A stretch of DNA of 64,000 bases from the sequence record PQ287642.1; one strand, written 5' to 3'. Shown here piece after piece: positions 1 to 64,000 of this stretch (position 1 is the stretch's first letter; the number at the start of each line of letters is the position of its first letter). Below the pieces are notes generated by a model. That model was not told the origin of the DNA. It made no database searches and saw nothing but the letters and a program-made list of their open reading frames with translations. The translations under genes and the position numbers were made by a program.

Positions 1-369
1 GAAGGTTTCAACGAAAGACTTACCAGGTAGTTCTTGTACGACCTGCTCTGTGCTATTTACCAAGGTTACAGCTTTCTCAAATGGGACAGGATGCCCACTT
101 ACCGGCGAGATGATCTTGTAACCATTCTCGCGTAGGTGATCAACGAAGTTCACCATACCAGTTTCAAGACCGACATTATAAATATCGTTCTCCTGGTTGG
201 TAGTGATTTCATAAGTCTTTCCAGCAGGGATATCGACAATGGGAGTACGGTCGTCACTGGTACGTGCTACGTCTCCCATGGTACGACTTACAGTCCAGCA
301 GAACTCATTGAGAACTGGGTTCGATTCTTGCCATTCTTTCTTTTCATCTAAACGGTCTTTATTCGACAT
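1..369 (-). CDS. Hypothetical protein, 3' part runs off the window (MSNKDRLDEKKEWQES...)
   Basis: Manual translation: ATG at 369 with GAGG RBS, open to position 1; early-type promoter upstream. Confidence 0.75.
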   Translation of the reverse strand, partial: MSNKDRLDEKKEWQESNPVLNEFCWTVSRTMGDVARTSDDRTPIVDIPAGKTYEITTNQENDIYNVGLETGMVNFVDHLRENGYKIISPVSGHPVPFEKAVTLVNSTEQVVQELPGKSFVETF

Positions 370-398
370 TGCAGTTACCTCGTTGTGGATACAAGAGA

Positions 399-424
399 GT
401 AATATAGATTTGAAATCTTTTTTA
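399..424 (-). promoter_or_regulatory. phiKZ-type early promoter (AAAAAAGATTTCAAATCTATATTAC)
   Basis: TATATTAC core recalled as the phiKZ early consensus; the same extended motif recurs at 12654, 19669, 28237 and 45348. Confidence 0.7.
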
Positions 425-433
425 TGACATAAA

Positions 434-451
434 GGGGAGCCGAAGCTCCCC
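434..451 (-). terminator. Intrinsic terminator, cUUCGg hairpin
   Basis: GGGGAGC-TTCG-GCTCCCC on minus strand followed by TTTATGT, just after the NAMPT-like stop. Confidence 0.85.
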
Positions 452-458
452 ATGTCTA

Positions 459-2225
459 TTACAGAGAGGTCGCAATCCGTTCCCGGATTTTTGCCATCGT
501 GTCGTTCTTGTAGAATTCACCATTCTTAAAGAACAGCTTCAATTCGCCGGATTCTGTCTCCAGAGTCGCCCAAGACATGTCGGCTTCTTGTTCAAGAACG
601 AAGTTACCTTCTTCATCTTTAATTACACGAAGGAAACCTTTTGCAGACTTCTTACTAGATGCAGCTTTTGGATCTTTATACAGCTCTACGAATTCCTCTT
701 CGATCTGAACAGCAGTGGCTTTAACGGCCATACCGAACGTATCGCGAGTGTTGTACTGATAGGTGTAGCTACCAATACCGAGAACGACGTTACTAGAGGC
801 GTAGCCTTTACGTTCCAAGCGAGACATGATCTGCTCGGTACGTTCTACAGTAATCGAATCGCCATAGATCAGGCCAACATATTCGTTCAGGCATTTGAAG
901 CCTTTACCGTTAACAGTACCGCCAAAGGAATCCCACAGGACTTCAATCGCACCACGTACTTCAACTTCCGGGATAGTCTTTTCAGACAGGAAATCGGAGA
1001 GCGACGAAGCAATGTGATTGATCTCGTAGTATTCGCCTGCGATACGTACAACTTCGTAGCCACTGAACTCAATGGACCCCAGTTCACCGATGTGCTTCTC
1101 GAAATCAGCGCGATCTGCAAACTCAGTCGGGTAAGCCATGTAGCCAGTAATAACTTTAACCGGATCACCGGAGTCAGGACGAACAACAACCCTGGCAAGG
1201 CCAAGTTCATTCTTCAGACGACTTTCGATTTCTGCACGGATGCTCGGGAGAACATCAGAGATAACACCCCAGAAGTCGAAGGAATCACAGACCAGCGAGA
1301 TGATGCCTTCCGGAACTTTCTGAAGAATGATCTCCAGAATGTAGTCACGTTCAGCTTCCAGTCGCAGTTTGTCATGCAGTTCCGGAGTGATCACAGTACC
1401 TTCCTCTTTGAGGAAGTTGATCTTCATTTGCAAACGGTACAGGATGTTGGTAGTGGCTACAGCGTGTTCGGTTGCAGTAACCGAAGCACCCAACAGTTCA
1501 GTATCGCTATTAGCACCGTAATACATCTCAGCGTAATCAAGTGCCGGGATGGTATCAGTACCAGCGAAGCTAGTCAGGTGAGCCGAGCCAGAACGCATTG
1601 CATCTTCAGGGCCACTCATACCACGGAAGCTGAAATCATGTGCTTGGAACTTAACGTGCTCACGGTTATCGCAAGTACGGTCAGCATAATGGTTCAATAC
1701 ACGTTGGTATTCAGCAGCGATGGTTGCGTTGCAAATCATTTTCCAGTTGTACGAACTAACGATGGTTTCCAGATAGTTCACCAGCCAGTAATGATCATCG
1801 TCATCCAGACTGTTGTAAACTACGAAAGTTGGAACACCAATGTTAACACGTTCACCTTCATCAATAGCCAGTACAGTCAGAGGCAGGTAACCCAGTTCAT
1901 GTAGTTTGTACAGACACTCGTGTTTGATAACGCCTTTACCGCACATGTTGTCGAAACGACGTGCAGCGCGTTTAACAGCGATTTCACGAGGCAGATTGAA
2001 GAAGGTACGATCCCACAGTTCTACCAGTTCGTGCCAAGTACCTTGCAACCCGAAGTTAACGACTTTGTTATCGTAGAACGCAGAGCAAGACTTCGACCGC
2101 AGGAACTGCTTAGCAGAGCGCGGGGTGAAGTTAGCATATTTACGTTCAGTACCTTTCGGGTACAGAGCACCATGACCGGGTTTGTAGCAGTCAGTAGCAG
2201 TTGCAGCATAGAGAGCATTAGACAT
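459..2225 (-). CDS. nadV: NAMPT-like enzyme, probably NARP1 nicotinamide ADPR-transferase (Namat)
   Basis: Motifs TDCYKPGH, HDFSFRG, SFAGTDT, ATEHAV, SLVCDSFD, VVVRPDSGDP, LIYGDSIT, GIGSYTYQ; start moved to ATG 2225 (GAGG RBS). Confidence 0.9.
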   Translation of the reverse strand: MSNALYAATATDCYKPGHGALYPKGTERKYANFTPRSAKQFLRSKSCSAFYDNKVVNFGLQGTWHELVELWDRTFFNLPREIAVKRAARRFDNMCGKGVIKHECLYKLHELGYLPLTVLAIDEGERVNIGVPTFVVYNSLDDDDHYWLVNYLETIVSSYNWKMICNATIAAEYQRVLNHYADRTCDNREHVKFQAHDFSFRGMSGPEDAMRSGSAHLTSFAGTDTIPALDYAEMYYGANSDTELLGASVTATEHAVATTNILYRLQMKINFLKEEGTVITPELHDKLRLEAERDYILEIILQKVPEGIISLVCDSFDFWGVISDVLPSIRAEIESRLKNELGLARVVVRPDSGDPVKVITGYMAYPTEFADRADFEKHIGELGSIEFSGYEVVRIAGEYYEINHIASSLSDFLSEKTIPEVEVRGAIEVLWDSFGGTVNGKGFKCLNEYVGLIYGDSITVERTEQIMSRLERKGYASSNVVLGIGSYTYQYNTRDTFGMAVKATAVQIEEEFVELYKDPKAASSKKSAKGFLRVIKDEEGNFVLEQEADMSWATLETESGELKLFFKNGEFYKNDTMAKIRERIATSL

Positions 2226-2241
2226 ATTTTTGATCCTCGGA

Positions 2242-3129
2242 TTAGAAAACAGAATGGGAGAAGAATTTCGGGTCACGTACACCATCATGCCGATAATCAT
2301 TTACGGCGTTAGGATGATAGGTGTTAGTGGTCTGGATATAGTCGTAGTATTCGTTCAGCTCGTCGAAACCCTTGGAGAAAATACCATGGGTTACAAACAG
2401 ACCCAGTTGATCTACGATGCACTGTTCGTGGATAACCTTAGCAAGTTCAATGAACGTGCGGCCACCATCACAGATGTCATCGATAACCAACAGCTTTGCT
2501 AACCGAGGAACATCATGGGCATTCAACAAAGAAGTATGGGTGATCTTACCAGTCGACAGTTCACGGTTCTTGCAAGCGTAGAGTACACCAGCAGCGCCAA
2601 TCTCTTTTGCAATGGCTTCGATCTTTTTACGTGCACCTTCATCAGAGGCAACCAACCACCATTCTTGTGGAGTTTCCAGAAGTTGTCCTTCTACACATAC
2701 CCAGCTCTTGATAATATCAGCTTGGGTGATTTCGCGACAGTTGTTGATGAGCGGTAGCGACACATTGCTGTGCGGATCGTACAAACACACGGATGTAGCA
2801 TCCAATGCGTTGATCAAGCTAGTCATCACACTGATCGACAAAGGTTCACCTTCATCGCAAACACGATCTTGTCGTGCATACGGCAGATAACCAATAACCA
2901 GGTGCATTTCAGGACGAATACGTTGACGACGAATAGCATCGAACACCAGGAACAGTTCCATGATGTCATCGCTATTACGAAGCCAAGCATTGACTATGAA
3001 TTGTTCACCTTTCTTTCTGTGATCTTTCAGAGGGATCTTGATACCGATCTCACCGCCAGGGAATTTAAAGGGCTGACAATCGTAGTGATCTGCCAGGCCG
3101 TTACCGTGAAGCTGAGTAATTCGAATCAT
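2242..3129 (-). CDS. prs: Ribose-phosphate pyrophosphokinase-like protein, probably NARP1 ADPR-PP synthetase (Adps)
   Basis: FKFPGGE, YLPYARQDR, DPHS, VASDEGA, LVIDDICDGGRTF, THGIFSKG motifs; directly upstream of the NAMPT-like gene. Confidence 0.9.
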   Translation of the reverse strand: MIRITQLHGNGLADHYDCQPFKFPGGEIGIKIPLKDHRKKGEQFIVNAWLRNSDDIMELFLVFDAIRRQRIRPEMHLVIGYLPYARQDRVCDEGEPLSISVMTSLINALDATSVCLYDPHSNVSLPLINNCREITQADIIKSWVCVEGQLLETPQEWWLVASDEGARKKIEAIAKEIGAAGVLYACKNRELSTGKITHTSLLNAHDVPRLAKLLVIDDICDGGRTFIELAKVIHEQCIVDQLGLFVTHGIFSKGFDELNEYYDYIQTTNTYHPNAVNDYRHDGVRDPKFFSHSVF

Positions 3130-3153
3130 TTATTTTTCCTTTAGGAAAGTTAT

Positions 3154-3169
3154 GGGGACCGAAGTCCCC
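3154..3169 (-). terminator. Hairpin terminator between rtcB and prs
   Basis: GGGGAC-TTCG-GTCCCC on minus strand; weak U-tract, so readthrough is possible. Confidence 0.6.
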
Positions 3170-3176
3170 GTTCGGG

Positions 3177-4430
3177 TTAGCCCTTGACGCAAACAATCTG
3201 ACGCAGGGTGTGGACGATCTCAATGAGGTCATCCTGAGCAGCCATTACGTCTTCAATGTTCTTATAAGCCTTTGGAGTCTCGTCGATCACGTCAATGTCT
3301 TTCCGGCATTCTACACCGGCAGTATCACGAGCGTGGTCAGCAAGAGTGAAAGTCTTAGCGGCTTGGGTTCGGGACATGACACGTCCTGCTCCGTGCGAAC
3401 ACGAACAGAAGGACTCGCGGTTCCCTTTACCTTTCACGATGAAGCTCTTCGCGCCCATCGATCCAGGAATAACGCCCAGCATACCCTCATCTGCACGCAC
3501 TGCGCCTTTACGAGTTACGGATACTTTCGCACCGAAGTGGTTCTCGAAGGAGACGTAGTTATGGTGACATTGCACAGCTGATAAGCTGGTATTGATTGGT
3601 CGACCCATGTAATCTGCAACTGCCTCGATAGTGGCGCGCATCATGATCGTACGGTTGAGCGTGGCATAACGCTGAGCCCAATGTACAGCTTCGATGTAGT
3701 CGCTGTAGTACTTGGTACCTTCCGGTAGATAAGCGAGGTCCTGATCAGGCAGGTTGATGTGGTAGAGCCGCATCTCCTCTTTTGCTTTCTCAATGAAGTA
3801 CCGACCGATTGCGTTACCGATCCCACGCGAACCCGAATGGAGCATGATCCAAACTCGATCTTGTTCATCCAGACAGATCTCTACGAAGTGGTTACCAGTG
3901 CCGAGGGTACCAGCATGGTTGAATGCACGGTTAGCAGCCTTACCCAGTTTCGGGTGTTTAGCCACGATGAGCTTCAGTTCCTCTTCAAGCTTCTTAACCT
4001 GAGCTTGGAGCTCCGGTTCGAGTTTCTTGTAAACGAGGTTGAAGTCACTCCATGTACCACGGTCATTCGGGCCACCATTGTCAGTACGACCATGGGGGAT
4101 ACGGGATTCTATTTTATAACGAAGATGTTGCAGACCATGAGTCATGTCGTTAGCTGTCAGATCAGTAAGCTGGCATGCAATCCCGCACCCAATATCGACC
4201 CCTACCGCAGACGGAATGATTGCACCCCGCGTAGCGATTACGGAACCGATGGTTGCACCGGTACCAAGGTGGACATCAGGCATTACAGCCAAATGCTTGT
4301 AAATGAACGGGAGTCCCGCGATGTTCTTCAGCTGACGTTTTGCATCAGCTTCAACAGGGACGCCTTTAACCCAAGCTTTAATTGGGAATTCATTTTGTTC
4401 GTTCAGCATAACGTATTTTTGAGTAGTCAT
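3177..4430 (-). CDS. rtcB: RtcB RNA 3'-phosphate/5'-OH ligase
   Basis: MPDVHLG, GVDIGCG, GTLGTGNHFVE, LHSGSRG, CHHNY, RKGA, IPGSMG, SCSHGAGR, DETPKAYK motifs. Confidence 0.97.
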   Translation of the reverse strand: MTTQKYVMLNEQNEFPIKAWVKGVPVEADAKRQLKNIAGLPFIYKHLAVMPDVHLGTGATIGSVIATRGAIIPSAVGVDIGCGIACQLTDLTANDMTHGLQHLRYKIESRIPHGRTDNGGPNDRGTWSDFNLVYKKLEPELQAQVKKLEEELKLIVAKHPKLGKAANRAFNHAGTLGTGNHFVEICLDEQDRVWIMLHSGSRGIGNAIGRYFIEKAKEEMRLYHINLPDQDLAYLPEGTKYYSDYIEAVHWAQRYATLNRTIMMRATIEAVADYMGRPINTSLSAVQCHHNYVSFENHFGAKVSVTRKGAVRADEGMLGVIPGSMGAKSFIVKGKGNRESFCSCSHGAGRVMSRTQAAKTFTLADHARDTAGVECRKDIDVIDETPKAYKNIEDVMAAQDDLIEIVHTLRQIVCVKG

Positions 4431-4459
4431 TGTAGACGCTCCGAGAGTTTTAAGGTTTA

Positions 4460-4538
4460 GGAATTCAACGATTTAACGTTGTGCCAAGGTCGGGATCGCA
4501 GAATTCCAAGGATAGGTAGAGTAATGTCATGCCTATCC
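4460..4538 (-). promoter_or_regulatory. Structured intergenic leader upstream of rtcB
   Basis: Inverted repeats GGAATT/AATTCC enclosing CAACG/CGTTG, plus GGATAGG/CCTATCC, in a 140-nt gap. Confidence 0.35.
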
Positions 4539-4569
4539 GTATTAGATAAGACTTTTGAGTAAATTGTCA

Positions 4570-5151
4570 TCAGTCCGATTCAACGGCCATGGATAACTCT
4601 TTATGTTTCCTTCGTCTTTCAATATCAGCAAACCATGGTCTTACACTTAACCATATTGCAGGCCAACTGAGAATAGCCGCTACAGCCATCCACACTGCAC
4701 TGAGTAGCACCCATGCGTCGTTACCATCGTCAACATCTCGTGGAGCTATGTCGAGTTGATAGTCAGTTCCAACGGGGACATGGTGATAAGTGTAATCACC
4801 TAGCTTAGTTTCGTATACGAAGGGGACACCTTTCATCTTCCCTTCCCAACGACCCATTAGCTCTGTGTAGATCCCATGTTTGTATTTGTGGGTCTCTTCC
4901 CATTTCCAGGTCAATACAACCTGGGTCTTACGTTTGGTTACGTAGTCAGAGAAGAATGAGTTGTAGACTGCACCACCCATAAATGCTAAGCAGATTAGGT
5001 AGAGCACCACACAACGCAGTTTAACCCACTTGGAGATTGGTACATACGGCTCTTGTTTCATAGTCATCGTACAGCCGATTGCGTTTGCATAACCCAAGGG
5101 ATTCCTTGATGCCATTGCATTTATTGCGGCTGCCTCCAGAGTTATACTCAT
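4570..5151 (-). CDS. Hypothetical membrane protein with two predicted TM helices
   Basis: Hydrophobic stretches CVVLYLICLAFMGGAVY and AWVLLSAVWMAVAAILSWPAIWL. Confidence 0.75.
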   Translation of the reverse strand: MSITLEAAAINAMASRNPLGYANAIGCTMTMKQEPYVPISKWVKLRCVVLYLICLAFMGGAVYNSFFSDYVTKRKTQVVLTWKWEETHKYKHGIYTELMGRWEGKMKGVPFVYETKLGDYTYHHVPVGTDYQLDIAPRDVDDGNDAWVLLSAVWMAVAAILSWPAIWLSVRPWFADIERRRKHKELSMAVESD

Positions 5152-5975
5152 TTAGGATTCTCATGGATAAGCTGGAACGTGTCGAACTTGTATTGATCAA
5201 CGAAGTGCCACGCGAGTTCACTCAGCTTAAAGATATCCGGACGTTCGTATTTACCGAAGTCGGGTTTCTCTTTAGCCAAATGGAAATCGATGAAACGGTC
5301 CAATACAGGGCAACGATCGATCAAGTCTTGTTCAGTGGAACCTACCTTACAGTTGACCAGTTCCTGAATACGTTTGTACAAGGTGGGATCAGACAGAATC
5401 GGTAGGAGTTCATAGAATACCATCGGTGGATGTTCACGACTAGTCTCAACCCACAATGCTGCTAACAGTGGACGGAGAGCATAGAAGTATTTCTTCATGC
5501 GGACTTTCTCATCCGACAGCCAACGCATCTTGGTTTGCTTGGCCATGGAGATATAGTGCATGAAGCTCGATTCGGGAATGAAGTGCTTGATAGCGTAATC
5601 ACGAATCAGTTTGTAATCCCATTCGTTCTTACGGTAAACGATCGGGGAGTTCAACCACTCCAACAGAGTCGGGTTAGACTTGTAAGCCAGTTGAAGTGTC
5701 TTGGTGATACTCCAACCAGCCAGATCGAGTTCCTTGGAAACCATCTCTTCGATGGTGTCACGACCTTCGTTATCAACCCGGACATAATGACTCGGATGGT
5801 TAACGTAGATGAAGCGAACATCGTAGTCACTATTAGTAGAAGCGAAACCCCAACCACGACTACCGGACTCACAGGCGTAAATGATCTTTACACCATACTT
5901 CTGTTCGATACGAGTTAACTCGGCGTCTATAACTGCATGCATCTCATCACTAACAGGGTGACGTGGATCCATCAT
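5148..5975 (-). CDS. RlaP/YcgL-like Pol-beta-superfamily nucleotidyltransferase
   Basis: IIYACESGSRGWGFASTNSDYDVRFIY, SNPTLLEWL, KKYFYALRPLL. Confidence 0.85.
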   Translation of the reverse strand: MMDPRHPVSDEMHAVIDAELTRIEQKYGVKIIYACESGSRGWGFASTNSDYDVRFIYVNHPSHYVRVDNEGRDTIEEMVSKELDLAGWSITKTLQLAYKSNPTLLEWLNSPIVYRKNEWDYKLIRDYAIKHFIPESSFMHYISMAKQTKMRWLSDEKVRMKKYFYALRPLLAALWVETSREHPPMVFYELLPILSDPTLYKRIQELVNCKVGSTEQDLIDRCPVLDRFIDFHLAKEKPDFGKYERPDIFKLSELAWHFVDQYKFDTFQLIHENPK

Positions 5976-6379
5976 TCACCTACCTTTTCAAGTTTGAGTT
6001 TCTCTTCTTTACCCGTGTCCAAATACATGAACATCGAATTTCCCAGTAGGTTGTAATACATCCAACCTTCCTTAACCACTTGATCGCCATACGTCAGAGG
6101 AATGTTCAATTCGTAAATGGCGTCATAAGGGATGACTACAGGATCTTTGTCAGGCTTGTTGAGGACGAGTGCATCGTCAGTAAGCTCAAGCCATTGCTTA
6201 CGACTGATGACCCCAAGACCGATACTGAATTCGCTACCTGGGTCTTTCCCATTGAAGATACCACAGCGAACAGCAGGATCAACTCGATCACCAGCAATAC
6301 CGATCTTAAGAGGGTCAGGGTCTACGCCCATCAATTCAACAACCAGTTCCAGTTGACGCTTGAGTTCAATCTTGTTCAC
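5972..6379 (-). CDS. Hypothetical protein
   Basis: GTG start overlapping the upstream stop (GTGA) with AAGGA RBS. Confidence 0.65.
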   Translation of the reverse strand: MNKIELKRQLELVVELMGVDPDPLKIGIAGDRVDPAVRCGIFNGKDPGSEFSIGLGVISRKQWLELTDDALVLNKPDKDPVVIPYDAIYELNIPLTYGDQVVKEGWMYYNLLGNSMFMYLDTGKEEKLKLEKVGE

Positions 6380-6984
6380 AGTGTAAATTCCTTCGTGTTG
6401 TATTGACGTGCAGAGTCGGTCCACCATGTAGGTGTCTGTGCGTAGTAGTATTCACCAAAGATACAAGTGGCTAAGGTTTTATCCAAAGCTTCCTGATAAG
6501 ACATCTCGCCATCTTTAGTAGCGAAGTGAACCATGTTGTTGAAGCAGGTAATGATGTCAGCGTTTTCTTTTGTGGAGAAAACAACGGTACCTTTGGCTCC
6601 CACTTCGGAATGGATCATCGAGCTCCACGGACGAACACCACGATCAGTGACCAGATAGATATCTTGTACAGCCGATATGGAGAAGAACGTACGAAGAAGG
6701 TTACCGTAATCGGGTAGGTCTTGCTCGAACAGAATATCGAGGATCTTACAGACCTTATCGATCTTCTTCATTTTCTCGGTGTAACGCGCACCACCATCAT
6801 TCTCAGTGCAACCGATATTGAAGATGATACTGTAAATGGATTCCACAAGCTTACAGCATTTGTAGACGTACGGAGTTCCCTTTACTTTAGGAGTCCATAC
6901 GAAAAGATTGCTCTTTCCTGGATTAGGTTGCTTGAACTGATGGATGCGGTACGGAATACCTTTTTCAAACAGCATGAAGTCCAT
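6376..6984 (-). CDS. Hypothetical protein, paralog of 19085..19639
   Basis: ORF with GGAG RBS; shared KKID, IYxxTDRG and ENA segments. Confidence 0.7.
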   Translation of the reverse strand: MDFMLFEKGIPYRIHQFKQPNPGKSNLFVWTPKVKGTPYVYKCCKLVESIYSIIFNIGCTENDGGARYTEKMKKIDKVCKILDILFEQDLPDYGNLLRTFFSISAVQDIYLVTDRGVRPWSSMIHSEVGAKGTVVFSTKENADIITCFNNMVHFATKDGEMSYQEALDKTLATCIFGEYYYAQTPTWWTDSARQYNTKEFTL

Positions 6985-7003
6985 TATTTTCTCCAAAGGA
7001 AAT

Positions 7004-7027
7004 AAAGCCTCCCCGAAGGGAGGCTTT
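7004..7027. terminator. Bidirectional-looking intrinsic terminator
   Basis: AAAGCCTCCC-CGAA-GGGAGGCTTT. Confidence 0.85.
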
Positions 7028-7031
7028 TATG

Positions 7032-8462
7032 TCAGACAGCTACTTTCCCAGCGATGTGTGGATGGAACTGGTAATCCAGAATCTCGTAATCTTCCCGAGT
7101 GATATCAAGGAAAGGTTTACCTTTGGCCTCAGGCTTGAAGCGGATGGTAGGAGTAGGATAAGTATTCCGCGAACGTTGCAGAGTAACCTGTTCCTCATGG
7201 TTACTGTAGATGTGACAGTCACCACCAGTCCAGATGAACTCTTCTGCTACCATGTTAAACTGGTTCGCCAATTGATGAGTCATCAGCGAATAGAACATGA
7301 TGTTAAAGGGCACGCCCAAAAATTCGTCCGCCGATCTTTGATAGAGTTGACAACTGATAGCTCGTTTCGGAGCACCATGTTGATCCAACCATTCTACCAC
7401 TGCTTCATCGGTAGCCTTTTCATAACCACGATAGATACGCAGAAGTGCTTTAACCTGCTCAGCACCACCGAATGGAGGTTGACCACGAGTAGTCTCACCA
7501 CTAATCTGATCATGGTAAGCATCAGCTTCGAAATGCGTTTGGTCTAGAGCTTGCACTCGTTCATCTACGGTAAGTTCACGGGTCCAGAACTGAATAAATG
7601 CATGGCATGGCGGGAGTGCCTGATCTTCGACCAAACGTGGATCCCAAGCACAGATAATCAGTCGACGACTATCTGGATTGTTTTCCAGTTGGTAAAGCAG
7701 TTCTTGAACCTGATCCACACGCCGGCGAATAACACACTCATCTTTCGTGTAATCAACACCAGGTACGTCAACTACGAACTTAAAGCCGCGTTTCTCGTAA
7801 TTAGCCCAGTCTACTTTAGGAACGATACGAACATCGTCGATATCACGCCAGGTTTTACCATAGACCGGACCAAGATCACCACCAACCAAACGGAAGGCAG
7901 CCAACAGACCATCGTTGTCTTTAATCACGATCTTCGCATCGCCAATGACAATACGATATACGCGTAGAGCCATGCCATAGTAGTCGAATGCATCGGGACC
8001 AGGACCGAAACGACTTACATCAGCCCAGGCTTTCAGGTTGATCAACAGTAGTGCCGATTTGTCCTGTTCAGGATCAATCCACTTCCAATCGACATCACCG
8101 ATCTCATTGCTGAAATGCATCTCAAACGGAATGTTCTTGAACTTCTTCTGAACAGCTGTAGTCAGCCAATCATCAGAAACCTTTTCGAATACTTCAGTAC
8201 CCGGCTTAACCCACTCGTTCCAGATGGTGACGTTCTTGCTCAGGAGATACTCAAGGCGAGTGTCACCAGACTTCATCCAGTTGAGTTCTTCTTCAACCGA
8301 CGGAAGATGAATCTTCTTGGTGGTCACTACAGGGAGGTTACCGTTACGAAGATCATAGCGGAACTGTCTACCGAACAAAGAGGTAGTACCCGTACCAGTA
8401 CGGTCACCTTTAAATACACCGTACTTCTGGGTATCTTCAAGTAGTTGTAGATACTGATGCAT
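7032..8462 (-). CDS. thyA: Thymidylate synthase with large insertions
   Basis: DRTGTGT, TTKK, LGPVYG, PDSRRL, LPPCH, YQRSAD-x-FLGVPFN, GDCHIY. Confidence 0.95.
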   Translation of the reverse strand: MHQYLQLLEDTQKYGVFKGDRTGTGTTSLFGRQFRYDLRNGNLPVVTTKKIHLPSVEEELNWMKSGDTRLEYLLSKNVTIWNEWVKPGTEVFEKVSDDWLTTAVQKKFKNIPFEMHFSNEIGDVDWKWIDPEQDKSALLLINLKAWADVSRFGPGPDAFDYYGMALRVYRIVIGDAKIVIKDNDGLLAAFRLVGGDLGPVYGKTWRDIDDVRIVPKVDWANYEKRGFKFVVDVPGVDYTKDECVIRRRVDQVQELLYQLENNPDSRRLIICAWDPRLVEDQALPPCHAFIQFWTRELTVDERVQALDQTHFEADAYHDQISGETTRGQPPFGGAEQVKALLRIYRGYEKATDEAVVEWLDQHGAPKRAISCQLYQRSADEFLGVPFNIMFYSLMTHQLANQFNMVAEEFIWTGGDCHIYSNHEEQVTLQRSRNTYPTPTIRFKPEAKGKPFLDITREDYEILDYQFHPHIAGKVAV

Positions 8463-8806
8463 TAAACACCTCCATCGTTAGAAGCCGCGGTCAGCTTGCT
8501 AGGAAGACCTAGAGTTTTATGGGTAGTTTCTTCAATAGCTTTCAGAAGAGCTTCCATATTACCAGTAGGATGACCCAGATGTGGATCATTTTGATAACTG
8601 ATTTCGAAGGTCATGGGGACATCCACGACATGACTGAAATCGACATCACCAACATTCACCGGATAACCCAGACTGATACCTTTAATAACCTTACGGTCAT
8701 GACCGATAGCAATGAAGTCCATGGTAGCACGGTTATGGACGACTGCCCAAGCACCAGTGGATTGCAGTAGGTTACGACTTACGATTTCAGAGATTGTCAT
8801 CTTCAA
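8462..8806 (-). CDS. Hypothetical protein
   Basis: Tightly packed ORF in operon. Confidence 0.6.
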   Translation of the reverse strand: MKMTISEIVSRNLLQSTGAWAVVHNRATMDFIAIGHDRKVIKGISLGYPVNVGDVDFSHVVDVPMTFEISYQNDPHLGHPTGNMEALLKAIEETTHKTLGLPSKLTAASNDGGV

Positions 8807-9191
8807 CTACCTTTAGGAACTTTGCAGTTACTTGGAGAATGATACCAGATTCGGCACGGGCGTCATCACCATCAGATTCATAATGGATACTACCGCCATC
8901 AACCCACACGCGAGCACCGTTCGGAACAAGTTCATCAGTTGCCATGTATTGAACTTCGGTGTAATCGCCTGAACTATTGCTAGTGCGAGAGATACCCATC
9001 AGGTGATCGCAACTGGGTACGATGATACCCATGTTACCTGGGTTAATGTAAGCAGTGACTTCAGTCAACCCGATGAAGTAGTGACCACGAGACGGCGGTA
9101 CAGTCAGTTTATAATTGTTGAACGGAGTCAACAAAAATTTGACTTCATTAGTAGTTGGAAGAGGTAAAGCGTTTACAGTTTGATTGTTCAT
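8787..9191 (-). CDS. Hypothetical protein
   Basis: Packed ORF, ATGA overlap. Confidence 0.65.
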   Translation of the reverse strand: MNNQTVNALPLPTTNEVKFLLTPFNNYKLTVPPSRGHYFIGLTEVTAYINPGNMGIIVPSCDHLMGISRTSNSSGDYTEVQYMATDELVPNGARVWVDGGSIHYESDGDDARAESGIILQVTAKFLKVVEDDNL

Positions 9192-9496
9192 TTTTCACCT
9201 TTGAATTTCACCGAGTGAGAACCGAATATGAATTCATAATTCTCAGTGTGTTTACGTTCGGTAAGAAGACGAATACTGTTATTGAATTCGTCATATTTGA
9301 CAACAGCTACGACTAGGTTATTACGTTTATCGTAATACTGATAAGTGTTATCATCAGTGTTGATTTCACCCAGTTCGAAAACTTCATCATTTTGCTTAAT
9401 GGCAATCAGTTTACGGGGAGTTGGAATAGTACCGAAGTCGACTTTGTATTTAACCAGCGAATCTTCAGTGGTGCTTTCAGCAACGTAACTAATCAT
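9188..9496 (-). CDS. Hypothetical protein
   Basis: Packed ORF, ATGA overlap. Confidence 0.65.
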   Translation of the reverse strand: MISYVAESTTEDSLVKYKVDFGTIPTPRKLIAIKQNDEVFELGEINTDDNTYQYYDKRNNLVVAVVKYDEFNNSIRLLTERKHTENYEFIFGSHSVKFKGEK

Positions 9497-9759
9497 TTCT
9501 TTTCCTCAGGGTCGTAGGATTTCGGGATACCAGCTACTTCGTAGAAATGATCCCAATATGGACTTTCGTCACGGCGGTGCATATTGAAATTCTGATAATC
9601 CGTACAGATGACTTTAAACCCATCTGCAACTGATTCCACGACCGGCATATTACCAGTGTGACTGTTGTCGATAACGAAGTGGATGTTATTATTGTGTTTG
9701 TACTTCAGATCGAATTCTCGTTTGCGTTCAACAGGGGTATAGCTAATTAAGGATGCCAT
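9493..9759 (-). CDS. Hypothetical protein
   Basis: Packed ORF. Confidence 0.65.
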   Translation of the reverse strand: MASLISYTPVERKREFDLKYKHNNNIHFVIDNSHTGNMPVVESVADGFKVICTDYQNFNMHRRDESPYWDHFYEVAGIPKSYDPEEKK

Positions 9760-9761
9760 GT

Positions 9762-10517
9762 TTATTCCTCAAGACGAAGTTTCCAGAACCCGCCCTCTTC
9801 TTTCCAGGTCTCACGAATAGCGTTGTCAGTACGTTGACCGTCCTTAAACAGCTTCTCTACATTGGACGGGTAAGTATAGTTGTACAACGCAATTGCAAAT
9901 TGGGTTACAGCTACTCGGGCTGGAATAACACCAGTGCCGGTTCCCATCAGGCAACCGAGGACACGGAAAGAATCTTTCTTTTGTTTACCGTACCATTCAC
10001 ACCCAGCAATGCCATCTAGGGCTGCCTTAGAGGCTAGATACGGAACATCCGAACCTTTGGGTAGCCTGCGAGGAACACGCATCGTAGGGGTGTACAGGAG
10101 TGTTGCAGTGATACCATTGAGTTTGGTGAATTGAACGCAAGCACAGGAACCTACGTTTAACTCACCGTTGTAGAAACGATTGATATCGTGAACCACATTT
10201 TTCTGCATGTTAACAAAACGGGCAGCTAGGGCACCATCATATCCACCGGTCATATGCCCGTATGAGTTACCCGCGGTCATGTAGTAGTCAAACTCGTCCG
10301 CGTGGTCTCCGAGTGCATCAAGCGTACCATGAAACACTTTAAGGTCATGTCCAAGTTGCTTGACAAAATCAGAGATAGCTACGAGTTCTTGAAACTCTTC
10401 ATAACTGGGGGTGCAAAATACGAACTCCAGTGGTTTGCGTCCGATATCTACAGTACCAAGAGAAAGACCATCAGCGATCTCTTTATGGATACGGGACATT
10501 ACGAATGGAGATGTCAT
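9762..10517 (-). CDS. Macrodomain (ADP-ribose binding/hydrolase) protein
   Basis: Loop 1 TAGNSYGHMTGGYDGAL and loop 2 MGTGTG match the macrodomain signature. Confidence 0.75.
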   Translation of the reverse strand: MTSPFVMSRIHKEIADGLSLGTVDIGRKPLEFVFCTPSYEEFQELVAISDFVKQLGHDLKVFHGTLDALGDHADEFDYYMTAGNSYGHMTGGYDGALAARFVNMQKNVVHDINRFYNGELNVGSCACVQFTKLNGITATLLYTPTMRVPRRLPKGSDVPYLASKAALDGIAGCEWYGKQKKDSFRVLGCLMGTGTGVIPARVAVTQFAIALYNYTYPSNVEKLFKDGQRTDNAIRETWKEEGGFWKLRLEE

Positions 10518-10548
10518 TTCTATACCTCACGACAAAAAGAAAATAGAT

Positions 10549-10568
10549 GGAGCTCCCGAAGGAGCCCC
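10549..10568 (-). terminator. Intrinsic terminator
   Basis: GGGGCTCC-TTCG-GGAGCTCC then TATTTTCTTTTT. Confidence 0.75.
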
Positions 10569-10601
10569 GGTGCGCTGACCTTTACGATCAACTACATAAT
10601 A

Positions 10602-10850
10602 TTACATTGAAACGCATGACATTTCGCGACGAATGTTTTTATTATCGAATTCGTATTCCAGAACCACACCGGCCTGAGTACGAACGACTTTAACTTTAGT
10701 TCCATTCGCTGCTGTTGTATCTTGAATAGCACCTACAGCTTTCCAACAGGAGTCAATGCTTTCCATCTTAGTGGTGGTTTCAGAAGAACCACCAGCATAA
10801 ATACCAGAGACAATAGTAGTGCTAATGAGAATAGCTCCTGCAAGAGACAT
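10602..10850 (-). CDS. Small exported or membrane-anchored protein
   Basis: N-terminal hydrophobic segment MSLAGAILISTTIVSGIYAGG. Confidence 0.6.
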   Translation of the reverse strand: MSLAGAILISTTIVSGIYAGGSSETTTKMESIDSCWKAVGAIQDTTAANGTKVKVVRTQAGVVLEYEFDNKNIRREMSCVSM

Positions 10851-11647
10851 TACTTTTTACCTCCTTTAATTACGGTAAGCTTCGGCTTGCCTTTATAACG
10901 GGATGGAGCAACATTAACTGGTGCACCGGGAAGATCGCCAAAGTCGAGAAGAGGTTTATCAACAACCTTCAGTTCGGGGGATTTCTTGATCGGACTAACC
11001 TCCACACCAGGTTGATTAGCAATGAAATCTTCAGCTTCTTCCAGTTCTTTTAGTTTCCGAGTATTTGCACGTTCGGAAACATAGGACAAGAACTGAGAGA
11101 ACAAATCGTCATCGTTGCTAACCATGTGCTGTACATGTTCAAGCGCTTTCTCTACGGGAACATCGGTGATTCCCTTCTCTGCCAGCCATGCCATTACATC
11201 TACGATATCAATGCTGACGGTACCAGGCGCACCATTAGCAATATCGCGGAAGGGATGAACATACGTCGGATTCTCGGCATCAAACAAAATCCGATCGACA
11301 TTAGGGAACGGAGAGAACACACTTGCATTCTCAGAGATCTGCACATTCACACCAATGAAAGAATGCCATGGCAGATGCAAACGAGTAGGCATACCCGAGA
11401 AAGCAATTTCACCATAGAAGCAATCACCCGAATAATCAATGTGGCGGCACGCATTTACCGACAGATTGAGAATGATGGTACCATTAGTGGCATTGAAATC
11501 TTTCGAACGCATCATGATTTTACGAAGCGGTTCTGCCAGATAACCTACATCGATAACACAGTCGAAGCGGTACATGTTGTTATCAGCATTCCAGTTGTAG
11601 TATGCTTCAACCAGTTTTTGATTCAGTGCGGAAGTGAGTTTGATCAT
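10850..11647 (-). CDS. sspB: SspB-like ClpXP adaptor
   Basis: AYYNW...NGTIILNLS.NA...AFSG.P..L.LPW resembles the SspB fold; C-terminal PKLTVIK resembles the E. coli ClpX-binding tail RPALRVVK. Confidence 0.7.
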   Translation of the reverse strand: MIKLTSALNQKLVEAYYNWNADNNMYRFDCVIDVGYLAEPLRKIMMRSKDFNATNGTIILNLSVNACRHIDYSGDCFYGEIAFSGMPTRLHLPWHSFIGVNVQISENASVFSPFPNVDRILFDAENPTYVHPFRDIANGAPGTVSIDIVDVMAWLAEKGITDVPVEKALEHVQHMVSNDDDLFSQFLSYVSERANTRKLKELEEAEDFIANQPGVEVSPIKKSPELKVVDKPLLDFGDLPGAPVNVAPSRYKGKPKLTVIKGGKK

Positions 11648-11661
11648 TTTGAGTCTCCAGA

Positions 11662-12093
11662 TTAAAGGAATCGTTCAGTGATAGAAGTGATCAGTTTCTT
11701 TTCTTTATTGAGAGAAGACATGTGATCACGGTATTTCTTGAAGTAACCTACATCTTCAGGACCATTTGCCATTTTGGGATTGGCCGTGAGTATGTGATGG
11801 ATCTGGGTACCCGTATAGACACTAATGTTCCATGTCTTGGATTCCGAGATTATTTTCTTTACAGCTGCATTAGACTCATCGCTATCTTCAATGAGATAAG
11901 CATCGATGGATTGACTAACCGATCGGCTGAATTCATCGAGAGCACTAAGATCACCTTTGGGAAGGTTAGCATGTACTTCTTTGAGTTCTTTTAAAGTACG
12001 CGGTGCTACACCCGGAACCCAACGATTGGTAATAACATCACCATCAAGTTCATGACGTGGTTGCAGCTCATTGGGTTTCTGGAATGGATACAT
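11662..12093 (-). CDS. Hypothetical protein
   Basis: ORF with GAGG RBS. Confidence 0.65.
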   Translation of the reverse strand: MYPFQKPNELQPRHELDGDVITNRWVPGVAPRTLKELKEVHANLPKGDLSALDEFSRSVSQSIDAYLIEDSDESNAAVKKIISESKTWNISVYTGTQIHHILTANPKMANGPEDVGYFKKYRDHMSSLNKEKKLITSITERFL

Positions 12094-12100
12094 GATTACC

Positions 12101-12616
12101 TCAACGGAACATGTTCTTTATGAAATTCCATGGCTTAAGATACCATGGAGTTGTCGACGCATAGACTACACCAGGTTCGTTCGAAAGTAAGTTTAGATTG
12201 CCATTGCCATCACAGATATAAATTTTCCCTTCACCAATAACAACATCGTCTTTTACTGGAGTTTCTCCATTAGGACGAATAGTAACACCTCGTGAAGAAC
12301 TTTTGTAGTAATCGTTGATAGCTTCCGCTTCAAGCTGTACGAAGACATTGTTCATGATCACACATATTTCTTTGTCCAGTTCTTCCAGTCGATGATCGAA
12401 TGAATCCTCGTCACCACCACTTACAACGAAGACATCTGGAATGACAAATAGATCTTTGAATAAAATACCATCAATATGCAACCTGGGTCTACCTATTACA
12501 TCACCAAAGAACAAAAATGCTCGGTGGCGACACAGTTGTAAATGTTCGCGATGCTGTTTTCTCAGTTCCTTATAGAACTTCCAATTAGTGAAAGATTCCG
12601 CAGATATAAAAGACAT
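12101..12616 (-). CDS. Hypothetical protein
   Basis: Start moved to MSFISA (GAGG RBS), downstream of early promoter. Confidence 0.7.
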   Translation of the reverse strand: MSFISAESFTNWKFYKELRKQHREHLQLCRHRAFLFFGDVIGRPRLHIDGILFKDLFVIPDVFVVSGGDEDSFDHRLEELDKEICVIMNNVFVQLEAEAINDYYKSSSRGVTIRPNGETPVKDDVVIGEGKIYICDGNGNLNLLSNEPGVVYASTTPWYLKPWNFIKNMFR

Positions 12617-12653
12617 TGATTTTCCTCGTTGGGTGTGTAGGGGGATCAAACAC

Positions 12654-12678
12654 ATGATGTAGATCTGAGATATTTTTT
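12654..12678 (-). promoter_or_regulatory. Early-type promoter (AAAAAATATCTCAGATCTACATCAT)
   Basis: Variant of the recurring motif, located just after a terminator. Confidence 0.6.
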
Positions 12679-12707
12679 AGCGTAAGTAAAATAAAAAACG
12701 ACATATA

Positions 12708-12727
12708 GCCCTCCCCGAAGGGAGGGC
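12708..12727 (-). terminator. Intrinsic terminator
   Basis: GCCCTCCC-TTCG-GGGAGGGC followed by TATATGTCGTTTTTT. Confidence 0.85.
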
Positions 12728-12738
12728 CAAATGTACCA

Positions 12739-13104
12739 TTACCTAATCACGACCATTTTGCCGTAATCTTCAGACATGCATGAATCAAACGATGCCATGT
12801 ATGCGTCTCGCGGACTATCCTTAGCGTCGTATATACCACGGACGTCTTGAATAGCTTTGGGCAGGATTTTGTAAAGAACGTTATCTTTGTCCTTCACACC
12901 GTATCCCTTTAGGGCAAGGAGGTTCTGTTTCCATTTTGCAATGGGTTCAGAACGGCCGCGGGCTTCTGCTGTAGCATGAGCAGCTAGTGCTAGTGCTTCA
13001 CAATAAACCTCATCGACACGCACCTCTGTAGCTTCAGCTTGCAGTGGAACCATTAAGATTCCAGCTACAACCATTAGCCGCATTACGTGTGTAAAACATT
13101 GCAT
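12739..13104 (-). CDS. Predicted exported protein with signal peptide
   Basis: MQCFTHVMRLMVVAGILMVPLQAEA has an AxA cleavage motif; one Cys pair. Confidence 0.65.
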   Translation of the reverse strand: MQCFTHVMRLMVVAGILMVPLQAEATEVRVDEVYCEALALAAHATAEARGRSEPIAKWKQNLLALKGYGVKDKDNVLYKILPKAIQDVRGIYDAKDSPRDAYMASFDSCMSEDYGKMVVIR

Positions 13105-13156
13105 CACGTTGGTACCTTTGGTTGTTAGGTCAGAATATAATACACTACAGCGTATC

Positions 13157-13657
13157 TTATTCTTTCTTTGGGGTAGCCTCATTAACGTCGATGAAGACAA
13201 TGGAATACATCTTAGTTCCATTGGGTGTCCCATCTGTAATAAGTTCAATGAATGTATTCTCGTCTCCAAATATGACATTAGAGTTGTTACTCTCGAAATA
13301 TTCTTTAACGTTCTCAACCATTGAATTTATAGCATGTTCAGTCAGAAGACCCCTACCATTTATTCCATAGAGCTGACTTGTTGTTTCGTAAACAATGGAT
13401 CTAGGGTCATCATAACCAGAAACATCGGCGGATACCATAAAACGAATTAGTTCTGGATCCGACTTTGCAGTTGATGGAATCCACTCGCAGTTATTATTGA
13501 ACCACTCAATAAACTGCGTATATAGACTTGACCCTTTCTCGATGGAGAGTGAATTAGATTCTGTATGCTGTTGTATGAATGTCACGAGTTTGTGATACTG
13601 AATAACAGCAGTGCAGAACGACAGGCCGTGCGAGAATTGATGAATGTTTACGGACAT
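13157..13657 (-). CDS. Hypothetical protein
   Basis: ORF with AGGAG RBS. Confidence 0.7.
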   Translation of the reverse strand: MSVNIHQFSHGLSFCTAVIQYHKLVTFIQQHTESNSLSIEKGSSLYTQFIEWFNNNCEWIPSTAKSDPELIRFMVSADVSGYDDPRSIVYETTSQLYGINGRGLLTEHAINSMVENVKEYFESNNSNVIFGDENTFIELITDGTPNGTKMYSIVFIDVNEATPKKE

Positions 13658-13665
13658 ATGCTCTC

Positions 13666-13830
13666 CTAGGACTTGCGATTAACTTTACGTTGCAAACTAG
13701 CCAATGCTGTCTGCTGGCGTTCGATGATCCGTCTTGATTCACTTAGCATTTTTACTATAGATTCAAACTGGATCGCCATATCGTCTAAACGCTGCTCTAG
13801 TAGAGCTATACGTTCACTCTTATCACCCAT
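13666..13830 (-). CDS. 54-aa coiled-coil protein missed by the ORF track (MGDKSERIALLEQRLDD...)
   Basis: TAATG coupling to upstream gene, AAAGG RBS, heptad pattern. Confidence 0.6.
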   Translation of the reverse strand: MGDKSERIALLEQRLDDMAIQFESIVKMLSESRRIIERQQTALASLQRKVNRKS

Positions 13831-14255
13831 TAAAGTTTACCTTTATAGTGAATGTCGCCATGATGGGTATTGTTCCGATACAGCAGAGCTGGATCAGGTT
13901 CTCGATTTGCGATAATTAAATTGAATTCCATCGTGAAACGGTTTTTCATATATCGCTCAGAAACTTCAACAACATAAGTATCTGCAATGGTGTCGATTTT
14001 TACAGTAGCTACAAGTTTAGGCGTACTATTACGAAGCTTATCCCAAACCTCGAACGTAAGATTGTTTTCGTATCGAGCAGTTGTAGGTATTGTCTTGAAT
14101 TCGAAAACGTTTAATCCATCTGGAGTGAAGACAGCTACTGGTACTAGCCAAAACACCTCAGTTAATTTTAAGTTACCATCACGTGAATAGAAGAACTGCT
14201 TCAAGTCCCCTTTTACCCCGTGGTACATTGGTATAATAACACGTTGTGCCGACAT
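13830..14255 (-). CDS. Hypothetical protein (tandem paralog candidate)
   Basis: Start MSAQR coupled to the upstream stop. Confidence 0.65.
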   Translation of the reverse strand: MSAQRVIIPMYHGVKGDLKQFFYSRDGNLKLTEVFWLVPVAVFTPDGLNVFEFKTIPTTARYENNLTFEVWDKLRNSTPKLVATVKIDTIADTYVVEVSERYMKNRFTMEFNLIIANREPDPALLYRNNTHHGDIHYKGKL

Positions 14256-14650
14256 TATAATTGCTCCGATCCCGACCAATTACGTTTAGATGTATCCTGT
14301 ACTATCTTAAGACGTAGCTTAAAATTAGGCATGTTCCAACGCGTAATAGGTTTCTTCCAATATATACGTTTCTTATCGAGTTCAACATGCAGCTCGACTA
14401 AGACACGGTTTCTTTGTTTTTCGAAGATGGTGAAACAGACATGTCTTGGTTTTTCTAACCAAGTTTCTTTATAAAACTTTAGTGTGTCTGCATCTTTTTG
14501 TGTATCACCGTTGATAATACTTTCAATATCTACGTCTGTGAATTCCAATGCTTCAATACCATTCTTACGAAGTGATTTAAAGCGCTCAGAATAGGTTCCA
14601 CGGAAATAGTATTCAAGATCAACAAACACGGAGTTTAATCGAGTACTCAT
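14255..14650 (-). CDS. Hypothetical protein (tandem paralog candidate)
   Basis: GAGG RBS; ORF. Confidence 0.7.
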   Translation of the reverse strand: MSTRLNSVFVDLEYYFRGTYSERFKSLRKNGIEALEFTDVDIESIINGDTQKDADTLKFYKETWLEKPRHVCFTIFEKQRNRVLVELHVELDKKRIYWKKPITRWNMPNFKLRLKIVQDTSKRNWSGSEQL

Positions 14651-14716
14651 ATATCCTCAGATTGTAATAATCTACAGGATTGGTTAGGAAAATAAAAAAA
14701 GGCATAAAGCCTCCCC

Positions 14717-15049
14717 TTAGGGAAGCGATATGCCAGATGGTGTTTTGATATGAATAAAACGTTTTCTTAACCCGGCAATGAAGAATGGATCGCCAGCAAA
14801 ACGACCTGTTGCTGAGTTGTATCTAAACCAATACCGTTTGAACTTTAGGAAGCGACGGCAGTTCGGTTTAGCCTGAATTGTAACTAACCATTCATCATCG
14901 AACAAGTCATCCAACTCGACTGTAATGGAATAGGTATTGTCAACCCTACCTTTACGGTCTAGTATCGATATACAGTCTGTTAGATCGCCATATTTAAAAA
15001 TAACATGCTCGAAGTTATTGTCTAAACTAAGCGGTATAGTTAGTTCCAT
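14717..15049 (-). CDS. Hypothetical protein
   Basis: GGAGG RBS; terminator-like hairpin at 14709-14726. Confidence 0.65.
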   Translation of the reverse strand: MELTIPLSLDNNFEHVIFKYGDLTDCISILDRKGRVDNTYSITVELDDLFDDEWLVTIQAKPNCRRFLKFKRYWFRYNSATGRFAGDPFFIAGLRKRFIHIKTPSGISLP

Positions 15050-15377
15050 TATCAACCTCCAAATCGAATGTTACGGAAATAAACCGTGTTCGATAACTTG
15101 GACTTACAAAGGTTTCAAAATGGTTTGAACCATACTGAAGTTCGATATAAGCAACGACAATACCTTGTTGATCACGCGGAACAATAAAGATAGTGTCAAC
15201 CAAACCATCTATATTTTTTGACCGACTGATAGACCAGTTAAACTCGTCTGTAACTTTATTATCAGAGAGGATCTCTACTCGTGTTATTGCCTGTTGTAGA
15301 GTGAGATCCAATTCTTCTGTAAACAGGGAGTTCAACTTCCCTCTGTAAACCGTAAATAAATCGATGTGTGTTTGCAT
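15027..15377 (-). CDS. Hypothetical protein
   Basis: GAGG RBS; ORF. Confidence 0.65.
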   Translation of the reverse strand: MQTHIDLFTVYRGKLNSLFTEELDLTLQQAITRVEILSDNKVTDEFNWSISRSKNIDGLVDTIFIVPRDQQGIVVAYIELQYGSNHFETFVSPSYRTRFISVTFDLEVDNGTNYTA

Positions 15378-15423
15378 AGCTGAGTCCTCGATAGTTCATT
15401 ATAGTACCCAGCTCAAGCTGGGA

Positions 15424-15525
15424 TTATTTTTGTATGGTGGTGTCTTTAAAAACCATGGAGCCAATTAGAGTAAGTGCTGAGGCGCGCCCTGGATTACCTG
15501 ATTCGACAATAAGAATGTCTCTCAC
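15424..15525 (-). CDS. Possible 33-aa microprotein (MRDILIVESGNPGRASALTLIGSMVFKDTTIQK)
   Basis: GTGA overlap with the upstream stop; ends just before a hairpin. Confidence 0.35.
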   Translation of the reverse strand: MRDILIVESGNPGRASALTLIGSMVFKDTTIQK

Positions 15526-15914
15526 AGTGTGTCACCCATCGCTACACCGACGTAATGATTCATTAGCGGCGCCTTAAAGTACATGTTGTTGGCACTCTTC
15601 ATTTTGTTTTTGAATTGGTCAATGATTACACGTTCATCTTCGCCATTTGCTTCGACCAGATACATCCTGAGATCATAGATCCATTTAAGGATGTCATTTT
15701 GGTCTTGTTCCTTTTTATGACGTTTCTTCCCAATTCGTTTCTTTAGGAAGATACTGCTTCGACGTGGCTTTAGTTTACGAGAGAAAGGAATAGTTTTGAT
15801 TACCCCGTTCTCATCAATGACCTTCATCCCTTCTGCAATGACATCCATGTAATAGTCATTGTGCAGAGCTATCTGTTGATGCATATTGTTCATAGCTTCT
15901 TTATGATCGTACAT
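15522..15914 (-). CDS. Hypothetical basic protein
   Basis: ORF with AAGGA RBS. Confidence 0.65.
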   Translation of the reverse strand: MYDHKEAMNNMHQQIALHNDYYMDVIAEGMKVIDENGVIKTIPFSRKLKPRRSSIFLKKRIGKKRHKKEQDQNDILKWIYDLRMYLVEANGEDERVIIDQFKNKMKSANNMYFKAPLMNHYVGVAMGDTL

Positions 15915-16000
15915 TCCTATTTCCTTTAAATAGCATAGACAACATATTACCCCATCCTATCCGGAAGGAGTAATATGCCATTTCGGTTTGAGGGTGTTGC

Positions 16001-16489
16001 TTACAAATTTGCTTCCCAGGGTGACGGTTCTGGTCTACCCTTATCGAGTTCATGCAATTGTTTCCTAACAGCAAAACGTACTCGACTATACCATAGGTAC
16101 ACATTTTCCGGCATAAAAGACGAGAGTTCTTTAGCTAAGAGTATTGCATATCTTTGAGCTGCGGCATTTTCTTGCGTATATGCTAACGAGAAAATCTTCG
16201 CCAATACATCGGTATTACGATGCCATTCGCGGAGCTCTCTTGCAATAATGTCGCAGTTACGATTATCTCCAATTGACTCGATTAGGAAACGTGTGAATTC
16301 ATCACCTAGTCCAATACTAACATTAGTCAAGAAGTCAATCAGAGCAATAGACTCTTTCATTTTATTAGGGTTGAACAACTTCCGCTTAGGATCAAGTCTT
16401 TGTAGTCTAAACCACATCGCTTGTGTACCTTCACGATGTAGTGAATGCACTTGACGGAAACCCCGCCACATCTTAAATAATCCAATCAT
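16001..16489 (-). CDS. Hypothetical protein
   Basis: GAGG RBS; ORF. Confidence 0.65.
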   Translation of the reverse strand: MIGLFKMWRGFRQVHSLHREGTQAMWFRLQRLDPKRKLFNPNKMKESIALIDFLTNVSIGLGDEFTRFLIESIGDNRNCDIIARELREWHRNTDVLAKIFSLAYTQENAAAQRYAILLAKELSSFMPENVYLWYSRVRFAVRKQLHELDKGRPEPSPWEANL

Positions 16490-16506
16490 CAGGACCTCAC
16501 GGAATA

Positions 16507-16530
16507 TAGCCTGTCCCGATGGACAGGCTA
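16507..16530. terminator. Hairpin terminator
   Basis: TAGCCTGTCC-CGAT-GGACAGGCTA. Confidence 0.65.
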
Positions 16531-16533
16531 TTT

Positions 16534-16743
16534 TTATTTAACTGCACGTGCAAGGTTGTAGTCAGCATGGAAATTAGCGTCTGCAAGTTTCCATTCCAAC
16601 GAACGATCTACAGGGTTACTATAGAATCCTGCTCGTCGAGCTTTTGCTTTAACGATGGGGTCAACTATCTGGACTCGGGTAATGAAAGCCAATACCCAGA
16701 GTACCCGTTTAGCTATTACTTTAACCAATCGCAGCTTTTTCAT
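16534..16743 (-). CDS. Small hypothetical protein
   Basis: GAGG RBS; basic/hydrophobic N-terminus. Confidence 0.55.
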   Translation of the reverse strand: MKKLRLVKVIAKRVLWVLAFITRVQIVDPIVKAKARRAGFYSNPVDRSLEWKLADANFHADYNLARAVK

Positions 16744-16779
16744 TATTGAGACCTCGACCGACCCTAATGGAAGGGGAAC

Positions 16780-17031
16780 TTACAGCGCTTTCAACGCTTG
16801 CTGATGTTCCCATACGATGGTCTTATATTCAACCTCAAGTTCTACACGGGCGTCATTAGAAATGCTGATATCTTTAGCATTCCCAACTACACGACCTTTA
16901 CGTACAGTCAGACCCCATTTATCGATCTTGTCAAGGAAAGCCTTAACATCTTTACGGTGTTTTTCTTCCAGCTTGGCAATCCGAATAGAACGAACATGGT
17001 TACGGAACCATTCTTTGATAGACGCGAACAT
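16780..17031 (-). CDS. Small hypothetical protein
   Basis: AGGAG RBS. Confidence 0.65.
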   Translation of the reverse strand: MFASIKEWFRNHVRSIRIAKLEEKHRKDVKAFLDKIDKWGLTVRKGRVVGNAKDISISNDARVELEVEYKTIVWEHQQALKAL

Positions 17032-17049
17032 TGTAATCTCCTAGGATAA

Positions 17050-19639
<2,590 letters not shown>

Positions 19640-19668
19640 AAACAAATCTCCGATAGTTATACATTTTG

Positions 19669-19692
19669 ATAATGTAGATCTGAGAAAAAATA
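19669..19692 (-). promoter_or_regulatory. Early-type promoter (TTTTTTCTCAGATCTACATTAT)
   Basis: Recurring motif downstream of a terminator. Confidence 0.6.
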
Positions 19693-19705
19693 AAAAGAAA
19701 GCAAA

Positions 19706-19729
19706 TGCTCCTACCCGAAGGTAGGAGCA
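19706..19729 (-). terminator. Intrinsic terminator
   Basis: TGCTCCTACC-TTCG-GGTAGGAGCA followed by a T-rich tract. Confidence 0.85.
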
Positions 19730-19736
19730 CTATGTT

Positions 19737-20204
19737 TTAAACCTTTACACGGAACTTAGAATCATAGAGATCTTGGAACTCTTTGATCATTGCCCGTTGA
19801 GTCGGTGTCTCAGTTGCATCATTAAAGAACTCATCAGCGAATTCTTTCTTCTTGCGAACTTCACAACCAAACAGTTCAAGACCGAGACAATCAAGTTTAT
19901 TTTTAAAGTGACCCAGTTCAGACAAACCAGATTGGTCCGGCTTGGAGACCTCTTTCTGCCCCTCGGGTTTAACGCGGAAATCCGTTACTTGGGCGTAGCG
20001 AATTTCCTTTTCAGGTGCAGGACGATGTACCGGATCTTTCTTCTTGTTCTTCACTCGCTTAGGTACTGTAGGCATCGGAAGAACAGTTTTAGGTACAGCT
20101 ACAGGCTCTGCCTTCTTCTTTTCTTTCTTGGGTGCCGGTACAGTTGCAATAGGACCTTGAGCAGCAATAAGGTCTTTAAGCGAGTTGAATTTAACGCGTG
20201 CCAT
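19737..20204 (-). CDS. Hypothetical Lys/Pro-rich protein
   Basis: AGGAG RBS; low-complexity basic N-terminal half. Confidence 0.7.
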   Translation of the reverse strand: MARVKFNSLKDLIAAQGPIATVPAPKKEKKKAEPVAVPKTVLPMPTVPKRVKNKKKDPVHRPAPEKEIRYAQVTDFRVKPEGQKEVSKPDQSGLSELGHFKNKLDCLGLELFGCEVRKKKEFADEFFNDATETPTQRAMIKEFQDLYDSKFRVKV

Positions 20205-20242
20205 GCTTGTATTCTCCTATTGGTGGTTTGTAGTTCACATTT

Positions 20243-20250
20243 GTAATATA
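20243..20250 (-). promoter_or_regulatory. TATATTAC early promoter core
   Basis: Exact TATATTAC in an AT-rich intergenic gap. Confidence 0.5.
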
Positions 20251-20293
20251 GCCTTTAAAAAGGCTTAAATGTAAACCAAACCACCTTAATAAA

Positions 20294-20938
20294 TTATACC
20301 CGAGGCAGAATAACCTTATCTGCCTGTTTCATGTATTTACCACCACGATCTGCATAGGAAGTTTCACAATCTTGATCGAGATCATGGAACACCAGTTGCA
20401 AAACACCTTCATGTGCATAGAACACGTTAGGGCGATTAGTAGTGTTCTGGAACTCGAACGTGATATGTCCTTCCCAACCTGGTTCGATCGGAGTACACAG
20501 ACAGTTCCAACCAGCTCGCGCGATGGTAGATTTACCAATACACATTGCGATTACATTCCGAGGCATTCGAACATACTCTTTCGAATGAGTCAGAAGGAAA
20601 CCACCTGGGGGAACTACAACTTTATCACCGTAGACTGTATCAAACAGATCAGCGCTGATGTTCTTGTAATCCAGTACAGGGTGTTCAAGTTCTTTACCTG
20701 TTACCCAGGCTTTGAAACGTTGCCAAAGAGTGAACTTAGGTAGAGGCTTGAATACTTTAAACTCAGTACCAGCTCGAAGATCATAACCCCCAGAGGACAG
20801 ACCATAGGAAGCGATACGCTTTCCATGACTATCTTCTTTCACTGACGAACCGTGAAATGGTTCTATCATTGGACCATGTGCACCGACCATTGTGCCTTCG
20901 CAGTATTCACGAATTGTTTTATCAGAGAGAACTGTCAT
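20294..20938 (-). CDS. dcd: dCTP deaminase
   Basis: VLSDKTI, SYGLSSGGYDLR, GKSTIAR, TPIEPGWEGHITFE, YADRGGKYMKQ. Confidence 0.95.
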   Translation of the reverse strand: MTVLSDKTIREYCEGTMVGAHGPMIEPFHGSSVKEDSHGKRIASYGLSSGGYDLRAGTEFKVFKPLPKFTLWQRFKAWVTGKELEHPVLDYKNISADLFDTVYGDKVVVPPGGFLLTHSKEYVRMPRNVIAMCIGKSTIARAGWNCLCTPIEPGWEGHITFEFQNTTNRPNVFYAHEGVLQLVFHDLDQDCETSYADRGGKYMKQADKVILPRV

Positions 20939-20986
20939 TTTTTAATTTACCTGTTGGAGACGTACACTATTAACATGGTCAGTAAA

Positions 20987-21565
20987 TCAACGCTCTACCA
21001 GAGTCTCTTCGTCTGATTTATCGGTCAGAGTTGCGACATATTGCTTCAGAGCAGCTGCACGATCTTGCTCTTGTTTACGCAGGTCATACGGACCATTCTC
21101 TTTTACCATGTATTCACGGAACTGCATGACGCCTTGAATATAACCTTCCGGGAGAACAGTAGTCAGACTATTGGCAGTTACTTTACGGGTGCGAATAGCC
21201 TTACCAGTTTCAAGAACATGGTGGATACGGATGAGCTGACGGTTGGTGTCAATACGCTCCGATACACACGGGAAGTAAACGGGATCATCGCCCTGCTTAC
21301 TATTGCCCATGTCCACTTCAGCGTATAATGTCTTACCATGATTAGCTTCAAAGAAAGCTCGTGCTTCCCTAATACGTTTCGTGCGAATAATCTCCGCTTC
21401 TCTAACCGCTTTTTGATGTGCTGGTTGCAGGAAAGGATTCATCTTTCGAACATGTCGTCGAATCAGTTTGGTGCTATAACGCGGCGAGGTATCGGCCATA
21501 GCAACAAGATTGTTGTATGCTTCGATGGACATGATAATTTGTTGCGGATCATTATTGCGCTGCAT
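20987..21565 (-). CDS. Hypothetical protein, paralog of 22752..23228
   Basis: Probable start MQRNN (GGAG RBS); start uncertain. Confidence 0.7.
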   Translation of the reverse strand: MQRNNDPQQIIMSIEAYNNLVAMADTSPRYSTKLIRRHVRKMNPFLQPAHQKAVREAEIIRTKRIREARAFFEANHGKTLYAEVDMGNSKQGDDPVYFPCVSERIDTNRQLIRIHHVLETGKAIRTRKVTANSLTTVLPEGYIQGVMQFREYMVKENGPYDLRKQEQDRAAALKQYVATLTDKSDEETLVER

Positions 21566-21720
21566 GGGAATCTCCGTTAGTGGTAAAGTAATGTTTCTTG
21601 AGGTGATCCGGATTAAACTCTGCTTTACGGAATTCATATTTCTCAGCGAGTTCAATGATTGGATTTTCATCTCCTTTCATTGACAGTTTGAGTTTCCGAC
21701 GAACCCAATCCTCAGATGCT

Positions 21721-22182
21721 TTAATTGTCACGGCTTTTCTCCAATTGATAGGTGGGAGCTCTTTTTCCGAAGATAACGTTTCTACAAGAGAAGCATCCAC
21801 AAACAGTGCTCTTCGGTTCCGACCCATCGAGCGAAATAGCTTGTTGCAGCAAACATTCATACATACCCTCTACATCGTTACCTAGTAAGATTTCTTCAAT
21901 TATAGTCAATTCAATATTAGCCAAAATCATCTGTTCATCCAATGGACGTTGATGAACATGATGCCATTGAACTGACGCATTAGCTGAATCCAGTGTACCT
22001 TTGATTTTTTCCAGTTTGTATGTTTCCCCTGTGTTCCGTTTGAGTTCGGCAAACAACTCAAACGGATCAATAGGGGAATTCTTGAATATGACGCCTTTTA
22101 TTTGTTTATTCAAAATCAAGTATCCTCGGGTCTTGTGGATGATGGATAGCTGTCCAGTCAATCGGCTCGTATGGATAATCAA
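21721..22182 (-). CDS. Hypothetical protein; start uncertain, competes with the 21552..21860 frame
   Basis: Fills the gap between neighbours; overlapping frames. Confidence 0.45.
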   Translation of the reverse strand: MIIHTSRLTGQLSIIHKTRGYLILNKQIKGVIFKNSPIDPFELFAELKRNTGETYKLEKIKGTLDSANASVQWHHVHQRPLDEQMILANIELTIIEEILLGNDVEGMYECLLQQAISLDGSEPKSTVCGCFSCRNVIFGKRAPTYQLEKSRDN

Positions 22183-22744
22183 GCTCGTATTTATCTAGGA
22201 ACTTGATGACCCATTTTAAGTCATCATCGTAGTACAGGTTCTTACGGATAGGAACACCAGCATTAACACTTAAGCGAACTGCTGTGTTAGTACCGCCGTC
22301 TACCACTTCATTCTCACGCTTCCCCTTAGGGACGGCATAATAGAAGATACCAGTGACCAACTCATCGAGAGTATGACCATGGATCTGGAAGACGTTCCGA
22401 GTATGGAGAGCTTTACCGTAATCGTTCAACCCACCAAAACTACCACGAGCACAAGCAGCCATACTTTCAGCTGTAGCCCATGTATCGGTAAACTGGGATG
22501 CATCCATAAAGAAAGCATTATCACGAATACGATAGAAGCTTCTACCTGTACCACTAGCGAGATATATCCTAGCACCTACCTCACCATACTTACGCGACTG
22601 CTTTGCACCATACCAACCAGCCCGATCAGAATCATAGGCGTCGCCAGAGCTAATAGCCCAACCGTAGTCCGTGAGTGTACGACCAAGACGGATCATTACT
22701 TCAAGGATCCATTCGGGTACGTTACGAGAACCTACGATTGCCAT
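22106..22744 (-). CDS. DprA/Smf-like SLOG nucleotide-binding protein
   Basis: AIVGSR, ISSG.A...D, RNVFQIHG, GGTNTAVR motifs. Confidence 0.75.
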   Translation of the reverse strand: MAIVGSRNVPEWILEVMIRLGRTLTDYGWAISSGDAYDSDRAGWYGAKQSRKYGEVGARIYLASGTGRSFYRIRDNAFFMDASQFTDTWATAESMAACARGSFGGLNDYGKALHTRNVFQIHGHTLDELVTGIFYYAVPKGKRENEVVDGGTNTAVRLSVNAGVPIRKNLYYDDDLKWVIKFLDKYELDYPYEPIDWTAIHHPQDPRILDFE

Positions 22745-22751
22745 GTATCCC

Positions 22752-23228
22752 CTAGCCACGATAGCGACTCTTCGATGAATCCCATTGAAGCTGGGCAAGT
22801 TCCATCGGTGTCCATGTGCCTGCCGGTTTGGTGATAGTCAATTGGTTCAGATCAACCAATTGCTCGCGGCCATTGAAACCATGTTCTTTGACACGGATCT
22901 TAACTCGGTTAGGAAGATAGACAGCAAGTACCTTAACCGGGATAACGACGAACTCGTCATAACGCATGTAAACAGTAGTGCCGCCATGAGCACCAACGAA
23001 CTGCTTGACCTGTTGTTTCAGGTTAGCATAGTTACGACGAGCCTCTTGAGTATCTTGCATGTGTTTATCACGCAACCAAGTGTTGCGCTTACGTGCATGC
23101 TTGTGCAGAGAGTTTGCTTTCTCAGGACAACCAGCTTCTTCACAGCCGATCCTCGCATACGCCATCAGTTCTTCGAATGCATTCGTACTAAGTACAATAA
23201 TGGATTCGTCTTTGTTCTTGTCAGTCAT
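22752..23228 (-). CDS. Hypothetical protein, paralog of 20987..21565
   Basis: Start MTDKNK with GAGG RBS. Confidence 0.7.
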   Translation of the reverse strand: MTDKNKDESIIVLSTNAFEELMAYARIGCEEAGCPEKANSLHKHARKRNTWLRDKHMQDTQEARRNYANLKQQVKQFVGAHGGTTVYMRYDEFVVIPVKVLAVYLPNRVKIRVKEHGFNGREQLVDLNQLTITKPAGTWTPMELAQLQWDSSKSRYRG

Positions 23229-23229
23229 T

Positions 23230-23967
23230 TCAATGCCTCGGGATTTTGTAGTAATCTGGGCCAGCCATGTTAAAGACATAATGGTTGTGATCTTTATCCA
23301 TCGGACCTGGGTATCTATCCACTGGAAACTTATGTGGAATCAGTGCTCTGCGAGCTGTAGCAAATACAGTTTCCTTATGTCGAATTTTGTAATCGCTAAG
23401 AACACGAGTCATGGTTACACACGGCTTACATTTGCCACAATGTTTTTCATTAGTAGGTGTCTCACATATCCAAATGTCGTTCAGTACTCTCTTATCTAGA
23501 TCACGAAGAATATCGACCTTCGTCATGCCGAGTAAAGGGAACTCAATTGGAATAGGATCATTAACGCAAGATACCTTTTGTAGATTGTACCAAGCGTCTT
23601 CGATGTACCGTAGATGTGATCCGAAGTAGGCACCAACATCACTGACATACCCTATCATCAACTTGCTATGTCGAGCCGAATCAGCTATAGCCAGCGCCCC
23701 AAATAACCACGGTGCAACCTGTGACCATTTGGTATTATCACCTTGTAACTGGGTACTTTTCAGACGTTCATATTGCGCTTGTACTTTGTAAGGGTAGAAC
23801 TCAGAAAACTTTTCAAGGATTACTTGTCGTTGCCTGAGTTCTAACTTCATCTTTTCTTCGTCTTGACCAGCATTGATGTACATGACATCCGCTGAACCTT
23901 TCTGAAGATACTGCTGGAGCATGTAAGTGGAATCTAAACCACCCGAGAATAATATCAATGGGTTCAT
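23230..23967 (-). CDS. queC: QueC-family PP-loop ATPase
   Basis: ILFSGGLDST PP-loop, FPLLGMTK and C-x8-C-x2-C-x2-C zinc motif (CETPTNEKHCGKCKPC). Confidence 0.8.
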   Translation of the reverse strand: MNPLILFSGGLDSTYMLQQYLQKGSADVMYINAGQDEEKMKLELRQRQVILEKFSEFYPYKVQAQYERLKSTQLQGDNTKWSQVAPWLFGALAIADSARHSKLMIGYVSDVGAYFGSHLRYIEDAWYNLQKVSCVNDPIPIEFPLLGMTKVDILRDLDKRVLNDIWICETPTNEKHCGKCKPCVTMTRVLSDYKIRHKETVFATARRALIPHKFPVDRYPGPMDKDHNHYVFNMAGPDYYKIPRH

Positions 23968-23992
23968 TGTTATTTCCAAAAAGAAATAAAAA

Positions 23993-24010
23993 GGGGAGCC
24001 GAAGCTCCCC
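23993..24010 (-). terminator. Intrinsic terminator
   Basis: GGGGAGC-TTCG-GCTCCCC followed by TTTTTATTTC. Confidence 0.85.
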
Positions 24011-24017
24011 ATTTCAG

Positions 24018-24179
24018 TTACAGCTTGTCCACTTCTTTCCTAACCAGATCACGGGCTTGTGCTCGTTCGATCCGATGGCATTTCATTTTAGCCCATTTGC
24101 AGGAAGTGAAATAGCGCATTGGACGACGGCTCCAGAACTCTTTGGACCACTGGTGTTTGGAATGATTGCTACGCGACAT
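24018..24179 (-). CDS. 53-aa basic microprotein missed by the ORF track (MSRSNHSKHQWSKEFWSRRP...)
   Basis: Strong AAGGAGG RBS; stop immediately before the terminator. Confidence 0.7.
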   Translation of the reverse strand: MSRSNHSKHQWSKEFWSRRPMRYFTSCKWAKMKCHRIERAQARDLVRKEVDKL

Positions 24180-24250
24180 GAGAGTGCCTCCTTTGGCTCT
24201 ACGTTAATAAAGCCAGGAAACACTTGGTTGTAGATAGGCATGTTAAGACC

Positions 24251-24673
24251 TCACTGCTTTTTAATTACGATCGATTGAATGCAGCGAGATTCATCAAAGA
24301 AATTCCCGCTCCAGTTCATACGGTATTCGAATCCGTCTGGCAGCTGATCAATATGCAAGAACTTAGGTGCCCCAGCAGAAACGATTTTAGCCGCTTTTGA
24401 AATAGCGAAACCATAACCCTGTCCAGCTGGATTAATAGCTTCCAGGAAAAGGAAGTCACCACCACGCTTGAATTCAATTGTGAGTTCATCACCCATTTCA
24501 TTCAATACGGGGCTATCAGTGTGAATGATTGACCAGCGATCGTTACGTTCTTCCAGATGGACAAACATGTCACCTTTACCACGACCAATGTTTTTGAGCT
24601 CTACATCTTTAAGCTCAATACCCAAGCCATTGAGGGTGACAGTAACGAGTTGACGTTGTTTCTTTTTCGACAT
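24251..24673 (-). CDS. Hypothetical protein with possible internal duplication
   Basis: MFVHLEERND versus KFLHIDQLPD halves; TAATG coupling. Confidence 0.7.
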   Translation of the reverse strand: MSKKKQRQLVTVTLNGLGIELKDVELKNIGRGKGDMFVHLEERNDRWSIIHTDSPVLNEMGDELTIEFKRGGDFLFLEAINPAGQGYGFAISKAAKIVSAGAPKFLHIDQLPDGFEYRMNWSGNFFDESRCIQSIVIKKQ

Positions 24674-24987
24674 TAGTAGCCCCTTCTAGTGCGGAACGGA
24701 AGTGTTCCTTCAATGTAGCGACGTTGGTACGAACTGCCTCTAATTGTAATTCCGTTTTCCCTCTGTACAGACAAATGGAAAGGTCGATGTCTGTATGTAG
24801 TACGCTTAGCAATGTATTTACGAACCCAAGGAGCCTCTCTCTTTGACTGGCATCTAAGTCGAGTTCTAAGGCTAGAGGTTTCATAGAGTAGATCACGCAG
24901 TACTCCTACGATTGCATCATGCAATTCAACGGTTTTCTTATTAGAAGACTTTACGATTTCTATAAGGTCGATAGTTTCAACGAGCAT
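24673..24987 (-). CDS. Hypothetical protein
   Basis: TAATG coupling at both ends. Confidence 0.55.
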   Translation of the reverse strand: MLVETIDLIEIVKSSNKKTVELHDAIVGVLRDLLYETSSLRTRLRCQSKREAPWVRKYIAKRTTYRHRPFHLSVQRENGITIRGSSYQRRYIEGTLPFRTRRGY

Positions 24988-25451
24988 TAGTACAAACCTT
25001 CCGAAAAAAGCTCATCGCATGTGCAATGTTCAGGGTAACGCAATTGGCCAGTTTTCTTCACGTGTTCCAGTGCATCACTTCGAGACCAGAAGACACCGTA
25101 TTGATCAATGAAGCCTTGCTCATAGTCATCGGCTGCATATGCCCTGAGTGCGTCCATACCGATAAGATCGATCTGCGCATTCATGGATACACAGTAATGG
25201 CGAGAACCCGTTACAATGTAGTCTTTGTAACGGTTAGCTGCACAGACGATGTAACGAGTCTTGTTGTACTTATCCCAACGCCATCCAGTGAAACCATCTT
25301 CGTCGTTCTCAATCCAGCAGCGTTCACGGAGAGTTTCTTTATGCTTGCGTACAGCTGCTTTAATGATCTTTATTCGATGTTCGATAGGGACAGTACTTAC
25401 CGCTGCTTTCACTTGATCCCAAGCGTCTTCAAACGCTTCTGAATGTGCCAT
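24987..25451 (-). CDS. Conserved phage protein of unknown function
   Basis: IVCAANR..G.RH..EQGFIDQ.G.F..R..A..GQ..LFSE.LY pattern recalled from many phage hypotheticals. Confidence 0.7.
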   Translation of the reverse strand: MAHSEAFEDAWDQVKAAVSTVPIEHRIKIIKAAVRKHKETLRERCWIENDEDGFTGWRWDKYNKTRYIVCAANRYKDYIVTGSRHYCVSMNAQIDLIGMDALRAYAADDYEQGFIDQYGVFWSRSDALEHVKKTGQLRYPEHCTCDELFSEGLY

Positions 25452-25460
25452 TCTTTTACC

Positions 25461-26561
25461 TTAGAAACCAATACGGTTTGCTTTACGGGGAGAACTAGCT
25501 GCATCAGTGTTCAATGCTTCAGCCAGAGTGAAGTTATTACCAACGAAATCCACAGGCTCAAGACCGTTAGCAATACGAGCATCGTTCGCTTGTTCAGCCG
25601 TAAGGGTCTTAAAGGTGAGGATATCGAAAGCACGTCCAGGACGAACCAGAGCCTCGTCAACATCACGAAGAGTTGGGAGGTTAGTAGAGATGATGATCTT
25701 GGTTTTGGTAGACACAAGACCAGCAGTTGCATTCAGCAGACCTGCCATATTACTGTTACCATCCTCACGCTTGGCAACCATCTTATCAGAGTCTTCAGTA
25801 ATGATCAGCGAGTTATCCTCGACACCACGAATAAAGCTGGTGAGATCACCATGACTCAGTACGGAGTCTTGGTCAGCCAGATAGACGTTGCGATCTTCAT
25901 AACCACGAGCACGGACCATCTCGTTGATGAAGTTCGACTTACCAGTACCAGGCGGACCAATCAACAGAAGTACGTTGGCCTCAGATGCAGCAAACTCAGC
26001 CCAGGTTTCAGCCGGAGAACGATCCAGGAACGGATACATATCCATCAGCTTCTCGTTGTAATCACGAGTAGCGATTACTTCACTCCATGCATAGAGTTCG
26101 TCTTTCTGGCGATTCAACCGGATACGCTTGATGCTTGGCGGTTTGGTCTGATCGAATACCGATTCGAACATCTCTTTAAACTTGGTAGAGAAGTCTTCAG
26201 TAGAGTAGATAGAGAAACCATGGCAGGTCGCTTCCTCCATACCCTCGATAAGGAAACCGAGAATACCTTCGTCGTCCAACAACGCCCAACCACCACTGAT
26301 ACCAAATGCATGGAGATTGAACTTGGCGATGACTTTGTCCTTAATCTCCCGTATGCGTTCTTTGATGTACACTTCACGATCTACACCGAACGTGTAATAG
26401 ATGCGAAGTTTCTCACTGGCTGATTCCAGACCTTGTTCGTTAAGAGTGAAATGGTAAGCGCTGTAACGGTTACCTGCCTGGATTGCCTTCATGCACAGAT
26501 GAGTATAACGCTCAATCCAATATTGCTGGTTAGGATTAAGTTTAGGGCCACGATAAGACAT
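25461..26561 (-). CDS. AAA+ ATPase
   Basis: Walker A GPPGTGKS, Walker B IITED, SRH DEALVRPGR. Confidence 0.9.
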   Translation of the reverse strand: MSYRGPKLNPNQQYWIERYTHLCMKAIQAGNRYSAYHFTLNEQGLESASEKLRIYYTFGVDREVYIKERIREIKDKVIAKFNLHAFGISGGWALLDDEGILGFLIEGMEEATCHGFSIYSTEDFSTKFKEMFESVFDQTKPPSIKRIRLNRQKDELYAWSEVIATRDYNEKLMDMYPFLDRSPAETWAEFAASEANVLLLIGPPGTGKSNFINEMVRARGYEDRNVYLADQDSVLSHGDLTSFIRGVEDNSLIITEDSDKMVAKREDGNSNMAGLLNATAGLVSTKTKIIISTNLPTLRDVDEALVRPGRAFDILTFKTLTAEQANDARIANGLEPVDFVGNNFTLAEALNTDAASSPRKANRIGF

Positions 26562-26587
26562 TTGATTTTCCTTTTAATGAGAGATGG

Positions 26588-26615
26588 CATACAGCTCCCC
26601 GAAGGGAGCTGTATG
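26588..26615. terminator. Hairpin terminator
   Basis: CATACAGCTCCC-CGAA-GGGAGCTGTATG, perfect 12-bp stem. Confidence 0.8.
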
Positions 26616-26975
26616 TTAGTCAGGTTTCTTAGCGACTACTAGACGAGACCACTTTGTAGAGGAATTACCTTCACCTTCAACATTGAAGATTCGGTCCTGG
26701 CTATTAGGTGGCATGCGACCAGTAATACTACTGAGGTCTTTAATAATGAAACCAGCTTCACCCAGATCTTTAATAAGTTTGGTGATTACGTCGGAATCAG
26801 TAATGTGACCAAGGACGTGGAACTGAAAAGTACTAGTTCCATTGACCAGGCGATGACCAGCTTTAACTTTATCAGCATCTGCCATGTCGGCTTCTAATGC
26901 AGCTACGACTGCTGCGGAGTCAACATCATCAGCTTTGATAATATCGACAAGTTCATCAAATGTTGGGAATGCCAT
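26616..26975 (-). CDS. Hypothetical protein resembling the C-terminal domain of 27418..28200
   Basis: ADKVK and W-x-RL segments shared. Confidence 0.7.
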   Translation of the reverse strand: MAFPTFDELVDIIKADDVDSAAVVAALEADMADADKVKAGHRLVNGTSTFQFHVLGHITDSDVITKLIKDLGEAGFIIKDLSSITGRMPPNSQDRIFNVEGEGNSSTKWSRLVVAKKPD

Positions 26976-27004
26976 GTTACACCTTCTTTTGAATAGACAT
27001 ATCG

Positions 27005-27421
27005 TTAAGCTTCATTTTTGGAACGGCTATAATGTACAGTACGAAGCATACCGTAGACTCGACCATTAGCCATGTCTAATTTACCATTACAAAAACGATC
27101 TTTCTTGATTTCCCAGCCAATGCCCTGAAGAAACTTAGCCACAGCTGCACTACGTGATACGCCAGCCTCGCAGTGAACGATTAACGTTTCGCCATCCGGA
27201 ATCTTATCGATGAATGTAAGAATCTTATCAGCATGCACGTAATCGAACATATGATAGCGGTTATCGACGTAATCTTCGACATCATCGAAAACAAGAACCA
27301 ATACAGCTTTGTGTTCGCGTACAAATTTTACGTCTTGTTCGGGACAGCGAATAGAAATAATGTAGCTTTCGTCAGTCAATGCCTGTGCAGCTAACCGTGA
27401 ATAGAATTTTACTCTCCTCAT
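27005..27421 (-). CDS. Cys-based protein tyrosine/dual-specificity phosphatase
   Basis: P-loop LIVHCEAGVSRS (HC-x5-R) and upstream FDD acid loop. Confidence 0.85.
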   Translation of the reverse strand: MRRVKFYSRLAAQALTDESYIISIRCPEQDVKFVREHKAVLVLVFDDVEDYVDNRYHMFDYVHADKILTFIDKIPDGETLIVHCEAGVSRSAAVAKFLQGIGWEIKKDRFCNGKLDMANGRVYGMLRTVHYSRSKNEA

Positions 27422-28200
27422 ACAGCTACCTTTCGATGTAACATGAGACGAGTCCAAGAACCAGAGGCCATACCAGATACAGCAGTAGACGCACCAGTCC
27501 AACCTTGTTCTTTCAGAACGCTGTATAGTTCATTCAAGATATCAATATGGATAACTCCGTTGATACCGAATTCGTAAATCAACATATCTTTCTTTTGTCG
27601 AACTGCATGTTGGCCAGCACATTTAACCTTATCAGCATTCTGCCATTTGAAAGTACGCAGCAAGGTTAAGATATCTTGGACAGACAGAATATCGAATCCA
27701 TCAAAGAAATCTGGAGTCACACGAGCATTAAGCTGTTCTACAACGACGGAATCCATGGATTCCTTATCATGAACGATTATAGGTTTCTCTTCCGTCACAT
27801 GAACGGGTGGGAAAACATAACCGGCTTGAACATCTCCCTCTTTACTAACGGTGAAACCTAAACGGAGCGAATTATCATATTCGACCATACAGGGAGCTAG
27901 CTCTATGTCCCAATCACCAACCCAGGCTGGGTAATCCATATTGGCTGACTTAATAAGACTCTGATGTGTACGAGTCGTTACTAAACAGTATCCAAGGTTA
28001 ATGAAGAGACTAATATCATCTTTTACCGGGTTAAATAGAGTTGCTTTCCGATGGTCTCGGTCGAGCCTCGCTCCTGCCAGATCATCACAAAGATAGAAAT
28101 GTTGGCACTCTCCATCAACTCGTTGGTTGAACTGAATGAGATAAAATTTGTTATTGTCTAGTTCCTTAATAAGCTCATTTACTTTTTCAGCAATATTCAT
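27418..28200 (-). CDS. Two-domain hypothetical protein
   Basis: AAGGAG RBS; first gene after an early promoter. Confidence 0.75.
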   Translation of the reverse strand: MNIAEKVNELIKELDNNKFYLIQFNQRVDGECQHFYLCDDLAGARLDRDHRKATLFNPVKDDISLFINLGYCLVTTRTHQSLIKSANMDYPAWVGDWDIELAPCMVEYDNSLRLGFTVSKEGDVQAGYVFPPVHVTEEKPIIVHDKESMDSVVVEQLNARVTPDFFDGFDILSVQDILTLLRTFKWQNADKVKCAGQHAVRQKKDMLIYEFGINGVIHIDILNELYSVLKEQGWTGASTAVSGMASGSWTRLMLHRKVAV

Positions 28201-28236
28201 CGGTATTCTCCTTTCTTTGAAAAGATGTTCTCTTAG

Positions 28237-28261
28237 GTAATATAGATGTAAGATAATTTTT
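28237..28261 (-). promoter_or_regulatory. Early promoter (AAAAATTATCTTACATCTATATTAC)
   Basis: TATATTAC core plus A-tract at the strand-switch point. Confidence 0.7.
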
Positions 28262-28305
28262 ATTAGGCAATCCTATAGTTCTTCCTTAACAGCAAAGGTG
28301 CTAAT

Positions 28306-29256
28306 ATGTTTGAAGTGCTGTTATCATTGAGTCAAAAGAAGCAAGCTATAGAGTATCCATTTTCTGGACCAGGAAGTAAATTCCTAATAAAGGGTAATGA
28401 GACACTTGGGTATTTCGGTCTAGTCGATTCGAAAGATATTTATTTTCGTGAACGGTTTATCGAACAGGCAGATATAGCCGACTATACCAACTCTATTGTA
28501 GGTTCATTCGCTAATCAACAATGGGTTAAATATTTCTGGATGGGTAAGGTTTGTTTTGCACCTTTATCTATCTACATGACCAACGTCTCATGGAAGGTTC
28601 TTTACGACAAAGGCCTTGTATTTGGAGACAACACGATTGGTCAAAATATTCCAAGTGGATATAATACCGTTCAAGATAAGTTCTATCATTTTACTGACGA
28701 TGAAGGGAGCTGGCAGTTTAGAATCCGTATGGGTCATCTAACTGAGAACCCATTCACTCCAACTAATAATGAAGACCCAACAAGTGAACTTGGTCAGGTA
28801 TTTACACGAGTGACTAATGGGTCTTGGGACAATAGACCCACAAGTGTTATCGGTCTTGGTAACGGTACATGGACAAAGGCATTGAATACAGCCCAGCGCC
28901 CAATGTATCAGTTTTACAACACAAGTATCACGTCTGTAAATAATAATGCCCCAACGAATAATGGTATTTGGCGTCCGGTATTAGAGCTGATTCCTAAAGA
29001 TGAATATCACCTAGTACCAATAGAAACGACTATTAATGCTTACAGTAATTTAGCCGAAGCTAGTATTATAACTAATACAGAAATCAGCTCTGGTGGAATT
29101 CAACCTATTATTCAGCTTACTTCACTACCAACTCCTGTAAGTATTGCTTATATTAGCAATGCCCCACAAGATGAAACGCTTATCGACTTGAACAGTATAT
29201 CGCGAAAGATAGATAAAACAGCTGAAGTTAGAATTAATAGCTTTAGTTTCACATGA
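28306..29256 (+). CDS. Virion/tail paralog 1 (phiKZ tail-tip-like family)
   Basis: GPG..LIKG....GYFG.V, WVKY.W.GK, VSW..LY..GLV, WRPVLELI. Confidence 0.75.
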   Translation: MFEVLLSLSQKKQAIEYPFSGPGSKFLIKGNETLGYFGLVDSKDIYFRERFIEQADIADYTNSIVGSFANQQWVKYFWMGKVCFAPLSIYMTNVSWKVLYDKGLVFGDNTIGQNIPSGYNTVQDKFYHFTDDEGSWQFRIRMGHLTENPFTPTNNEDPTSELGQVFTRVTNGSWDNRPTSVIGLGNGTWTKALNTAQRPMYQFYNTSITSVNNNAPTNNGIWRPVLELIPKDEYHLVPIETTINAYSNLAEASIITNTEISSGGIQPIIQLTSLPTPVSIAYISNAPQDETLIDLNSISRKIDKTAEVRINSFSFT

Positions 29257-29268
29257 GGATGATTTAAC

Positions 29269-30255
29269 ATGGCATTTACAATCAATCTACGTTGGGTAAA
29301 CCCAAACGACGCGTCCGTAAGTATTAAAATTTATCGATCGGCAACAATGATTGATAGAAACAACCCTGGTACACCAATTGCAGAAGTCAATGGTGACGTT
29401 GATGGTTATGCTGACGAAGGGCTTACATATGGACTTATTTACTACTACATGTTTGAATCATCGAAAGATGGGGATGTAGCTAAATCTCGTGTATTCCAGT
29501 TCCATGCGGTACCTTTCACTGGACCTGGTCCACAGCGCTTAGTTGCAGGTAACATCAATTATGGTTACTACGGTTCTCTTCCCACTGTTGAATTTATTTC
29601 GGACAGTGAACTAATCGCTCGTTGTGGTTTGTCCTGGAACGCAGCTAATAATGCTGGTCAACGTTGGCATAAATTCGCATGGAAAGGACGGACTTTCTAT
29701 GTACCTGAATATTCCATCGCAACTGGTTCCCTGTACTGGATGGACCTCTATAATGCGGGTCTAGTATACAGTAAGAACGCAGTACCATCCGCTGTCCCCG
29801 GTGTTACTACTCCTGTTCCTCAGGGCAAGCGAATCAATTTTGCTCTATCTGAATTTGAAGTATCTTTGCCTTCCGTTCTAGTTGATCACGATGATCCTAA
29901 TTCTGTTAGTGATCTATCGTCATCCGCAGTGACTGCATTAGGTAATTCTGACCCATCTCTCAGTAATGGTACCGTCGAGTTATTTTTAGCCGGTATGACT
30001 AGTCAGTTCTATGCTAATAAAACATTGGAACGAGTTAACGTAACCGGTGATAATGAGGCTACACGTGTTAATAGTAAAGCTATTCTAACACGAGATACTC
30101 CAACCACTCAAGCTTCTGCATATATTTCGCGAAATACGAGTGCAACGAAAGCTTCGGCTTTTGTACCTCAACATACAAGTAGAACCTCAAGTTCAAACAT
30201 TTGGTTCCCTGTACTGGAACTTATCCCTGGTAACTTCGTTGACTTTGAGGTGTAA
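29269..30255 (+). CDS. Virion/tail paralog 2 with N-terminal FN3-like domain
   Basis: LRWVNPN..IYRS..Y.D..YYY then the shared GPGP..GYYG..WHKF..W.PVLEL domain. Confidence 0.75.
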   Translation: MAFTINLRWVNPNDASVSIKIYRSATMIDRNNPGTPIAEVNGDVDGYADEGLTYGLIYYYMFESSKDGDVAKSRVFQFHAVPFTGPGPQRLVAGNINYGYYGSLPTVEFISDSELIARCGLSWNAANNAGQRWHKFAWKGRTFYVPEYSIATGSLYWMDLYNAGLVYSKNAVPSAVPGVTTPVPQGKRINFALSEFEVSLPSVLVDHDDPNSVSDLSSSAVTALGNSDPSLSNGTVELFLAGMTSQFYANKTLERVNVTGDNEATRVNSKAILTRDTPTTQASAYISRNTSATKASAFVPQHTSRTSSSNIWFPVLELIPGNFVDFEV

Positions 30256-30257
30256 TC

Positions 30258-31208
30258 ATGGGTATTAAAGTACAATGGGGTTTGACCAATGATCGAGAAG
30301 CAGTCACATTTGATATTTTTCGATCTGAAACAAAATTCGATGAATCGACATTACCTAGTGTATTAGTTAATGTGCAAGGAAACATCAAAGAGTACGATGA
30401 TACAACAGCTATTAGAAATAAAGTCTACTATTACTGCATCGGTTCTAATTTTGAGAATGGTGATGTAACCTATTCCAAAGTGGTTGCACTTGCTAACATG
30501 CCTTACACTGGTTTCGGACCAAATACCCTTCGTTCTGGAGACTATGAATTAGGTTATTTTGGTGAGGTTCCAGATTTTGTATTACCTGGTGAAATAACAG
30601 ATCTTTGTGGACTCAGTCTTTTGACTGATATTAGAATTCCACCTGTAACGGATTTCATTTGGCATAAGTTCGTTGTAGATGGGCGCATTTTCATGCTACC
30701 AATTCGCTACGTGGCTTATAACCTACGTTGGGCTGATGTCTATAATGCGGGTTGTGCTTGGTCAACACCTGGAGACCATTGGGATGATCTTCCTGCTCCT
30801 GTTAAGACTGTAGTTGGTACGCCAACCGAACAAGGTAAGACTGTCATTATTAAGAATCATAGTTACAGAGTTGGCCTGCCTACATTTGCTGGTGAACGAT
30901 CACTCGCAAGTATAGCTGCTGGACAGGCTGTCTATGATCAGTTTAATGATCTACTTGGCCTCACATGGGATCGTCTAATTGCATATGCATCGAACATCAA
31001 TAAGCCTAACCTTAAAACACGCGTTAACTCGACTTCAACGAACGTTGTAATGACGGGTGGCGCACCTGGTTCGGGTATCTTCATGACGCGTACATTCGTA
31101 GGTGAAACCCAGTCTATATTGGTCAGAGGTGCAGCGCTTATGAACGTTTCCAGTACTCTGGTAAATAGCGCGGCTGCATTCATGCCAATTCTAGAACTAG
31201 AGCTATAG
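30258..31208 (+). CDS. Virion/tail paralog 3 with N-terminal FN3-like domain
   Basis: Same architecture; ends FMPILELEL. Confidence 0.75.
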   Translation: MGIKVQWGLTNDREAVTFDIFRSETKFDESTLPSVLVNVQGNIKEYDDTTAIRNKVYYYCIGSNFENGDVTYSKVVALANMPYTGFGPNTLRSGDYELGYFGEVPDFVLPGEITDLCGLSLLTDIRIPPVTDFIWHKFVVDGRIFMLPIRYVAYNLRWADVYNAGCAWSTPGDHWDDLPAPVKTVVGTPTEQGKTVIIKNHSYRVGLPTFAGERSLASIAAGQAVYDQFNDLLGLTWDRLIAYASNINKPNLKTRVNSTSTNVVMTGGAPGSGIFMTRTFVGETQSILVRGAALMNVSSTLVNSAAAFMPILELEL

Positions 31209-31216
31209 GTGATTCG

Positions 31217-32170
31217 ATGATTAAAGTAGGCTTTTCGGTTACAGGTGATATTGTTGACTTAAAAGCTTATCGTTCTACAGAACCATTTGATGTGAATAAT
31301 CTTCCAGCTGTTTTTAAGCAGCTGGATGTTACTGATCGAGAATTTGTAGACGATACCGCTTTGAAAGATACACCTTATTTCTATCTTGTTATTGGTACGG
31401 ACAATACAGGTTCTTTCGTATTGAGTGATGTAAAAGCTATTTGCATTATTGATTACACTAATAAAGGACCTGGTCCCGAAACTCCCGTATTCGGTGACTG
31501 GTGGATTGGTTACTTCGGAACATGTCCAATCGAAGATGTTTTTGAGGTGGCTGATTTTAAAACAAATTTGGCTTTACCATCTAACTTCAAGAATACTGTT
31601 GATCAACCAACAGAAGCATGGAAAATACAGTTCAAAGGTGTAACGTATTACATCCCGAACAGAGTTCCATATTCTGGAATGTCATTCATGGATGTTTATA
31701 GGGCAGGTGTTCTCCTTGATACGGTAGAAGACGGTGTTGGTACTTTACCATCATCTCTCACTAATCCAGCTGTAATGCAGGGTAAGATCTATTCTAGGAA
31801 TGGTAATAGTTTTGCTGTTGGGTGTATCCCACATGGTGATAAGGTAGTATACACCAATGCTACTGATGCGATGGTAAGTCTCCATGTGATGAATGATCTA
31901 GCTTTAGATACCTTCGAACGTCTATTCAATACAGCAGTAAACCCAACTGGACAGTTGTATTCTGGTTATCAACGCAGTCGTTACGGTAATCAGTTACCAT
32001 CGTCTATAGCTCCAGGTAATGGCTTGAATATTTTCTATAAAGCTGTTACTGAAGATAACCGTTGTATCCAACGTGGATTTAGCACATCTATCGCTCACCA
32101 GCTTGACAATGCTTTTACAGCTTCCGGTGCTGGGCGCGGATTCAATCCAGCATTACGTTTGATTCGATGA
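31217..32170 (+). CDS. Virion/tail paralog 4 with N-terminal FN3-like domain
   Basis: Same architecture; ends FNPALRLIR. Confidence 0.75.
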   Translation: MIKVGFSVTGDIVDLKAYRSTEPFDVNNLPAVFKQLDVTDREFVDDTALKDTPYFYLVIGTDNTGSFVLSDVKAICIIDYTNKGPGPETPVFGDWWIGYFGTCPIEDVFEVADFKTNLALPSNFKNTVDQPTEAWKIQFKGVTYYIPNRVPYSGMSFMDVYRAGVLLDTVEDGVGTLPSSLTNPAVMQGKIYSRNGNSFAVGCIPHGDKVVYTNATDAMVSLHVMNDLALDTFERLFNTAVNPTGQLYSGYQRSRYGNQLPSSIAPGNGLNIFYKAVTEDNRCIQRGFSTSIAHQLDNAFTASGAGRGFNPALRLIR

Positions 32171-32181
32171 GACAACATAAA

Positions 32182-32200
32182 GCCCGGCATTGAGCCGGGC
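32182..32200. terminator. Terminator after the paralog cluster
   Basis: GCCCGGC-ATTGA-GCCGGGC flanked by ACATAAA and ATATGT. Confidence 0.75.
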
Positions 32201-32231
32201 GATATGTCTGTTTAGATTAGAGAGTCCAAAC

Positions 32232-32357
32232 ATAGTCGTCAAGGCACCGTAGTTAGATACTCGTCTTTGCTCCCGCAAATACTTTAACGTATCAAGTTAA
32301 AGAATCGGCTGGATCACCCCCTTAAAGTGCAGCGCTATGCGCGACTGCCTTGACTAT
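32232..32357 (-). ncRNA. Candidate multi-branch structured ncRNA
   Basis: 9-bp closing stem GTCAAGGCA/TGCCTTGAC enclosing several hairpins, including a GNRA-capped stem on the minus strand; no ORF. Confidence 0.5.
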
Positions 32358-32438
32358 ATCATTACTGTTTTAGTAATCTTTTTCTAAATCTTACACGTAG
32401 GCCAATTCTATGAATTTACCCCTTAAGGATAAACCCAC

Positions 32439-35400
32439 ATGTTAGACTCATTCCGTTCGATATTTGGCGGCTTGACAGTCAAAGAAACTGAAACGGAGAT
32501 TATCATCTCTGGTATTCGTGGATTCGACATAGTCCGAGATATCAGTAAGCATTGGAAGACTTCCAAGATTACAACCAACTTGTTCAACAACATTGGTCGG
32601 AACTCATTAAGCTTCTATAAGTTCTTTGCTCCTGAAGTAATGTACATGTTGGAAAACATTGTCTATTACCGTTCTCGATATACCTCTGTAAAAATGATCG
32701 CTGCTATTAAAGATGCGCTTTTACAGAATACTTGGCTTGCCTCTACTAAAGCCATTGATGAGAAATCAGTACAAGGGCGACTTAATCTAGCTAATCTGTC
32801 TCGATTAAAATTTGATCCAAAACCGTATCAATTAGAGTATTTCAAGAACTACACATATCGGCTAGATCAATACAATCTAAATGGTGACTTAATTGCCGCG
32901 GCCGCCGGTACGGGTAAATCTCTTCGTTTGGACGCCGACATCAAGATACCAGGTGGCTGGATTAAAATGGGTGATGTTAAAGTAGGCGATATTGTCACCG
33001 CTTGGGATGGTACCCCTACACGTGTGACCGGCGTGTACCCACAAGGTAAGCGTCAAACTTTCACGATCAAGTTCAAAGATGGGCGGGAAGTAGATGCATG
33101 CGATGAACATCTTTGGCGCGTCTATAAATACGACTGGACACGATATGGAGGAGATGGTTGGAAAATAATCAATACCAAAGAACTCTTTGCTTACATGCAA
33201 ATGCCGAGTTTTAAGAATCGTTTGTATATCCAGCTTTGCAAATCCGAAGATACTCCAGCCCTAGATCTTCCTATTGATCCATATAACCTCGGTGTTATCT
33301 TAGGCGATGGATGCCTATCTAAAGGTATCGATATTACTAAGGGTGATCAAGAAATATTTGATCTGGTAAAACTTCCGGATAACCTTAAGTTTGTTACTCG
33401 CGATCATAAGACGCGTGGTATCGTTGCTAAAGACGGGGAGAAAAACACCTATCTCGATATTTTTCGTGAACTCGGATTAATGGGTAAGACAGCCCTTGAT
33501 AAGTTTATTCCTGACCAGTATCTCCATGGATCGACGGAACAACGTTTGGCAATCATCCAGGGCTTAATGGACACCGATGGTACCGTAGATGAGAATAGTA
33601 ACGTTAGCTTCTGTAGTAGTAGTTACCGTTTGGCTACTCAATTCCAATACCTGATTAGATCGTTAGGCGGCATTGCTAAGATTCAGGTTAGAGAGCCGCA
33701 TTACACTTATCTTGGTGAACGTCGTGAAGGTAACGCGGCATATCGGGTTAACGTTCGTTTCCCTGAACCCAGCACGTTGTTTAGATTAACTCGCAAACGC
33801 GAACGATGTAATGATAACGGTCAGTATGCCGGTGAAACACTCAAGCTTAAGATCACACACGTAAATCTTTCCGAAAGGATTGAGACGCAATGCATTAGCG
33901 TTGAGCACCCTGATCATTTGTTTATTACGAACGATTTCATAGTGACACATAACACATATCTTACTTCAGCTATTGCCGAGATGCTTGATGCTGAACTCAT
34001 TGTTGTAATGTGCCCTAAGAATGCTTTGGATCTAGTCTGGTTAGATTCCCTGAAAGAGATGTTCCATAAGCCGCAAACAGTTTGGCATACGTTCGAACCT
34101 AATATGCCCTACAAAGGACAGCGTTGGATCGTCTGTCATTACGATGCAATGGATAAGGTAGTAGAACTTCTTAGAAACCGTAATATAGTTGGTAGCAAAC
34201 GTACTGTGACGATTCTAGATGAATCGCACAACATGAATGACCCTAACTCTACGCGGACTAAACTTTATCAACTCATTGTAAAGATGGTCGGTTCTCGTAA
34301 TAATCTTTTAGCTTCGGGCACGCCTGTAAAAGCATTGGGTGTTGAACTGATTAACTTACTGCGAATAGTAGATCCTCTATTCACTCCGCAGGTAGAAGAA
34401 CGCTTCAAGAAGATGTATGGTAAAGAAGCGTCTAAAGGACTCGATATAATCAGACATCGATTAGGTCTTGTATCCTACAAGGTAGAGAAACAAGAACTCG
34501 ACCTAGAGCCCCCGATCATGCGTCCTTATCCAATTAAAATTCCGAATGGTGATGACTTCACCCTCCCGGCTATTAGAAAGGTTATGGAAGCATTTATTCA
34601 AGAACGCTGGGCTTACTACAAAAAGCGGAGACCTGAAGATGATAAACGCTGGGCAGAGTTCTGTGGACTCCATCGAAAAACCCTCAAAACAGCCGCACAG
34701 GAAAGAGCCTTCAAAGAGTACTTGGATCTGGTCAAGTATGTTCAACAGATCCCTGATCCACGCTTTGCAGGAGAGGAAATTAAAGCAACGAACCAATACG
34801 AGAAATTAGTATTTGGACCTTCCCTTCCAAAGCAATTCATCCATGAGTTCAGAGACATCAAATCGGTTATTAAATATACTAACCTTAAGATTCAAGGTGA
34901 ATGTCTTGGACGTGTGTTAGGTGGTAAACGTATTGAATGCCACGTGGCAATGGTCCCGTATGTCGACTGGGTTGGTATTACAGAATCTACTCACAAGAAG
35001 ACGATTATGTTTACTAGCTTTGTTGAAGCAGTGGAAGCAGCAGATGCACATTGTGTTAAGCTAGGTATGAAACCACTAGCCGTTTATGGGAAGACTACTA
35101 ATGAACTGGCTGAAATCGTTAAACGCTTTGATTCGGGTAAGGATCTAAATCCACTCAATGCTACATATGCTTCTCTATCGACAGCTGTTCGCCTGACAAT
35201 GGCAGATACCTTGATTCTATTGAATAGCCCATTCAGAGCTTATATTCTGGAACAGGCTATATCTCGTGCTTATCGTTTAGGTCAAGATTCTCAAGTTGTT
35301 GTTTACCAGTGTTCTCTCGATACTGGGGATATCCCAAATATCTCTACCCGATCGGCTGATATTCTTAAATGGAGTCAGGATCAAGTAGAAGCGATTATGG

Positions 35401-35588
35401 GTATCAAGTCTCCATTTGAGATTGGAGAGGCAATGGAAGACTATGGTGATGAAACACAGTTTGATGAGAACAAAGTAATCCATAGTGTTCTTCAGAAAGC
35501 ATTCGAAAAATTCGACATCGAGATTCCGACAGTTGATTTCGAGATACCCCTTAAACCCAAATCTAATGTTCCCGCATATTTGCGGTGA
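32439..35588 (+). CDS. SF2 (SNF2/DEAD-like) helicase interrupted by an intein
   Basis: Walker A AAAGTGK|T, LDESH, ASGTP, late motifs (TAVRLT, QAISRAYRLGQ). Confidence 0.9.
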   Translation: MLDSFRSIFGGLTVKETETEIIISGIRGFDIVRDISKHWKTSKITTNLFNNIGRNSLSFYKFFAPEVMYMLENIVYYRSRYTSVKMIAAIKDALLQNTWLASTKAIDEKSVQGRLNLANLSRLKFDPKPYQLEYFKNYTYRLDQYNLNGDLIAAAAGTGKSLRLDADIKIPGGWIKMGDVKVGDIVTAWDGTPTRVTGVYPQGKRQTFTIKFKDGREVDACDEHLWRVYKYDWTRYGGDGWKIINTKELFAYMQMPSFKNRLYIQLCKSEDTPALDLPIDPYNLGVILGDGCLSKGIDITKGDQEIFDLVKLPDNLKFVTRDHKTRGIVAKDGEKNTYLDIFRELGLMGKTALDKFIPDQYLHGSTEQRLAIIQGLMDTDGTVDENSNVSFCSSSYRLATQFQYLIRSLGGIAKIQVREPHYTYLGERREGNAAYRVNVRFPEPSTLFRLTRKRERCNDNGQYAGETLKLKITHVNLSERIETQCISVEHPDHLFITNDFIVTHNTYLTSAIAEMLDAELIVVMCPKNALDLVWLDSLKEMFHKPQTVWHTFEPNMPYKGQRWIVCHYDAMDKVVELLRNRNIVGSKRTVTILDESHNMNDPNSTRTKLYQLIVKMVGSRNNLLASGTPVKALGVELINLLRIVDPLFTPQVEERFKKMYGKEASKGLDIIRHRLGLVSYKVEKQELDLEPPIMRPYPIKIPNGDDFTLPAIRKVMEAFIQERWAYYKKRRPEDDKRWAEFCGLHRKTLKTAAQERAFKEYLDLVKYVQQIPDPRFAGEEIKATNQYEKLVFGPSLPKQFIHEFRDIKSVIKYTNLKIQGECLGRVLGGKRIECHVAMVPYVDWVGITESTHKKTIMFTSFVEAVEAADAHCVKLGMKPLAVYGKTTNELAEIVKRFDSGKDLNPLNATYASLSTAVRLTMADTLILLNSPFRAYILEQAISRAYRLGQDSQVVVYQCSLDTGDIPNISTRSADILKWSQDQVEAIMGIKSPFEIGEAMEDYGDETQFDENKVIHSVLQKAFEKFDIEIPTVDFEIPLKPKSNVPAYLR
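32919..33953 (+). mobile_element. 345-aa intein with LAGLIDADG homing endonuclease
   Basis: Starts SLRLDADI, block B ACDEHLW, LGVILGDG and QGLMDTDG motifs, ends IVTHN followed by Thr+1. Confidence 0.92.
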
Positions 35589-35600
35589 TTGGAGTCTACA

Positions 35601-35990
35601 ATGAGTGAAACAAATAAAGGTATGATTGCGGCCATCAACCGTTATCTACTTAAGATCGAAGAACTAATCGCTGGCGGTGGTGGTTCTGGTGGTGGCGGTG
35701 CAGCGGCCATTATCTACGAGAGTACAACTGTACCGGCAGGTGGAACTAAGACGTATGATCTTGTTCCTTTGATTCCAGCTGGTTCAGAGGTACCCCGTAC
35801 AGCTTCTGTCGAAGTAAAGATTAGAGATACTGTAAACGGTTCTCTCACCAAAGATTGCTACATTGATGCTTCTGCTGTATTAACCTGGGGTATTAAAGAT
35901 GATGGTACTTTAGTTATTGCTAACCCATCGTCTGCCACTGTTGCATACATTGTCATTGTCAGAGCACCCCATAAGAAAATCGTACCTTAA
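35601..35990 (+). CDS. Small virion-type protein with Gly linker
   Basis: GGAG RBS; GGGGSGGGG linker; precedes a large tail-like gene. Confidence 0.65.
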   Translation: MSETNKGMIAAINRYLLKIEELIAGGGGSGGGGAAAIIYESTTVPAGGTKTYDLVPLIPAGSEVPRTASVEVKIRDTVNGSLTKDCYIDASAVLTWGIKDDGTLVIANPSSATVAYIVIVRAPHKKIVP

Positions 35991-36002
35991 TAGGAGCCTG
36001 AA

Positions 36003-39000
36003 ATGGCATATGCTAATCCAGACAAAAAACCTGGGGCCTATCCTAGTACCCAGGTTGTAAAATGGACATTTGATTCTAATGTCGCTACTAATGGTGTCGC
36101 GTATTCTGTTAATGGTTTACCGCCAGTCGTTTCTGAGTATATCGCTTACGATTCTTTAAGCCCACCTACTCCATTCATTGCCGTTACCCAAGATGGTAAC
36201 GGCAATGTTGTTTACGATGGTGGTTTTCCAAAGTTCATGAATCCACAGGCAGCAAACATTTCCATGACTCAGGGTGTTCTAGATTTCTCTGCTAGACTAC
36301 AACCTGATGCAAACGGTCTAGACCTTTGCTACTATGAAGTAATTAACAATAACACTTACACAGTTAAAAGTGGAGATGTTCTTGTTTACGATCACTATGT
36401 GTTCGATGATGCATATTTTGGTTTAGACTGTACTGTTTATGATGAAACTGGTAATAACCCTGTTCGATTTAGGAACTACAGTCCTGTAATCAAAGACAAT
36501 GGTAACCCCGCCACTGCAACACATCCAGTTATGTGTAGAGACAGGCCGGAATGGAAAAACAAATGGGTGACACGTACAGTCCCATTGGAAGCCATTGTTG
36601 GTAAGCGGTTATCGACTTGGACCGTGGCATTTGAGAACGATGCAGATCCTACCCTTGTAAAAGAGTATCGTGGCCAGCTGAGAAATGCACGGATCCTTAA
36701 CGGAACAACTGTTGCTTTCGCTGTCATGACAAACAGTCTTGTGGTTAATCCAACAACACCGCAGGATTGGATAGGCAGTTGGACTGTTACCCGTAAACGC
36801 TATCTTGGTCCAGGTAAAAACCTAAACTCTAGTCAAACCTATTTTAAGAACTGTCTTGATTTTATTGCTAACCCTGCGAAAGTTGCTAGCGGTAATAAAA
36901 ACATTCTTGTCCTAGGTGATGCAACTACTGGTAACTATGTACTGAAGACCGCGTTCAATGAATACATTACTAAGGTCGCGGGAGCTGGTGGTTTTACATG
37001 CACCCTGAAAGATCAGACCGATTATGATGGAACCCATTTAAATCCAACCTTAACGGAATTAAACAATTACGCAGGGTTGGTATTTGTTGGTTCTTTAAGT
37101 GATCCGAATCAATCAGTTAACGGTAAGTTTACGCAAACTGCGATTCAGGATATTCTTACATATCGGAAAGCTGGTAATGGCATTTTCATATTTACAGACC
37201 ATGGTCCAGTTATTAACAGCATCGAAGAAGCGTATCCGGTTCCAACTGCATCTAACTGTTTCTTTGTTACTGCTAACCAACTTGCTGTAAACTTCAACGC
37301 GTATTTCAGTGGTTCTGTCGATAGATCGAATGTTAACGTTGGATTTATACGGACAACTTACGGCGATCATGTTCTCTACAATGATCTAACTGATGGTGAT
37401 TTTATCGTAGCTGGTGGTAGTGAATCGAGTGTAGTCGTTAAAGAAGTTGTTTTCCAAAAGAAGGATCCAGTGACATTAACCTTCAACCCTGGAAAACATA
37501 CTGTTAACTTCTTGCTACGGTTAACGGACGGTAGCGTTAAGTCGATGAGTTTCGCATACCTCATTGGTACAGGTGACTATGTTATCTTCAAAGATAAAGA
37601 AGGTAATAATATCACCCTGCTCGATACCGACTTGTCTGATATTGCTGACATTACAATAGAAATCGATGGATCTTCTGTTGGTAGTATTATAGCAGATATT
37701 TACCGTTCTGAAGGTTCGGCGCCAGCGAGGGAAACAAAAGTTGGTCAGGCTTGGTACTCTACTGAAACAGGTAGTCATCAGACGATCTATCCAGTAGACG
37801 GAATCTATGTTAATGATAACGATGAAATACGAGTTAAAATCGTAGAGCCGTTTGAGTACGAATCCCGATTACCGATCAAACGTTATACGCCTGCTATTGC
37901 TAACCGATATGGCCGCGCTGAAAATACCAAACCGTATCTTGATCGATTTAAGACAGGTACTACAGAAACGGGTGAACCTATCTATTCTGTTACTCCTATC
38001 CAAGTGCCCCACAAACTAGTTGAAGATATTCATCAACTCCGACCAGTTTACAATATTCTAAATAATACTTTAAGTGTAGGTTCTCACTTTAAGAATCTTA
38101 TTAGTTATTTCACTGGTGAGTTACAGAAAACTAATGTTCAGGGTTTAGCTTATGCAACTACAGCCGAAACGTTAGAGACTCTTGAAAGGTTAAAACCTCC
38201 GACGCCAAAACAAATCTTCGAGAGTTGGGATAGGTTTAATAATGATAAACTATTCCCTGGTGGTGTAGGTGCAGAAGGTGATGCCGCTAGTTGGTACTGG
38301 AATGATACATTACAGGCTGCGGTTCAACCAATCAATACTAGTCTTTATAATGGATTCATTTCTGATGAAGCTCCAGAGTCATATGAACTTGAAGTCACTC
38401 TTACATCAAGTGATGCTGATGACGACTTTAACACGGTTATTCTAGCATTTAATCGTGATGAAGCTGCTGGACGTAACCATACACTTGACTTAGTAATATC
38501 CGGTCCAAGTGGAGGTTGGTCTAATAGACCAGTATGGCCAGTTCAGTCCATTGTAAAGGACTTTAGCAAGCATACGACTTGGAATGCGAATCCCACTGAG
38601 TATAAGGAATATTCAGTTAGGGAAGCAACACCACCTAAAGGTTGGAGTGGTAGATTCATACGTGTTAAGGTAATCAGAACAGGTGACCTGTTTAATGTTA
38701 AATGTTCGGATTGGAATGGAACAACATTTAATCCAGCCTATGACATGAGTATTAATCTAAATGACCATCCTGAATTAAGTATTTTCAAAGGTGGTAAGAA
38801 ATATGGTTTTGGTAGTTTGTCGCAGGCTAACTCTTATTTCAAAGACATTACTTACGAGAGTAGTCTAAAGAGAAATATTGTTTGCGATATGAAAACCAAT
38901 ACGGTATATGCTTGGTTTAATGATACCTGGTCTATCTTACCTAACACTAAGGTAAAAGACATTTACGGTGCACCAAGGATTCTTCAAAGTTTTGAAGATC

Positions 39001-39053
39001 CAACAAAACGTTGGATGATTCCAGTTAATGGAAATCCAGTACCTGTACAATAA
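36003..39053 (+). CDS. Large multidomain virion protein (tail fibre/appendage-like)
   Basis: 1016 aa, beta-rich, Thr/Asn/Gly-rich modules; late-strand orientation. Confidence 0.6.
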   Translation: MAYANPDKKPGAYPSTQVVKWTFDSNVATNGVAYSVNGLPPVVSEYIAYDSLSPPTPFIAVTQDGNGNVVYDGGFPKFMNPQAANISMTQGVLDFSARLQPDANGLDLCYYEVINNNTYTVKSGDVLVYDHYVFDDAYFGLDCTVYDETGNNPVRFRNYSPVIKDNGNPATATHPVMCRDRPEWKNKWVTRTVPLEAIVGKRLSTWTVAFENDADPTLVKEYRGQLRNARILNGTTVAFAVMTNSLVVNPTTPQDWIGSWTVTRKRYLGPGKNLNSSQTYFKNCLDFIANPAKVASGNKNILVLGDATTGNYVLKTAFNEYITKVAGAGGFTCTLKDQTDYDGTHLNPTLTELNNYAGLVFVGSLSDPNQSVNGKFTQTAIQDILTYRKAGNGIFIFTDHGPVINSIEEAYPVPTASNCFFVTANQLAVNFNAYFSGSVDRSNVNVGFIRTTYGDHVLYNDLTDGDFIVAGGSESSVVVKEVVFQKKDPVTLTFNPGKHTVNFLLRLTDGSVKSMSFAYLIGTGDYVIFKDKEGNNITLLDTDLSDIADITIEIDGSSVGSIIADIYRSEGSAPARETKVGQAWYSTETGSHQTIYPVDGIYVNDNDEIRVKIVEPFEYESRLPIKRYTPAIANRYGRAENTKPYLDRFKTGTTETGEPIYSVTPIQVPHKLVEDIHQLRPVYNILNNTLSVGSHFKNLISYFTGELQKTNVQGLAYATTAETLETLERLKPPTPKQIFESWDRFNNDKLFPGGVGAEGDAASWYWNDTLQAAVQPINTSLYNGFISDEAPESYELEVTLTSSDADDDFNTVILAFNRDEAAGRNHTLDLVISGPSGGWSNRPVWPVQSIVKDFSKHTTWNANPTEYKEYSVREATPPKGWSGRFIRVKVIRTGDLFNVKCSDWNGTTFNPAYDMSINLNDHPELSIFKGGKKYGFGSLSQANSYFKDITYESSLKRNIVCDMKTNTVYAWFNDTWSILPNTKVKDIYGAPRILQSFEDPTKRWMIPVNGNPVPVQ

Positions 39054-39063
39054 CGACATAAAC

Positions 39064-39081
39064 GCCTCCCTTCGGGGAGGC
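39064..39081. terminator. Convergent bidirectional terminator
   Basis: GCCTCCC-TTCG-GGGAGGC between convergent genes. Confidence 0.85.
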
Positions 39082-39090
39082 TTTATGTTG

Positions 39091-39762
39091 TCATCCCCTG
39101 CTAACGCCCCAGATGCGTTTACGTTGATCCAGAAGCAGAAAGGCATTCTGTGTAAGGACTAAATGGAAACGGCGCTTACAGAGCGAAGCAGCGATTGTTT
39201 CTACTACACCTTCAAAGTCAAGGTTAGTATCGATCGCAGTTTGCTCAGCTTTCGATTTACGACGATCAGATTCACGATAACGACATTTCCAAGTTGTAGT
39301 CGCAATTTCTGTACCACGTTTAACTTTAACTTGAGAACGATAGAATACTTCCAGCAGTTTAATAGCTAGTTGCTCAACATCTTCAAGGCGGTCATCTGCA
39401 TTGGATAGAGTTACGCACGAGCTAGCCATGTGTTCATGCGTATCAACACTATCATTCAGTGCACGCATGGTTGGATCAAAATCAAGTCGTTTAACAATGA
39501 TGTTAATCACATCGCCATCTCGTCTGATTTCAATACAGCGAATGAAATCAAACATATCGAATTCTTTTTCGATATTTCTCATCAATACGGCAAGTTTCTC
39601 AAGCGACTCTTCGTCATCTGTTCCAGAGTGCTTAGTTAAAGCAAATGTTAGATCCGACAGAATCGTCTGCGGATAACTAGTGGAGATCAGAAGACGTAGC
39701 AAAGATTCGCCACGGCATTTACGACCGGGTTTACCTGTCATCTGTTCAAGTACGGTTGTCAT
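39091..39762 (-). CDS. Hypothetical protein
   Basis: 223-aa ORF in operon. Confidence 0.7.
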   Translation of the reverse strand: MTTVLEQMTGKPGRKCRGESLLRLLISTSYPQTILSDLTFALTKHSGTDDEESLEKLAVLMRNIEKEFDMFDFIRCIEIRRDGDVINIIVKRLDFDPTMRALNDSVDTHEHMASSCVTLSNADDRLEDVEQLAIKLLEVFYRSQVKVKRGTEIATTTWKCRYRESDRRKSKAEQTAIDTNLDFEGVVETIAASLCKRRFHLVLTQNAFLLLDQRKRIWGVSRG

Positions 39763-39783
39763 TTCTATTTATCCAAAATGGTT

Positions 39784-40215
39784 TCATGTATAGCCATTCT
39801 TTTTAAACCAGTCCTCGCGTGTCGCCCTGGCATCGAATAGCGCATTATGCAAAAGTTTAGATCCTTTACCACTGAGACGATCATCGATATCAAAAGTCAA
39901 TGGTTGAATCATAATCCACTTCCCCTTCTCCCCTAATAGGGCTTTGTTAAAATAAATAACATCGTTGGGGTGGTTAACGATTATATTCATGCCAGCAAAT
40001 TGTGATACAAATTTCTCAAGGCGGATCTGGAATTCTTCAAACGAAATAGGATCTTTCTGAAGAATAGGAATGACGTTAGCCTTTACCCAGTCGTCTTGAA
40101 TATGCTTATGTTCGAGTACTTCATAGAACTCTCTGTTACCATCTTCGGAAACAATAGCAAGAGAAATTAAACTATCAGTTGGTACATCAAATTCAGCGTC
40201 ACAAAAGAATCTCAT
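39784..40215 (-). CDS. DEDDh-type 3'-5' exo(ribo)nuclease (Rv2179c-like)
   Basis: FFCDAEF, LISLAIV, WVKANVIP, HNALFDAR. Confidence 0.75.
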   Translation of the reverse strand: MRFFCDAEFDVPTDSLISLAIVSEDGNREFYEVLEHKHIQDDWVKANVIPILQKDPISFEEFQIRLEKFVSQFAGMNIIVNHPNDVIYFNKALLGEKGKWIMIQPLTFDIDDRLSGKGSKLLHNALFDARATREDWFKKNGYT

Positions 40216-40291
40216 AGGGAGTGAACCTTTACGATAAGGAAGTCATAAGAATAAGGGACTACACGAAATAAAAGGAGCCCGAAGGCTCCAG

Positions 40292-40780
40292 TTATTTTGA
40301 TAGACCACGGATATTACGAAGAATCTGACAACTAGCAATTATCTTACCACGAGATACCCTGGAATAATATCCTTGTGCCTCTAGATATTTCTTTGGATTA
40401 TCATCGGATAAAGCTTGCTCTAGAATAAATGTATCAATTCCGTAGTTAGTTAGTACAAACTGTGCCACCTCATGATCCCAACGTTTTGCAACGGTAGAAC
40501 TAGCTTTAAGATAAACATGAGCTGTTTGCTCAGAGTAACCTAAAGCTACTAACCACGCTATTCGACCAGCAGCATAGATAAGTCGAGTGCGTGTATTCGA
40601 TGGAACCGCCACAATATACCCTGTTCCGGGTGACCTCTGTTCCTCTACTGTTCTGATATTCCAGTCACCGATCATACGAGGGATCTGAGATAGATCATCT
40701 CCTTTACCGAAATACCCAATAGATAAACCTTTGGCAACTTGAGAGTCAATCTCAGTAGCAGTATTCTGACTAATAACCAT
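40292..40780 (-). CDS. Hypothetical protein
   Basis: GAGGGG RBS; terminator at 40274-40289. Confidence 0.7.
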   Translation of the reverse strand: MVISQNTATEIDSQVAKGLSIGYFGKGDDLSQIPRMIGDWNIRTVEEQRSPGTGYIVAVPSNTRTRLIYAAGRIAWLVALGYSEQTAHVYLKASSTVAKRWDHEVAQFVLTNYGIDTFILEQALSDDNPKKYLEAQGYYSRVSRGKIIASCQILRNIRGLSK

Positions 40781-40885
40781 CTTCCCCTCCTATAGGGGCC
40801 ACGGTCTCTTCCACAACACGAAAATATATATCCTTATACTTTCATCAGATAAGGCATAAAGCCCGCCCTAAGGCGAGCTATGCGT

Positions 40886-41248
40886 TTATACAGGGAGTTG
40901 TTGCAGGAAGTCAAACTGATATGCTAGTAGAATTACCCAAAGTACCTTACACCCAATATGAATCCATTGGTCAGTATGGAATCCAATTTTACCATCACAT
41001 TTCAGATAATCTGTGATACAATGGATAATTGTTTCAGCCGCCCCTAGAACAAAACTACCCGTTACTACGTATACCCAACCTCCATGGATAAGACCATGTG
41101 CTGGAAGAACGTAGGGCCAATAGGTCTTACCTAGTTCAGTAGTATGGTTCTTTGCAGCGGCCATAAAATCATTCTGTAGCGCGTAATCGCAAACAGCATG
41201 ACCGACGAGTAATACGAAGAGAAGTTCGATAAGGGAGAATATTTCCAT
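40886..41248 (-). CDS. DUF3307-like membrane protein
   Basis: GHAVCDYALQ, HGLIH, H.ITDYLKC, DQWIH His-rich TM pattern. Confidence 0.7.
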   Translation of the reverse strand: MEIFSLIELLFVLLVGHAVCDYALQNDFMAAAKNHTTELGKTYWPYVLPAHGLIHGGWVYVVTGSFVLGAAETIIHCITDYLKCDGKIGFHTDQWIHIGCKVLWVILLAYQFDFLQQLPV

Positions 41249-41315
41249 GGTGATGTTCCGGGCGGTGGGTATGAGGCTTTGTAGTCTTTGCTACATATGG
41301 TTACAACTTAAGTAT

Positions 41316-41798
41316 TTAACTGCGACGAACATTAAAACCAGAGATATTCTGACGTCTCCCTTGTCGACGTACTTCCAGATTACGCAATGTTTGTATACCA
41401 GAAATAGTTGGAGTAGGTGCCATTAAGTCATGTACCAAACGACCGAGCACTTCCTTCTGTTCTGGAATAAATTCAAAATGTTCATCTGGTGGAAGACCTT
41501 GACGAGAACCCTCTTGCCAAGCTTTATCAATCGGATGGATAATTCCATTTAAGCTACCGAATTCTAAGAATGGTACATCGGATGCAGTAGCATTATGTTC
41601 AGCTGCTAATCTACAAGCGCGACCGTGTGCTACGTATAGTTTAGCATCAGCTTCCCATGCGTGCATTTCACTAACATCGCGGACAATAACTTCACAACCG
41701 AGATCCTTCAGGAAAGAAGTAACCTCAGCGTAATACTTTTCAGATAGTTCAATTTTCCCAAATTTGGGACTACCCTTGATGACTACTACTTTAACCAT
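41316..41798 (-). CDS. Hypothetical protein with a flavodoxin-like or alpha/beta N-terminus
   Basis: VVVIKGSP start strand; function unclear. Confidence 0.6.
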   Translation of the reverse strand: MVKVVVIKGSPKFGKIELSEKYYAEVTSFLKDLGCEVIVRDVSEMHAWEADAKLYVAHGRACRLAAEHNATASDVPFLEFGSLNGIIHPIDKAWQEGSRQGLPPDEHFEFIPEQKEVLGRLVHDLMAPTPTISGIQTLRNLEVRRQGRRQNISGFNVRRS

Positions 41799-41885
41799 GA
41801 TCGTATCTCGAATGCTGGATTATAGGATTGAGAGCAAAAAAAGAAAGAAGGTATTGGAGTCCCCAAGGGGACTCCATTTATATTG

Positions 41886-42605
41886 TTATTTGATGCCATC
41901 GTAAATATCACGTCGCGCGGGGTTGATACCAGCTACTTGAGATTTACGGTTATCGATGTAACAAAGATACTCGTCACATGTTGCAGTCTTAACAAAGGGA
42001 ACCAATTGAGCCAGCTCTAGTAGAGTCCACTCTTTCCCAAGATAGTTACAGCGCTCCATCTCTACATTACAATACACATTGTAAAGTGCTTCAGTAAAAC
42101 GTAAATCTAGAGTTTCACCATCTGCTTTCTTATCGTTGTATTTGGAAGGCAGAAGATCACGAATTGGGAACTCATGTTTCAATGACCCATTACCAAATTT
42201 AATAGCGGTGAATGAGTTATTAACCATGGTTAAGTAATAACCACGAGGAAGTTCCCAATAGGTAGTACCCGAATGTCCACGTACTACACCAACGAGCTGT
42301 CCGTATGCATCCCGACAATATTCATCAATGCATACTACTTCTACATTACCATTAGTTACATAGCTGTAGATCTCAGTAGGTTTAGAGCGACGCGTAACGG
42401 CTACTGTGATCTCATCTGGCCATGTCTTCCATCCACACACCCCATGGCGTGAGTCATTGTTAAAGAAACAAGGTGCAACTTTTGGAGTGAAGGTAGAAAA
42501 GAATAAAGGTGTTTGTGCGTATATCAGCGGGTCTTTCACTTCTTGGCCAAACACAGTGCATGCAAATGACATTAGAAAGAGGGCAATAATCTTGGTAAAG
42601 CGCAT
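41886..42605 (-). CDS. Predicted exported Cys-rich protein
   Basis: Signal peptide MRFTKIIALFLMSFACTVFG; several CxxxxC pairs. Confidence 0.7.
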   Translation of the reverse strand: MRFTKIIALFLMSFACTVFGQEVKDPLIYAQTPLFFSTFTPKVAPCFFNNDSRHGVCGWKTWPDEITVAVTRRSKPTEIYSYVTNGNVEVVCIDEYCRDAYGQLVGVVRGHSGTTYWELPRGYYLTMVNNSFTAIKFGNGSLKHEFPIRDLLPSKYNDKKADGETLDLRFTEALYNVYCNVEMERCNYLGKEWTLLELAQLVPFVKTATCDEYLCYIDNRKSQVAGINPARRDIYDGIK

Positions 42606-42664
42606 TTGAAGTTTCCTCTTGATAACATAAAGAGGCTCCCGAAGGAGCCTCCTGTGTTTACAAC

Positions 42665-42898
42665 TTAAGGAGCAAGTTGGTAGTACTTACCAAACTCTGC
42701 ACGAGGTAGGGAGAAACCATCCTGACGGTCACCCATGCGTTTCAGATAGATCTTGTTGGTTTTAACTTTATCCAACGTGACAGCGGTGGTAATACCGTTG
42801 CGCTTAACGATGAATGTACGACCGATATAGTCGGACAGAGTATCGTCGATTTCCGATGCTTGGATGTAACGTTTCACAGAGAGAGTCTCAGACATCAT
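42665..42898 (-). CDS. Small SH3-like hypothetical protein
   Basis: AAGGA RBS; beta-rich 77 aa. Confidence 0.6.
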   Translation of the reverse strand: MMSETLSVKRYIQASEIDDTLSDYIGRTFIVKRNGITTAVTLDKVKTNKIYLKRMGDRQDGFSLPRAEFGKYYQLAP

Positions 42899-42906
42899 GT
42901 TTCCTT

Positions 42907-43974
42907 TTATTCTGCTACAGCGGTTTCAGGTTCAACCGGCTCGTCTTTGTTGATCAGATCTTTCCAGTCTTGCAGACGTTCATGGAAGTGGAACAGAGAA
43001 TGGATTTCGCGGTTCAACTCACCAACACGCGCTGGATGGAAGATAGTCTCGTCATTGGTCTTTTCGAAGATCTTACGTACAATCTTCTTGGCCAGGTCTT
43101 TGTAATACGGCAGGAGTTCTTCTCGACCCAAAATCACCTCTTTGATAATTTGGGTTTCAGCGTATTGCTCCAGTGCCACTTCCAGATCAAAGACAGCCGG
43201 TTCAACAGGTTCTTCATCAACAGAAGATTGTTGTACAACATCGCTGCTTTCATCGTGCTCTTCACCAGGGATAGTTTCCGGAGGAAGATGGCCGCTATTC
43301 TCGGTTTTCTCTTCAAGCTCATCTTTAGCTCGCAGAGCTTCGTGGGCTTGAACAGTTTCAATGATGAATTGAACTTGTTCATCAATGGGAGCCGTGCCGT
43401 CAATTACCTTAGTCGAAGGACTAAACTTAATCTGAGCGTATGCGTTGTTAACACGAGTTTGGTAAACTTCGTCATCTTCATAACGATCCAGAGAACGACC
43501 ACTGTTAACCATACGTTCTTTCCGTACTTCCTCAGGAGTTTCCAGATAGAAGCACAGCGGTTCAGGAACACCATCACCGATAACATGCGGCATTACACCC
43601 ATGAACAGATCTGCCAGATTCGGATTGGTGTCCAGATAAGGAGCTACGTTCAAGCACCAAGTAGAGAAAACAAAGCGATCAGATACAACCCATTTACCTT
43701 CATTCAGAGATGGCTTGACGATATTCTGGATATTCTGTCGGCGATATGCCATATGCAGGAAAATATCTGAAACTGGGTCAATCTTTTCTTCACGATGTTT
43801 CAATAGAACAGTGCGAATCTCTTCAGCCATTTCCGTTCCACCCGGTTCACGAAGAGCCACGTGGTCGATACCATCAGCTTTGAGTCGTTCAATAAGAGCA
43901 CGATGCAGCGTCGATTTACCGGAGAACTCGGGGCCTTCCAGTACGATGAAATTACGGCTAGCAGATTTGGTCAT
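42907..43974 (-). CDS. tmk: Thymidylate kinase with long C-terminal extension
   Basis: FIVLEGPEFSGKST, REPGGT, VVSDRF; about 150 extra aa including an acidic linker. Confidence 0.9.
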   Translation of the reverse strand: MTKSASRNFIVLEGPEFSGKSTLHRALIERLKADGIDHVALREPGGTEMAEEIRTVLLKHREEKIDPVSDIFLHMAYRRQNIQNIVKPSLNEGKWVVSDRFVFSTWCLNVAPYLDTNPNLADLFMGVMPHVIGDGVPEPLCFYLETPEEVRKERMVNSGRSLDRYEDDEVYQTRVNNAYAQIKFSPSTKVIDGTAPIDEQVQFIIETVQAHEALRAKDELEEKTENSGHLPPETIPGEEHDESSDVVQQSSVDEEPVEPAVFDLEVALEQYAETQIIKEVILGREELLPYYKDLAKKIVRKIFEKTNDETIFHPARVGELNREIHSLFHFHERLQDWKDLINKDEPVEPETAVAE

Positions 43975-44038
43975 CTTGTTTCCTGTATTTACATAAAAAT
44001 TAATTAGATGGAAAGGGGCTCCGTAGAGCCCCATTCGA

Positions 44039-44458
44039 TCAGGTATTTACTTCTTCGAACAGCTGGTTGATGTGAGCGCAAACACGCTTCATCTCAGCCG
44101 AGTTAGTCTTGGTCGATACGGTAACAACACTATGGTCTTTACCATCACGACTAAAGATACCAGCTACCTGAGAGTTGGTGGTACCCATATTGTAGTTAAA
44201 GCCGATCTCAGAAAGATCCGGATTTTCTTTCATGCGTGCTGCGGCTTGTTCACCAGCAACAAGAGTAACACCGGCCAGAAGTTCACCTTCCAGTCGTTCT
44301 TTCTTCTTCAGTTGCTCAAGGCTGATACCGGCGCCACCCAGAACCACCGATTCATAGAGATCGTTCGGGATGTCGAAGGTATTGGCTTCACCGAGAATCA
44401 CCTTCTCGCGGAGTTTGTGTTCTTCGATGAATGCAAAGCTCTTCAGATCTTTAGACAT
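44039..44458 (-). CDS. Hypothetical protein
   Basis: AAGGA RBS; terminator-like hairpin 44015-44032. Confidence 0.7.
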   Translation of the reverse strand: MSKDLKSFAFIEEHKLREKVILGEANTFDIPNDLYESVVLGGAGISLEQLKKKERLEGELLAGVTLVAGEQAAARMKENPDLSEIGFNYNMGTTNSQVAGIFSRDGKDHSVVTVSTKTNSAEMKRVCAHINQLFEEVNT

Positions 44459-44522
44459 GTGAGTATTTCCTTGTGAAAGTTTGATGTGTTAATTATGATT
44501 TTGAGGTGCGGTTCGGAACAAC

Positions 44523-44723
44523 CTACTCTGCTGTAAGTTCCTTACGATCATGAGAGGCTGTAAGAGAAGCCATCGTATTACGCTCATCGAAGATACGCCT
44601 GGACATTGCAACCAGTTCTCCAAGTCGAGGTAGAGGCATCATACGCATGTCCGATTCATCGAACTTAGCTCCACCAGCACGACAAGGAGTTTCCCAACAG
44701 CAGGAGCAATCAGAGAGAGCCAT
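44523..44723 (-). CDS. Small Cys-motif protein (SDCxxCWETPC)
   Basis: AGGA RBS; possible metal-binding motif. Confidence 0.55.
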   Translation of the reverse strand: MALSDCSCCWETPCRAGGAKFDESDMRMMPLPRLGELVAMSRRIFDERNTMASLTASHDRKELTAE

Positions 44724-44732
44724 AACGATTCC

Positions 44733-45227
44733 TTAGGTCATACGCGCCGGAATACCGAAACGAGTAATCAACTTAACCGGTTGATTTTCTTTTTCCATTA
44801 TCTCCACATCTACACCAACGTAACCGTCGTATTGCAGACGTTCGTAAACACTCTGGGTAATCAACGGCCAGAATTTCTTATCGGCTCCAAATAGAGTCTC
44901 GATATGGAAAACCAGTCGACCATTGTTACCAGTTTCCCAGTTATCGGGCTCAGCAAGGGCCTTACCGATTTTGGACATGATGCCTTCAAGCATCTTGTAG
45001 AAACCTGGAATAGTTGCACGAAGGAGACGAGTAGACTCGGACGAATGAGGCATACTGCGGATGCCTTCCTCGATATGTTCTACCTTGGCTTTACCACCCG
45101 TACCGACAGCATAGTCGATCTGTTCTTTCAGGGTGCTACCCATGGTAGTATGTACACGCGTATTGCCTTCAGTATCACTGACCACGTAAGTATAAGGTTT
45201 ATTGTGGTCGATGTTCTGTTCTTTCAT
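44733..45227 (-). CDS. Hypothetical protein
   Basis: GAAGG RBS; downstream of an early promoter. Confidence 0.7.
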   Translation of the reverse strand: MKEQNIDHNKPYTYVVSDTEGNTRVHTTMGSTLKEQIDYAVGTGGKAKVEHIEEGIRSMPHSSESTRLLRATIPGFYKMLEGIMSKIGKALAEPDNWETGNNGRLVFHIETLFGADKKFWPLITQSVYERLQYDGYVGVDVEIMEKENQPVKLITRFGIPARMT

Positions 45228-45347
45228 TTTTTATTACCTTCTGTTAAAGGAATTAACTTGTTGTTCATGGTATCGTTTTCACAAATGAATAATCTGTTAG
45301 CTGTTACATGGTAATACCCTCAAGATGTTAATCTCTAATGCATACCT

Positions 45348-45372
45348 GTGATATAGATTTGAAATTATTTTT
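45348..45372 (-). promoter_or_regulatory. Early promoter (AAAAATAATTTCAAATCTATATCAC)
   Basis: Near-identical to the motif at 399-424. Confidence 0.65.
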
Positions 45373-45385
45373 AATGGAACATAAA

Positions 45386-45403
45386 GCCTCCCCGAAGGGA
45401 GGC
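45386..45403 (-). terminator. Intrinsic terminator ending the late operon
   Basis: GCCTCCC-TTCG-GGGAGGC followed by TTTATGTT. Confidence 0.85.
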
Positions 45404-45410
45404 GTTTATA

Positions 45411-45992
45411 TCAGTTACCTTCGTAGGTACCTTCAGTGCCTTGTGCTTGACGGCGCTCCAATCGAGCACGAATCAGTTCACGAGCAGCGTTCATATGGAA
45501 CAGTGCTTTGGCATTTTCTTCACAGGCAAACTTACCCGATTGGAAACCTTCGAATACAATGATCGAAGCAGTCAGCAGATCTTCAACAGTTACCCCGTTA
45601 ATACCAACTTCAGGGATTACTCCGTTTTGAAGCAGGATAACCAGTTCGAGTTTATTATCACTCGGTTCAGCAGCTTTGTTTGTAGATGCATCGAAACCAG
45701 AGATCACAATACGTTTTGGTGCGCCAGACATTTCATCGACACCATAGGCATCAATAGTCTTACCACCGGAACTACCGGATACCTGACCATCTTCTAGTTG
45801 TTCAACGGAGATATCTACCGTAGTACTAGCCTTAACATCATCCGGTTGGGATTCAGCATTAGCATTATCCACATCCAGATTACCTTGGTCGAGATCTTTA
45901 ACCTCAGTTTCAGATTCGACATTACTAGCATCTACCGGTTGGGCGACACCATCTTGGCTCTCTACACTAAGAGCCCAGTCCAGACCTTTCAT
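45411..45992 (-). CDS. tad1: Tad1-like immune-signal sponge with acidic N-terminal extension
   Basis: C-terminal QNG...GV..EDLL...FQ.G.F...EN..AL.H...A......R...R...EGT matches the recalled Tad1 consensus. Confidence 0.75.
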   Translation of the reverse strand: MKGLDWALSVESQDGVAQPVDASNVESETEVKDLDQGNLDVDNANAESQPDDVKASTTVDISVEQLEDGQVSGSSGGKTIDAYGVDEMSGAPKRIVISGFDASTNKAAEPSDNKLELVILLQNGVIPEVGINGVTVEDLLTASIIVFEGFQSGKFACEENAKALFHMNAARELIRARLERRQAQGTEGTYEGN

Positions 45993-46001
45993 CAGTTCAC
46001 C

Positions 46002-46472
46002 TTAAGAGTAGCGGACTTTAACAATTTGCAGAAGCAGTTCTACAGCGTAGTTACCATCAGCCTTAGCGATACCCGGCATTTGTGCACGAATAGCGACCAT
46101 GGCAGCAGCCTTACGCTTCAGAATATTACGTTCTTTGCTGTTCTCTACTTCGGCTACACTGCCGATCAGTGCATTGACTGCGATGTTCTCAATGGAAGAG
46201 TTGATACGAGCACCAGCAGTATATTTGCGAACAAGTTTACGAAGCTCAGCTTCCAGGTTCTGACCACGGTACTGTTCAGCTTCCAGATAACCAGAAGCCA
46301 GTTCGGCGAAGTTACGAACACCGGACTTACCAACCAGCAGATTGGTCAGAGTATCTACCGGAAGAGTCGACGCGAGTTGAGCCAGGTCATTACCTTTGAT
46401 CTCAGAGCGAGCCAGTTCCAGTACGGATTCAACACCAAGGAGTTTCAGAGCGATTTTGCGAACGATAGACAT
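46002..46472 (-). CDS. Hypothetical protein
   Basis: Start MSIVRK; late operon position. Confidence 0.65.
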   Translation of the reverse strand: MSIVRKIALKLLGVESVLELARSEIKGNDLAQLASTLPVDTLTNLLVGKSGVRNFAELASGYLEAEQYRGQNLEAELRKLVRKYTAGARINSSIENIAVNALIGSVAEVENSKERNILKRKAAAMVAIRAQMPGIAKADGNYAVELLLQIVKVRYS

Positions 46473-46488
46473 TATTGCGTTTCCTATA

Positions 46489-48465
46489 TTAAAAGCGATC
46501 AGAAGTTTGAGCGAAGGTAGAGACCGTACGGGCGACCTCACCATCGAGAACCCAAGACATTAGGTTCGAAGGACTACGCCAAGACTTGAAGCTTTGAACT
46601 GCACGAGTCAGGTTAAGATTCAAACGTTTACCAGCGTAATAGAAATCTGCCCAGGATTGTGACGTTAGAGTCGACACGTAATCTTGGAACAGACTTTGTT
46701 CATCCCACACCGCTCCATCAGTAAGAGCTAGCGCAGTAGCAATACCACCATCACCTGCAACGGCTTCACCGGCTGTAGCCGAAATAGCACGACCAGCAGT
46801 ACCCAACCAACTCGGACTAGCAAAGCCAGCCTTCAGTGGGATATGCATTAGCTTAGATAGATCTTTAACACTGAAGGTTACTTCACAACCAAGCATTTCG
46901 TGTTCAGCGTTCCAACCAACGTTACCGACACCGCGACGGATCTGAATGCTATCCACGATCCCCAGTTGTCTCTGTACTCGACCTTTATGGAAAATTTGAC
47001 AGATGAACGGAGAGGTGTAAGCACTTCGACCAGCTGACCTTGGTAATCCCATTGGGAGAATCATGGCTAGTGGTACGTATATGTTCATGAACCTGGATAT
47101 TTTATTTCCATAAGGGGAGATCAATTGAACAGTATACGAAGCAGATGGTAAAGAAGCCATCGCTGATTCCCAGTACTCTGGTGCATCTACGAAAGCCGCG
47201 CCTGCTAATGTCTCAAGTCCAGATAAGTTAACAGAGTCTAGTGCTCCGGAAATAAATCCTTTAAGCATGTCTGTAACCGCACCAACGCCTTCCGTGATGT
47301 TACCACCCATGAAGTCGAACGATGCAGCTCGACCTTCCCCTACCTTCGTATTCAGTGTTTGTACAACACCTACATCTCGTGTAGTGTTAGTAAAGGATTC
47401 AGATACTTCACCATTATAGTCAACACGGAATGTAACGAACTGAGAACCGTCGCGCTGTGCACCTACAACGAAGTCATATACGTTCTTCAATTCACCCCAA
47501 CTGCTAAAACTCTCGGTATCAATAACACCATTCTTTTCGGATGGTTTCTTATCAGCTTCCAGATACTTCAAGAAATAGTCACGTGCGTCAGCGCCTGGTT
47601 TAGGGTCTGTTACAGCTTTGGCCATTTCAGATTCAATACCAGCCCGAAGTTCGGCAAGGGTACGCGCCTTCTCTGCCATTGCACGCATTGATTTTTGAGC
47701 TTGGTCCGACATACGTTGCGTACGTCCAGCCAAAGACATTACATCGACGCCACCATCTGGACGGAAGAAACCTGGGAAGATTTCGTGCATACGTCTAACA
47801 TCATCTAATCCTACTCGATGACCTGGGTCTTCTAGAGGACGTTGAGAATCATCGAGAATACGCGGGACCATACCCATAGCGATAGCGAACTCGTTAGCTA
47901 GCGTATTCACAGACGACCAGTATGCATGCATAGTCGGTTTAAAATAGAACCACTTCGATGGTTGTGATTTAGTCAAGAAACTAATAACACGAGATACGCC
48001 AGTTACCCCAAGAATAAATGGTTGTAGCGGTAGAGTGATGAAATAACCAGTCACGTTACCTAAGTTATACCAAAGGTCAGATGTAACACCAGTATTAGCT
48101 AGGCCCGCTGCCGAACGATCATAGAAGTTCGTAAAGAACGAGGTCCAGCTTGAATAACGTGGAACACCAAACGACATATGGACTTCTTGTTTAGTATCGT
48201 CGTGTGCTTCTGAATAGTAACGACCCATACCTAAGAAACGATCTTCGTAGGTGCGGCCTCGACCAGGCTGACGAATATCAGCATAGCGTGTGTATTGTGG
48301 GAGAGGGTTGATAGCAAAACTACCACCCAGCGACGTATTTGTAAATTTGAAAGCAGCCGAGTTAGCATAACGCCGTTTGGTCTGAGAACCATACGAGTTC
48401 TTATTGTCATTAATAGGCAATAAGAAAGCTTGGCGCAACCAAATAGGCTTAACATCTGTTGCCAT
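46489..48465 (-). CDS. Virion structural protein (baseplate-type, phiKZ gp182 position)
   Basis: 658 aa, directly downstream of the gp181-like gene; synteny. Confidence 0.65.
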
Positions 48466-48494
48466 TTTGATTTCCCTTCTTAACGGAAAATAAA

Positions 48495-48512
48495 GCCTCC
48501 CCGAAGGGAGGC
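48495..48512 (-). terminator. Intrinsic terminator
   Basis: GCCTCCC-TTCG-GGGAGGC followed by TTTATTTT. Confidence 0.85.
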
Positions 48513-48520
48513 TCCATTGA

Positions 48521-51500
48521 TTAAGTTAGCGAGAGCGGCGACGGTCGATTTTGAGCCGAGGTCGATCTCATTAACGTGGAGGTCATACTATTATTTCCTC
48601 CAGCTTGGGTTTTCGAAGCTTCTTTGGTACCACTGTCCTTTTGTTCGTTCAATTGTACCAAACGCTTGAGATGATCACGCATCTCAATTAACGTCTTAAG
48701 CTGCTCAGCTTGGATATCATCGATCTGTTGAGCCTTCTCGTTATTACGACGTACTTCAGCTTGACGAGTTGAATTATACTGCTGTGCTGCTTGAAGAGCT
48801 GCTTCTTGTTGAGCTTGGACCACATTACCGCCACTATCAGCAGATGGATTAGCACCGCTAGTAGTTGTCCCACCCACAGGGTTCATTGGGGTAATACCTG
48901 GAAGTACCGGCGTTTGGGCAGCAGTACCAGTGGCACTGTAAGCTTCTTCGCGAGCAACAGCTGCATTGCCTGCATTGTTACTATCATCAGTATTCCATAG
49001 TTCAGCAGCAGATGCTTTGGCATTAGCCTTAGCTTGTTCTTCTGTTGCCTCATCAGTGGTCATTGTCTTACCAGCTTCCTGTGTAGCTACAGAGCTACCT
49101 TCAGCCCCACCGCGATGCTTCGCGATCTTCTCTTCGAACATTTGATAGATTTCCCCGAGTGTACGGGGTTGTCCACCTTTCTTGTAGAAGATAGGTCGGT
49201 TAGCAGATGCGGCTTCTGGGAAAACAGATGCGCCGATAGTATCCTGATTACGAGTCAAGAACTTACGAGCTCCACCTGGACCCATGAAGTGTGCGATATA
49301 TAGGTCAACGTCCGTAGGATCACGACCTAATGCATCTTTGAGGTAAGTGTAGTTATCTTTAAGGAAGCATGCACCCATTAAGGCGTTGATACGTGGATCA
49401 ACACGTAAACTACGCTGGGCGTCGTCTGGAGGTATACCGAACTTGGAGCCATGTTTCGCCAACATTGCGTCCCAGGTACTATTGATAAACTGGAACCATC
49501 CGGTTGCAGACGATGTCTTAGCTTTGACAGTATAATCAAAACCAGACTCAAGTGATGCAAAGATGAACAGCAGCTCTACAGGAATACCGACCATCGCAGC
49601 AACTGCTTGGAATGTTTCAGCAGCAGCTTGACGAGACTTGTTAGCTTTCGGATATGGAATCTGTTCCCAAGCGCCACCGTTACCCTTCGTCAGAGTTCCG
49701 TATGTACGACCTGTTGCAGATACCTCACCAGCCATACCAAGCTTGTATTGCGCAGTCGCTGTAGCGTCGGACATGTAGTCCATTGCTTTAGCGCCAGCTG
49801 CCTTGGTATTATTCCATGCATTACTCACTGTTTCTTTAGTAGACTCCCAAGTATTCGAGATAGAAGCCATTGCCCTCTCGGCAAAGCTGCCACCTGCGGC
49901 TGCACTTTGTGTTCCAGCTGCTTGGTCACCAGCAGATTGAGTCGGCGTAGACATGATGTCTTTGCTTGCATCTTTCTTCAGTTGTTCCAAATCAGCTTCA
50001 GCCATTTTCTTGAGATCGTCTTTACTTCCCTTAATCGGGAAAATGGAATCAACCTGCCATACGCTAGAGCCATCAAAATCAGTGACGCCCAGTACAGCAT
50101 TACCCACGATAACGGCATCGCTGGGTTTAAGTTTAGATTCCATGTTCGCAATGGTTGTTCCTTGAGTCGAACTACGCATTGCTCCGTAGTAAGCACGAGC
50201 AACAGGCATGAATCGACCAACGAACCAATCGTAGTAAGCCGAACGATCTTCGTCACTACCAACGATATCCTTACCAAACAGCGGTGCTGTTTCTTGCATG
50301 ATAGATTCTAGGTCACCACGGAATTCAGGAATACCACCCTGAATAGATAGACCATCAAATACCATTGCCTCAGCATTTAGAAGAGGATAGACATTGTAGA
50401 AACTCAGTACTTCTAAACCGTAAGCACGCATCCGGATGGATTGGAGTGCAGTTAGTTTAGTGGTAGCTGCCGAGGTTGCGACTATGGGTGCACCAGTTGA
50501 ACCACCTAGGCCAGGGAAAGCTTTCTTAGCAGCAGCCAAAGGCATTGCTGATTTAGTAGGATCCATTGGACTCGGTGTAGTTTTACCAGTTGCAGTATCC
50601 GCCGCTTTCTTGGCGATATCCTGAGCTTTAGTAGCTACTTCGGTATTAGCCGCTGTAGCCGGTACAGCATCTTCTTTCTTCTCACCCGCTTTATAGCGAA
50701 CGTATAGAGCTTTCCATAGTTGATCGGCTGCTGGGATGGTATCTTCCAATTCACCTTCTTCAGAGAATGGATCGACACGATACTGCATCGGTGTATCACC
50801 AGATACAGAAATCTTAACAGCTTTAACTAATGGTCCTTTCAGTTCTTGTGGGAACTTACTATCGATATCAACGAGTTTAACTTCATTCTTCTTGAGTTTA
50901 GCTAATGCCTTAACCCAAGTCAGGAAGACAGGACGGAAACGCATTTCCAACCAGCGAGACATCCGCATTACTTGGACTTCATTCTTAACGTCAATACCAA
51001 GAATGTCAAGAATAGCCTTACCACCAACTCCACTGATATTAAAGTCAGGTTCTTCTGTCCGTTCAGTTACGCGATCAAAAGCATCTTCAAGCGCAGAGAC
51101 TTTCTGTTGCTGATCATGATCAGTGATACCGTATTGCAGCATTCGAAGACGACGGAACTCTGCCCTCTGGTCATTCATTTGACCAAAGATAGGTTTCAGG
51201 ATATAACGTGCAGTTAATTGTCCAAGTGGATTAAGACTCATCGCAGTCAGGATACCTGTCTGCTTTGCATCCATTCCATCTTTACTATAACCATACGCCA
51301 TGGCGCCTGTACCTACAGCAGCAGCGGTACCTCCAAGGAGCCAAGGAACTGCGCGTTTAGCAAGGCCCATTAAACGACCTTTAGCGCCACCTTTCATACC
51401 TCCGCCCATAAGCACGTCGAACGCACCAGAGCCTTCTTCACCTTCGGTACCGGTAAGTTTACTGAAGATACCTTTCAGTCCATCGGATAACCCCTTCAGG

Positions 51501-54500
51501 ACTTTATTTTCAGCTTTACCAGTATCCCCATCTCCTTTCCCCTTCAATTTATCCATCAAGCCAGCAGCGCCTTCTTTGGCCTTTTCTGCTTTATCCTGCC
51601 AACTACCAGCTCGGAGCTTTTCTGGAACTTGTGCTTGAAGAGTTTCAAGAATGCGACCCAATAGTACTTGATCAGTTGTTTCGAAGTCTTCGTATGGTAC
51701 GCGTTCAAAGATACGTCCAAGAACGTTACCACCCGCTTTAGCGAAACCACCTAACACTTTCTTAGCTGCACCTCCATAGAACTTACCCGTCTTCTTCAAT
51801 GCCCAACCCATGTACTTCATGGAAGCATCGATATACTTCGAACGAGCAGCGCGAATACCACGCCATACAGTCTTACGGATGATACCTTTATTCTTAGCTA
51901 AGATATGTTTGGTACCGTCGTAGTTCTTAAGGTCTTTATACAGAGATGGTTCTATTACAGGTTCGCCTCTCTCGTTAAAGATCGTGCCATACACATCACC
52001 AAAGTTTTCAATGACGCGACCTTTATCATCGAAGTACTTACCGGCATTAACTAGTCTTCGTTCGAGTACAGGTACATCATCACCAGGTAAATAAGCGTTC
52101 TGAGTTTCAATCGCGAAGTTGAATAGGGCCGAACCCATACCGATCGCTGTCTTAGCACCAAACTTCAGTGCGTTCCACGCTAAGGTAGATGTATTCGTTG
52201 CCATGAACTTGGCACCCCAACCCGCTACATTTGCTAGACGCCGACCTGTCTTGGTAAGACGCCAACGTTTACGAGTAGCACGCGACCATAGACCGGAAGC
52301 TAGTTCCTTAGCAGTTGCGATAATAGATCCATTCTTATCAAGTACATCACCTTTGATGTCTTGCATCGAATTAATCTGGTCACCATCTGCGTTGAAGTAT
52401 TCACCGTTCTTTAGACCACGAGCAGAGATAGTGGGTTCTTGCTCACCATCCAAATACCAGTCGTGCTTATCATCTTCAGCTGCTTGTTTTTGCTGTGCGT
52501 TTTCACCTTCAGCAAACTGTTGAGCAGGAGGCGTTTGTCCACCCATTAAAGCACCGCGGATTTTATCCGCTGCGTTGCTCATGAAGGCAGGTAATTCAAG
52601 ACGCATTCCTTTCTTATCAAACAGACCTTGTGCAACTTCAGATGCTGTTAGAACCGTCGTGCCAGTTGTAGAAACAACCTTACCGGTAATGTCGTGTACA
52701 GATTCGATAATCTTTTTGGTATTAAAGTCAACAAGGTTACCTTGAACAAAATCAATACCTTTAATGATGGGTTCATTTGGATTAAACTTTGTGAACACAT
52801 CAATGATCTTATCTTTCTGACCGATTGCATATTGGGTTGGATCATTCTGGAACTGATCCATGTGTTCTCCAAACTTAGCACGTGTCTTAGAATAGAGATC
52901 TTGACCCATTACATTCGCATCATTCCAAGCTCCTTGCAGACCAGCAACGTAAGGACCAAATTGGCCATTACGCATGTTGTTAGCAAAGTCATGGATACCG
53001 GCGCCGTGCTTATTGTTCAGGTACTGGAATTTCCCCTGTGCAATACGGCTGTAGCGAGATAGTTCTTTCTTGATTCGATCTTCTTGTGGTGCATGTTTAT
53101 TTCGGAAACGACGCATTGCATTAAGCGCATTGGCTTTAGCTGCACCTGGGTAAGCAGGACCAAAGAAGTTCTTATCATTCATATCACCAGAAGCTTCAGG
53201 TTGATAGTCACCATTAACCCATGGGTTGGTATCAGTAACGCCAGAGCGCATGATCTCCCAAATACGGTTATAGTTTATCCTATCTTGTCCTTGTTCAGTA
53301 ATGATGATACCGAGCATCCGTAAAGGTTCAGTTTGACCAGCATTAATAAGACGATGTACTTCTTTAACTGGGTCACGACTTACAGAACGAATGTCAAGGA
53401 AGGCACGAGAGTATTCATCCCGTAGACGATGGTTTTCAGCATTATCTGCCATTTTACCTTTATCGTCATACTGGAACTTACTCTTAAAGAACCTTTGAAT
53501 TTCATCCGTGGTTGTGGCATCCAAGCCATCCATATAACCGCCGGATTTAAGGTAAGCTTCTGGATCAAATCTACGGTTTGTAGACGCATCGCGAAGCATA
53601 CGTTCACCAAGTGCCTTACGTGCAGCTGGAGAAAGTTTACCCTCTTCATCCATCAAGTTCAATGTGTCATTAATGGCACCACTCGCACTTCGAATTGCTG
53701 CTGCTGGAATAATCTTCTTCTGAAGACGATCATCCGACAGCGATTGAACTTCGAATCGACCAGTTGTAATATCGAATACTTCACGCTCGATATCATCGCG
53801 ACCAGTGCGAATCATTCGCAATTCTTGAAGCTGGCGAGACAGGTAACCTGGGATGACTTCAACGATACTACGCTGCGTCAATTGGTTAAAGGCCGCGCCT
53901 TGATCAATTGTTTGATAGTTTCCGTTTTCCAAACGATCGTTCATGTGGTACTGAGGAACGAATGGCATAATAGCATCACGAATAACGCCACGGAAACCAT
54001 AAGTGTTTTGGTAGTTATTAACGAACTCTTGTAGATATGCTGGAACGTTGTCTAGGGCATACCCTACCTGATGATGGCGTCCACCAAAACGGTTGGATAG
54101 TTTTTCCATAGTCGGACGAACTTTACGACCTGCCCATGGAACAATAGACGATTTAAGGATATCGGCACCGTATTCACCGGCGATTTGACCAGCGAACTTA
54201 TAGCGATTATCCCAAACGGATGAACCAGCCATATCGCCCATGCGTAGACCGGCTACGATCTCCGATAGACGTCCGCCCAGGCCGCTGGCAACACGTTCGT
54301 TTACTTTGTTACCATAACTACCCAAGAAGCCATGAAGGCCCTGTGCAGCTCCGCCAGCTAGGCGTCCGAGCATGTTGCCCCGGCCGCGACCTGAACCAAA
54401 ACTGGTTAGATCGCCAACATTGCCTTTCTTGTAGTCTGGTAAGCCGGTATTACGAACTAATGCTTCATAAGCCTTATTCTGCAATTCAAGATTAGCTTCT

Positions 54501-55291
54501 TGTACTTTAACAAGATCCCTAATACCCATGTAGGTACGGAACTGAAGTTCAAGGCCTTTACGTTGAATTCCATAATTAACTTGTTCGTTATATCCTACAA
54601 GACGAGTTAGACTATCTACAGCCATCCCCATCGAACGGGACATAAAGTCAAAGCGTCCAGCACTTACTTTATCACGGATTCCACGTTCTGCTCTTTCAAC
54701 GGCAGCGCGGGCAACTGCACCCTGTTCACTACGTTGGAAGTTTTCTCTGCTTACCAGCGTATTCTGATCGAGAGCAGCTTTAATTACATTTGCATCATCA
54801 TTTTCTTGCCGACGACGACGAATAGCGATTTGGTCCCTTTGGGAATCCACTTCGTACTGATATTGTTCAACCTTTCTGGTGAGCGTATCAGAGATATTTT
54901 CGTATAAGGCATTTGGAATGCGATCTTTTAACTGGGGTAGATAATCCTGTGCTTTACGACCAAGGTAATCTAGGTCGGATGCATTGACTCTTTCGACCGT
55001 ATCTTTGATATCGGTTACCGAAGCCATTACATCATCATAGGCACCAAAAAGACGCGCGAAACCATCAGGCGCTGCGCTTCGTAAGAAATTCCTTACGATG
55101 TCTTTGGTTTTCAATCCACCGAGGAAGCCCTCTTTCAGACCAGATTTGAAATCGGTTACTGGATCACCAGGTTTGGTGGTTTCACCGACATCATCAAACA
55201 GGTCGTCCAGCTCATTAAGGTCAAGTACACCAATTCTGTTCTGGGCATTCATCCCAGCAGGTTTTGGCAGCTTGGTCTTTTTTGTAGCCAT
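48521..55291 (-). CDS. Giant tail protein with C-terminal lytic transglycosylase (phiKZ gp181-like)
   Basis: About 2256 aa; SLT motif [26 protein letters not shown]; hydrophobic segments; divergent from vRNAP genes. Confidence 0.85.
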
Positions 55292-55316
55292 GGTCAACTC
55301 CATCGATATAAACAAT

Positions 55317-55320
55317 CATA
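55317..55320 (-). promoter_or_regulatory. Possible late promoter TATG for the gp181-like gene
   Basis: TATG about 26 nt upstream of ATG in the divergent gap; phiKZ late consensus recalled; 4-mer is weak evidence. Confidence 0.35.
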
Positions 55321-55358
55321 TCGTTTAGCTTTTTGTAACCCCTAAGAGGAAATTTGAA

Positions 55359-57011
55359 ATGAAGAAGGCACTAGTCCCATTCAACATTGATCTTTTGATT
55401 CCGACCCAAGCACAGCTTTCGATGTTGGGACAAGTAACTAGCCACGAGATCTTCGAAGGTACCGGTGGTAACTTTCATGAGAAAGGTTTATTCTCCGTAG
55501 AGATTTTCGGACGAGTAGGCTCTACTGAACGTGAAGGTCGATTCGGTTATATCAACATGGGTCTTGAGATTATCCACCCTGTGATCTATCGTAACCTTAT
55601 TAAACTAAAGGCTTTCTACGAAGAGATCATTCTTGGTAAATCATTCGCTGTATTTGATCCAGTTGCTAAAGACTTCGTACGTTCCAATGAGCTTGAAGGT
55701 AAAACCGGTTACGCCTTTTTCTTTGATAACTGGAAGAAGATCGATTTCGGTGAAACTAAATCATCTATTCGTCGAGTACGGGTAGAGTTGATGAAGAAGT
55801 ACATGAAAAACTGTACATTCAAAAACATGCTCGTTATTCCAGCTGCATATCGTGAGGCCGAGATTGATGTTGATGGCCGTGTATCGATGGACGAAGTTAA
55901 CGAACACTATCGATATCTGCTTAACCAGTCTTATGGTGTTCCTGAATATTTCGGACCTAATGACGATCTGAGTATTTATGATCGTAAGCGTACTTCGATG
56001 CAGTTGACTGCTCTTGCGATTTATAACCATTACGAAAACCTATTATCTGGCAAGGGTGGTTATATTCAACAGAAATGGGCATCTCGTCGAGTATTTAATG
56101 GTACTCGTAACGTTATTAGTTCGCTTGATACCAATGCTGCTGATCTTGATCAGCCAAACCGTCCTAAGTTCAAAGATGCCGTAATTGGTATTTATCAAGC
56201 AGCTGTATCCGTTAAACCAAAGACTATTTACCATTTACGCAATGGTGTTGTCGGTCAAGTCTTCGATAGTCTCTCTACTCGTGTTGAGCTTATCAATAAG
56301 AAGACATTGAAACTGGAATGGGTTAATATTAGTAACGAAGAGATGGACCTATGGGGAACTCCCGAAGGTCTTGAACGCGTTATTGGTGAACTAAAGGTCA
56401 TCGAAAAGCGTTCTCGTGCAATTGAGATCGCTGGGCATTATTTGGCATTGGTCTATCTTGATGACAAGCAAAACTTCAAGATTTTTAGGGATATTGAAGA
56501 AATGCCGAAGAAGCTCGACAAGAAGTTCGTGCGTCCTATTTCCTATGCTGAATTGATTTACCTAAGCGGATTACCTATGTGGAAAAGAAACTCCGCATTC
56601 GTTACTCGTTACCCTGTTGAGAACTATAACAGTTCTATTCCTGTAAAGATGTACGTGAAGACAACTGTTAAAGGTGAGATGCGCTACCCACTTGGTTGGG
56701 ACTGGGAACGAGATACTAATGCTGAGATCGCATTAGAATATCCAATCATCACTATTAACGAACCGGCGCAATGGCATGACTCCACGTCTATTTCCCCGTC
56801 TATTCTTGCTCCTCTTGGTGCGGACTTCGACGGTGATACCGTGTCATTCAACGCCGTGTATTCTAAAGAGGCTATTGAAGAATCCGATCGATTCTTTAAA
56901 TCTCGTTTAGCTTATATCAAGGCTGGTGGTGGTCTTGCATTCAGTGTCAACATCCACACGCTTAATCTAACTCTCCGGTATATGACTGGGGAACCGAAAA
57001 GTAGGATTTAA
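55359..57011 (+). CDS. Virion RNA polymerase beta-prime N-terminal subunit (phiKZ gp180-like)
   Basis: GLFSVEIFG, K.GYIQ.K...RRV, RYP and catalytic GADFDGD near the C-terminus. Confidence 0.9.
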   Translation: MKKALVPFNIDLLIPTQAQLSMLGQVTSHEIFEGTGGNFHEKGLFSVEIFGRVGSTEREGRFGYINMGLEIIHPVIYRNLIKLKAFYEEIILGKSFAVFDPVAKDFVRSNELEGKTGYAFFFDNWKKIDFGETKSSIRRVRVELMKKYMKNCTFKNMLVIPAAYREAEIDVDGRVSMDEVNEHYRYLLNQSYGVPEYFGPNDDLSIYDRKRTSMQLTALAIYNHYENLLSGKGGYIQQKWASRRVFNGTRNVISSLDTNAADLDQPNRPKFKDAVIGIYQAAVSVKPKTIYHLRNGVVGQVFDSLSTRVELINKKTLKLEWVNISNEEMDLWGTPEGLERVIGELKVIEKRSRAIEIAGHYLALVYLDDKQNFKIFRDIEEMPKKLDKKFVRPISYAELIYLSGLPMWKRNSAFVTRYPVENYNSSIPVKMYVKTTVKGEMRYPLGWDWERDTNAEIALEYPIITINEPAQWHDSTSISPSILAPLGADFDGDTVSFNAVYSKEAIEESDRFFKSRLAYIKAGGGLAFSVNIHTLNLTLRYMTGEPKSRI

Positions 57012-57013
57012 CC

Positions 57014-60000
57014 ATGCGTTTGAAAATTCATCAGTTTCTGAAGAATTACAGTCTTCGAAACTCAGGCGAACTACTGCGTCCTCGTCTGTTCCCGTTGACG
57101 AAGCTAGAGCTACCCCAAGAGGTAGTGTATCAGTTCCTTGATGACAACGCTGCTGTAAAGGGTCCGAGTCAATCGGACCCCCTCTTTGCTAAGTTGCAGG
57201 GAAAGGTGTTCATTGAACACATTACACAGCTAGAAACACTCGATGGTAACGCTCGGCGTACTACTCTTATTCCGACTACCCTTGAAGCTGATTTCCGTCG
57301 CCAACACCGTTTCTTCAAACCACTGCGTAAAGATGCGGCTGTAAAACTCAATATTCAAAACGTTGCTGTGTTTAACTACAGCATGCTAAACCCACTCTGG
57401 AAGTACCAAGCTAATTTCAAATCTAACTGGTATCGCTGGAGTAACAACACCGCTACCTTCTGGAAAGGTGTTGTTGATGTACATAAACGCTTTGGTTGGA
57501 ATCAGTTCATCGAACTCCATATTCCAGAATCCATGCCAACGTTTAATGAATTTAAGATGTTAGAGCGCGGCACCACTCAGGCACTACTTGAGAAATTCCG
57601 TACTAACGCTGTATTAAACGTTTTCGATCTTTATCGTTTCCTTGGTGATAATCGATCTTCGTCTTATATGTCGATCGTACCTAAAGAAGCTTACGAAAAG
57701 ATTAACTTCCTGATTCGTGTCCAGAATAACTTCTTTGTTATTAACCTTGGACAACTTGAAGCATGGCGTGATGCACCAGAAGTAATAGCAGAACAAGAGA
57801 CCGTAGCTACTGAAAGTTTTGTGGATGAACTCGGTCTTGAAGTTTTCTATAAACCGGATGTAATGCAACGTCGAGTTATCAGCCTGTTGACTACTTTGGT
57901 TGAGTTCAATAATGGTAACGACACTCTAATGGAAGTCGAACCTGAAACTCCAAAGATCACTGACCTGATCGAACCCGAAGATAAGGTTGACACAGACGAC
58001 GAAGAAGTCGAAGAAGTTACAGAACGTGCTGAAGAAACTGAAGAAGCTAACGACATTGATGCGATCGATGATTCCAATGCAACTGGATCTAATGTTAGCA
58101 CATTACTCGATCTCGGGATGCTCGAAGTTGTTTATGATCCACCGCCTGAATCCGAGCTTGAGAAAACTACTCTCGTCATCGAGAAAGATCCGCTCGAAAC
58201 GGCGCCGATCAATAAAACACCAACTCTCAAAGTAGAGACAGCCCCGGTAACTAAATCGGTCGTACCTGCTTTTAGTAGCGGTGACGCTTTAGTAGACCCT
58301 GTTGGACAAAAAGCATTTGAACTGTATCAAGTTGGCATGATCTCTGGTCGTTCGTTTGAACAAGCCGTTGATGATGCTTCTATGTACAAGTCTATTCCAG
58401 ATCCATTTGGATCTGGTAAAACTATCGCTGAGGCGATGGTTTATGAAGAAGAAGACTTTAAAGTACCAGTCGAACAGTTCGCTGATAAATCCACGATTAC
58501 TGATAAATCGATGTTGGGTTCTATTCACAAATCGATGATGCGTAAGTACACGAAGACTCTTCTACCTAAAGACATCATGCAATCTATCTTGTCTGTTCAA
58601 GCGCAAGGTGTTGCAGTAACTGATGTTCGTATGGAAGAAGTACGTGACGCGATGAACCATTATCAGTCGTTCACTGTAACAGTCAAGCCTATTCGTGGCC
58701 GACCTTCTCAACTGCGCTTCCGTATTCCAGTTATCGATCGCGATGGACGTTTCCGTTCTAATGGTGTAACTTATCGTCAGCGTCTGCAACGTGCGGATAT
58801 TCCAATCCGTAAAGTAAACCCACTTAAAGTTGCTCTGACAAGTTATTACAATAAGACATTCGTTACACGTTCTGAACGAGCAGAAAACAACTACGATACT
58901 TGGTTGATTCGACAGATTGGTGTTAGGGCAAGAGATAATAACGATGTCTCTGTAACTGAGGTGCGTTATGCAGAACTAGACCAGTCTATGTTCGTTCTAC
59001 CGCGAGTGTACTCTGCATTGGGTAGAGCTTATCGTTCTTTCAAGAACGGAGCAAATGAGTTCTATTTTAAGTTCGATGACCATGCCGAATATTTCCAAAA
59101 GACTTACGGTATTTCGGTAGAAGCATTAGAGAAAGATGGGATGGTTGTAGTAGGCGCCCATAATCGGTTACCTATTCTAGTTGACAGCTCGTCTCAGTTC
59201 TATGTTAAAGAAGGTAATGAACTTGAACCCATGGGCACCATGGTAGATATCCTAGGTCTTAATCAGGTTAAAGCTCCTCTTGAAGCTATTCTAGTTTCAG
59301 TTGCTAACAAAGAGCTTCCACTTGGTTTCATTCTTGGTTATCGCCAAGGCCTGTCCACTCTACTTGATACACTTGGAGTTCAATACCAAAGCCATCCGCG
59401 TGGCACTCGCATTAGCGTTAGTCCTGATGATTATACACTGGCATTCTCTGACGAGATCCTTGTATTCAGTCGTCAAGATTATCGTGCGACATTGGTGTTG
59501 TCCGGGCTGAAACGTTACCATCAATCTTTGAAGAAGTTCTCTCGATGGGACTTTGACCGGCGTGATGTTTACTTCCGTCTATTAGAAGAAGCTGGTATGT
59601 CTGCCCGATATACTCGTGAAATCGATGGCTTGTTTACTTCTTTCGTTGACCCGATCACAAAAGGTCTTCTGGAAGAAATGAAAGAACCTACTGATTTCCA
59701 AGGGCTACTGTATCGTTCCGTAGAGCTGCTAACTAATGACTGGTCACCAGCAGAAGTAGATGGTGCATATATGCGCTATCGTGGTTATGAACGCATGGCA
59801 GGAACTATCTACGGTAGTCTGAACCGCGCTGTTCGTATCTACAACAACCGTGAAGGTTCTGCGGATCAACAGATCGTGATGGACCAACACGAAGTTTGGC
59901 GTAAGATTGCATCTGACCCAACTGTAGCTACTATTGAAGATTCTAACCCAATCGCTAACTTGCGTGAGCAAGAAGCCATGACTTATCGTGGTGATGGTGG

Positions 60001-61375
60001 TCGTGGGTCGACTTCAATGGTTGCCCGTACACGTATCTACCATGAATCTGACGTGGGTGTAGTTTCTGAATCCACTGTAGACTCTGGTGATGTGGGTGTA
60101 ATCGCTTATCTATCTCCTGATGCTAACTTTAACAGCATGCGTGGTACAACTCGGTTGTTTGAGAAAGGTAAGGATGGCGCCGCTAAGATGCTATCTACCG
60201 GTGCTCTCACCGGGGTTGCTACAACAAACGATGACCCGAAACGGATTAACTTCGTTAGTATTCAGCAACAGCAAGGTATCTATGCAGATGGCTATGAGGT
60301 AACTCCTCTTCGCACTGGTTATGAGCAGATTATCGCTCAACGTACCAGTTCGATCTTTGCGTCTGCTGCCGAACAAGATGGAGAGGTGATTGCAGTAGAC
60401 GGTCATGGCATTACAGTTAAATATGCTGACGGTGAGATCTTTAGTTCTCAGCTTGGAACCGTTCATGGTACTGCTGCGGGTGTAAACTATCCGCATACTC
60501 TCGTTACCACACTTAAGAAGGGTGATAAGTTCAAACGCGGTGATACGCTTACTTTCAATAGTAAGTATTTTACCGAAGATCGTTATACCCCTGGACAAGT
60601 TCTTTGGAAAGCTGGTGTCATGGTTCGTGTTGCATTCTGCGATAACCTTGATACACTTGAAGACGGATCTGTTATTAGTAAAGACGTGGCTATTAAGCTT
60701 AATACTCAGACAACTGACATCAAGAACATTACTGTTCGATTTGATCAGTCGATTGAGAATTTGGTCAAAGTTGGAGAACACGTAGACTTGGATTCAATTC
60801 TATGTACTATTCAAGACCCCGAAATGGCCGAGAACTCTCTGTTTGGTGCCGCTGCTATTGAAACACTGAAGAAACTTTCGGCTAATGCACCCCGTGCTAA
60901 AGTCGTAGGGACCATCTCTAAAATCGAATGTTACTATCATGGTGACATTGAAGACATGTCCAGTAATCTTCAGAAGATAGCCAGAGCATCTGATAAAGAG
61001 AGAGCCGATAGGGCCAAGTCGTTGAACGAACCAGAATTCACAGGTGAAGTCGACGCATCCTTCCGTGTTAAAGGTCAAATGCTTGAACCTGACAACATGG
61101 TTATCCGAATCTACATCGACCATGATATCCCTTGTGGTACTGGTGACAAAGGTGTAGTAGCGAACCAGATGAAAACTGTATTCTCTCGGGTAATGGATGG
61201 CCGTAACGAATGTGAAGACGGTACTCCGATTGGTCTGATCTTCGGCAACACTTCGGTTGAAGAACGGATGGTCATGTCCCCTAAACTGATTGCGACCACT
61301 ACAATCTTGCAGCAAGCTCTTTCCAAGCACGTAGCTGCTCTCTATCGAGGAACCACAAATGCAAAATCAAAGTAA
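57014..61375 (+). CDS. Virion RNA polymerase beta subunit (phiKZ gp178-like)
   Basis: RFRSNGVTYR, SESTVDSGDVG, TNDDPKRINFVSIQQ, LEDG, GDK..ANQMK motifs. Confidence 0.88.
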   Translation: MRLKIHQFLKNYSLRNSGELLRPRLFPLTKLELPQEVVYQFLDDNAAVKGPSQSDPLFAKLQGKVFIEHITQLETLDGNARRTTLIPTTLEADFRRQHRFFKPLRKDAAVKLNIQNVAVFNYSMLNPLWKYQANFKSNWYRWSNNTATFWKGVVDVHKRFGWNQFIELHIPESMPTFNEFKMLERGTTQALLEKFRTNAVLNVFDLYRFLGDNRSSSYMSIVPKEAYEKINFLIRVQNNFFVINLGQLEAWRDAPEVIAEQETVATESFVDELGLEVFYKPDVMQRRVISLLTTLVEFNNGNDTLMEVEPETPKITDLIEPEDKVDTDDEEVEEVTERAEETEEANDIDAIDDSNATGSNVSTLLDLGMLEVVYDPPPESELEKTTLVIEKDPLETAPINKTPTLKVETAPVTKSVVPAFSSGDALVDPVGQKAFELYQVGMISGRSFEQAVDDASMYKSIPDPFGSGKTIAEAMVYEEEDFKVPVEQFADKSTITDKSMLGSIHKSMMRKYTKTLLPKDIMQSILSVQAQGVAVTDVRMEEVRDAMNHYQSFTVTVKPIRGRPSQLRFRIPVIDRDGRFRSNGVTYRQRLQRADIPIRKVNPLKVALTSYYNKTFVTRSERAENNYDTWLIRQIGVRARDNNDVSVTEVRYAELDQSMFVLPRVYSALGRAYRSFKNGANEFYFKFDDHAEYFQKTYGISVEALEKDGMVVVGAHNRLPILVDSSSQFYVKEGNELEPMGTMVDILGLNQVKAPLEAILVSVANKELPLGFILGYRQGLSTLLDTLGVQYQSHPRGTRISVSPDDYTLAFSDEILVFSRQDYRATLVLSGLKRYHQSLKKFSRWDFDRRDVYFRLLEEAGMSARYTREIDGLFTSFVDPITKGLLEEMKEPTDFQGLLYRSVELLTNDWSPAEVDGAYMRYRGYERMAGTIYGSLNRAVRIYNNREGSADQQIVMDQHEVWRKIASDPTVATIEDSNPIANLREQEAMTYRGDGGRGSTSMVARTRIYHESDVGVVSESTVDSGDVGVIAYLSPDANFNSMRGTTRLFEKGKDGAAKMLSTGALTGVATTNDDPKRINFVSIQQQQGIYADGYEVTPLRTGYEQIIAQRTSSIFASAAEQDGEVIAVDGHGITVKYADGEIFSSQLGTVHGTAAGVNYPHTLVTTLKKGDKFKRGDTLTFNSKYFTEDRYTPGQVLWKAGVMVRVAFCDNLDTLEDGSVISKDVAIKLNTQTTDIKNITVRFDQSIENLVKVGEHVDLDSILCTIQDPEMAENSLFGAAAIETLKKLSANAPRAKVVGTISKIECYYHGDIEDMSSNLQKIARASDKERADRAKSLNEPEFTGEVDASFRVKGQMLEPDNMVIRIYIDHDIPCGTGDKGVVANQMKTVFSRVMDGRNECEDGTPIGLIFGNTSVEERMVMSPKLIATTTILQQALSKHVAALYRGTTNAKSK

Positions 61376-61553
61376 CAACGTAGTACTCAGTCAGAACATC
61401 GCTGTTCTGACTGCTGCTGCCGAACTTGGAGCCGAAGCTTTGCTTCGCTCCATCGGCGGTGACACCTCGGCAGCTACTCTAGAAGGTGAGTATCTGACCA
61501 AAGAAGATATTCAGGCAGCTATCGTTGCCCGTATGTGCAAATTCCTCGGTTAA
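61359..61553 (+). CDS. Small hypothetical protein
   Basis: GAGG RBS; conserved position after vRNAP beta. Confidence 0.6.
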   Translation: MQNQSNNVVLSQNIAVLTAAAELGAEALLRSIGGDTSAATLEGEYLTKEDIQAAIVARMCKFLG

Positions 61554-61565
61554 TTAGGAGTCAAC

Positions 61566-63272
61566 ATGTTTAATCCCGAAACTCTGGACGCTGTTCGCGA
61601 TGCAGCTCAAGCATTCACTGAACAGGAACGTGTTCTGACAATTCCGAACCCCGAGTTCCCTCTAGCTGTATATGCTGACGGTTTCAACTGTGAAACCGAA
61701 GGTAATAAAGTTGCAATGTCCGATGAACTGGCTGCTTCCGTTGAAGCTCATTTCGTCGAAAGTAACGTTGAAGCACCCGAGAACGTTAATGAAGAACGTG
61801 AAGCGATCATCAGCAATATGCATACCGCTATTGCCAAGATTCAATTCAATACTCAAAACGTTATCATTCCGGCTATTAAAGCAATGGCCACTGACTATGC
61901 CTCCCGTCAGAACGTAAGTTCTCAAGCGGATTGCGATGTCAGCACTTTCAACTACGACCCGATTCATAACGATCCTCGTCTAGTTAACCACATCCAAACT
62001 CGCTATGCTAAAGTGCGTCCTCTACCGGAATATCGTACCTTTATGCTTCGCCCGGTTGATGCTGCTACCATCATCGAGATGGTATCCATCAATAACCCAC
62101 ACCTGGATCAAGAGCAAGTTACTGAATGGGCTCTTAAGATTCCGGCACAACGGGTAGAAAACGTTTGGAGTGAACTATTTGGTACTGCACGTGGTTTGAC
62201 TGTTTCTAACCTGAGCTTTATCAATCCTAATGCTTTCCCGTTTAATCTTGATGAACTGACTCTAGCTTATTTCATCTGTGGTCATTACATCGAGAACCCA
62301 CAAGAAGTACCTGGTGAATCCGTAACATCGGAAGAATGGGAACAAACGGTTCGTCTACTCCACGAGATGCTTGGTTTCTACATCATCCGTGCGTATGAGA
62401 ATCGTCTTGAAATGCGAGAGTCTAATACTCTTGTACTTCGTTATGAAGCTCATCGCCCAGTTGAAAACCGTCGTGTACTTGTTACTCTTAACGGTGACGT
62501 TGCTGAGAGCTGGCTCGTTAAAGGTGGTTCTGTTGAAGCTCTGCTTGGTGCAGCTATTGATGGCGGTAATGTCGTACATGCACAGGGCATTGACGCACGT
62601 GCTGATCATTACATCAAACGCTGGACCGCTACATATCCGCTAATCAAACAAGCAGCACTCGACTACGCTGAGAGCCGTCGTCGGCAGGACGTTATTGATA
62701 CCTTCCTCGCACACTGTGGTGAAGGTCCTTTACGTGAAATGAATATCGGTAACGTACGTGAACTACTGGCTACCGCCATGCGTTTCGTTCGGCGCGAAGA
62801 TCTTGATAATCCATACTGCGTATTCAGTAATCTTATCTGCCGTACTTACTACACCGAACCGATGTATAAGCTGTATCTCGATACTATCGATGAATATGGC
62901 CAAAACTTCCCCGGTGCAGAACTACGTGAATTGAATACTCAAGCTCTGATTTCGCTGATTGCTATTTTCCAAGCACAGCAGATCAAAGTAGAAACATTCA
63001 ATCCTGATGTTGATCCGAATGCAACTCTTCCTGAACCAGAAGAAGTGCCAGAGGAAATCACTGAACCAACTAGTGAAGAAGTTGCCGATGCTGTCGGCGA
63101 TGCAGTAGAAGGTGAAGGTCCCCTGGCTGAAACTCCGGAAGTAGAAGACGAAGAAGATCCTTACGCTGATGAAACTCCTACTGAATCTGAGACTGAAGAA
63201 GTCGAAGAAGAGCAGGAAGAAGCCAGTGAAGAAGAAACTGAGTCTGAAACTGAAGAAGAAGAACAAGCATAA
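61566..63272 (+). CDS. Head/ejection protein with Glu-rich C-terminal tail (phiKZ gp177 position)
   Basis: AGGAG RBS; C-terminal ~85 aa strongly acidic with many xxE sites; synteny. Confidence 0.6.
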   Translation: MFNPETLDAVRDAAQAFTEQERVLTIPNPEFPLAVYADGFNCETEGNKVAMSDELAASVEAHFVESNVEAPENVNEEREAIISNMHTAIAKIQFNTQNVIIPAIKAMATDYASRQNVSSQADCDVSTFNYDPIHNDPRLVNHIQTRYAKVRPLPEYRTFMLRPVDAATIIEMVSINNPHLDQEQVTEWALKIPAQRVENVWSELFGTARGLTVSNLSFINPNAFPFNLDELTLAYFICGHYIENPQEVPGESVTSEEWEQTVRLLHEMLGFYIIRAYENRLEMRESNTLVLRYEAHRPVENRRVLVTLNGDVAESWLVKGGSVEALLGAAIDGGNVVHAQGIDARADHYIKRWTATYPLIKQAALDYAESRRRQDVIDTFLAHCGEGPLREMNIGNVRELLATAMRFVRREDLDNPYCVFSNLICRTYYTEPMYKLYLDTIDEYGQNFPGAELRELNTQALISLIAIFQAQQIKVETFNPDVDPNATLPEPEEVPEEITEPTSEEVADAVGDAVEGEGPLAETPEVEDEEDPYADETPTESETEEVEEEQEEASEEETESETEEEEQA

Positions 63273-63280
63273 TTGATAAC

Positions 63281-63306
63281 CTCCGGTATCCTTCGGGGTA
63301 CCGGAG
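63281..63306 (+). terminator. Intrinsic terminator
   Basis: CTCCGGTATCC-TTCG-GGGTACCGGAG. Confidence 0.8.
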
Positions 63307-63341
63307 TGTGTCAACTTTCCTTTTTCTAAGAAGAGACTTAT

Positions 63342-64000
63342 ATGAACGTTAGGCAATTAACACGTGATGCTGCACGCGTAAATGCAAATCTGATTGAATT
63401 GGAAGATGGTGGTATTGCTACAAACCTTCCCTGTAAGATTCAAATTCCAGAACGTTTTGCTGCTAAGAACTTGGCTGTATTAGGTAGTGAAGTATTCATA
63501 TTTGGATTCTTTCCTATCATCATGAATGAAGAGTTTTACGCGGTTAATAATACAATCGCGATGATGCGCATTCTTCCAAACTCTACTGAGCGTGTTGTTG
63601 TAGAGAGTGAACCTTATTACGAATTTAGTTTCGAGAAAGGTGATAAAGTTTTCTATTCGACACATCTTGTGGTCAACGACACACTAACATATTACATGTA
63701 CGACGAGTTCGTATCCAAAGGGAACATCCCTTGGTATATGAACTATTATGACATGGCGAAAATGTTCGAAACTGCAAAAGAACATGCAGATACATTTATT
63801 GGTGGTCGTTCGATTATCGAGCTTATCATTTCAACCATCGCTCGTGATCCGGATGATATGACAAGACTATACCGCCACATTCTGTCGCGGCATGATGATG
63901 TTAAAAATAAACCTCCAGTAACCGTACCTTTCCGATCGGTTATTTGGAACACCTCAGATACCACCTCAAAACTTAATGGTGCTTACTTCAGCGACGCTAT
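63342..64000 (+). CDS. phiKZ gp176-like protein (putative fifth vRNAP subunit), partial
   Basis: Manual translation MNVRQLTRDAARVNANL...; open to window end; synteny. Confidence 0.55.
   Translation, partial: MNVRQLTRDAARVNANLIELEDGGIATNLPCKIQIPERFAAKNLAVLGSEVFIFGFFPIIMNEEFYAVNNTIAMMRILPNSTERVVVESEPYYEFSFEKGDKVFYSTHLVVNDTLTYYMYDEFVSKGNIPWYMNYYDMAKMFETAKEHADTFIGGRSIIELIISTIARDPDDMTRLYRHILSRHDDVKNKPPVTVPFRSVIWNTSDTTSKLNGAYFSDA

What the first reader, a model, noticed from the sequence alone, without database searches (positions are those of the whole stretch)
459..3129. NARP1-type NAD+ reconstitution pair
Seen: adjacent PRPS-like and NAMPT-like genes, with no NMNAT in the window. Established: the NARP1 pathway (Adps makes ADPR-PP; Namat joins it to nicotinamide) rebuilds NAD+ destroyed by Thoeris, DSR, SIR2-HerA and SEFIR defences, and its genes look like prs plus nadV. 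Inference: this pair is NARP1 rather than ordinary salvage, complementing the Tad1-like sponge as a second layer against NADase immunity.
Basis: partly seen in the sequence, partly recalled or inferred. Interest (0 to 1): 0.7.

Follow-up and report, generated by a model that had tools for sequence, protein, structure and literature searches.

The report
Phage NARP1 NAD+ rebuilding gene pair
Two adjacent genes of a Pseudomonas jumbo phage match the published NARP1 enzymes Adps and Namat, which rebuild NAD+ from the fragments left by bacterial NAD+-destroying defences; this is real but ordinary, because the same genes in sister isolates are already in the catalogue of the paper that discovered NARP1.

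Summary
On the minus strand lie a 295-aa PRPS-like gene (2242..3129) and a NAMPT-like gene (459..2225, 588 aa; the 613-aa ORF to 2300 is over-extended).

The window is Pseudomonas phage HHBS36_1, a nucleus-forming Pawinskivirus. Every sequence test places the pair in NARP1 rather than PRPP/NMN salvage:
- **Namat-like:** it matches the solved SPbetaL1 Namat at E 1e-102, against 1e-44 for human NAMPT. It carries the published Namat signature (GSYTYQYNTRD).
- **Adps-like:** it fails all NCBIfam PRPS cut-offs and carries the Adps-type loop DDICDGGRTF.
- **Trees and profiles:** both split the pair cleanly from Prs and from NARP2 Nampts.
- **Gene order:** 76 of 79 related viral loci show the same adps-then-namat order.
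- **Other routes:** no NMNAT or NadR homologue exists anywhere in the 302-kb genome.

It is not new. Osterman et al. 2024 already list the PS119XW and PA1C orthologues as Adps and "Adps-associated" Namat.

One caveat is new. This isolate alone has Ser162 where Pro is invariant in 93 homologues and 6 sister isolates. The residue sits next to a substrate-pocket Asp, so Adps activity here is uncertain.

The "Tad1-like sponge" clause found no support. Enzyme activity is inferred, not shown.

The parts
2242..3129 (-). adps: 295-aa PRPS-fold protein, predicted ADP-ribose pyrophosphokinase (ADPR + ATP -> ADPR-PP + AMP)
   Evidence: It is 35% identical to the ICP1 and Bas63 Adps. It scores 97 bits against the 113-bit cut-off of TIGR01251. 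It scores 317 bits against an Adps-clade profile and 50 bits against a Prs profile.
459..2225 (-). namat: 588-aa NAMPT-fold protein, predicted nicotinamide ADP-ribose transferase (ADPR-PP + nicotinamide -> NAD+ + PPi)
   Evidence: E 1e-102 to PDB 9W5W/9W5X (SPbetaL1 Namat) against 1e-44 to human NAMPT. 38% identical over its full length to Bas63 Namat. 709 bits against a Namat-clade profile and 269 bits against a NARP2 Nampt profile.
741..773 (-). Codons for Namat residues 485-495, GSYTYQYNTRD: the selectivity-clamp helix (SCH) signature GS-X-Phi-X-Phi-X-Phi-TRD, with aromatic residues at motif positions 3 and 7
   Evidence: The motif is defined in PMC12774641 and located here. NARP2 Nampts have GG-GLLQ..RD in the same columns.
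2452..2481 (-). Codons for Adps residues 217-226, DDICDGGRTF: the Adps-type PP loop (donor-site loop)
   Evidence: In viral Adps homologues I, C, G222 and F226 are invariant (70/70). Prs has DDM[VI]DT[AG]GTL. The sequence is identical to Bas63 Adps. The loop's role is described in PMC13586617.
2644..2646 (-). Adps codon 162, TCT (Ser): a private substitution at an otherwise invariant Pro, directly before Asp163 (= ICP1 Asp161)
   Evidence: Pro in 70/70 viral Adps and 23/23 Prs. CCT (Pro) in BRkr, phiLBG22, phiHQ, PS119XW, PA1C and HPP-Temi.
3154..3169 (-). GC-rich hairpin with a TTCG loop (GGGGAC TTCG GTCCCC) between the rtcB stop and the adps ribosome-binding site
434..451 (-). GC-rich hairpin with a TTCG loop (GGGGAGC TTCG GCTCCCC) followed by TTTAT, 7 nt after the namat stop; terminator-like
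3137..3141 (-). Ribosome-binding site AAGGA upstream of the adps ATG (3129)
   Evidence: read directly from the sequence.
2234..2238 (-). Ribosome-binding site GAGGA upstream of the namat ATG (2225); the adps stop TAA is at 2242-2244
   Evidence: conserved in six sister isolates.

Best explanation
The two genes are the NARP1 operon (adps then namat) of a nucleus-forming Pseudomonas aeruginosa jumbo phage, Pawinskivirus PS119XW species, isolate HHBS36_1.

How it works:
- Namat then joins ADPR-PP to nicotinamide and regenerates NAD+ in one step, without NMN and without an adenylyltransferase.

Basis of each step:
- Shown elsewhere, not here: the chemistry (SPbetaL1, ICP1) and the counter-defence phenotype (Bas63, Fado, SPbetaL1).
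- Shown here from sequence: family membership, the catalytic and specificity motifs, the operon anatomy, and the absence of any NMNAT.
- Inferred: that these particular proteins are active and protect this phage. The private Ser162 in Adps makes full activity in this isolate uncertain.
For: Namat:
- Best solved-structure hits are 9W5W/9W5X (SPbetaL1 Namat) at E 1e-102, against about 1e-44 for human NAMPT.
- In that alignment the SPbetaL1 residues D13, Y15, F189, S190, R192, D215, A242, the catalytic His, R306, D308, G360, D361, G390, S391, Y396, T398, R399 and D400 are all conserved. F392 is Tyr here and A362 is Ser.
- The SCH signature GSYTYQYNTRD is present. NARP2 Nampts have GG-GLLQ there.
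- The clamp loop (SCL) reads SAKQF, with Lys at position 3 as in Bas63 and 31/60 viral Namats.

Adps:
- It falls below every NCBIfam PRPS cut-off.
- It is 35% identical to ICP1 Adps (active in vitro) and to Bas63 Adps (validated in vivo).
- ICP1 R87, H121, D161, K185, D212, D213 and D216 are conserved, as are I214, C215 and F221.
- It has the Adps state in every column that separates 70 viral Adps from 23 Prs.

Trees and profiles:
- The Prs versus Adps split and the NARP2 Nampt versus Adps-adjacent Namat split both have SH-aLRT 100, with the window proteins on the NARP1 side.
- Profile scores are 317 vs 50 bits for Adps and 709 vs 269 bits for Namat.

Context:
- 77/79 related viral loci have a Namat homologue on the same strand within the flank. 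In 76 it lies downstream of adps, as here; the 77th is a single ORF that hits both queries.
- No NMNAT or NadR homologue exists in the whole genome.
- The PS119XW and PA1C orthologues are listed as NARP1 in Osterman et al. 2024, Tables S1/S2.
Against: - No biochemical or genetic test exists for this phage or its genus that I could find.
- Adps residue 162 is Ser where Pro is invariant in 93 homologues and 6 sister isolates, next to Asp163. Substituting the equivalent ICP1 Asp161 with alanine lowers activity. Adps may therefore be weakened or dead in HHBS36_1.
- Two ICP1 adenine-contact residues, F92 and F223, are not conserved here (Cys, Glu). They are not conserved in Bas63 Adps either.
- SCL position 4 is Gln rather than a stacking residue. 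A Phe follows at position 5, and the stacking geometry could not be tested.
- Namat enzymes retain PRPP-dependent NMN synthesis in vitro, so sequence alone cannot exclude some NMN output.
Confidence: 0.85

Rival explanations
1. The genes are NARP1 by descent, but in this isolate Adps is crippled by Pro162Ser. HHBS36_1 would then have a weak or non-functional NARP1. Namat alone could at most make NMN from host PRPP, with the host finishing NAD+ synthesis.
For: Ser162 (TCT) is unique to this isolate. Pro (CCT) is found in 6/6 sister isolates, 70/70 viral Adps and 23/23 Prs, adjacent to a substrate-pocket Asp whose substitution lowers activity. Namat retains PRPP/NMN activity in vitro.
Against: Both reading frames are intact, and every other catalytic residue and all regulatory signals are conserved. 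The effect of a Pro-to-Ser change at this position has not been measured in any Adps or Prs that I found. It could also be a sequencing error in the record.
Confidence: 0.2
2. Ordinary salvage: a phage Prs makes PRPP and a phage NadV makes NMN, which host enzymes convert to NAD+ (the pre-2024 annotation, and the one in GenBank).
For: Pfam, PHROG and GenBank names say so. The NAMPT-like protein passes NCBIfam NF006629 (443 bits vs 405).
Against: The PRPS-like protein fails all NCBIfam PRPS cut-offs. It has lost the basic RF-loop run, reading R-V-C-D-E-G-E where Prs has R-R-x-R-S-A-R, and it has the Adps-type PP loop. The Namat signature is present and the Nampt-type GG-GLLQ is absent. Clade and profile tests both favour NARP1. 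These same names were shown to be wrong for Bas63.
Confidence: 0.04
3. The pair works as NARP1 chemistry, but its main role is metabolic housekeeping rather than counter-defence. It would keep NAD+ available for the phage's own NAD+-dependent DNA ligase and for a long jumbo-phage infection cycle.
For: The phage encodes a LigA-type NAD+-dependent DNA ligase at 17050..19143. NARP2 raised NAD+ even without a defence system in the published work.
Against: ADPR and nicotinamide accumulate mainly when an NADase acts. In Bas63, Fado and SPbetaL1 the phenotype of the pair is specifically escape from NAD+-depleting defences. The two roles are not mutually exclusive.
Confidence: 0.1

Closest known systems
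NARP1 of Pseudomonas phages vB_PaeM_PS119XW (MN103543_00276/00277) and PA1C (MK599315_00291/00292), as listed in Osterman et al. 2024, Tables S1/S2
   Same: These are orthologues. The region is 98.3% (PS119XW) and 89.5% (PA1C) identical in DNA. PS119XW Adps differs by one residue and Namat by five. Gene order, ribosome-binding sites and flanking hairpins are the same.
   Different: Only this isolate has Ser162 in Adps. The GenBank record of this isolate over-extends namat by 25 codons.
NARP1 of Escherichia phage Bas63 (JohannRWettstein, genes 79-80), validated in vivo
   Same: Same order, adps then namat. Adps is 35% identical with an identical DDICDGGRTF loop. Namat is 38% identical over its full length, including the two long insertions that make both proteins about 590 aa. 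SCL has Lys at position 3, and the SCH reads GSYTYQY(N/M)TRD.
   Different: Different phage family and host. SCL position 4 is Trp in Bas63 and Gln here, followed by Phe.
SPbetaL1 Namat (PDB 9W5W, 9W5X) and Vibrio phage ICP1 Adps (structures described in PMC13586617)
   Same: All catalytic and most ligand-contact residues are conserved.
   Different: SPbetaL1 Namat is about 100 aa shorter and uses Arg40 as the SCL stacking residue. ICP1 Adps has the loop CDGAAS, plus F92 and F223, which are not shared here.
NARP2 (KVP40-type Nampt plus Nmnat)
   Same: The Nampt fold and the nicotinamide-binding catalytic core.
   Different: No NMNAT in this genome. NARP2 Nampts form a separate clade (SH-aLRT 100) and lack the SCH aromatic motif. 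In Moby, phiN3 and fHe-Yen9-04 the NMNAT sits beside the Nampt.
NARP1-AP (Adps-Adpp-Namat of Vibrio phage Gary)
   Same: The core Adps and Namat genes.
   Different: No Macro-domain phosphatase lies within the flanking genes or among 47 small window ORFs by Pfam. By the published logic, this phage would be expected to remain sensitive to aRES-type defence.
Bacterial Prs (ribose-phosphate diphosphokinase) and NadV/NAMPT
   Same: The folds and the shared catalytic residues (ARxDR, DxH, PD.G, K.R, DD..D).
   Different: See the membership table. The Adps-like protein scores below all PRPS family cut-offs and the loops differ.

Membership tests
Namat (NARP1 nicotinamide ADP-ribose transferase) | Closer in sequence to experimentally characterised Namat than to NAMPT | tested here: met
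   phmmer against PDB: 9W5W/9W5X at 1e-102 against human NAMPT at about 1e-44. 38% identity over full length to Bas63 Namat. Profile scores 709 vs 269 bits.
Namat (NARP1 nicotinamide ADP-ribose transferase) | SCH signature GS-X-Phi1-X-Phi2-X-Phi3-TRD, with aromatic X at motif positions 3 and 7 (PMC12774641) | tested here: met
   GSYTYQYNTRD at residues 485-495. Seven NARP2 Nampts show GG-GLLQ..RD in these columns.
Namat (NARP1 nicotinamide ADP-ribose transferase) | SCL loop supplying an adenine-stacking residue (third residue Arg, Lys or Tyr; if Lys or Tyr, the next residue stacks) | tested here: inconclusive
   The loop reads TPR-S-A-K-Q-F. Lys at position 3 fits (31/60 viral Namats). Position 4 is Gln, and Phe follows at position 5 (F/Y in 30/60). 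Stacking geometry cannot be read from sequence.
Namat (NARP1 nicotinamide ADP-ribose transferase) | Intact Nampt-like catalytic core (SPbetaL1 F189, D215, catalytic His, R306, D308) | tested here: met
   All are conserved in the alignment; residue roles come.
Namat (NARP1 nicotinamide ADP-ribose transferase) | Falls in the Adps-associated clade, separate from the Nmnat-associated Nampt clade (Osterman 2024, Fig. 4A) | tested here: met
   Split with SH-aLRT 100 between 7 NARP2 Nampts and 71 Adps-adjacent proteins plus the window protein. The PS119XW orthologue is labelled 'Adps-associated' in Table S2.
Namat (NARP1 nicotinamide ADP-ribose transferase) | Prefers ADPR-PP over PRPP and makes NAD+ directly | not testable with these tools
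   Needs an enzyme assay.
Adps (NARP1 ADP-ribose pyrophosphokinase) | Member of the phage Adps clade, separate from cellular Prs (Osterman 2024, Fig. 3C) | tested here: met
   23 proteobacterial Prs form one side of a branch (SH-aLRT 100). The window protein lies on the other side with ICP1 Adps, Bas63 Adps and 68 viral homologues. Profile scores 317 vs 50 bits. It falls below all NCBIfam PRPS cut-offs. Caveat: the Prs outgroup is proteobacterial only.
Adps (NARP1 ADP-ribose pyrophosphokinase) | Namat gene in the immediate vicinity (97% of the Adps clade) | tested here: met
   namat starts 16 nt after the adps stop. 77/79 related viral loci have a Namat homologue on the same strand within the flank, downstream of adps in 76. 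None of 80 bacterial prs loci has one.
Adps (NARP1 ADP-ribose pyrophosphokinase) | Remodelled, family-conserved PP loop for the ATP donor (PMC13586617) | tested here: met
   DDICDGGRTF. In viral Adps I, C, G and F are 70/70, against Prs DDM[VI]DT[AG]GTL.
Adps (NARP1 ADP-ribose pyrophosphokinase) | Catalytic and acceptor residues (ICP1 R87, H121, D161, K185, D212, D213, D216) | tested here: met
   All are conserved. However, the invariant Pro before the D161 equivalent is Ser in this isolate only.
Adps (NARP1 ADP-ribose pyrophosphokinase) | Loss of canonical PRPS allosteric elements (RF-loop basic residues) | tested here: met
   Prs has R-R-x-R-S-A-R where the window has R-V-C-D-E-G-E, as do most viral Adps. 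The loss of the C-terminal alpha11-alpha12 region was judged only from the shorter C-terminus.
Adps (NARP1 ADP-ribose pyrophosphokinase) | Converts ADPR + ATP to ADPR-PP + AMP | not testable with these tools
   Needs LC-MS on purified protein.
NARP2 | Nampt accompanied by an NMN adenylyltransferase in the same genome (94% of cases) | tested here: not met
   No NMNAT is annotated in 420 CDS. The best tblastn/HMM E with NadM-Nudix, NadD and NadR queries was 0.12.
NARP3 | PnuC-like transporter plus NadR-like enzyme | tested here: not met
   No NadR homologue in the genome (phmmer best E 0.24). PnuC was not searched separately.
NARP1-AP | Macro-domain ADPR-1''-phosphate phosphatase (Adpp) within two genes of the operon | tested here: not met
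   hmmscan found no Pfam Macro family in the flanking genes or in 47 small window ORFs. The published screen used HHpred, which is more sensitive.
Canonical Prs (ribose-phosphate diphosphokinase) | Reaches curated family score thresholds | tested here: not met
   TIGR01251: 97.2 bits against a cut-off of 113. Equivalog models: 36-85 bits against cut-offs of 296-536.

The most novel reading that the evidence does not exclude
HHBS36_1 is a natural NARP1 hypomorph. A single private Pro162Ser change, at a position invariant across Adps and Prs, weakens or abolishes ADPR pyrophosphorylation. This isolate and its near-identical siblings (one residue apart in Adps) would then form a ready-made isogenic-like pair for measuring what NARP1 contributes to a nucleus-forming jumbo phage on NADase-armed Pseudomonas hosts.

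A weaker add-on: the two conserved TTCG hairpins that bracket exactly these two genes mark a discrete, separately regulated or separately acquired cassette.
Probability: 0.2. Interest if true: 0.35.

Novelty: already known. Interest (0 to 1): 0.2.

Why it matters
NAD+ depletion is one of the few bacterial defences that a phage nucleus cannot shield against, because it starves the whole cell. A nucleus-forming jumbo phage carrying NARP1, plus its own NAD+-dependent DNA ligase, fits the idea that such phages still need metabolic counter-defences.

For annotation, GenBank still calls these genes prs and nadV, while the published NARP1 catalogue already covers the species.

For phage-therapy candidates against P. 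aeruginosa, it is useful to know whether a given isolate's NARP1 is intact. Here that turns on Ser162.

Nothing here changes what is known about the pathway.

Tried and rejected
1. **NMNAT elsewhere (NARP2) or NadR (NARP3).** I fetched the whole genome and searched it; nothing was found.
2. **Macro-domain Adpp (NARP1-AP) or RyR-type partner next to the operon.** Pfam found nothing in the flanking genes or in 47 small ORFs. RyDEP was not searched with a dedicated model.
3. **Tad1/Tad2 sponge in the window.** No DUF2829 hit (the Tad2 family, from my own knowledge) and nothing else suggestive. No Tad1 model was on hand, and the anti-defence columns of the one relevant supplementary table were cut off.
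4. **A functional RtcB-NARP1 link (an 'anti-abortive-infection island').**
   - RtcB lies within 3.5 kb of adps in 5/80 Adps-selected viral loci.
   - Only 3/43 RtcB-selected loci carry NARP1 within 6 kb, all from 310-325 kb contigs.
   - The adjacency is therefore lineage synteny, not a general association.
5. **Sigma-70 promoter scan.** There were fewer hits than in shuffles, and it is uninformative for a phage with its own RNA polymerases.
6. **The 438-aa plus-strand ORF 588..1904.** It is antisense to namat with a TTG start; I did not search it and treat it as a shadow of the namat frame.
7. **Structure prediction.** I did not run it. The tools return no coordinates, so clamp geometry and the effect of Ser162 could not be read. 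Sequence hits to solved Namat structures were already decisive.
Full report
**What is there**

The span 459-3129 holds two minus-strand ORFs: 2242..3129 (295 aa) and 459..2300 (613 aa).
- The first hits the N-terminal PRPS domain in Pfam and phrog_619 'ribose-phosphate pyrophosphokinase' at 8.7e-79.
- The second hits NAPRTase/NAMPT_N and phrog_448 'nicotinamide phosphoribosyl transferase' at 2.2e-175.

The window is 100% identical to Pseudomonas phage HHBS36_1 (PQ287642.1, 302,096 bp), record positions 62001-126000. Seven further records from six sister isolates (BRkr, phiLBG22, PS119XW in two records, phiHQ, PA1C, HPP-Temi) share the region at 89-99% identity. These phages belong to the genus Pawinskivirus. 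The genome encodes a nuclear shell protein, PhuZ tubulin and split RNA polymerase subunits, so it is a nucleus-forming jumbo phage.

**Anatomy**

Reading the minus strand in order:
- The rtcB stop (3177) is followed by a hairpin GGGGAC-TTCG-GTCCCC (3154-3169).
- Then come a ribosome-binding site AAGGA and the adps ATG at 3129.
- adps ends with TAA at 2242-2244.
- Then come GAGGA (2234-2238) and an ATG at 2225. This is the true namat start.
- Evidence for that start: four sister records annotate 588 aa, and the sequence in the Osterman table begins at the same Met. The 613-aa ORF, which overlaps adps by 59 nt, is an over-extension.
- Seven bases after the namat stop lies a second hairpin, GGGGAGC-TTCG-GCTCCCC, followed by TTTAT (434-451).

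This hairpin type occurs only three times in the 64-kb window, against 0.01 expected. Two of the three bracket exactly this gene pair. Both are conserved in all six sister isolates, including the 89%-identical PA1C and HPP-Temi. I read the pair as a two-gene unit. Whether the hairpins are terminators, RNA-stability elements or cassette boundaries is not shown.

**Is the NAMPT-like protein a Namat?**

- Against all PDB sequences the best hits are 9W5W and 9W5X (E 1e-102). The depositors' paper identifies these as SPbetaL1 Namat bound to NAD+ and nicotinamide. Human NAMPT scores about 1e-44.
- In that alignment every residue the paper names for nicotinamide, ribose-phosphate and adenine contact is conserved. 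The exceptions are F392 (Tyr here, still aromatic), A362 (Ser; a backbone contact) and the loop residue R40 (Lys here, as in Bas63).
- The paper's diagnostic signature for Namat against Nampt is GS-X-Phi-X-Phi-X-Phi-TRD, with aromatic residues at motif positions 3 and 7. It is present as GSYTYQYNTRD.
- Seven NARP2-type phage Nampts (KVP40, VH7D, P-KP2, Moby, phiN3, fHe-Yen9-04, IME13) read GG-GLLQ..RD in the same columns.
- The variable clamp loop reads TPR-SAKQF. Lys at position 3 is the commonest state among 60 viral Namats. Position 4 is Gln rather than a stacking residue, and a Phe follows. I score this feature inconclusive.
- The protein is 38% identical to Bas63 Namat over its full length, including the two insertions that make both about 590 aa.
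- In a tree of 79 proteins, the NARP2 Nampts and the Adps-adjacent proteins separate with SH-aLRT 100, and the window protein sits among the latter.

**Is the PRPS-like protein an Adps?**

- It falls below every NCBIfam PRPS threshold (97 bits against 113 for TIGR01251; equivalog models far lower).
- It is 35% identical to ICP1 Adps, whose ADPR pyrophosphorylation was shown by LC-MS and structures, and 35% identical to Bas63 Adps.
- The residues the structural paper names (ICP1 R87, H121, D161, K185, D212, D213, D216, plus I214, C215, F221) are conserved. F92 and F223 are not, but they are not conserved in Bas63 either.
- In an alignment of 70 viral Adps-like proteins and 23 proteobacterial Prs, a set of columns cleanly separates the two groups. 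The window protein has the Adps state in all of them:

| Adps state | Prs state |
|---|---|
| Y-x-P-Y-A-R | Y-F-G-Y-A-R |
| DR-V-C-x-x-G-E | DR-R-x-R-S-A-R |
| DPHS | DLHA |
| G-A-x-K-K | G-G-V-V-R |
| T-G-x-I | A-N |
| DDICDGGRTF | DDM[VI]DT[AG]GTL |
| L-x-V-T-H-G-I-F-S-K-G | A-Y-x-T-H-P-x-x-S |

- The tree puts all Prs on one side of a branch (SH-aLRT 100). The window protein, ICP1, Bas63 and the viral homologues lie on the other.
- Profiles built without the test sequences score the window Adps at 317 bits (Adps clade) against 50 (Prs), and the window Namat at 709 against 269.
- The validated Bas63 and ICP1 proteins behave the same way, and E. coli Prs and KVP40 Nampt behave the opposite way.
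- Caveats: the viral training set was chosen by similarity to the window protein; the Prs outgroup is proteobacterial only; and the KVP40 control has a 97%-identical relative in its training set.

**Context**

- Of 79 IMG/VR loci with an Adps homologue, 77 have a Namat homologue on the same strand within the flank. In 76 it lies downstream of adps, as here; in the 77th a single ORF hits both queries. None of 80 bacterial prs loci has one.
- NARP2 Nampts in Moby, phiN3 and fHe-Yen9-04 sit beside an NMN adenylyltransferase.
- In HHBS36_1 none of the 420 annotated products is an NMNAT.
- Searches of all six frames with NadM-Nudix, NadD and NadR queries found nothing (best E 0.12). It also excludes the NadR half of NARP3.
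- No Macro-domain phosphatase of the NARP1-AP type is detectable nearby.

**Mechanism**

By homology:
- Adps transfers the beta,gamma-pyrophosphate of ATP to the distal ribose of ADP-ribose, giving ADPR-PP and AMP.
- Namat couples ADPR-PP with nicotinamide to give NAD+.

The substrates are the products of NADase defence effectors. Published deletions and knock-ins show escape from SIR2-HerA, DSR2 and type I Thoeris. The paper's abstract also names DSR1 and SEFIR among the defences overcome. None of this has been tested for a Pawinskivirus. The phage's own LigA-type NAD+-dependent DNA ligase (17050..19143) gives it a direct stake in the NAD+ pool.

**The one thing that is not routine**

Adps codon 162 is TCT (Ser). 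Pro occupies this column in 70/70 viral Adps and 23/23 Prs. All six sister isolates have CCT, and PS119XW Adps differs from the window protein at this residue only. The residue directly precedes Asp163, the equivalent of ICP1 Asp161, whose alanine substitution lowered ADPR-PP formation. It may be a weakening mutation, a tolerated variant or a record error. I cannot tell which.

**Novelty**

Osterman et al. 2024 list these entries:
- MN103543_00276 (PS119XW) and MK599315_00291 (PA1C) in Table S1 (Adps homologues). The PS119XW row ends in 'Yes', which I read as the column for Namat in the vicinity.
- MN103543_00277 and MK599315_00292 in Table S2, labelled 'Adps-associated'.

The pair is therefore already catalogued as NARP1 at species level. 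GenBank product names simply have not caught up.

**Side claims and dead ends**

- The 'Tad1-like sponge' clause found no support in a Pfam scan of 47 small ORFs, but no Tad1 model was available.
- The striking neighbours are RtcB, an RlaP-family nucleotidyltransferase and an RNA ligase. They suggested an anti-abortive-infection island. However, only 3 of 43 RtcB-selected viral loci carry NARP1 nearby, all on 310-325 kb contigs. The adjacency is lineage synteny.

**Verdict**

The activity is inferred, and the finding is already known. Interest is low. The private Ser162 is the only point worth a bench test.

Noticed in passing
window 2644-2646 (-), Adps codon 162: Ser (TCT) where Pro (CCT) is invariant in 93 homologues and all six sister isolates. 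The residue is next to a substrate-pocket Asp. This could be a weakening mutation or a record error.
   Followed up: yes
window 434-451, 3154-3169, 23993-24010 (all minus strand): Three GGGG..TTCG..CCCC hairpins in 64 kb, against 0.01 expected. Two bracket the adps-namat pair exactly. The third, identical to the first, lies between the QueC-like gene and the small ORF upstream of it. The two that bracket the pair are conserved in the sister isolates. Their role is unknown: terminator, RNA-stability element or cassette boundary.
   Followed up: partly
window 2226-2300 (-), and the gene just left of 459: The GenBank record of HHBS36_1 (and of HPP-Temi) over-extends namat by 25 codons into adps. 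The next gene downstream (record 61971-62453) is annotated from a start that lies inside the hairpin, whereas sister records annotate it as 132 aa starting about 90 nt after namat.
   Followed up: partly
window 3177-4430 (-), 5148-5975 (-); L004:10411-11805 (-), just left of the window: An RNA-repair set surrounds the pair: RtcB ligase (Pfam 1e-128), an RlaP-family nucleotidyltransferase (1e-88), and an RNA ligase with a PHA02142 OB domain. The adjacency to NARP1 recurs only in related jumbo-phage contigs.
   Followed up: yes
window 17050-19143 (-): A LigA-type NAD+-dependent DNA ligase with all domains (adenylation, OB, HhH, BRCT). It is a phage-encoded consumer of NAD+.
   Followed up: partly
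window 27005-27421 (-): A 138-aa ORF with an HCX5R(S) motif (VHCEAGVSRS) and a sub-threshold Pfam DSPc hit (1.7e-5; 25 bits against a 33.5-bit cut-off). It may be a small dual-specificity-type phosphatase; its substrate is unknown.
   Followed up: partly
L001:3856-5175 (Vibrio phage ICP1 isolate 2017_Dha_AD): The ICP1 Namat partner is annotated as a 439-aa 'hypothetical protein' starting at a Val, so it lacks the N-terminal ~50 residues that carry the D13/Y15 equivalents. Its signature reads GSYTYQYVTCD, with Cys in place of the Arg of TRD.
   Followed up: no
phrog_12872; L163:3618-4751: One PHROG profile of 547 positions matches the Adps-like protein with its first 230 positions and the Namat-like protein with its last 280. 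In L163 a single ORF hits both queries. Natural Adps-Namat fusions or truncations may exist.
   Followed up: no
window 588-1904 (+): A 438-aa TTG-start ORF lies antisense to namat. I did not search it and treat it as a frame shadow.
   Followed up: no

Follow-up and report, generated by a model that had tools for sequence, protein, structure and literature searches.

The giant Pseudomonas phage HHBS36_1, a phiKZ-like jumbo phage, carries a conserved, predicted structured small RNA gene whose central junction, devoid of conserved pairing, holds an almost perfect complement of the 3' end of the host 16S rRNA, suggesting that the phage may use an RNA to grip the site where ribosomes recognize messenger RNAs. 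The stretch of DNA analysed (hereafter the window; 64,000 nucleotides, record PQ287642.1) is 100% identical to HHBS36_1, and the predicted gene occupies positions 32174-32354 on the minus strand. To the best of our knowledge, this RNA has not been described before: literature searches for the locus, or for any phage RNA complementary to 16S rRNA, found nothing.

The structured element described in the original prediction is real, and its sequence features were confirmed. The 9-bp closing stem is exact (GTCAAGGCA at 32238-32246 pairs with TGCCTTGAC at 32346-32354), the promoter-like motif AAAGATTAC lies on the minus strand at 32381-32373, the palindrome lies at 32182-32200, and UUUGC-GGGA-GCAAA and GCGC-AUA-GCGC are both present. 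The gap folds better than shuffled sequences on both strands (z -3.7 and -3.5), its core is conserved as non-coding DNA in distant jumbo phages, and covariation supports the fold. Some details, however, needed correction. The gap had been called ORF-free, but a 41-aa ORF with a TTG start (32153-32278, minus strand) is annotated in the GenBank record, although no reading frame is conserved among homologues, which rules out a small-ORF reading. Two of the five helices proposed are not conserved: CUUUAAC/GUUAAAG occurs only in the PA1C and phiPA3 lineages and excludes the covarying helix GAUAC/GUAUC, whose 5' strand lies in its loop, while the CAC/GUG arm does not covary and lies inside the conserved segment complementary to 16S rRNA. 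The predicted transcript is about 177-181 nt (a 117-nt core, a further hairpin and the terminator), not about 125 nt.

The interpretation given in the original prediction was borne out only in part. That this is a discrete phage non-coding RNA gene on the minus strand, with its own promoter-like motif and terminator and belonging to no known family, is supported. In contrast, nothing points to a tRNA-like shape, as ARAGORN found no tRNA or tmRNA genes in the window, and no Rfam ribozyme or other family reached even a permissive threshold. A search of the whole window against Rfam 15 gave no hit at gathering thresholds, and a search of 32100-32500 with E up to 10 returned only two terminator-driven chance hits, at 16.5 and 14.5 bits against thresholds of 70 and 90. 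The complementarity to 16S rRNA had been overlooked, and it changes the likely function from a decoy, sponge or ribozyme to an RNA that pairs with the anti-Shine-Dalgarno tail of the ribosome.

We found 16 distinct homologues. The core of the gap is conserved as unannotated DNA in PA1C-like phages, HPP-Temi, phiPA3, phiKZ, SL2 and 201phi2-1, and it was also found in Viktualia, D6 and Psa21 and in seven metagenomic or IMG/VR contigs. The family is so far confined to Pseudomonas phiKZ-like jumbo phages. A covariance model built from eight sequences recovered the D6-like group at E 1e-8 to 1e-11 and Psa21 at 5.5e-9, and found a single copy, with no paralogues, in the window. One genome hit and two metagenome hits to the DNA pattern, which might have been cellular homologues, lie in a carboxyltransferase-like coding sequence or other coding DNA and are rejected by the model. 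The regions around the helicase gene in Erwinia Simmy50, Klebsiella FBKp24, Vibrio BONAISHI and Vibrio 2 TSL-2019 hold no copy, and a search of IMG/VR for an E. coli-type box (CCAACC) with the same architecture gave 0 hits. Aeromonas phage AP1 has a 27-nt match to the 16S end, but this is a captured sense fragment of an rRNA operon next to tRNA-Ile and tRNA-Ala, not an antisense RNA.

In phiKZ the element is predicted to start near 212854 and end near 213030 on the plus strand of NC_004629.1, upstream of PHIKZ204, and in 201phi2-1 it lies at 229020-229201 on the plus strand of NC_010821.1. The homologues sit in four different gene contexts, in support of an autonomous gene: a divergent gap next to the helicase in phiKZ, SL2, D6 and Psa21; between two plus-strand genes in the window; inverted relative to the helicase in phiPA3; and 1.5 kb from the helicase in 201phi2-1. 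This bears on the possibility that the element is a cis-acting 5' leader or attenuator of the minus-strand operon that follows it, with a conditional terminator, the short RNA being a by-product and the 16S-complementary segment a ribosome standby or sensing site. Indeed, in phiKZ, SL2, HPP-Temi, D6, Viktualia and Psa21 the element heads a co-directional gene cluster, 17 leader-derived short RNAs made by premature termination are reported for phiKZ (PMC10914365), and UUAUG, present directly after every terminator (T..ATG invariant), could act as a late TATG start. However, linkage to the same downstream gene is not constant: the downstream gene differs in phiPA3 (the helicase) and in 201phi2-1 (gp305), and in the window the next 4 kb downstream on the minus strand contains no co-directional gene and is antisense to four plus-strand structural genes; even so, the element is 98.9-100% identical among six closely related phages with that arrangement. 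In addition, the terminator has 7 G-C pairs, and no known riboswitch matches. A leader function therefore appears unlikely, although it is not excluded.

The promoter-like motif (32373-32381, minus strand; AA...TAC) matches the published phiKZ middle-promoter motif AAanTTACc, which is centred about -24 from the start site (PMC4666361). AA..TAC lies exactly 14 nt before TATAG in 14 of the 16 upstream regions listed, and TATAG (32354-32358) is present in all 16 homologues. In the window the motif is centred about 23 nt upstream of G32354, the first base of the closing stem, and the RNA should therefore start at the stem, not 20 nt before it; it should be noted that this start site is inferred from the -24 rule. 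At the other end, an intrinsic terminator stem-loop GCCCGGC-UCAAU-GCCGGGC (32182-32200) was called on the minus strand with 7 G-C pairs, followed by UUUAUGUUGU (32172-32181; TTTATGTTGT in the terminator call). Homologues have terminator stems of different sequence, each followed by UUAUG. Bounded by these two motifs, the predicted primary transcript (32174-32354, minus strand) is about 177-181 nt, and homologues measure 159-187 nt.

In the predicted fold, all on the minus strand, stem P1 pairs GUCAAGG (32348-32354) with CCUUGAC (32238-32244); position 2 shows U-A, C-G, G-C and A-U among homologues, and CCUUG is invariant. P1 closes a junction that carries the P2 hairpin (32330-32347; CAG-U-CGC-GCAUA-GCG-CUG), the register of which is ambiguous near the bulge, and the P3-P4 arm (32256-32293), composed of P3 GAUAC/GUAUC, an asymmetric internal loop, P4a GU/AC, and P4b UUUGC/GCAAA capped by the GNRA loop GGGA. 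Between P2 and P3 lies J2/3 (32294-32329), a 36-nt junction with no conserved pairing and involved in no covarying helix. J3/1 (UAACUACGGUG, 32245-32255), in which CUACG is invariant, connects the arm back to P1. Downstream, a P5 hairpin (UGUUUGGA / UCUAAACA, 32209-32232) is predicted; a hairpin of different sequence occupies this position in most lineages, but it is short or doubtful in the D6-like group.

RNAalifold on plain MAFFT alignments recovered only P1 and part of P2, because indels misalign P3 and P4, and these alignments were therefore replaced with a hand-built helix table and a covariance-model alignment. On the latter, four helices are supported: 92.6% of cells pair against 74.5% in shuffles (0 of 500 shuffles reach the observed value), slid controls give 28-42%, and 18 of 26 pairs show double changes, although this alignment was fitted to the model. 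In P2, 5 of 7 pairs show double changes, while in helices 3 and 4 (the P3-P4 arm) 100% and 97% of cells are paired and 11 of 12 pairs show double changes. The manual table agrees.

The helices contain 341 Watson-Crick pairs, 18 G.U pairs and 4 C.A mismatches when read on the minus strand, which fixes it as the RNA strand. The opposite possibility is that the functional RNA is the plus strand, which carries CGGCUGGAUCACCCCCUUAA and could be a mimic of the 16S 3' end, acting as a decoy for a factor that binds or cuts the 16S tail, such as a nuclease, a methyltransferase or a hibernation factor. The plus strand does fold better than shuffles (z -3.5), would be transcribed in the window by read-through from the upstream structural gene, and resembles 16S positions 1493-1514 and 1524-1542. 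However, G.U pairs on the minus strand become C.A mismatches on the plus strand (18 against 4), the promoter motif and terminator tail are on the minus strand, the plus strand is antisense to all neighbouring genes in phiPA3 and 201phi2-1, and the anti-Shine-Dalgarno core would read CCCCC instead of CCUCC in most members. This reading is therefore very unlikely.

The most informative feature is the segment UAAGGGGGUGAUCCAGCCG (32306-32324, minus strand) within J2/3, hereafter the box, whose core is invariant and which is complementary to 16S rRNA positions 1524-1542 (E. coli numbering), including the anti-Shine-Dalgarno sequence. In the window the duplex has 19 contiguous pairs at -38 kcal/mol and is the best site by 14 kcal/mol; the next-best site reaches -23.6, and the mean is -8.7 with sd 3.0. 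All 16 sequences form 17-19 contiguous pairs with the 16S 3' 19-mer, at -34.8 to -38.0 kcal/mol. Internal variation is A/G opposite U1537 and U1541 and C/U opposite G1526, and all of these changes keep pairing, through wobble. [quoted passage not shown] Moreover, single-sequence folding predicts partial pairing of the box, with an opening cost of 5.5-9 kcal/mol, and pairing between the box and the loop or 5' strand of P5 (CU-rich) is seen in some lineages but is lost in HPP-Temi. The box does not appear to be a true translation initiation region, as no AUG, GUG or UUG sits 5-10 nt downstream of the Shine-Dalgarno core and stop-free stretches differ in frame and strand among homologues. A distant parallel was found in Ralstonia phage FLC1-1B, which has, in a 436-nt gap, the 15-mer UAAAGGAGGUGAUCC, the exact complement of the Ralstonia 16S end GGAUCACCUCCUUUA, including the extra U of that host, followed by a helix and a GCGA-capped hairpin; the model hit is, however, weak (E 0.15).

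The box might alternatively be aimed at a phage or host mRNA, for example at anti-Shine-Dalgarno-like stretches such as ACCCCUUAAGGA in the neighbouring helicase leader (32418-32429), with which it shares 8 complementary bases, and most known small RNAs act on mRNAs. We consider this improbable, because the helicase-leader motif is absent in phiPA3 and 201phi2-1, an 8-mer is expected by chance in 64 kb, and an mRNA target would be free to drift together with the RNA, yet the box is fixed across genera that differ everywhere else. A further possibility is that the conserved segment is a protein recognition site, for example for S1, bS21, IF3, Hfq or a phage RNA-binding protein, its complementarity to 16S rRNA being incidental or a relic of origin from an inverted rDNA fragment. 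A small 3-bp hairpin inside the box (GGR/UCC with loop GGUGA) is predicted in every sequence, with G.U changing to A-U at one pair, and it lengthens to 5 bp in the Ralstonia phage. The order of the box and CUACGG-UNCCUUG (J3/1 together with the 3' strand of P1) matches the reverse complement of 16S rRNA, the latter resembling that of positions 1500-1514, which suggests descent from rDNA, and J3/1 is equally invariant but has no obvious target. Against this, 17 consecutive positions are fixed or vary only in ways that keep pairing with 16S, which is more than a 3-bp hairpin would require, the Ralstonia phage box follows the 16S tail of its own host, and no conserved partner gene lies nearby. 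This explanation is possible but doubtful.

The explanation we favour, although we regard it as about as likely as not, is that the RNA docks on the 16S tail of 30S subunits as a Shine-Dalgarno super-mimic. In this view, the phage's own polymerase would transcribe the gene from a middle-class promoter starting at G32354, and the unpaired strand would present the box to the free 3' tail of 16S rRNA (positions 1530-1542, which include the anti-Shine-Dalgarno CCUCC), with pairing that may extend into the 3' strand of helix 45. Such a duplex would be far stronger than the Shine-Dalgarno pairing of any mRNA, and the RNA would therefore occupy or sequester the anti-Shine-Dalgarno site, or tether itself to it, and alter which mRNAs start translation in mid to late infection. 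The gene boundaries (by motif), the conservation, the covariation, the strand and the complementarity with wobble-neutral variation rest directly on the analysis, while it is inferred that the RNA is made, that it binds ribosomes, and whether its effect would be inhibition, protection or tethering. Some observations call for caution. Grad-seq of phiKZ infection at 10 min reported only two other non-coding RNAs (PMC8545117). Positions 1524-1529 of 16S are paired in helix 45 of mature subunits, and only about 13 of the 19 pairs are therefore immediately available. In addition, phiKZ mRNAs have ordinary leaders and none is reported to be leaderless (PMC8244752), so that a general block of the anti-Shine-Dalgarno site would also hurt the phage, and a temporal switch towards leaderless late mRNAs is not supported. 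A more speculative and rather unlikely extension is that the RNA is a two-part clamp for the 3' minor domain of 16S rRNA, in which the box pairs with positions 1524-1542, the invariant CUACGG-UNCCUUG, released when P1 opens, pairs with positions 1500-1514, and the P3-P4 arm takes the place of the apex of helix 45. The RNA would then unzip helix 45, or prevent it from forming on nascent 16S, and would remodel, mark or inactivate a subset of 30S subunits or block maturation of new host ribosomes; if so, it would be the first viral RNA known to restructure rRNA.

Phages are known to seize the ribosome with proteins, but no natural regulatory RNA, viral or cellular, is known to act by pairing with the anti-Shine-Dalgarno tail of 16S rRNA. 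If this family does so, it adds a new layer to host takeover by nucleus-forming jumbo phages, in which translation is physically separated from transcription, and would give a natural tool for tuning or blocking Shine-Dalgarno-dependent initiation. It also makes directly testable the old question of what happens in vivo when the 16S tail is occupied, as phiKZ and PAO1 offer a tractable laboratory system and the phage carries a single, small, mutable gene. Even if the rRNA reading fails, this is a new structured RNA family, absent from Rfam and conserved across at least five jumbo-phage genera.

Among known systems, the short RNAs of phiKZ and 201phi2-1 found by ONT-cappable-seq and Grad-seq (PMC10914365, PMC11512511, PMC8545117) come from the same group of phages, belong to the same size class, are bounded by a phage promoter and an intrinsic terminator, and are conserved among jumbo phages. 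The RNAs named in the main texts lie at other loci (upstream of gp182/gp277, gp221, gp302 and p40, and downstream of gp298) and none is said to complement rRNA, although the present locus may be an unnamed row in the supplementary tables. Extended Shine-Dalgarno sequences in mRNAs, such as the 165-nt Bradyrhizobium small mRNA with a 17-nt Shine-Dalgarno sequence found in the ribosome fraction (PMC5711450) and the extended motifs in S. aureus (PMC13009471), likewise present a long run of complementarity to the 16S 3' tail on a short RNA able to hold 30S subunits. However, those are translation start sites followed by a start codon and an ORF, whereas here neither a start codon at initiation distance nor a conserved ORF was found, and the complementarity runs on into helix 45 sequence. 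A precedent for longer, functional RNA duplexes at the 16S 3' end is a cellular interaction with mRNAs, which uses the precursor tail beyond the mature end. Phage-encoded ribosomal protein bS21 (PMC7797042) and phiKZ gp014 (PMC10914614) are also phage factors aimed at the host ribosome, and bS21 sits at the 16S 3' tail and controls access to the anti-Shine-Dalgarno site, but those are proteins, while this would be an RNA acting by base pairing. Finally, synthetic oligonucleotides and PNAs complementary to the 16S 3' end, reported in the 1970s-1990s to block initiation, have the same target sequence and the same expected effect, namely occupation of the anti-Shine-Dalgarno site; those are artificial, and the RNA proposed here would be a natural, virus-encoded, structured version.

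Window 31200-33500 is 100% identical to Pseudomonas phage HHBS36_1, a 302-kb phiKZ-like jumbo phage, and 96-99% identical to PS119XW, PA1C, phiLBG22 and BRkr. The element lies in the 268-bp gap 32171-32438, between the last (31217-32170) of four tandem genes of similar size and the gp203-like SNF2/DarB-like helicase (32439-35588), both flanking genes being on the plus strand. The four tandem genes (window 28300-32170, annotated as 1107-4971 of our locus L001) are about 950-990 bp each and are all on the plus strand; one is annotated as a virion structural protein in HHBS36_1, and all four in PA1C. They separate the RNA gene from the minus-strand cluster that directly follows it in phiKZ, HPP-Temi, D6 and Psa21, while in HPP-Temi and phiHQ the block is missing or fragmented. 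It looks like a lineage-specific insertion or expansion.

The observation on which this study was based is confirmed, as every sequence feature listed in the original prediction was found in its place. The 9-bp closing stem is exact, AAAGATTAC is present at 32381-32373 on the minus strand, and the palindrome is present at 32182-32200. The gap folds better than dinucleotide shuffles on both strands (z -3.7 and -3.5). ARAGORN found no tRNA, and a search of the whole window against Rfam 15 gave no hit at gathering thresholds, while a permissive scan returned only two chance hits driven by the terminator. The GenBank record annotates a 41-aa hypothetical protein (HHBS361_CDS0179; 32153-32278, minus strand) across the 3' half of the RNA and its terminator, and Viktualia and HPP-Temi have similar small calls. 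However, no reading frame is conserved among the homologues, and these are probably mis-annotations of the RNA gene.

The core of the gap is conserved as unannotated DNA well beyond the close relatives: in phiPA3 (81% identity), in phiKZ-like phages (about 70%), in 201phi2-1 (72%), in Viktualia and D6, and in Psa21. A degenerate DNA pattern then recovered three metagenomic contigs and four IMG/VR contigs of about 310 kb, for a total of 16 distinct sequences. The hosts include P. aeruginosa, P. chlororaphis/atacamensis and P. syringae. In contrast, the gene context changes among lineages. In phiKZ, SL2, HPP-Temi, D6 and Psa21 the element sits in the divergent gap between the helicase and a minus-strand cluster; in the present window the four plus-strand structural genes separate it from that cluster; in phiPA3 it is inverted relative to the helicase; and in 201phi2-1 it lies between gp304 and gp305, 1.5 kb from the helicase. 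An element that keeps its sequence while its neighbours change is a unit of its own. It should be noted that a cis-acting leader with a conditional terminator would fit the ancestral position and the phiKZ precedent (PMC10914365), but it does not fit this window or phiPA3.

The phiKZ middle-promoter motif has been described by Yakunina et al. as AAanTTACc, centred about 24 nt upstream of the start, and the late motif as TATG, with G as +1 (PMC4666361). On the minus strand, AA..TAC lies exactly 14 nt before TATAG in 14 of the 16 upstream regions listed. If the G of TATAG is taken as +1, the motif is centred at -23, and that G is 32354, the first base of the closing stem. No sigma-70-like promoter is present, as expected for a phage that uses its own polymerases. 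About 45 nt upstream of the RNA start, TCATAAGATTAGC is conserved in phiKZ and in D6-like phages (about 2660-2690 in our locus L005, and the upstream regions in loci L014, L021 and L023), whereas this window has the variant AATCTTACAC (32386-32402). Read on the other strand, the conserved sequence contains CTTATG, a candidate late promoter for the divergent helicase gene.

The terminator scan called 32200-32182 on the minus strand, with 7 G-C pairs and the tail TTTATGTTGT, and homologues have stems of different sequence at the same place. The predicted RNA therefore extends from 32354 to about 32176, some 177-181 nt; homologues measure 159-187 nt. UUAUG(U/C) directly follows every terminator stem (32172-32181, minus strand, in this window). 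This may simply be the U-tract, but it may also be a late TATG promoter for whatever lies downstream.

Because plain alignments misplace indels, RNAalifold recovered only P1 and part of P2. Each sequence was therefore segmented by hand into helices, and a covariance model was built from eight sequences and used to align all matches. The model found exactly one copy in the 64-kb window, recovered the D6-like group, which was not in the seed, at E 1e-8 to 1e-11, and Psa21 at 5.5e-9, and rejected the three chance pattern hits. On the resulting alignment, 92.6% of pair cells are standard pairs, against 74.5% in shuffles (0 of 500 reach the observed value), and 18 of 26 pairs have changes on both sides, while sliding the partner by 1-3 columns gives 28-42%, although it must be considered that this alignment was fitted to the structure.

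In the predicted fold, P1 (32348-32354 with 32238-32244) encloses the P2 hairpin (32330-32347), a 36-nt unpaired junction (32294-32329), the P3-P4 arm (32256-32293) and an 11-nt junction, J3/1, UAACUACGGUG (32245-32255). The P3-P4 arm comprises P3 GAUAC/GUAUC, an asymmetric internal loop, P4a, and P4b UUUGC/GCAAA with a GGGA loop; a GNRA loop is present in all lineages except the phiKZ/SL2 group. The P5 hairpin (32209-32232) and the terminator lie outside the core. In most lineages P5 carries a CU-rich stretch (ACUCUCU here, GACCUCU in phiKZ and D6-like phages, CUUCUCCUU in the homologue at locus L020), which looks like an anti-Shine-Dalgarno sequence and could pair with the conserved box of the same molecule described below, but this pairing is lost in HPP-Temi. 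Two of the helices proposed in the original prediction match P2b and P4b. In contrast, the proposed CUUUAAC/GUUAAAG hairpin exists only in the PA1C and phiPA3 lineages, and is incompatible with P3, which covaries (GAUAC/GUAUC, GGUAC/GUACC, GGGGU/ACCCC). In the helices we counted 341 Watson-Crick pairs, 18 G.U pairs and 4 C.A mismatches; on the plus strand the G.U pairs would be mismatches, so the minus strand is the RNA. The same wobble asymmetry, together with the signals on the minus strand, disfavours the alternative that the plus strand acts as a mimic of 16S rRNA.

The junction between P2 and P3 holds the longest invariant run of the family, AGG(G/A)GGUGAUCCAG(C/U)C. In this phage it reads UAAGGGGGUGAUCCAGCCG (32324 to 32306 on the minus strand), which is the reverse complement of the last 19 nt of 16S rRNA, CGGCUGGAUCACCUCCUUA, with one G opposite U1537. 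The rRNA sequence was checked in two ways: the E. coli rrsH end read from the genome is GAAGUCGUAACAAGGUAACCGUAGGGGAACCUGCGGUUGGAUCACCUCCUUA, and the variant with G1508 and C1527, which we attribute to Pseudomonas, including P. aeruginosa, is 100% identical in rRNA operons of Acinetobacter, Halomonas and Legionella. With the E. coli variant only one pair becomes a wobble.

Duplex prediction gave 17-19 contiguous pairs and -34.8 to -38.0 kcal/mol for every one of the 16 sequences, and -20.8 to -22.2 kcal/mol with only the 13 nt that are single-stranded in the mature subunit. Across both strands of the 64-kb window, 30-nt segments score a mean of -8.7 (sd 3.0), and the best site outside this locus scores -23.6. 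The three internal variable positions are A/G opposite U1537, A/G opposite U1541 and C/U opposite G1526, and all keep pairing; however, only about 9 of 17 positions would tolerate a transition, so this is suggestive rather than decisive, at roughly 0.15 by chance. No start codon follows at initiation distance and no ORF is conserved, and the box is therefore not a real ribosome-binding site for a gene. Single-sequence folding predicts some local pairing of the box, with an opening cost of 5.5-9 kcal/mol, but this pairing is not conserved, apart from a possible 3-bp hairpin. An mRNA target is disfavoured by the fixity of the box across genera. The helicase leader (32418-32429, plus strand), which reads ACCCCUUAAGGA, has a CCUUAAGG palindrome overlapping its own Shine-Dalgarno sequence and an 8-nt complement of the 5' part of the box. 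This could be a local target or a coincidence, and it is absent in phiPA3 and 201phi2-1.

A second, weaker resemblance was observed downstream of the arm, where CUACGG-UNCCUUG (J3/1 plus the 3' strand of P1) resembles the reverse complement of 16S positions 1500-1514, in the same order as in rDNA. Local alignment against shuffles gave z 3.4-4.1 in the HHBS36_1, phiKZ and L020 lineages, but only 0.4-2.2 in the others. This may be a trace of origin from an inverted rDNA fragment, or a second pairing site, and is regarded as a lead only. A protein-binding site remains possible as an alternative, and would explain why J3/1 is also invariant.

A distant parallel, possibly a relative or an analogue of this RNA, was found near the helicase of Ralstonia phage FLC1-1B (LC819005.1, about 173100-173270; 7940-8110 of our locus L027), where a 436-nt non-coding gap gave a weak model hit (14 bits, E 0.15). 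The gap contains UAAAGGAGGUGAUCC, followed by a 5-bp helix (AUCUG/CAGAU) enclosing an 8-bp hairpin with a GCGA loop, and then by CUAACUG. The Ralstonia 16S end read from a megaplasmid rRNA operon is GGAUCACCUCCUUUA, and the 15-mer is its exact complement, including the extra U that Pseudomonas lacks. Because this is one lineage (two near-identical phages, the second being FLC4-3B), it is supportive only. No copy was found next to the helicase in Erwinia, Klebsiella or two Vibrio jumbo phages, and a search of IMG/VR for the same architecture with an E. coli-type box found nothing. The T4-like Aeromonas phage AP1 (MT713136.1 233818-234080; 2765-3027 of locus L025) carries the last 27 nt of a 16S gene, followed by tRNA-Ile and tRNA-Ala in the order found in a bacterial rRNA operon spacer, apparently a captured host fragment or an assembly chimera. 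In phiKMV-like phages, a 21-nt stretch inside the scaffolding protein gene (e.g. LUZ19, NC_010326.1 23906-23926) matches the reverse complement of 16S positions 1516-1536 at 20 of 21 bases (E 0.6) in dozens of P. aeruginosa podophages, which is probably chance fixed by descent.

Positions 1530-1542 of 16S rRNA are single-stranded on the 30S platform and pair with Shine-Dalgarno sequences, oligonucleotides complementary to this tail block initiation, and positions 1520-1529 form the 3' strand of helix 45. What our analysis shows is a conserved, autonomous, structured RNA gene on the minus strand, which displays an invariant unpaired complement of the 16S tail. What we infer, from sequence alone, is that the RNA is produced and docks on 30S subunits through a duplex of 13 bp or more, which is far stronger than any mRNA's Shine-Dalgarno pairing and would therefore occupy the anti-Shine-Dalgarno site. 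The consequence could be competitive inhibition of Shine-Dalgarno-dependent initiation, protection of the tail from nucleases or hibernation factors, or tethering of the RNA (and anything bound to its arm) to ribosomes. A blanket block is unlikely, because phiKZ mRNAs have ordinary leaders and none is leaderless (PMC8244752); dosage, timing (a middle promoter) or location relative to the phage nucleus would have to matter. We are highly confident that this is a real structured RNA gene, we consider it only slightly more likely than not that it pairs with 16S rRNA in the cell, and we regard the explanation as a whole as about as likely as not.

The interpretation originally proposed, that of a discrete phage non-coding RNA such as a tRNA-like decoy, protein sponge or ribozyme, is supported in part. 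The transcriptome and Grad-seq papers on phiKZ and 201phi2-1 describe other short RNAs at other loci, although this locus may be listed as an unnamed candidate in their supplementary tables. Among the texts that could be searched, none mentions PHIKZ204 and none describes a phage RNA complementary to 16S rRNA, nor do the transposon and antisense-oligomer screens of phiKZ discuss this locus. While small RNAs are an established theme in phages, this is a new RNA family whose most likely target is the ribosome's own mRNA-recognition tail and, if the pairing is real, it represents a mechanism not described before. The closest known systems are extended Shine-Dalgarno mRNAs (PMC5711450, PMC13009471), synthetic oligomers directed against the anti-Shine-Dalgarno sequence, and phage ribosome-binding proteins.

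Follow-up and report, generated by a model that had tools for sequence, protein, structure and literature searches.

The window analysed in this work (the whole stretch of 64,000 nucleotides of DNA from sequence record PQ287642.1) matches the DNA of Pseudomonas phage HHBS36_1 with 100% identity and that of the phages BRkr, phiHQ, PA1C, and PS119XW with ~90-99% identity. These are all jumbo phages (genus Pawinskivirus) and kin of phiPA3 and phiKZ. Our analyses have identified on its minus strand, at positions 45411..45992, a gene for the precursor of a Tad1 protein of 193 amino acids (aa). The open reading frame (ORF), as given in the ORF list, is uninterrupted, starts with ATG, and ends in a stop codon at 45411-45413, and its product matches PHROG 23843 (E 1.9e-77). 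Genes for a 100% identical protein are present in HHBS36_1, BRkr, and phiHQ, where they are labelled 'hypothetical protein', and the gene still carries this label in HHBS36_1, PS119XW, PA1C, phiPA3, and their relatives. The comparisons described below indicate that it is an unannotated ortholog of phiKZ gp184 and of 201phi2-1 gp280, that is, a member of an already published kind.

The genes that lie immediately upstream run in the same direction and together occupy 46002..55315 on the minus strand, as determined from the ORF list and from PHROG matches. They consist of a gene for a 2264 aa tail-associated lysin resembling phiKZ gp181 (48521-55315; PHROG 3201, tail protein with transglycosylase), a gene for a 658 aa virion protein resembling gp182 (46489-48465; PHROG 3181/20401, virion structural protein), and a small ORF in the position of gp183 (46002-46544, with an uncertain start; from the ORF list). 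A Shine-Dalgarno (SD)-like GGTGA (45997..46001, minus strand; read from sequence) is located 4 nt before the ATG of the Tad1 gene and immediately 3' of the stop codon of the upstream ORF, and the ATG itself follows that stop codon by 9 nt, a spacing so tight that no room is left for a separate promoter. The first-pass annotation of this DNA, which was made from the letters alone, had placed the gene at the end of a structural operon, and the sequence is consistent with this: it is the last gene of the gp181-gp182-gp183-like string and is followed, 8 nt past its stop codon, by a hairpin resembling an intrinsic terminator (45386..45403, minus strand), with a 7-bp stem containing 6 GC pairs, a 4-nt loop, and a T-rich tail. 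This hairpin is palindromic and scores on the plus strand as well. Downstream of the Tad1 gene there are small genes for unknown proteins and a gene for thymidylate kinase, and the gene order gp181-gp182-gp183-gp184 ... thymidylate kinase is common to phiKZ, PS119XW, 201phi2-1, and HHBS36_1. The 201phi2-1 proteins gp276 and gp277 are annotated as having been found by mass spectrometry.

The Tad1 domain comprises residues 65-193 (45414..45800, minus strand), and the membership of the 193 aa protein in the Tad1 family is supported by its profile, its fold, and the residues of its gcADPR pocket, which all agree. In a phmmer search against the PDB, the closest match of the protein was phiKZ gp184 (8y6v chain I; E 8.2e-36), and after it Tad1 chains alone were recovered (viz. 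CmTad1 8kbb, E 8.2e-8; CbTad1 7uav and its relatives, E 0.012-0.016). A family profile built from 21 members matched phiKZ gp184 with an E value of 8.5e-66 and the Tad1 chains in the PDB with E values of 7e-19 to 3.9e-16; since it reaches residues 5-123 of the 125 residues of CbTad1, the domain spans approximately residues 65-190, with ~120 aa being homologous. The first-pass annotation had seen a likeness to Tad1 in the last ~75 aa; the likeness is real and far above chance, but its extent is ~120 aa instead. The Tad1 string that was quoted there agrees with the CbTad1 chain in the output of our PDB search.

The fold leads to the same assignment. An AlphaFold2 (AF2) model made from 26 homologs has pLDDT values of 86-96 (in blocks) over most of residues 80-180, with lower values around residues 121-130, and places a beta-sheet (strands 79-83, 94-98, and 116-121) beside two long helices (136-152 and 158-183). 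When this model was compared with the PDB using Foldseek, the top 20 matches were all Tad1 chains (E 2.9e-7 to 2.9e-6; TMt 0.62-0.74; prob 1.00), and match 21, the first after these chains, had an E value of 0.77. Both of the checks against Tad1 that had been proposed beforehand, by HMM and by structure, thus gave matches. The tag PF24729 (Acb2/Tad1 hairpin) is precomputed for the identical database cluster P0001 and for 40 of the 45 other database relatives. Our own Pfam search returned no match for the 193 aa protein or for any of its relatives, even at E 10; because it was silent for every member of the family, the copy of Pfam used is evidently without PF24729, and its silence is not evidence against Tad1. 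PADLOC found nothing on the gene, as is expected from a tool whose models are for defence and not for anti-defence. A match to the NCBIfam nitrosocyanin model (E 4e-5) was rejected, as it scores 23 bits where 143 are required and lies on the low-complexity leader of the protein, where it is compositional.

To delimit the breadth of the family, the domain profile was also compared with 1.84 billion proteins; at a threshold of E <= 0.001 it recovered 5,275 cluster representatives, and at E <= 1e-10 it recovered 2,895. A motif scan covered 148 of the best 150 of these matches, and the motif was readable in 81 of them. Closer to the present protein, orthology to phiKZ gp184 is supported, at the level of sequence, by the best PDB match and by the common gene order described above. 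The two proteins are ~54% identical over the Tad1 domain, and they share the W-x-x-S-x-E start and the FACEEN, R...R, and GTEGT motifs. However, phiKZ gp184 is 230 aa long and contains, between its acidic leader and its Tad1 domain, a ~40 aa insertion (~residues 50-110). Neither the present protein nor the orthologs from phiPA3 and 201phi2-1 have this insertion, which, besides the phiKZ type, is found only in the metagenomic protein P0041. The orthologs 201phi2-1 gp280 and phiPA3 gp217, which come from genera other than that of this phage (viz. Serwervirus and the phiPA3 group), share the insertion-less architecture of the present protein (189-199 aa) as well as its synteny, and are 53-60% identical to it over their full length (53.5% for gp280).

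The crystallised Tad1 proteins, CbTad1 (7uav/7uaw/8smd) and CmTad1 (8kbb-8kbd), have the same fold as our model (TMt 0.62-0.74) and the same residues in the pocket for gcADPR and dinucleotides. They differ from the present protein in that they are only 23-28% identical to it, have no leader, are made in the cell rather than delivered, and have Arg/Thr at the positions where this protein has Glu/Phe. The Li et al. preprint describes F82, N92, R109, and R113 of CbTad1 as the pocket common to gcADPR and cyclic dinucleotides, and R90/T97 of CbTad1 (R88/T95 of CmTad1) as contacts of the phosphates of cyclic trinucleotides that also take part in the hexamer. We have mapped these sites by means of HMMER alignments to CbTad1 and CmTad1, which place them in a stretch of ligand contacts at residues 150-181 (45450..45545, minus strand), and have counted the conservation of the residues in 21 members of the clade. 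The four pocket residues align to F150, N160, R177, and R181 and are all conserved in the present protein; N160, R177, and R181 are invariant in 21/21 clade members, 19/21 of which have F or Y at position 150. In contrast to the pocket, the trinucleotide/hexamer residues R90/T97 are not conserved and align to E158/F165, and the residues at the interface of the hexamer (a trimer of dimers) are, in the alignment, largely different in this protein. The R90/T97 site is a property of the crystallised Tad1s, not the founding definition of the family.

Judged from these alignments, binding of gcADPR, and possibly of dinucleotides, is expected to be retained. Cyclic-trinucleotide binding at the canonical site is predicted to be weak or absent, as the phosphate-binding Arg is replaced by Glu, and the hexamer may be lost or altered; E158 and F165 may also alter the oligomeric state. 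The first-pass annotation had suggested that the segment equivalent to IVRDR might change the range of ligands. We find no support for this suggestion: helix 1 begins with this segment, the contact residues named in the available text of the Li et al. preprint do not include it, and the difference likely to matter for ligands sits at the cyclic-trinucleotide site (E158/F165 vs. R90/T97 of CbTad1) instead.

The replacement at this site bears directly on the question of which signals the protein would bind. The protein may be packaged and injected and yet have a ligand range unlike that of the crystallised Tad1s, acting as a dimer or altered oligomer with gcADPR alone, or some other signal, as its ligand, an explanation to which we give only a little less than an even chance. 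It accords with the presence of Glu, in place of the trinucleotide/hexamer Arg (CbTad1 R90/CmTad1 R88), in this protein and in 19 of the 21 clade members (the other 2 having Gln and none Arg), and with the partner Thr being Phe here and variable in the clade, none of whose members has Thr at position 165. It also accords with the wider family, where this position is Arg in a minority, viz. 10 of the 81 motif-readable proteins (148 of the best 150 matches scanned). It is less easily reconciled with a review (PMC13282480) and with the phiKZ TnSeq paper (bioRxiv 10.1101/2025.11.23.690004), both of which have phiKZ Tad1 countering both CBASS and Thoeris, although these statements possibly summarise the family. 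Moreover, cyclic dinucleotides are bound in the conserved pocket for gcADPR, and activity against CBASS could therefore be independent of the trinucleotide site.

The remainder of the protein, residues 1-64 (45801..45992, minus strand), is an acidic and disordered leader, a putative propeptide, as indicated by its composition and its pLDDT values. The acidic character of the N-terminus that was claimed earlier is evident from its 16 D/E residues vs. 3 K/R residues and its pI of 4.05. In the AF2 model the pLDDT of the leader is 40-58, except for a short predicted helix at residues 2-9, and it stays below 50 over residues 28-70. The leader is found in the jumbo-phage orthologs of ~190-207 aa and is missing from the free-standing relatives of 125-148 aa. 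Within the leader there are two candidate sites for a prohead protease. Site 1 is L-S-V-E at residues 8-11 (45960..45971, minus strand), which is suggested by column conservation and by a motif match, and site 2 is I-S-V-E at residues 61-64 (45801..45812, minus strand), which is suggested by column conservation and lies at the boundary between the leader and the Tad1 domain. The column of site 1 reads [S/G]-[L/V/I]-E in 14/14 of the long orthologs and is preceded by a conserved W, and the column of site 2 reads [S/G]-x-E in 13/14, the exception being phiKZ gp184. At the equivalent boundary, right after their insertion, phiKZ gp184 has G-H-E and P0041 has G-F-E, which are the counterparts of the ISVE at residues 61-64. 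Between the two sites, the orthologs have drifted in sequence.

The motif S/A/G-x-E was counted 6 times, compared with 5.1 +/- 1.9 times expected from shuffled sequences. With its count at chance level, the motif by itself proves nothing, and we have used positional conservation instead. Of the earlier claim that the leader contains S-x-E sites, the part that holds is that SVE exists at residues 9-11 and 62-64 and that these positions are conserved; the number of such sites is not above that in the shuffles. The prohead protease of phiKZ, gp175, has been reported to cut at S/A/G-x-E, a motif that was refined to LSxE (PMC10449902), and the LSVE of site 1 fits both forms. A gene for a Peptidase_S80 prohead protease of the phiKZ gp175 family (E 4.8e-97) is present in the HHBS36_1 record at 126080-126913, ~80 nt past the end of the window. 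A scan of the ORFs of the window for W-x(2,3)-[SGA]-[LIVM]-E recovered this gene alone, with no second ORF carrying its N-terminal motif. We infer that the protein would be cut at site 1 and at site 2, as the most likely positions. A cut after E64 would, by calculation, give a protein of 129 aa and 13.7 kDa, co-extensive in size and extent with free-standing Tad1.

A leader of this kind could also be a mere disordered tail, or serve, for example, solubility, on an ordinary cytoplasmic Tad1 that is expressed late and, in this phage, is not packaged or injected. Varied N-terminal extensions are indeed common in the Tad1 family, since 40 of the 81 motif-readable proteins (148 of the best 150 matches scanned) have extensions of at least 40 aa, mostly not acidic, and the capsid-wall module of phiKZ gp184 is absent here. 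The acidic leader starting with W-x-x-[S/G]-x-E is found, among the same 148 of the best 150 matches, in the jumbo-phage group only. We regard a purely cytoplasmic protein as unlikely, because the W-x-x-[S/G]-x-E at the N-terminus is kept across genera, as is the second S-x-E, while the intervening sequence drifts, because 201phi2-1 gp280, with the same insertion-less leader architecture and 53.5% identity, is annotated as 'identified using mass spectrometry', because the gene is coupled to virion genes, and because an early abortive response could not be stopped in time by a sponge that is only produced late. The leaderless relatives, viz. orf166 of Bacillus phage Bc431v3 (126 aa), a protein of Agrobacterium phage OLIVR5 (133 aa), and the metagenomic protein P0043 (125 aa), lie in modules for replication or nucleotide metabolism. 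We have counted as support for packaging that the Tad1 gene ends at a terminator-like hairpin and is tightly coupled to the structural genes upstream of it, whereas the leaderless relatives lie in replication modules instead.

The packaging of a Tad1 protein has precedent in phiKZ. According to one study, phiKZ gp184 belongs to the minor proteins of the head, its gp175 cleavage sites have been verified, and it is seen on the inner wall of the capsid, where it consists mostly of beta-strands (PMC11297242). In other work, gp184 with a C-terminal FLAG tag was packaged and was then detected by western blot in translation-blocked PAO1 after infection, from which it follows that gp184 is injected, and gp184 was also found to co-fractionate with inner-body proteins (PMC10449902). 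The supplements of the latter paper give constructs and blots and contain no gp184 cleavage peptides. The phiKZ TnSeq preprint uses the name 'gp184/Tad1', finds the gene to be non-essential, and states that the N-terminus of gp184 is wedged in the capsid and that the head protease releases its C-terminus for injection (bioRxiv 10.1101/2025.11.23.690004), and according to a 2026 review phiKZ injects Tad1, which blocks CBASS and Thoeris (PMC13282480). For phiKZ Tad1 both of these sources cite Li et al., Nature 635:719 (2024); the available text of the Li et al. preprint makes no mention of phiKZ. The presence of the ortholog in the virion is therefore documented for phiKZ and, by the annotation of gp280, for 201phi2-1, and cleavage, injection, and the assignment to Tad1 are documented for phiKZ. 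The first-pass annotation had proposed a sponge that is packaged, matured, and injected with the DNA, and orthology to phiKZ gp184 lends this proposal support for the present protein. As phiKZ gp184 has already been published as a packaged, cleaved, and injected Tad1, the proposal was right in substance, and the idea, being in the literature for the ortholog, is not a discovery.

Counted against packaging in this phage is the lack of the phiKZ-specific insertion, which probably holds the sole part of gp184 observed on the capsid wall. In chain I of 8y6v only 34 residues of gp184 are modelled. They match our model of the phiKZ-type protein P0047, whose insertion is predicted to form a helix at residues 51-68 and a small beta module at 82-100, in 34/34 columns with 97% identity and a TM of 0.83 (Foldseek), and the same search with the model of the protein from the window gave no match to 8y6v_I, so that the capsid-wall segment was not found here. 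P0047 and phiKZ gp184 differ at nine residues, and a 33/34 match is possible only for runs of residues that start at 1-5, 55-75, 144-177, or 182-197. From this restriction, together with the remark on the beta-strands of gp184 in PMC11297242, the 34 wall-bound residues are most likely located at ~69-108, inside the insertion. If so, a small part of phiKZ gp184 would stay on the capsid wall while its Tad1 domain is released, and the protein described here, which is without the wall piece, would be pure cargo.

The wall-bound residues of gp184 also raise the possibility that the protein is chiefly a minor building block of the capsid (of its vertex complex), in which the Tad1 fold has been co-opted and the sponge function is gone. 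This we consider very improbable, even more so than a cytoplasmic role. The 34 modelled residues most likely lie in the insertion that is missing here, and the model of the present protein, for all its confident Tad1 domain, does not match 8y6v_I. A purely structural role would give no reason for the residues of the gcADPR pocket to be invariant in the clade, as they are, and phiKZ orf184 is non-essential by TnSeq (bioRxiv 10.1101/2025.11.23.690004). Several homologs from Bacillus phages are annotated as 'putative structural protein', which would agree with a structural role; these labels are similarity transfers, and the gene lies among replication genes in those phages. We have likewise set aside the 'structural protein' labels on Bacillus-phage Tad1 homologs, as the protein concerned is 126 aa long, leaderless, and situated in a replication module.

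The explanation that we prefer, and hold to be quite probable, is that the gene encodes a precursor in which a complete Tad1 domain follows an acidic, disordered leader of ~64 residues, and that this precursor is packaged, cut by the S80 protease, and injected. The precursor would be made late, along with the products of the upstream tail-lysin and virion-protein genes, and would be incorporated into the prohead, where the Peptidase_S80 prohead protease would cut it at the conserved S-x-E sites, E11 and E64 being the residues after which cleavage is most likely. A free Tad1 of ~13.7 kDa would be left in the head and ejected into the cell with the DNA, and before phage gene expression it would bind the gcADPR of Thoeris, and possibly some cyclic dinucleotides of CBASS, in the pocket at its dimer interface. 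This capture of the signal would keep the NADase effector of Thoeris (ThsA) off. For the present phage, packaging and the range of ligands are inferred from its orthologs and from the alignments described above.

A more specific extension of this preferred explanation, which we put forward tentatively and think rather less likely to be right than wrong, combines two points. The leader-only orthologs (viz. those of this phage, phiPA3, and 201phi2-1) might be free cargo that enters the head by means of the N-terminal helix and LSxE signal alone, without a wall module, and the FACEEN clade, with Glu for Arg, might have given up trinucleotide binding and perhaps the hexamer, with the result being an injected specialist for gcADPR.

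Two other groups of phage proteins invite comparison. T4 IPI* is an anti-defence protein that is carried in the head, has a short N-terminal targeting sequence that is removed by the prohead protease, and is injected with the DNA. It is alike in concept to the protein described here, but the sequence and fold of the two are unrelated, and the target of IPI* is a modification-dependent restriction enzyme and not a signalling molecule; the T4 protease belongs to a different family and has a different cleavage motif. Acb2 shares with the Tad1 proteins the PF24729 helical element ('Acb2/Tad1 hairpin') and the sponge principle, but it is overall a different family, and none of the Acb2 chains in the PDB was matched either by the sequence profile or by Foldseek.

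The delivery principle considered here has already been established for phiKZ gp184/Tad1 and is not conceptually new in this phage. The present work allows the gene to be annotated as a packaged Tad1 ortholog in HHBS36_1, PS119XW, PA1C, phiPA3, and their relatives, which is of practical use for the annotation of therapeutic Pseudomonas jumbo phages. The protein also represents a natural variant without the capsid-wall module, which could help to tell the packaging signal from wall binding, and the Glu that its clade has at the position of the trinucleotide-binding Arg provides a clear prediction on the range of ligands. For the phage, a ready-made sponge delivered with the genome would mean that Thoeris or CBASS signalling is blunted before it expresses any gene of its own. 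If the more specific extension given above is true, the injected sponge would be a Thoeris (gcADPR) specialist, as opposed to the broad Thoeris-plus-CBASS sponge that the crystallised Tad1s represent.

The Tad1-domain profile search identified a large number of relatives (5,275 cluster representatives at E <= 0.001), and a motif scan was completed for 148 of the best 150 of these (P0049-P0196), the motif being readable in 81. N-terminal extensions of about 50-320 aa are present in 40 of these 81 motif-readable relatives. Most of these extensions are non-acidic and lack the leader motif of the jumbo phages, and the N-terminal partners to which Tad1 is fused are therefore diverse and uncharacterised. 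Leaderless homologs of Tad1 are also found in the Bastille-like Bacillus phages, where they are annotated as 'putative structural protein', a label that was acquired by similarity transfer and is probably misleading for these proteins. One example is orf166 of Bacillus phage Bc431v3 (2866-3246 in its record, L003), which is located between the genes for SSB and a UvsX-like recombinase.

In the phiKZ capsid map, gp184, the ortholog of the Tad1-type protein described here, is modelled for 34 residues only (8y6v chain I). A comparison with the AlphaFold model of a phiKZ-type gp184 protein (P0047) indicates that these residues most likely represent the phiKZ-specific insertion, at about residues 69-108, rather than the Tad1 domain. 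The small ORF directly upstream of the Tad1 gene, at the gp183 position (window 46002-46544, minus strand; from the ORF list and the annotations of phages HHBS36_1 and PS119XW), is of uncertain start: it is annotated in HHBS36_1 as 180 aa, with a 56-nt overlap with the upstream gene, and in PS119XW as a 156-aa version.

Genes for virion structural proteins are also present on the plus strand of the window. Four paralogous genes in tandem (28306-32170), encoding proteins of 316-328 aa, all match the virion-structural PHROGs 1062 and 3589. A 1049 aa helicase-like protein (32439-35588; PHROG 62, E 3e-136) is encoded next to the gene for a 1016 aa virion structural protein. A phiKZ helicase, gp203, is described as processed and packaged in the head (phiKZ TnSeq preprint, bioRxiv 10.1101/2025.11.23.690004).

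Two further gene pairs are found on the minus strand. Within 3177-5975, the genes for an RtcB RNA ligase (PF01139, E 1e-128) and, near it, an RlaP nucleotidyltransferase (PF10127, E 1e-88) constitute, judged by these domain matches, an RNA-repair pair, which is possibly directed at host defences that cut tRNA or RNA. Within 459-3129, a 613 aa nicotinamide phosphoribosyltransferase (PF04095, E 8.9e-34; PHROG 448, E 2e-175) adjoins a second protein, which matches the N-domain of ribose-phosphate pyrophosphokinase (PF13793, E 2e-10), and the two have the appearance of an NAD+ salvage pair. This putative pair could counter the depletion of NAD+ by Thoeris-type effectors, providing a second layer alongside the Tad1 sponge.
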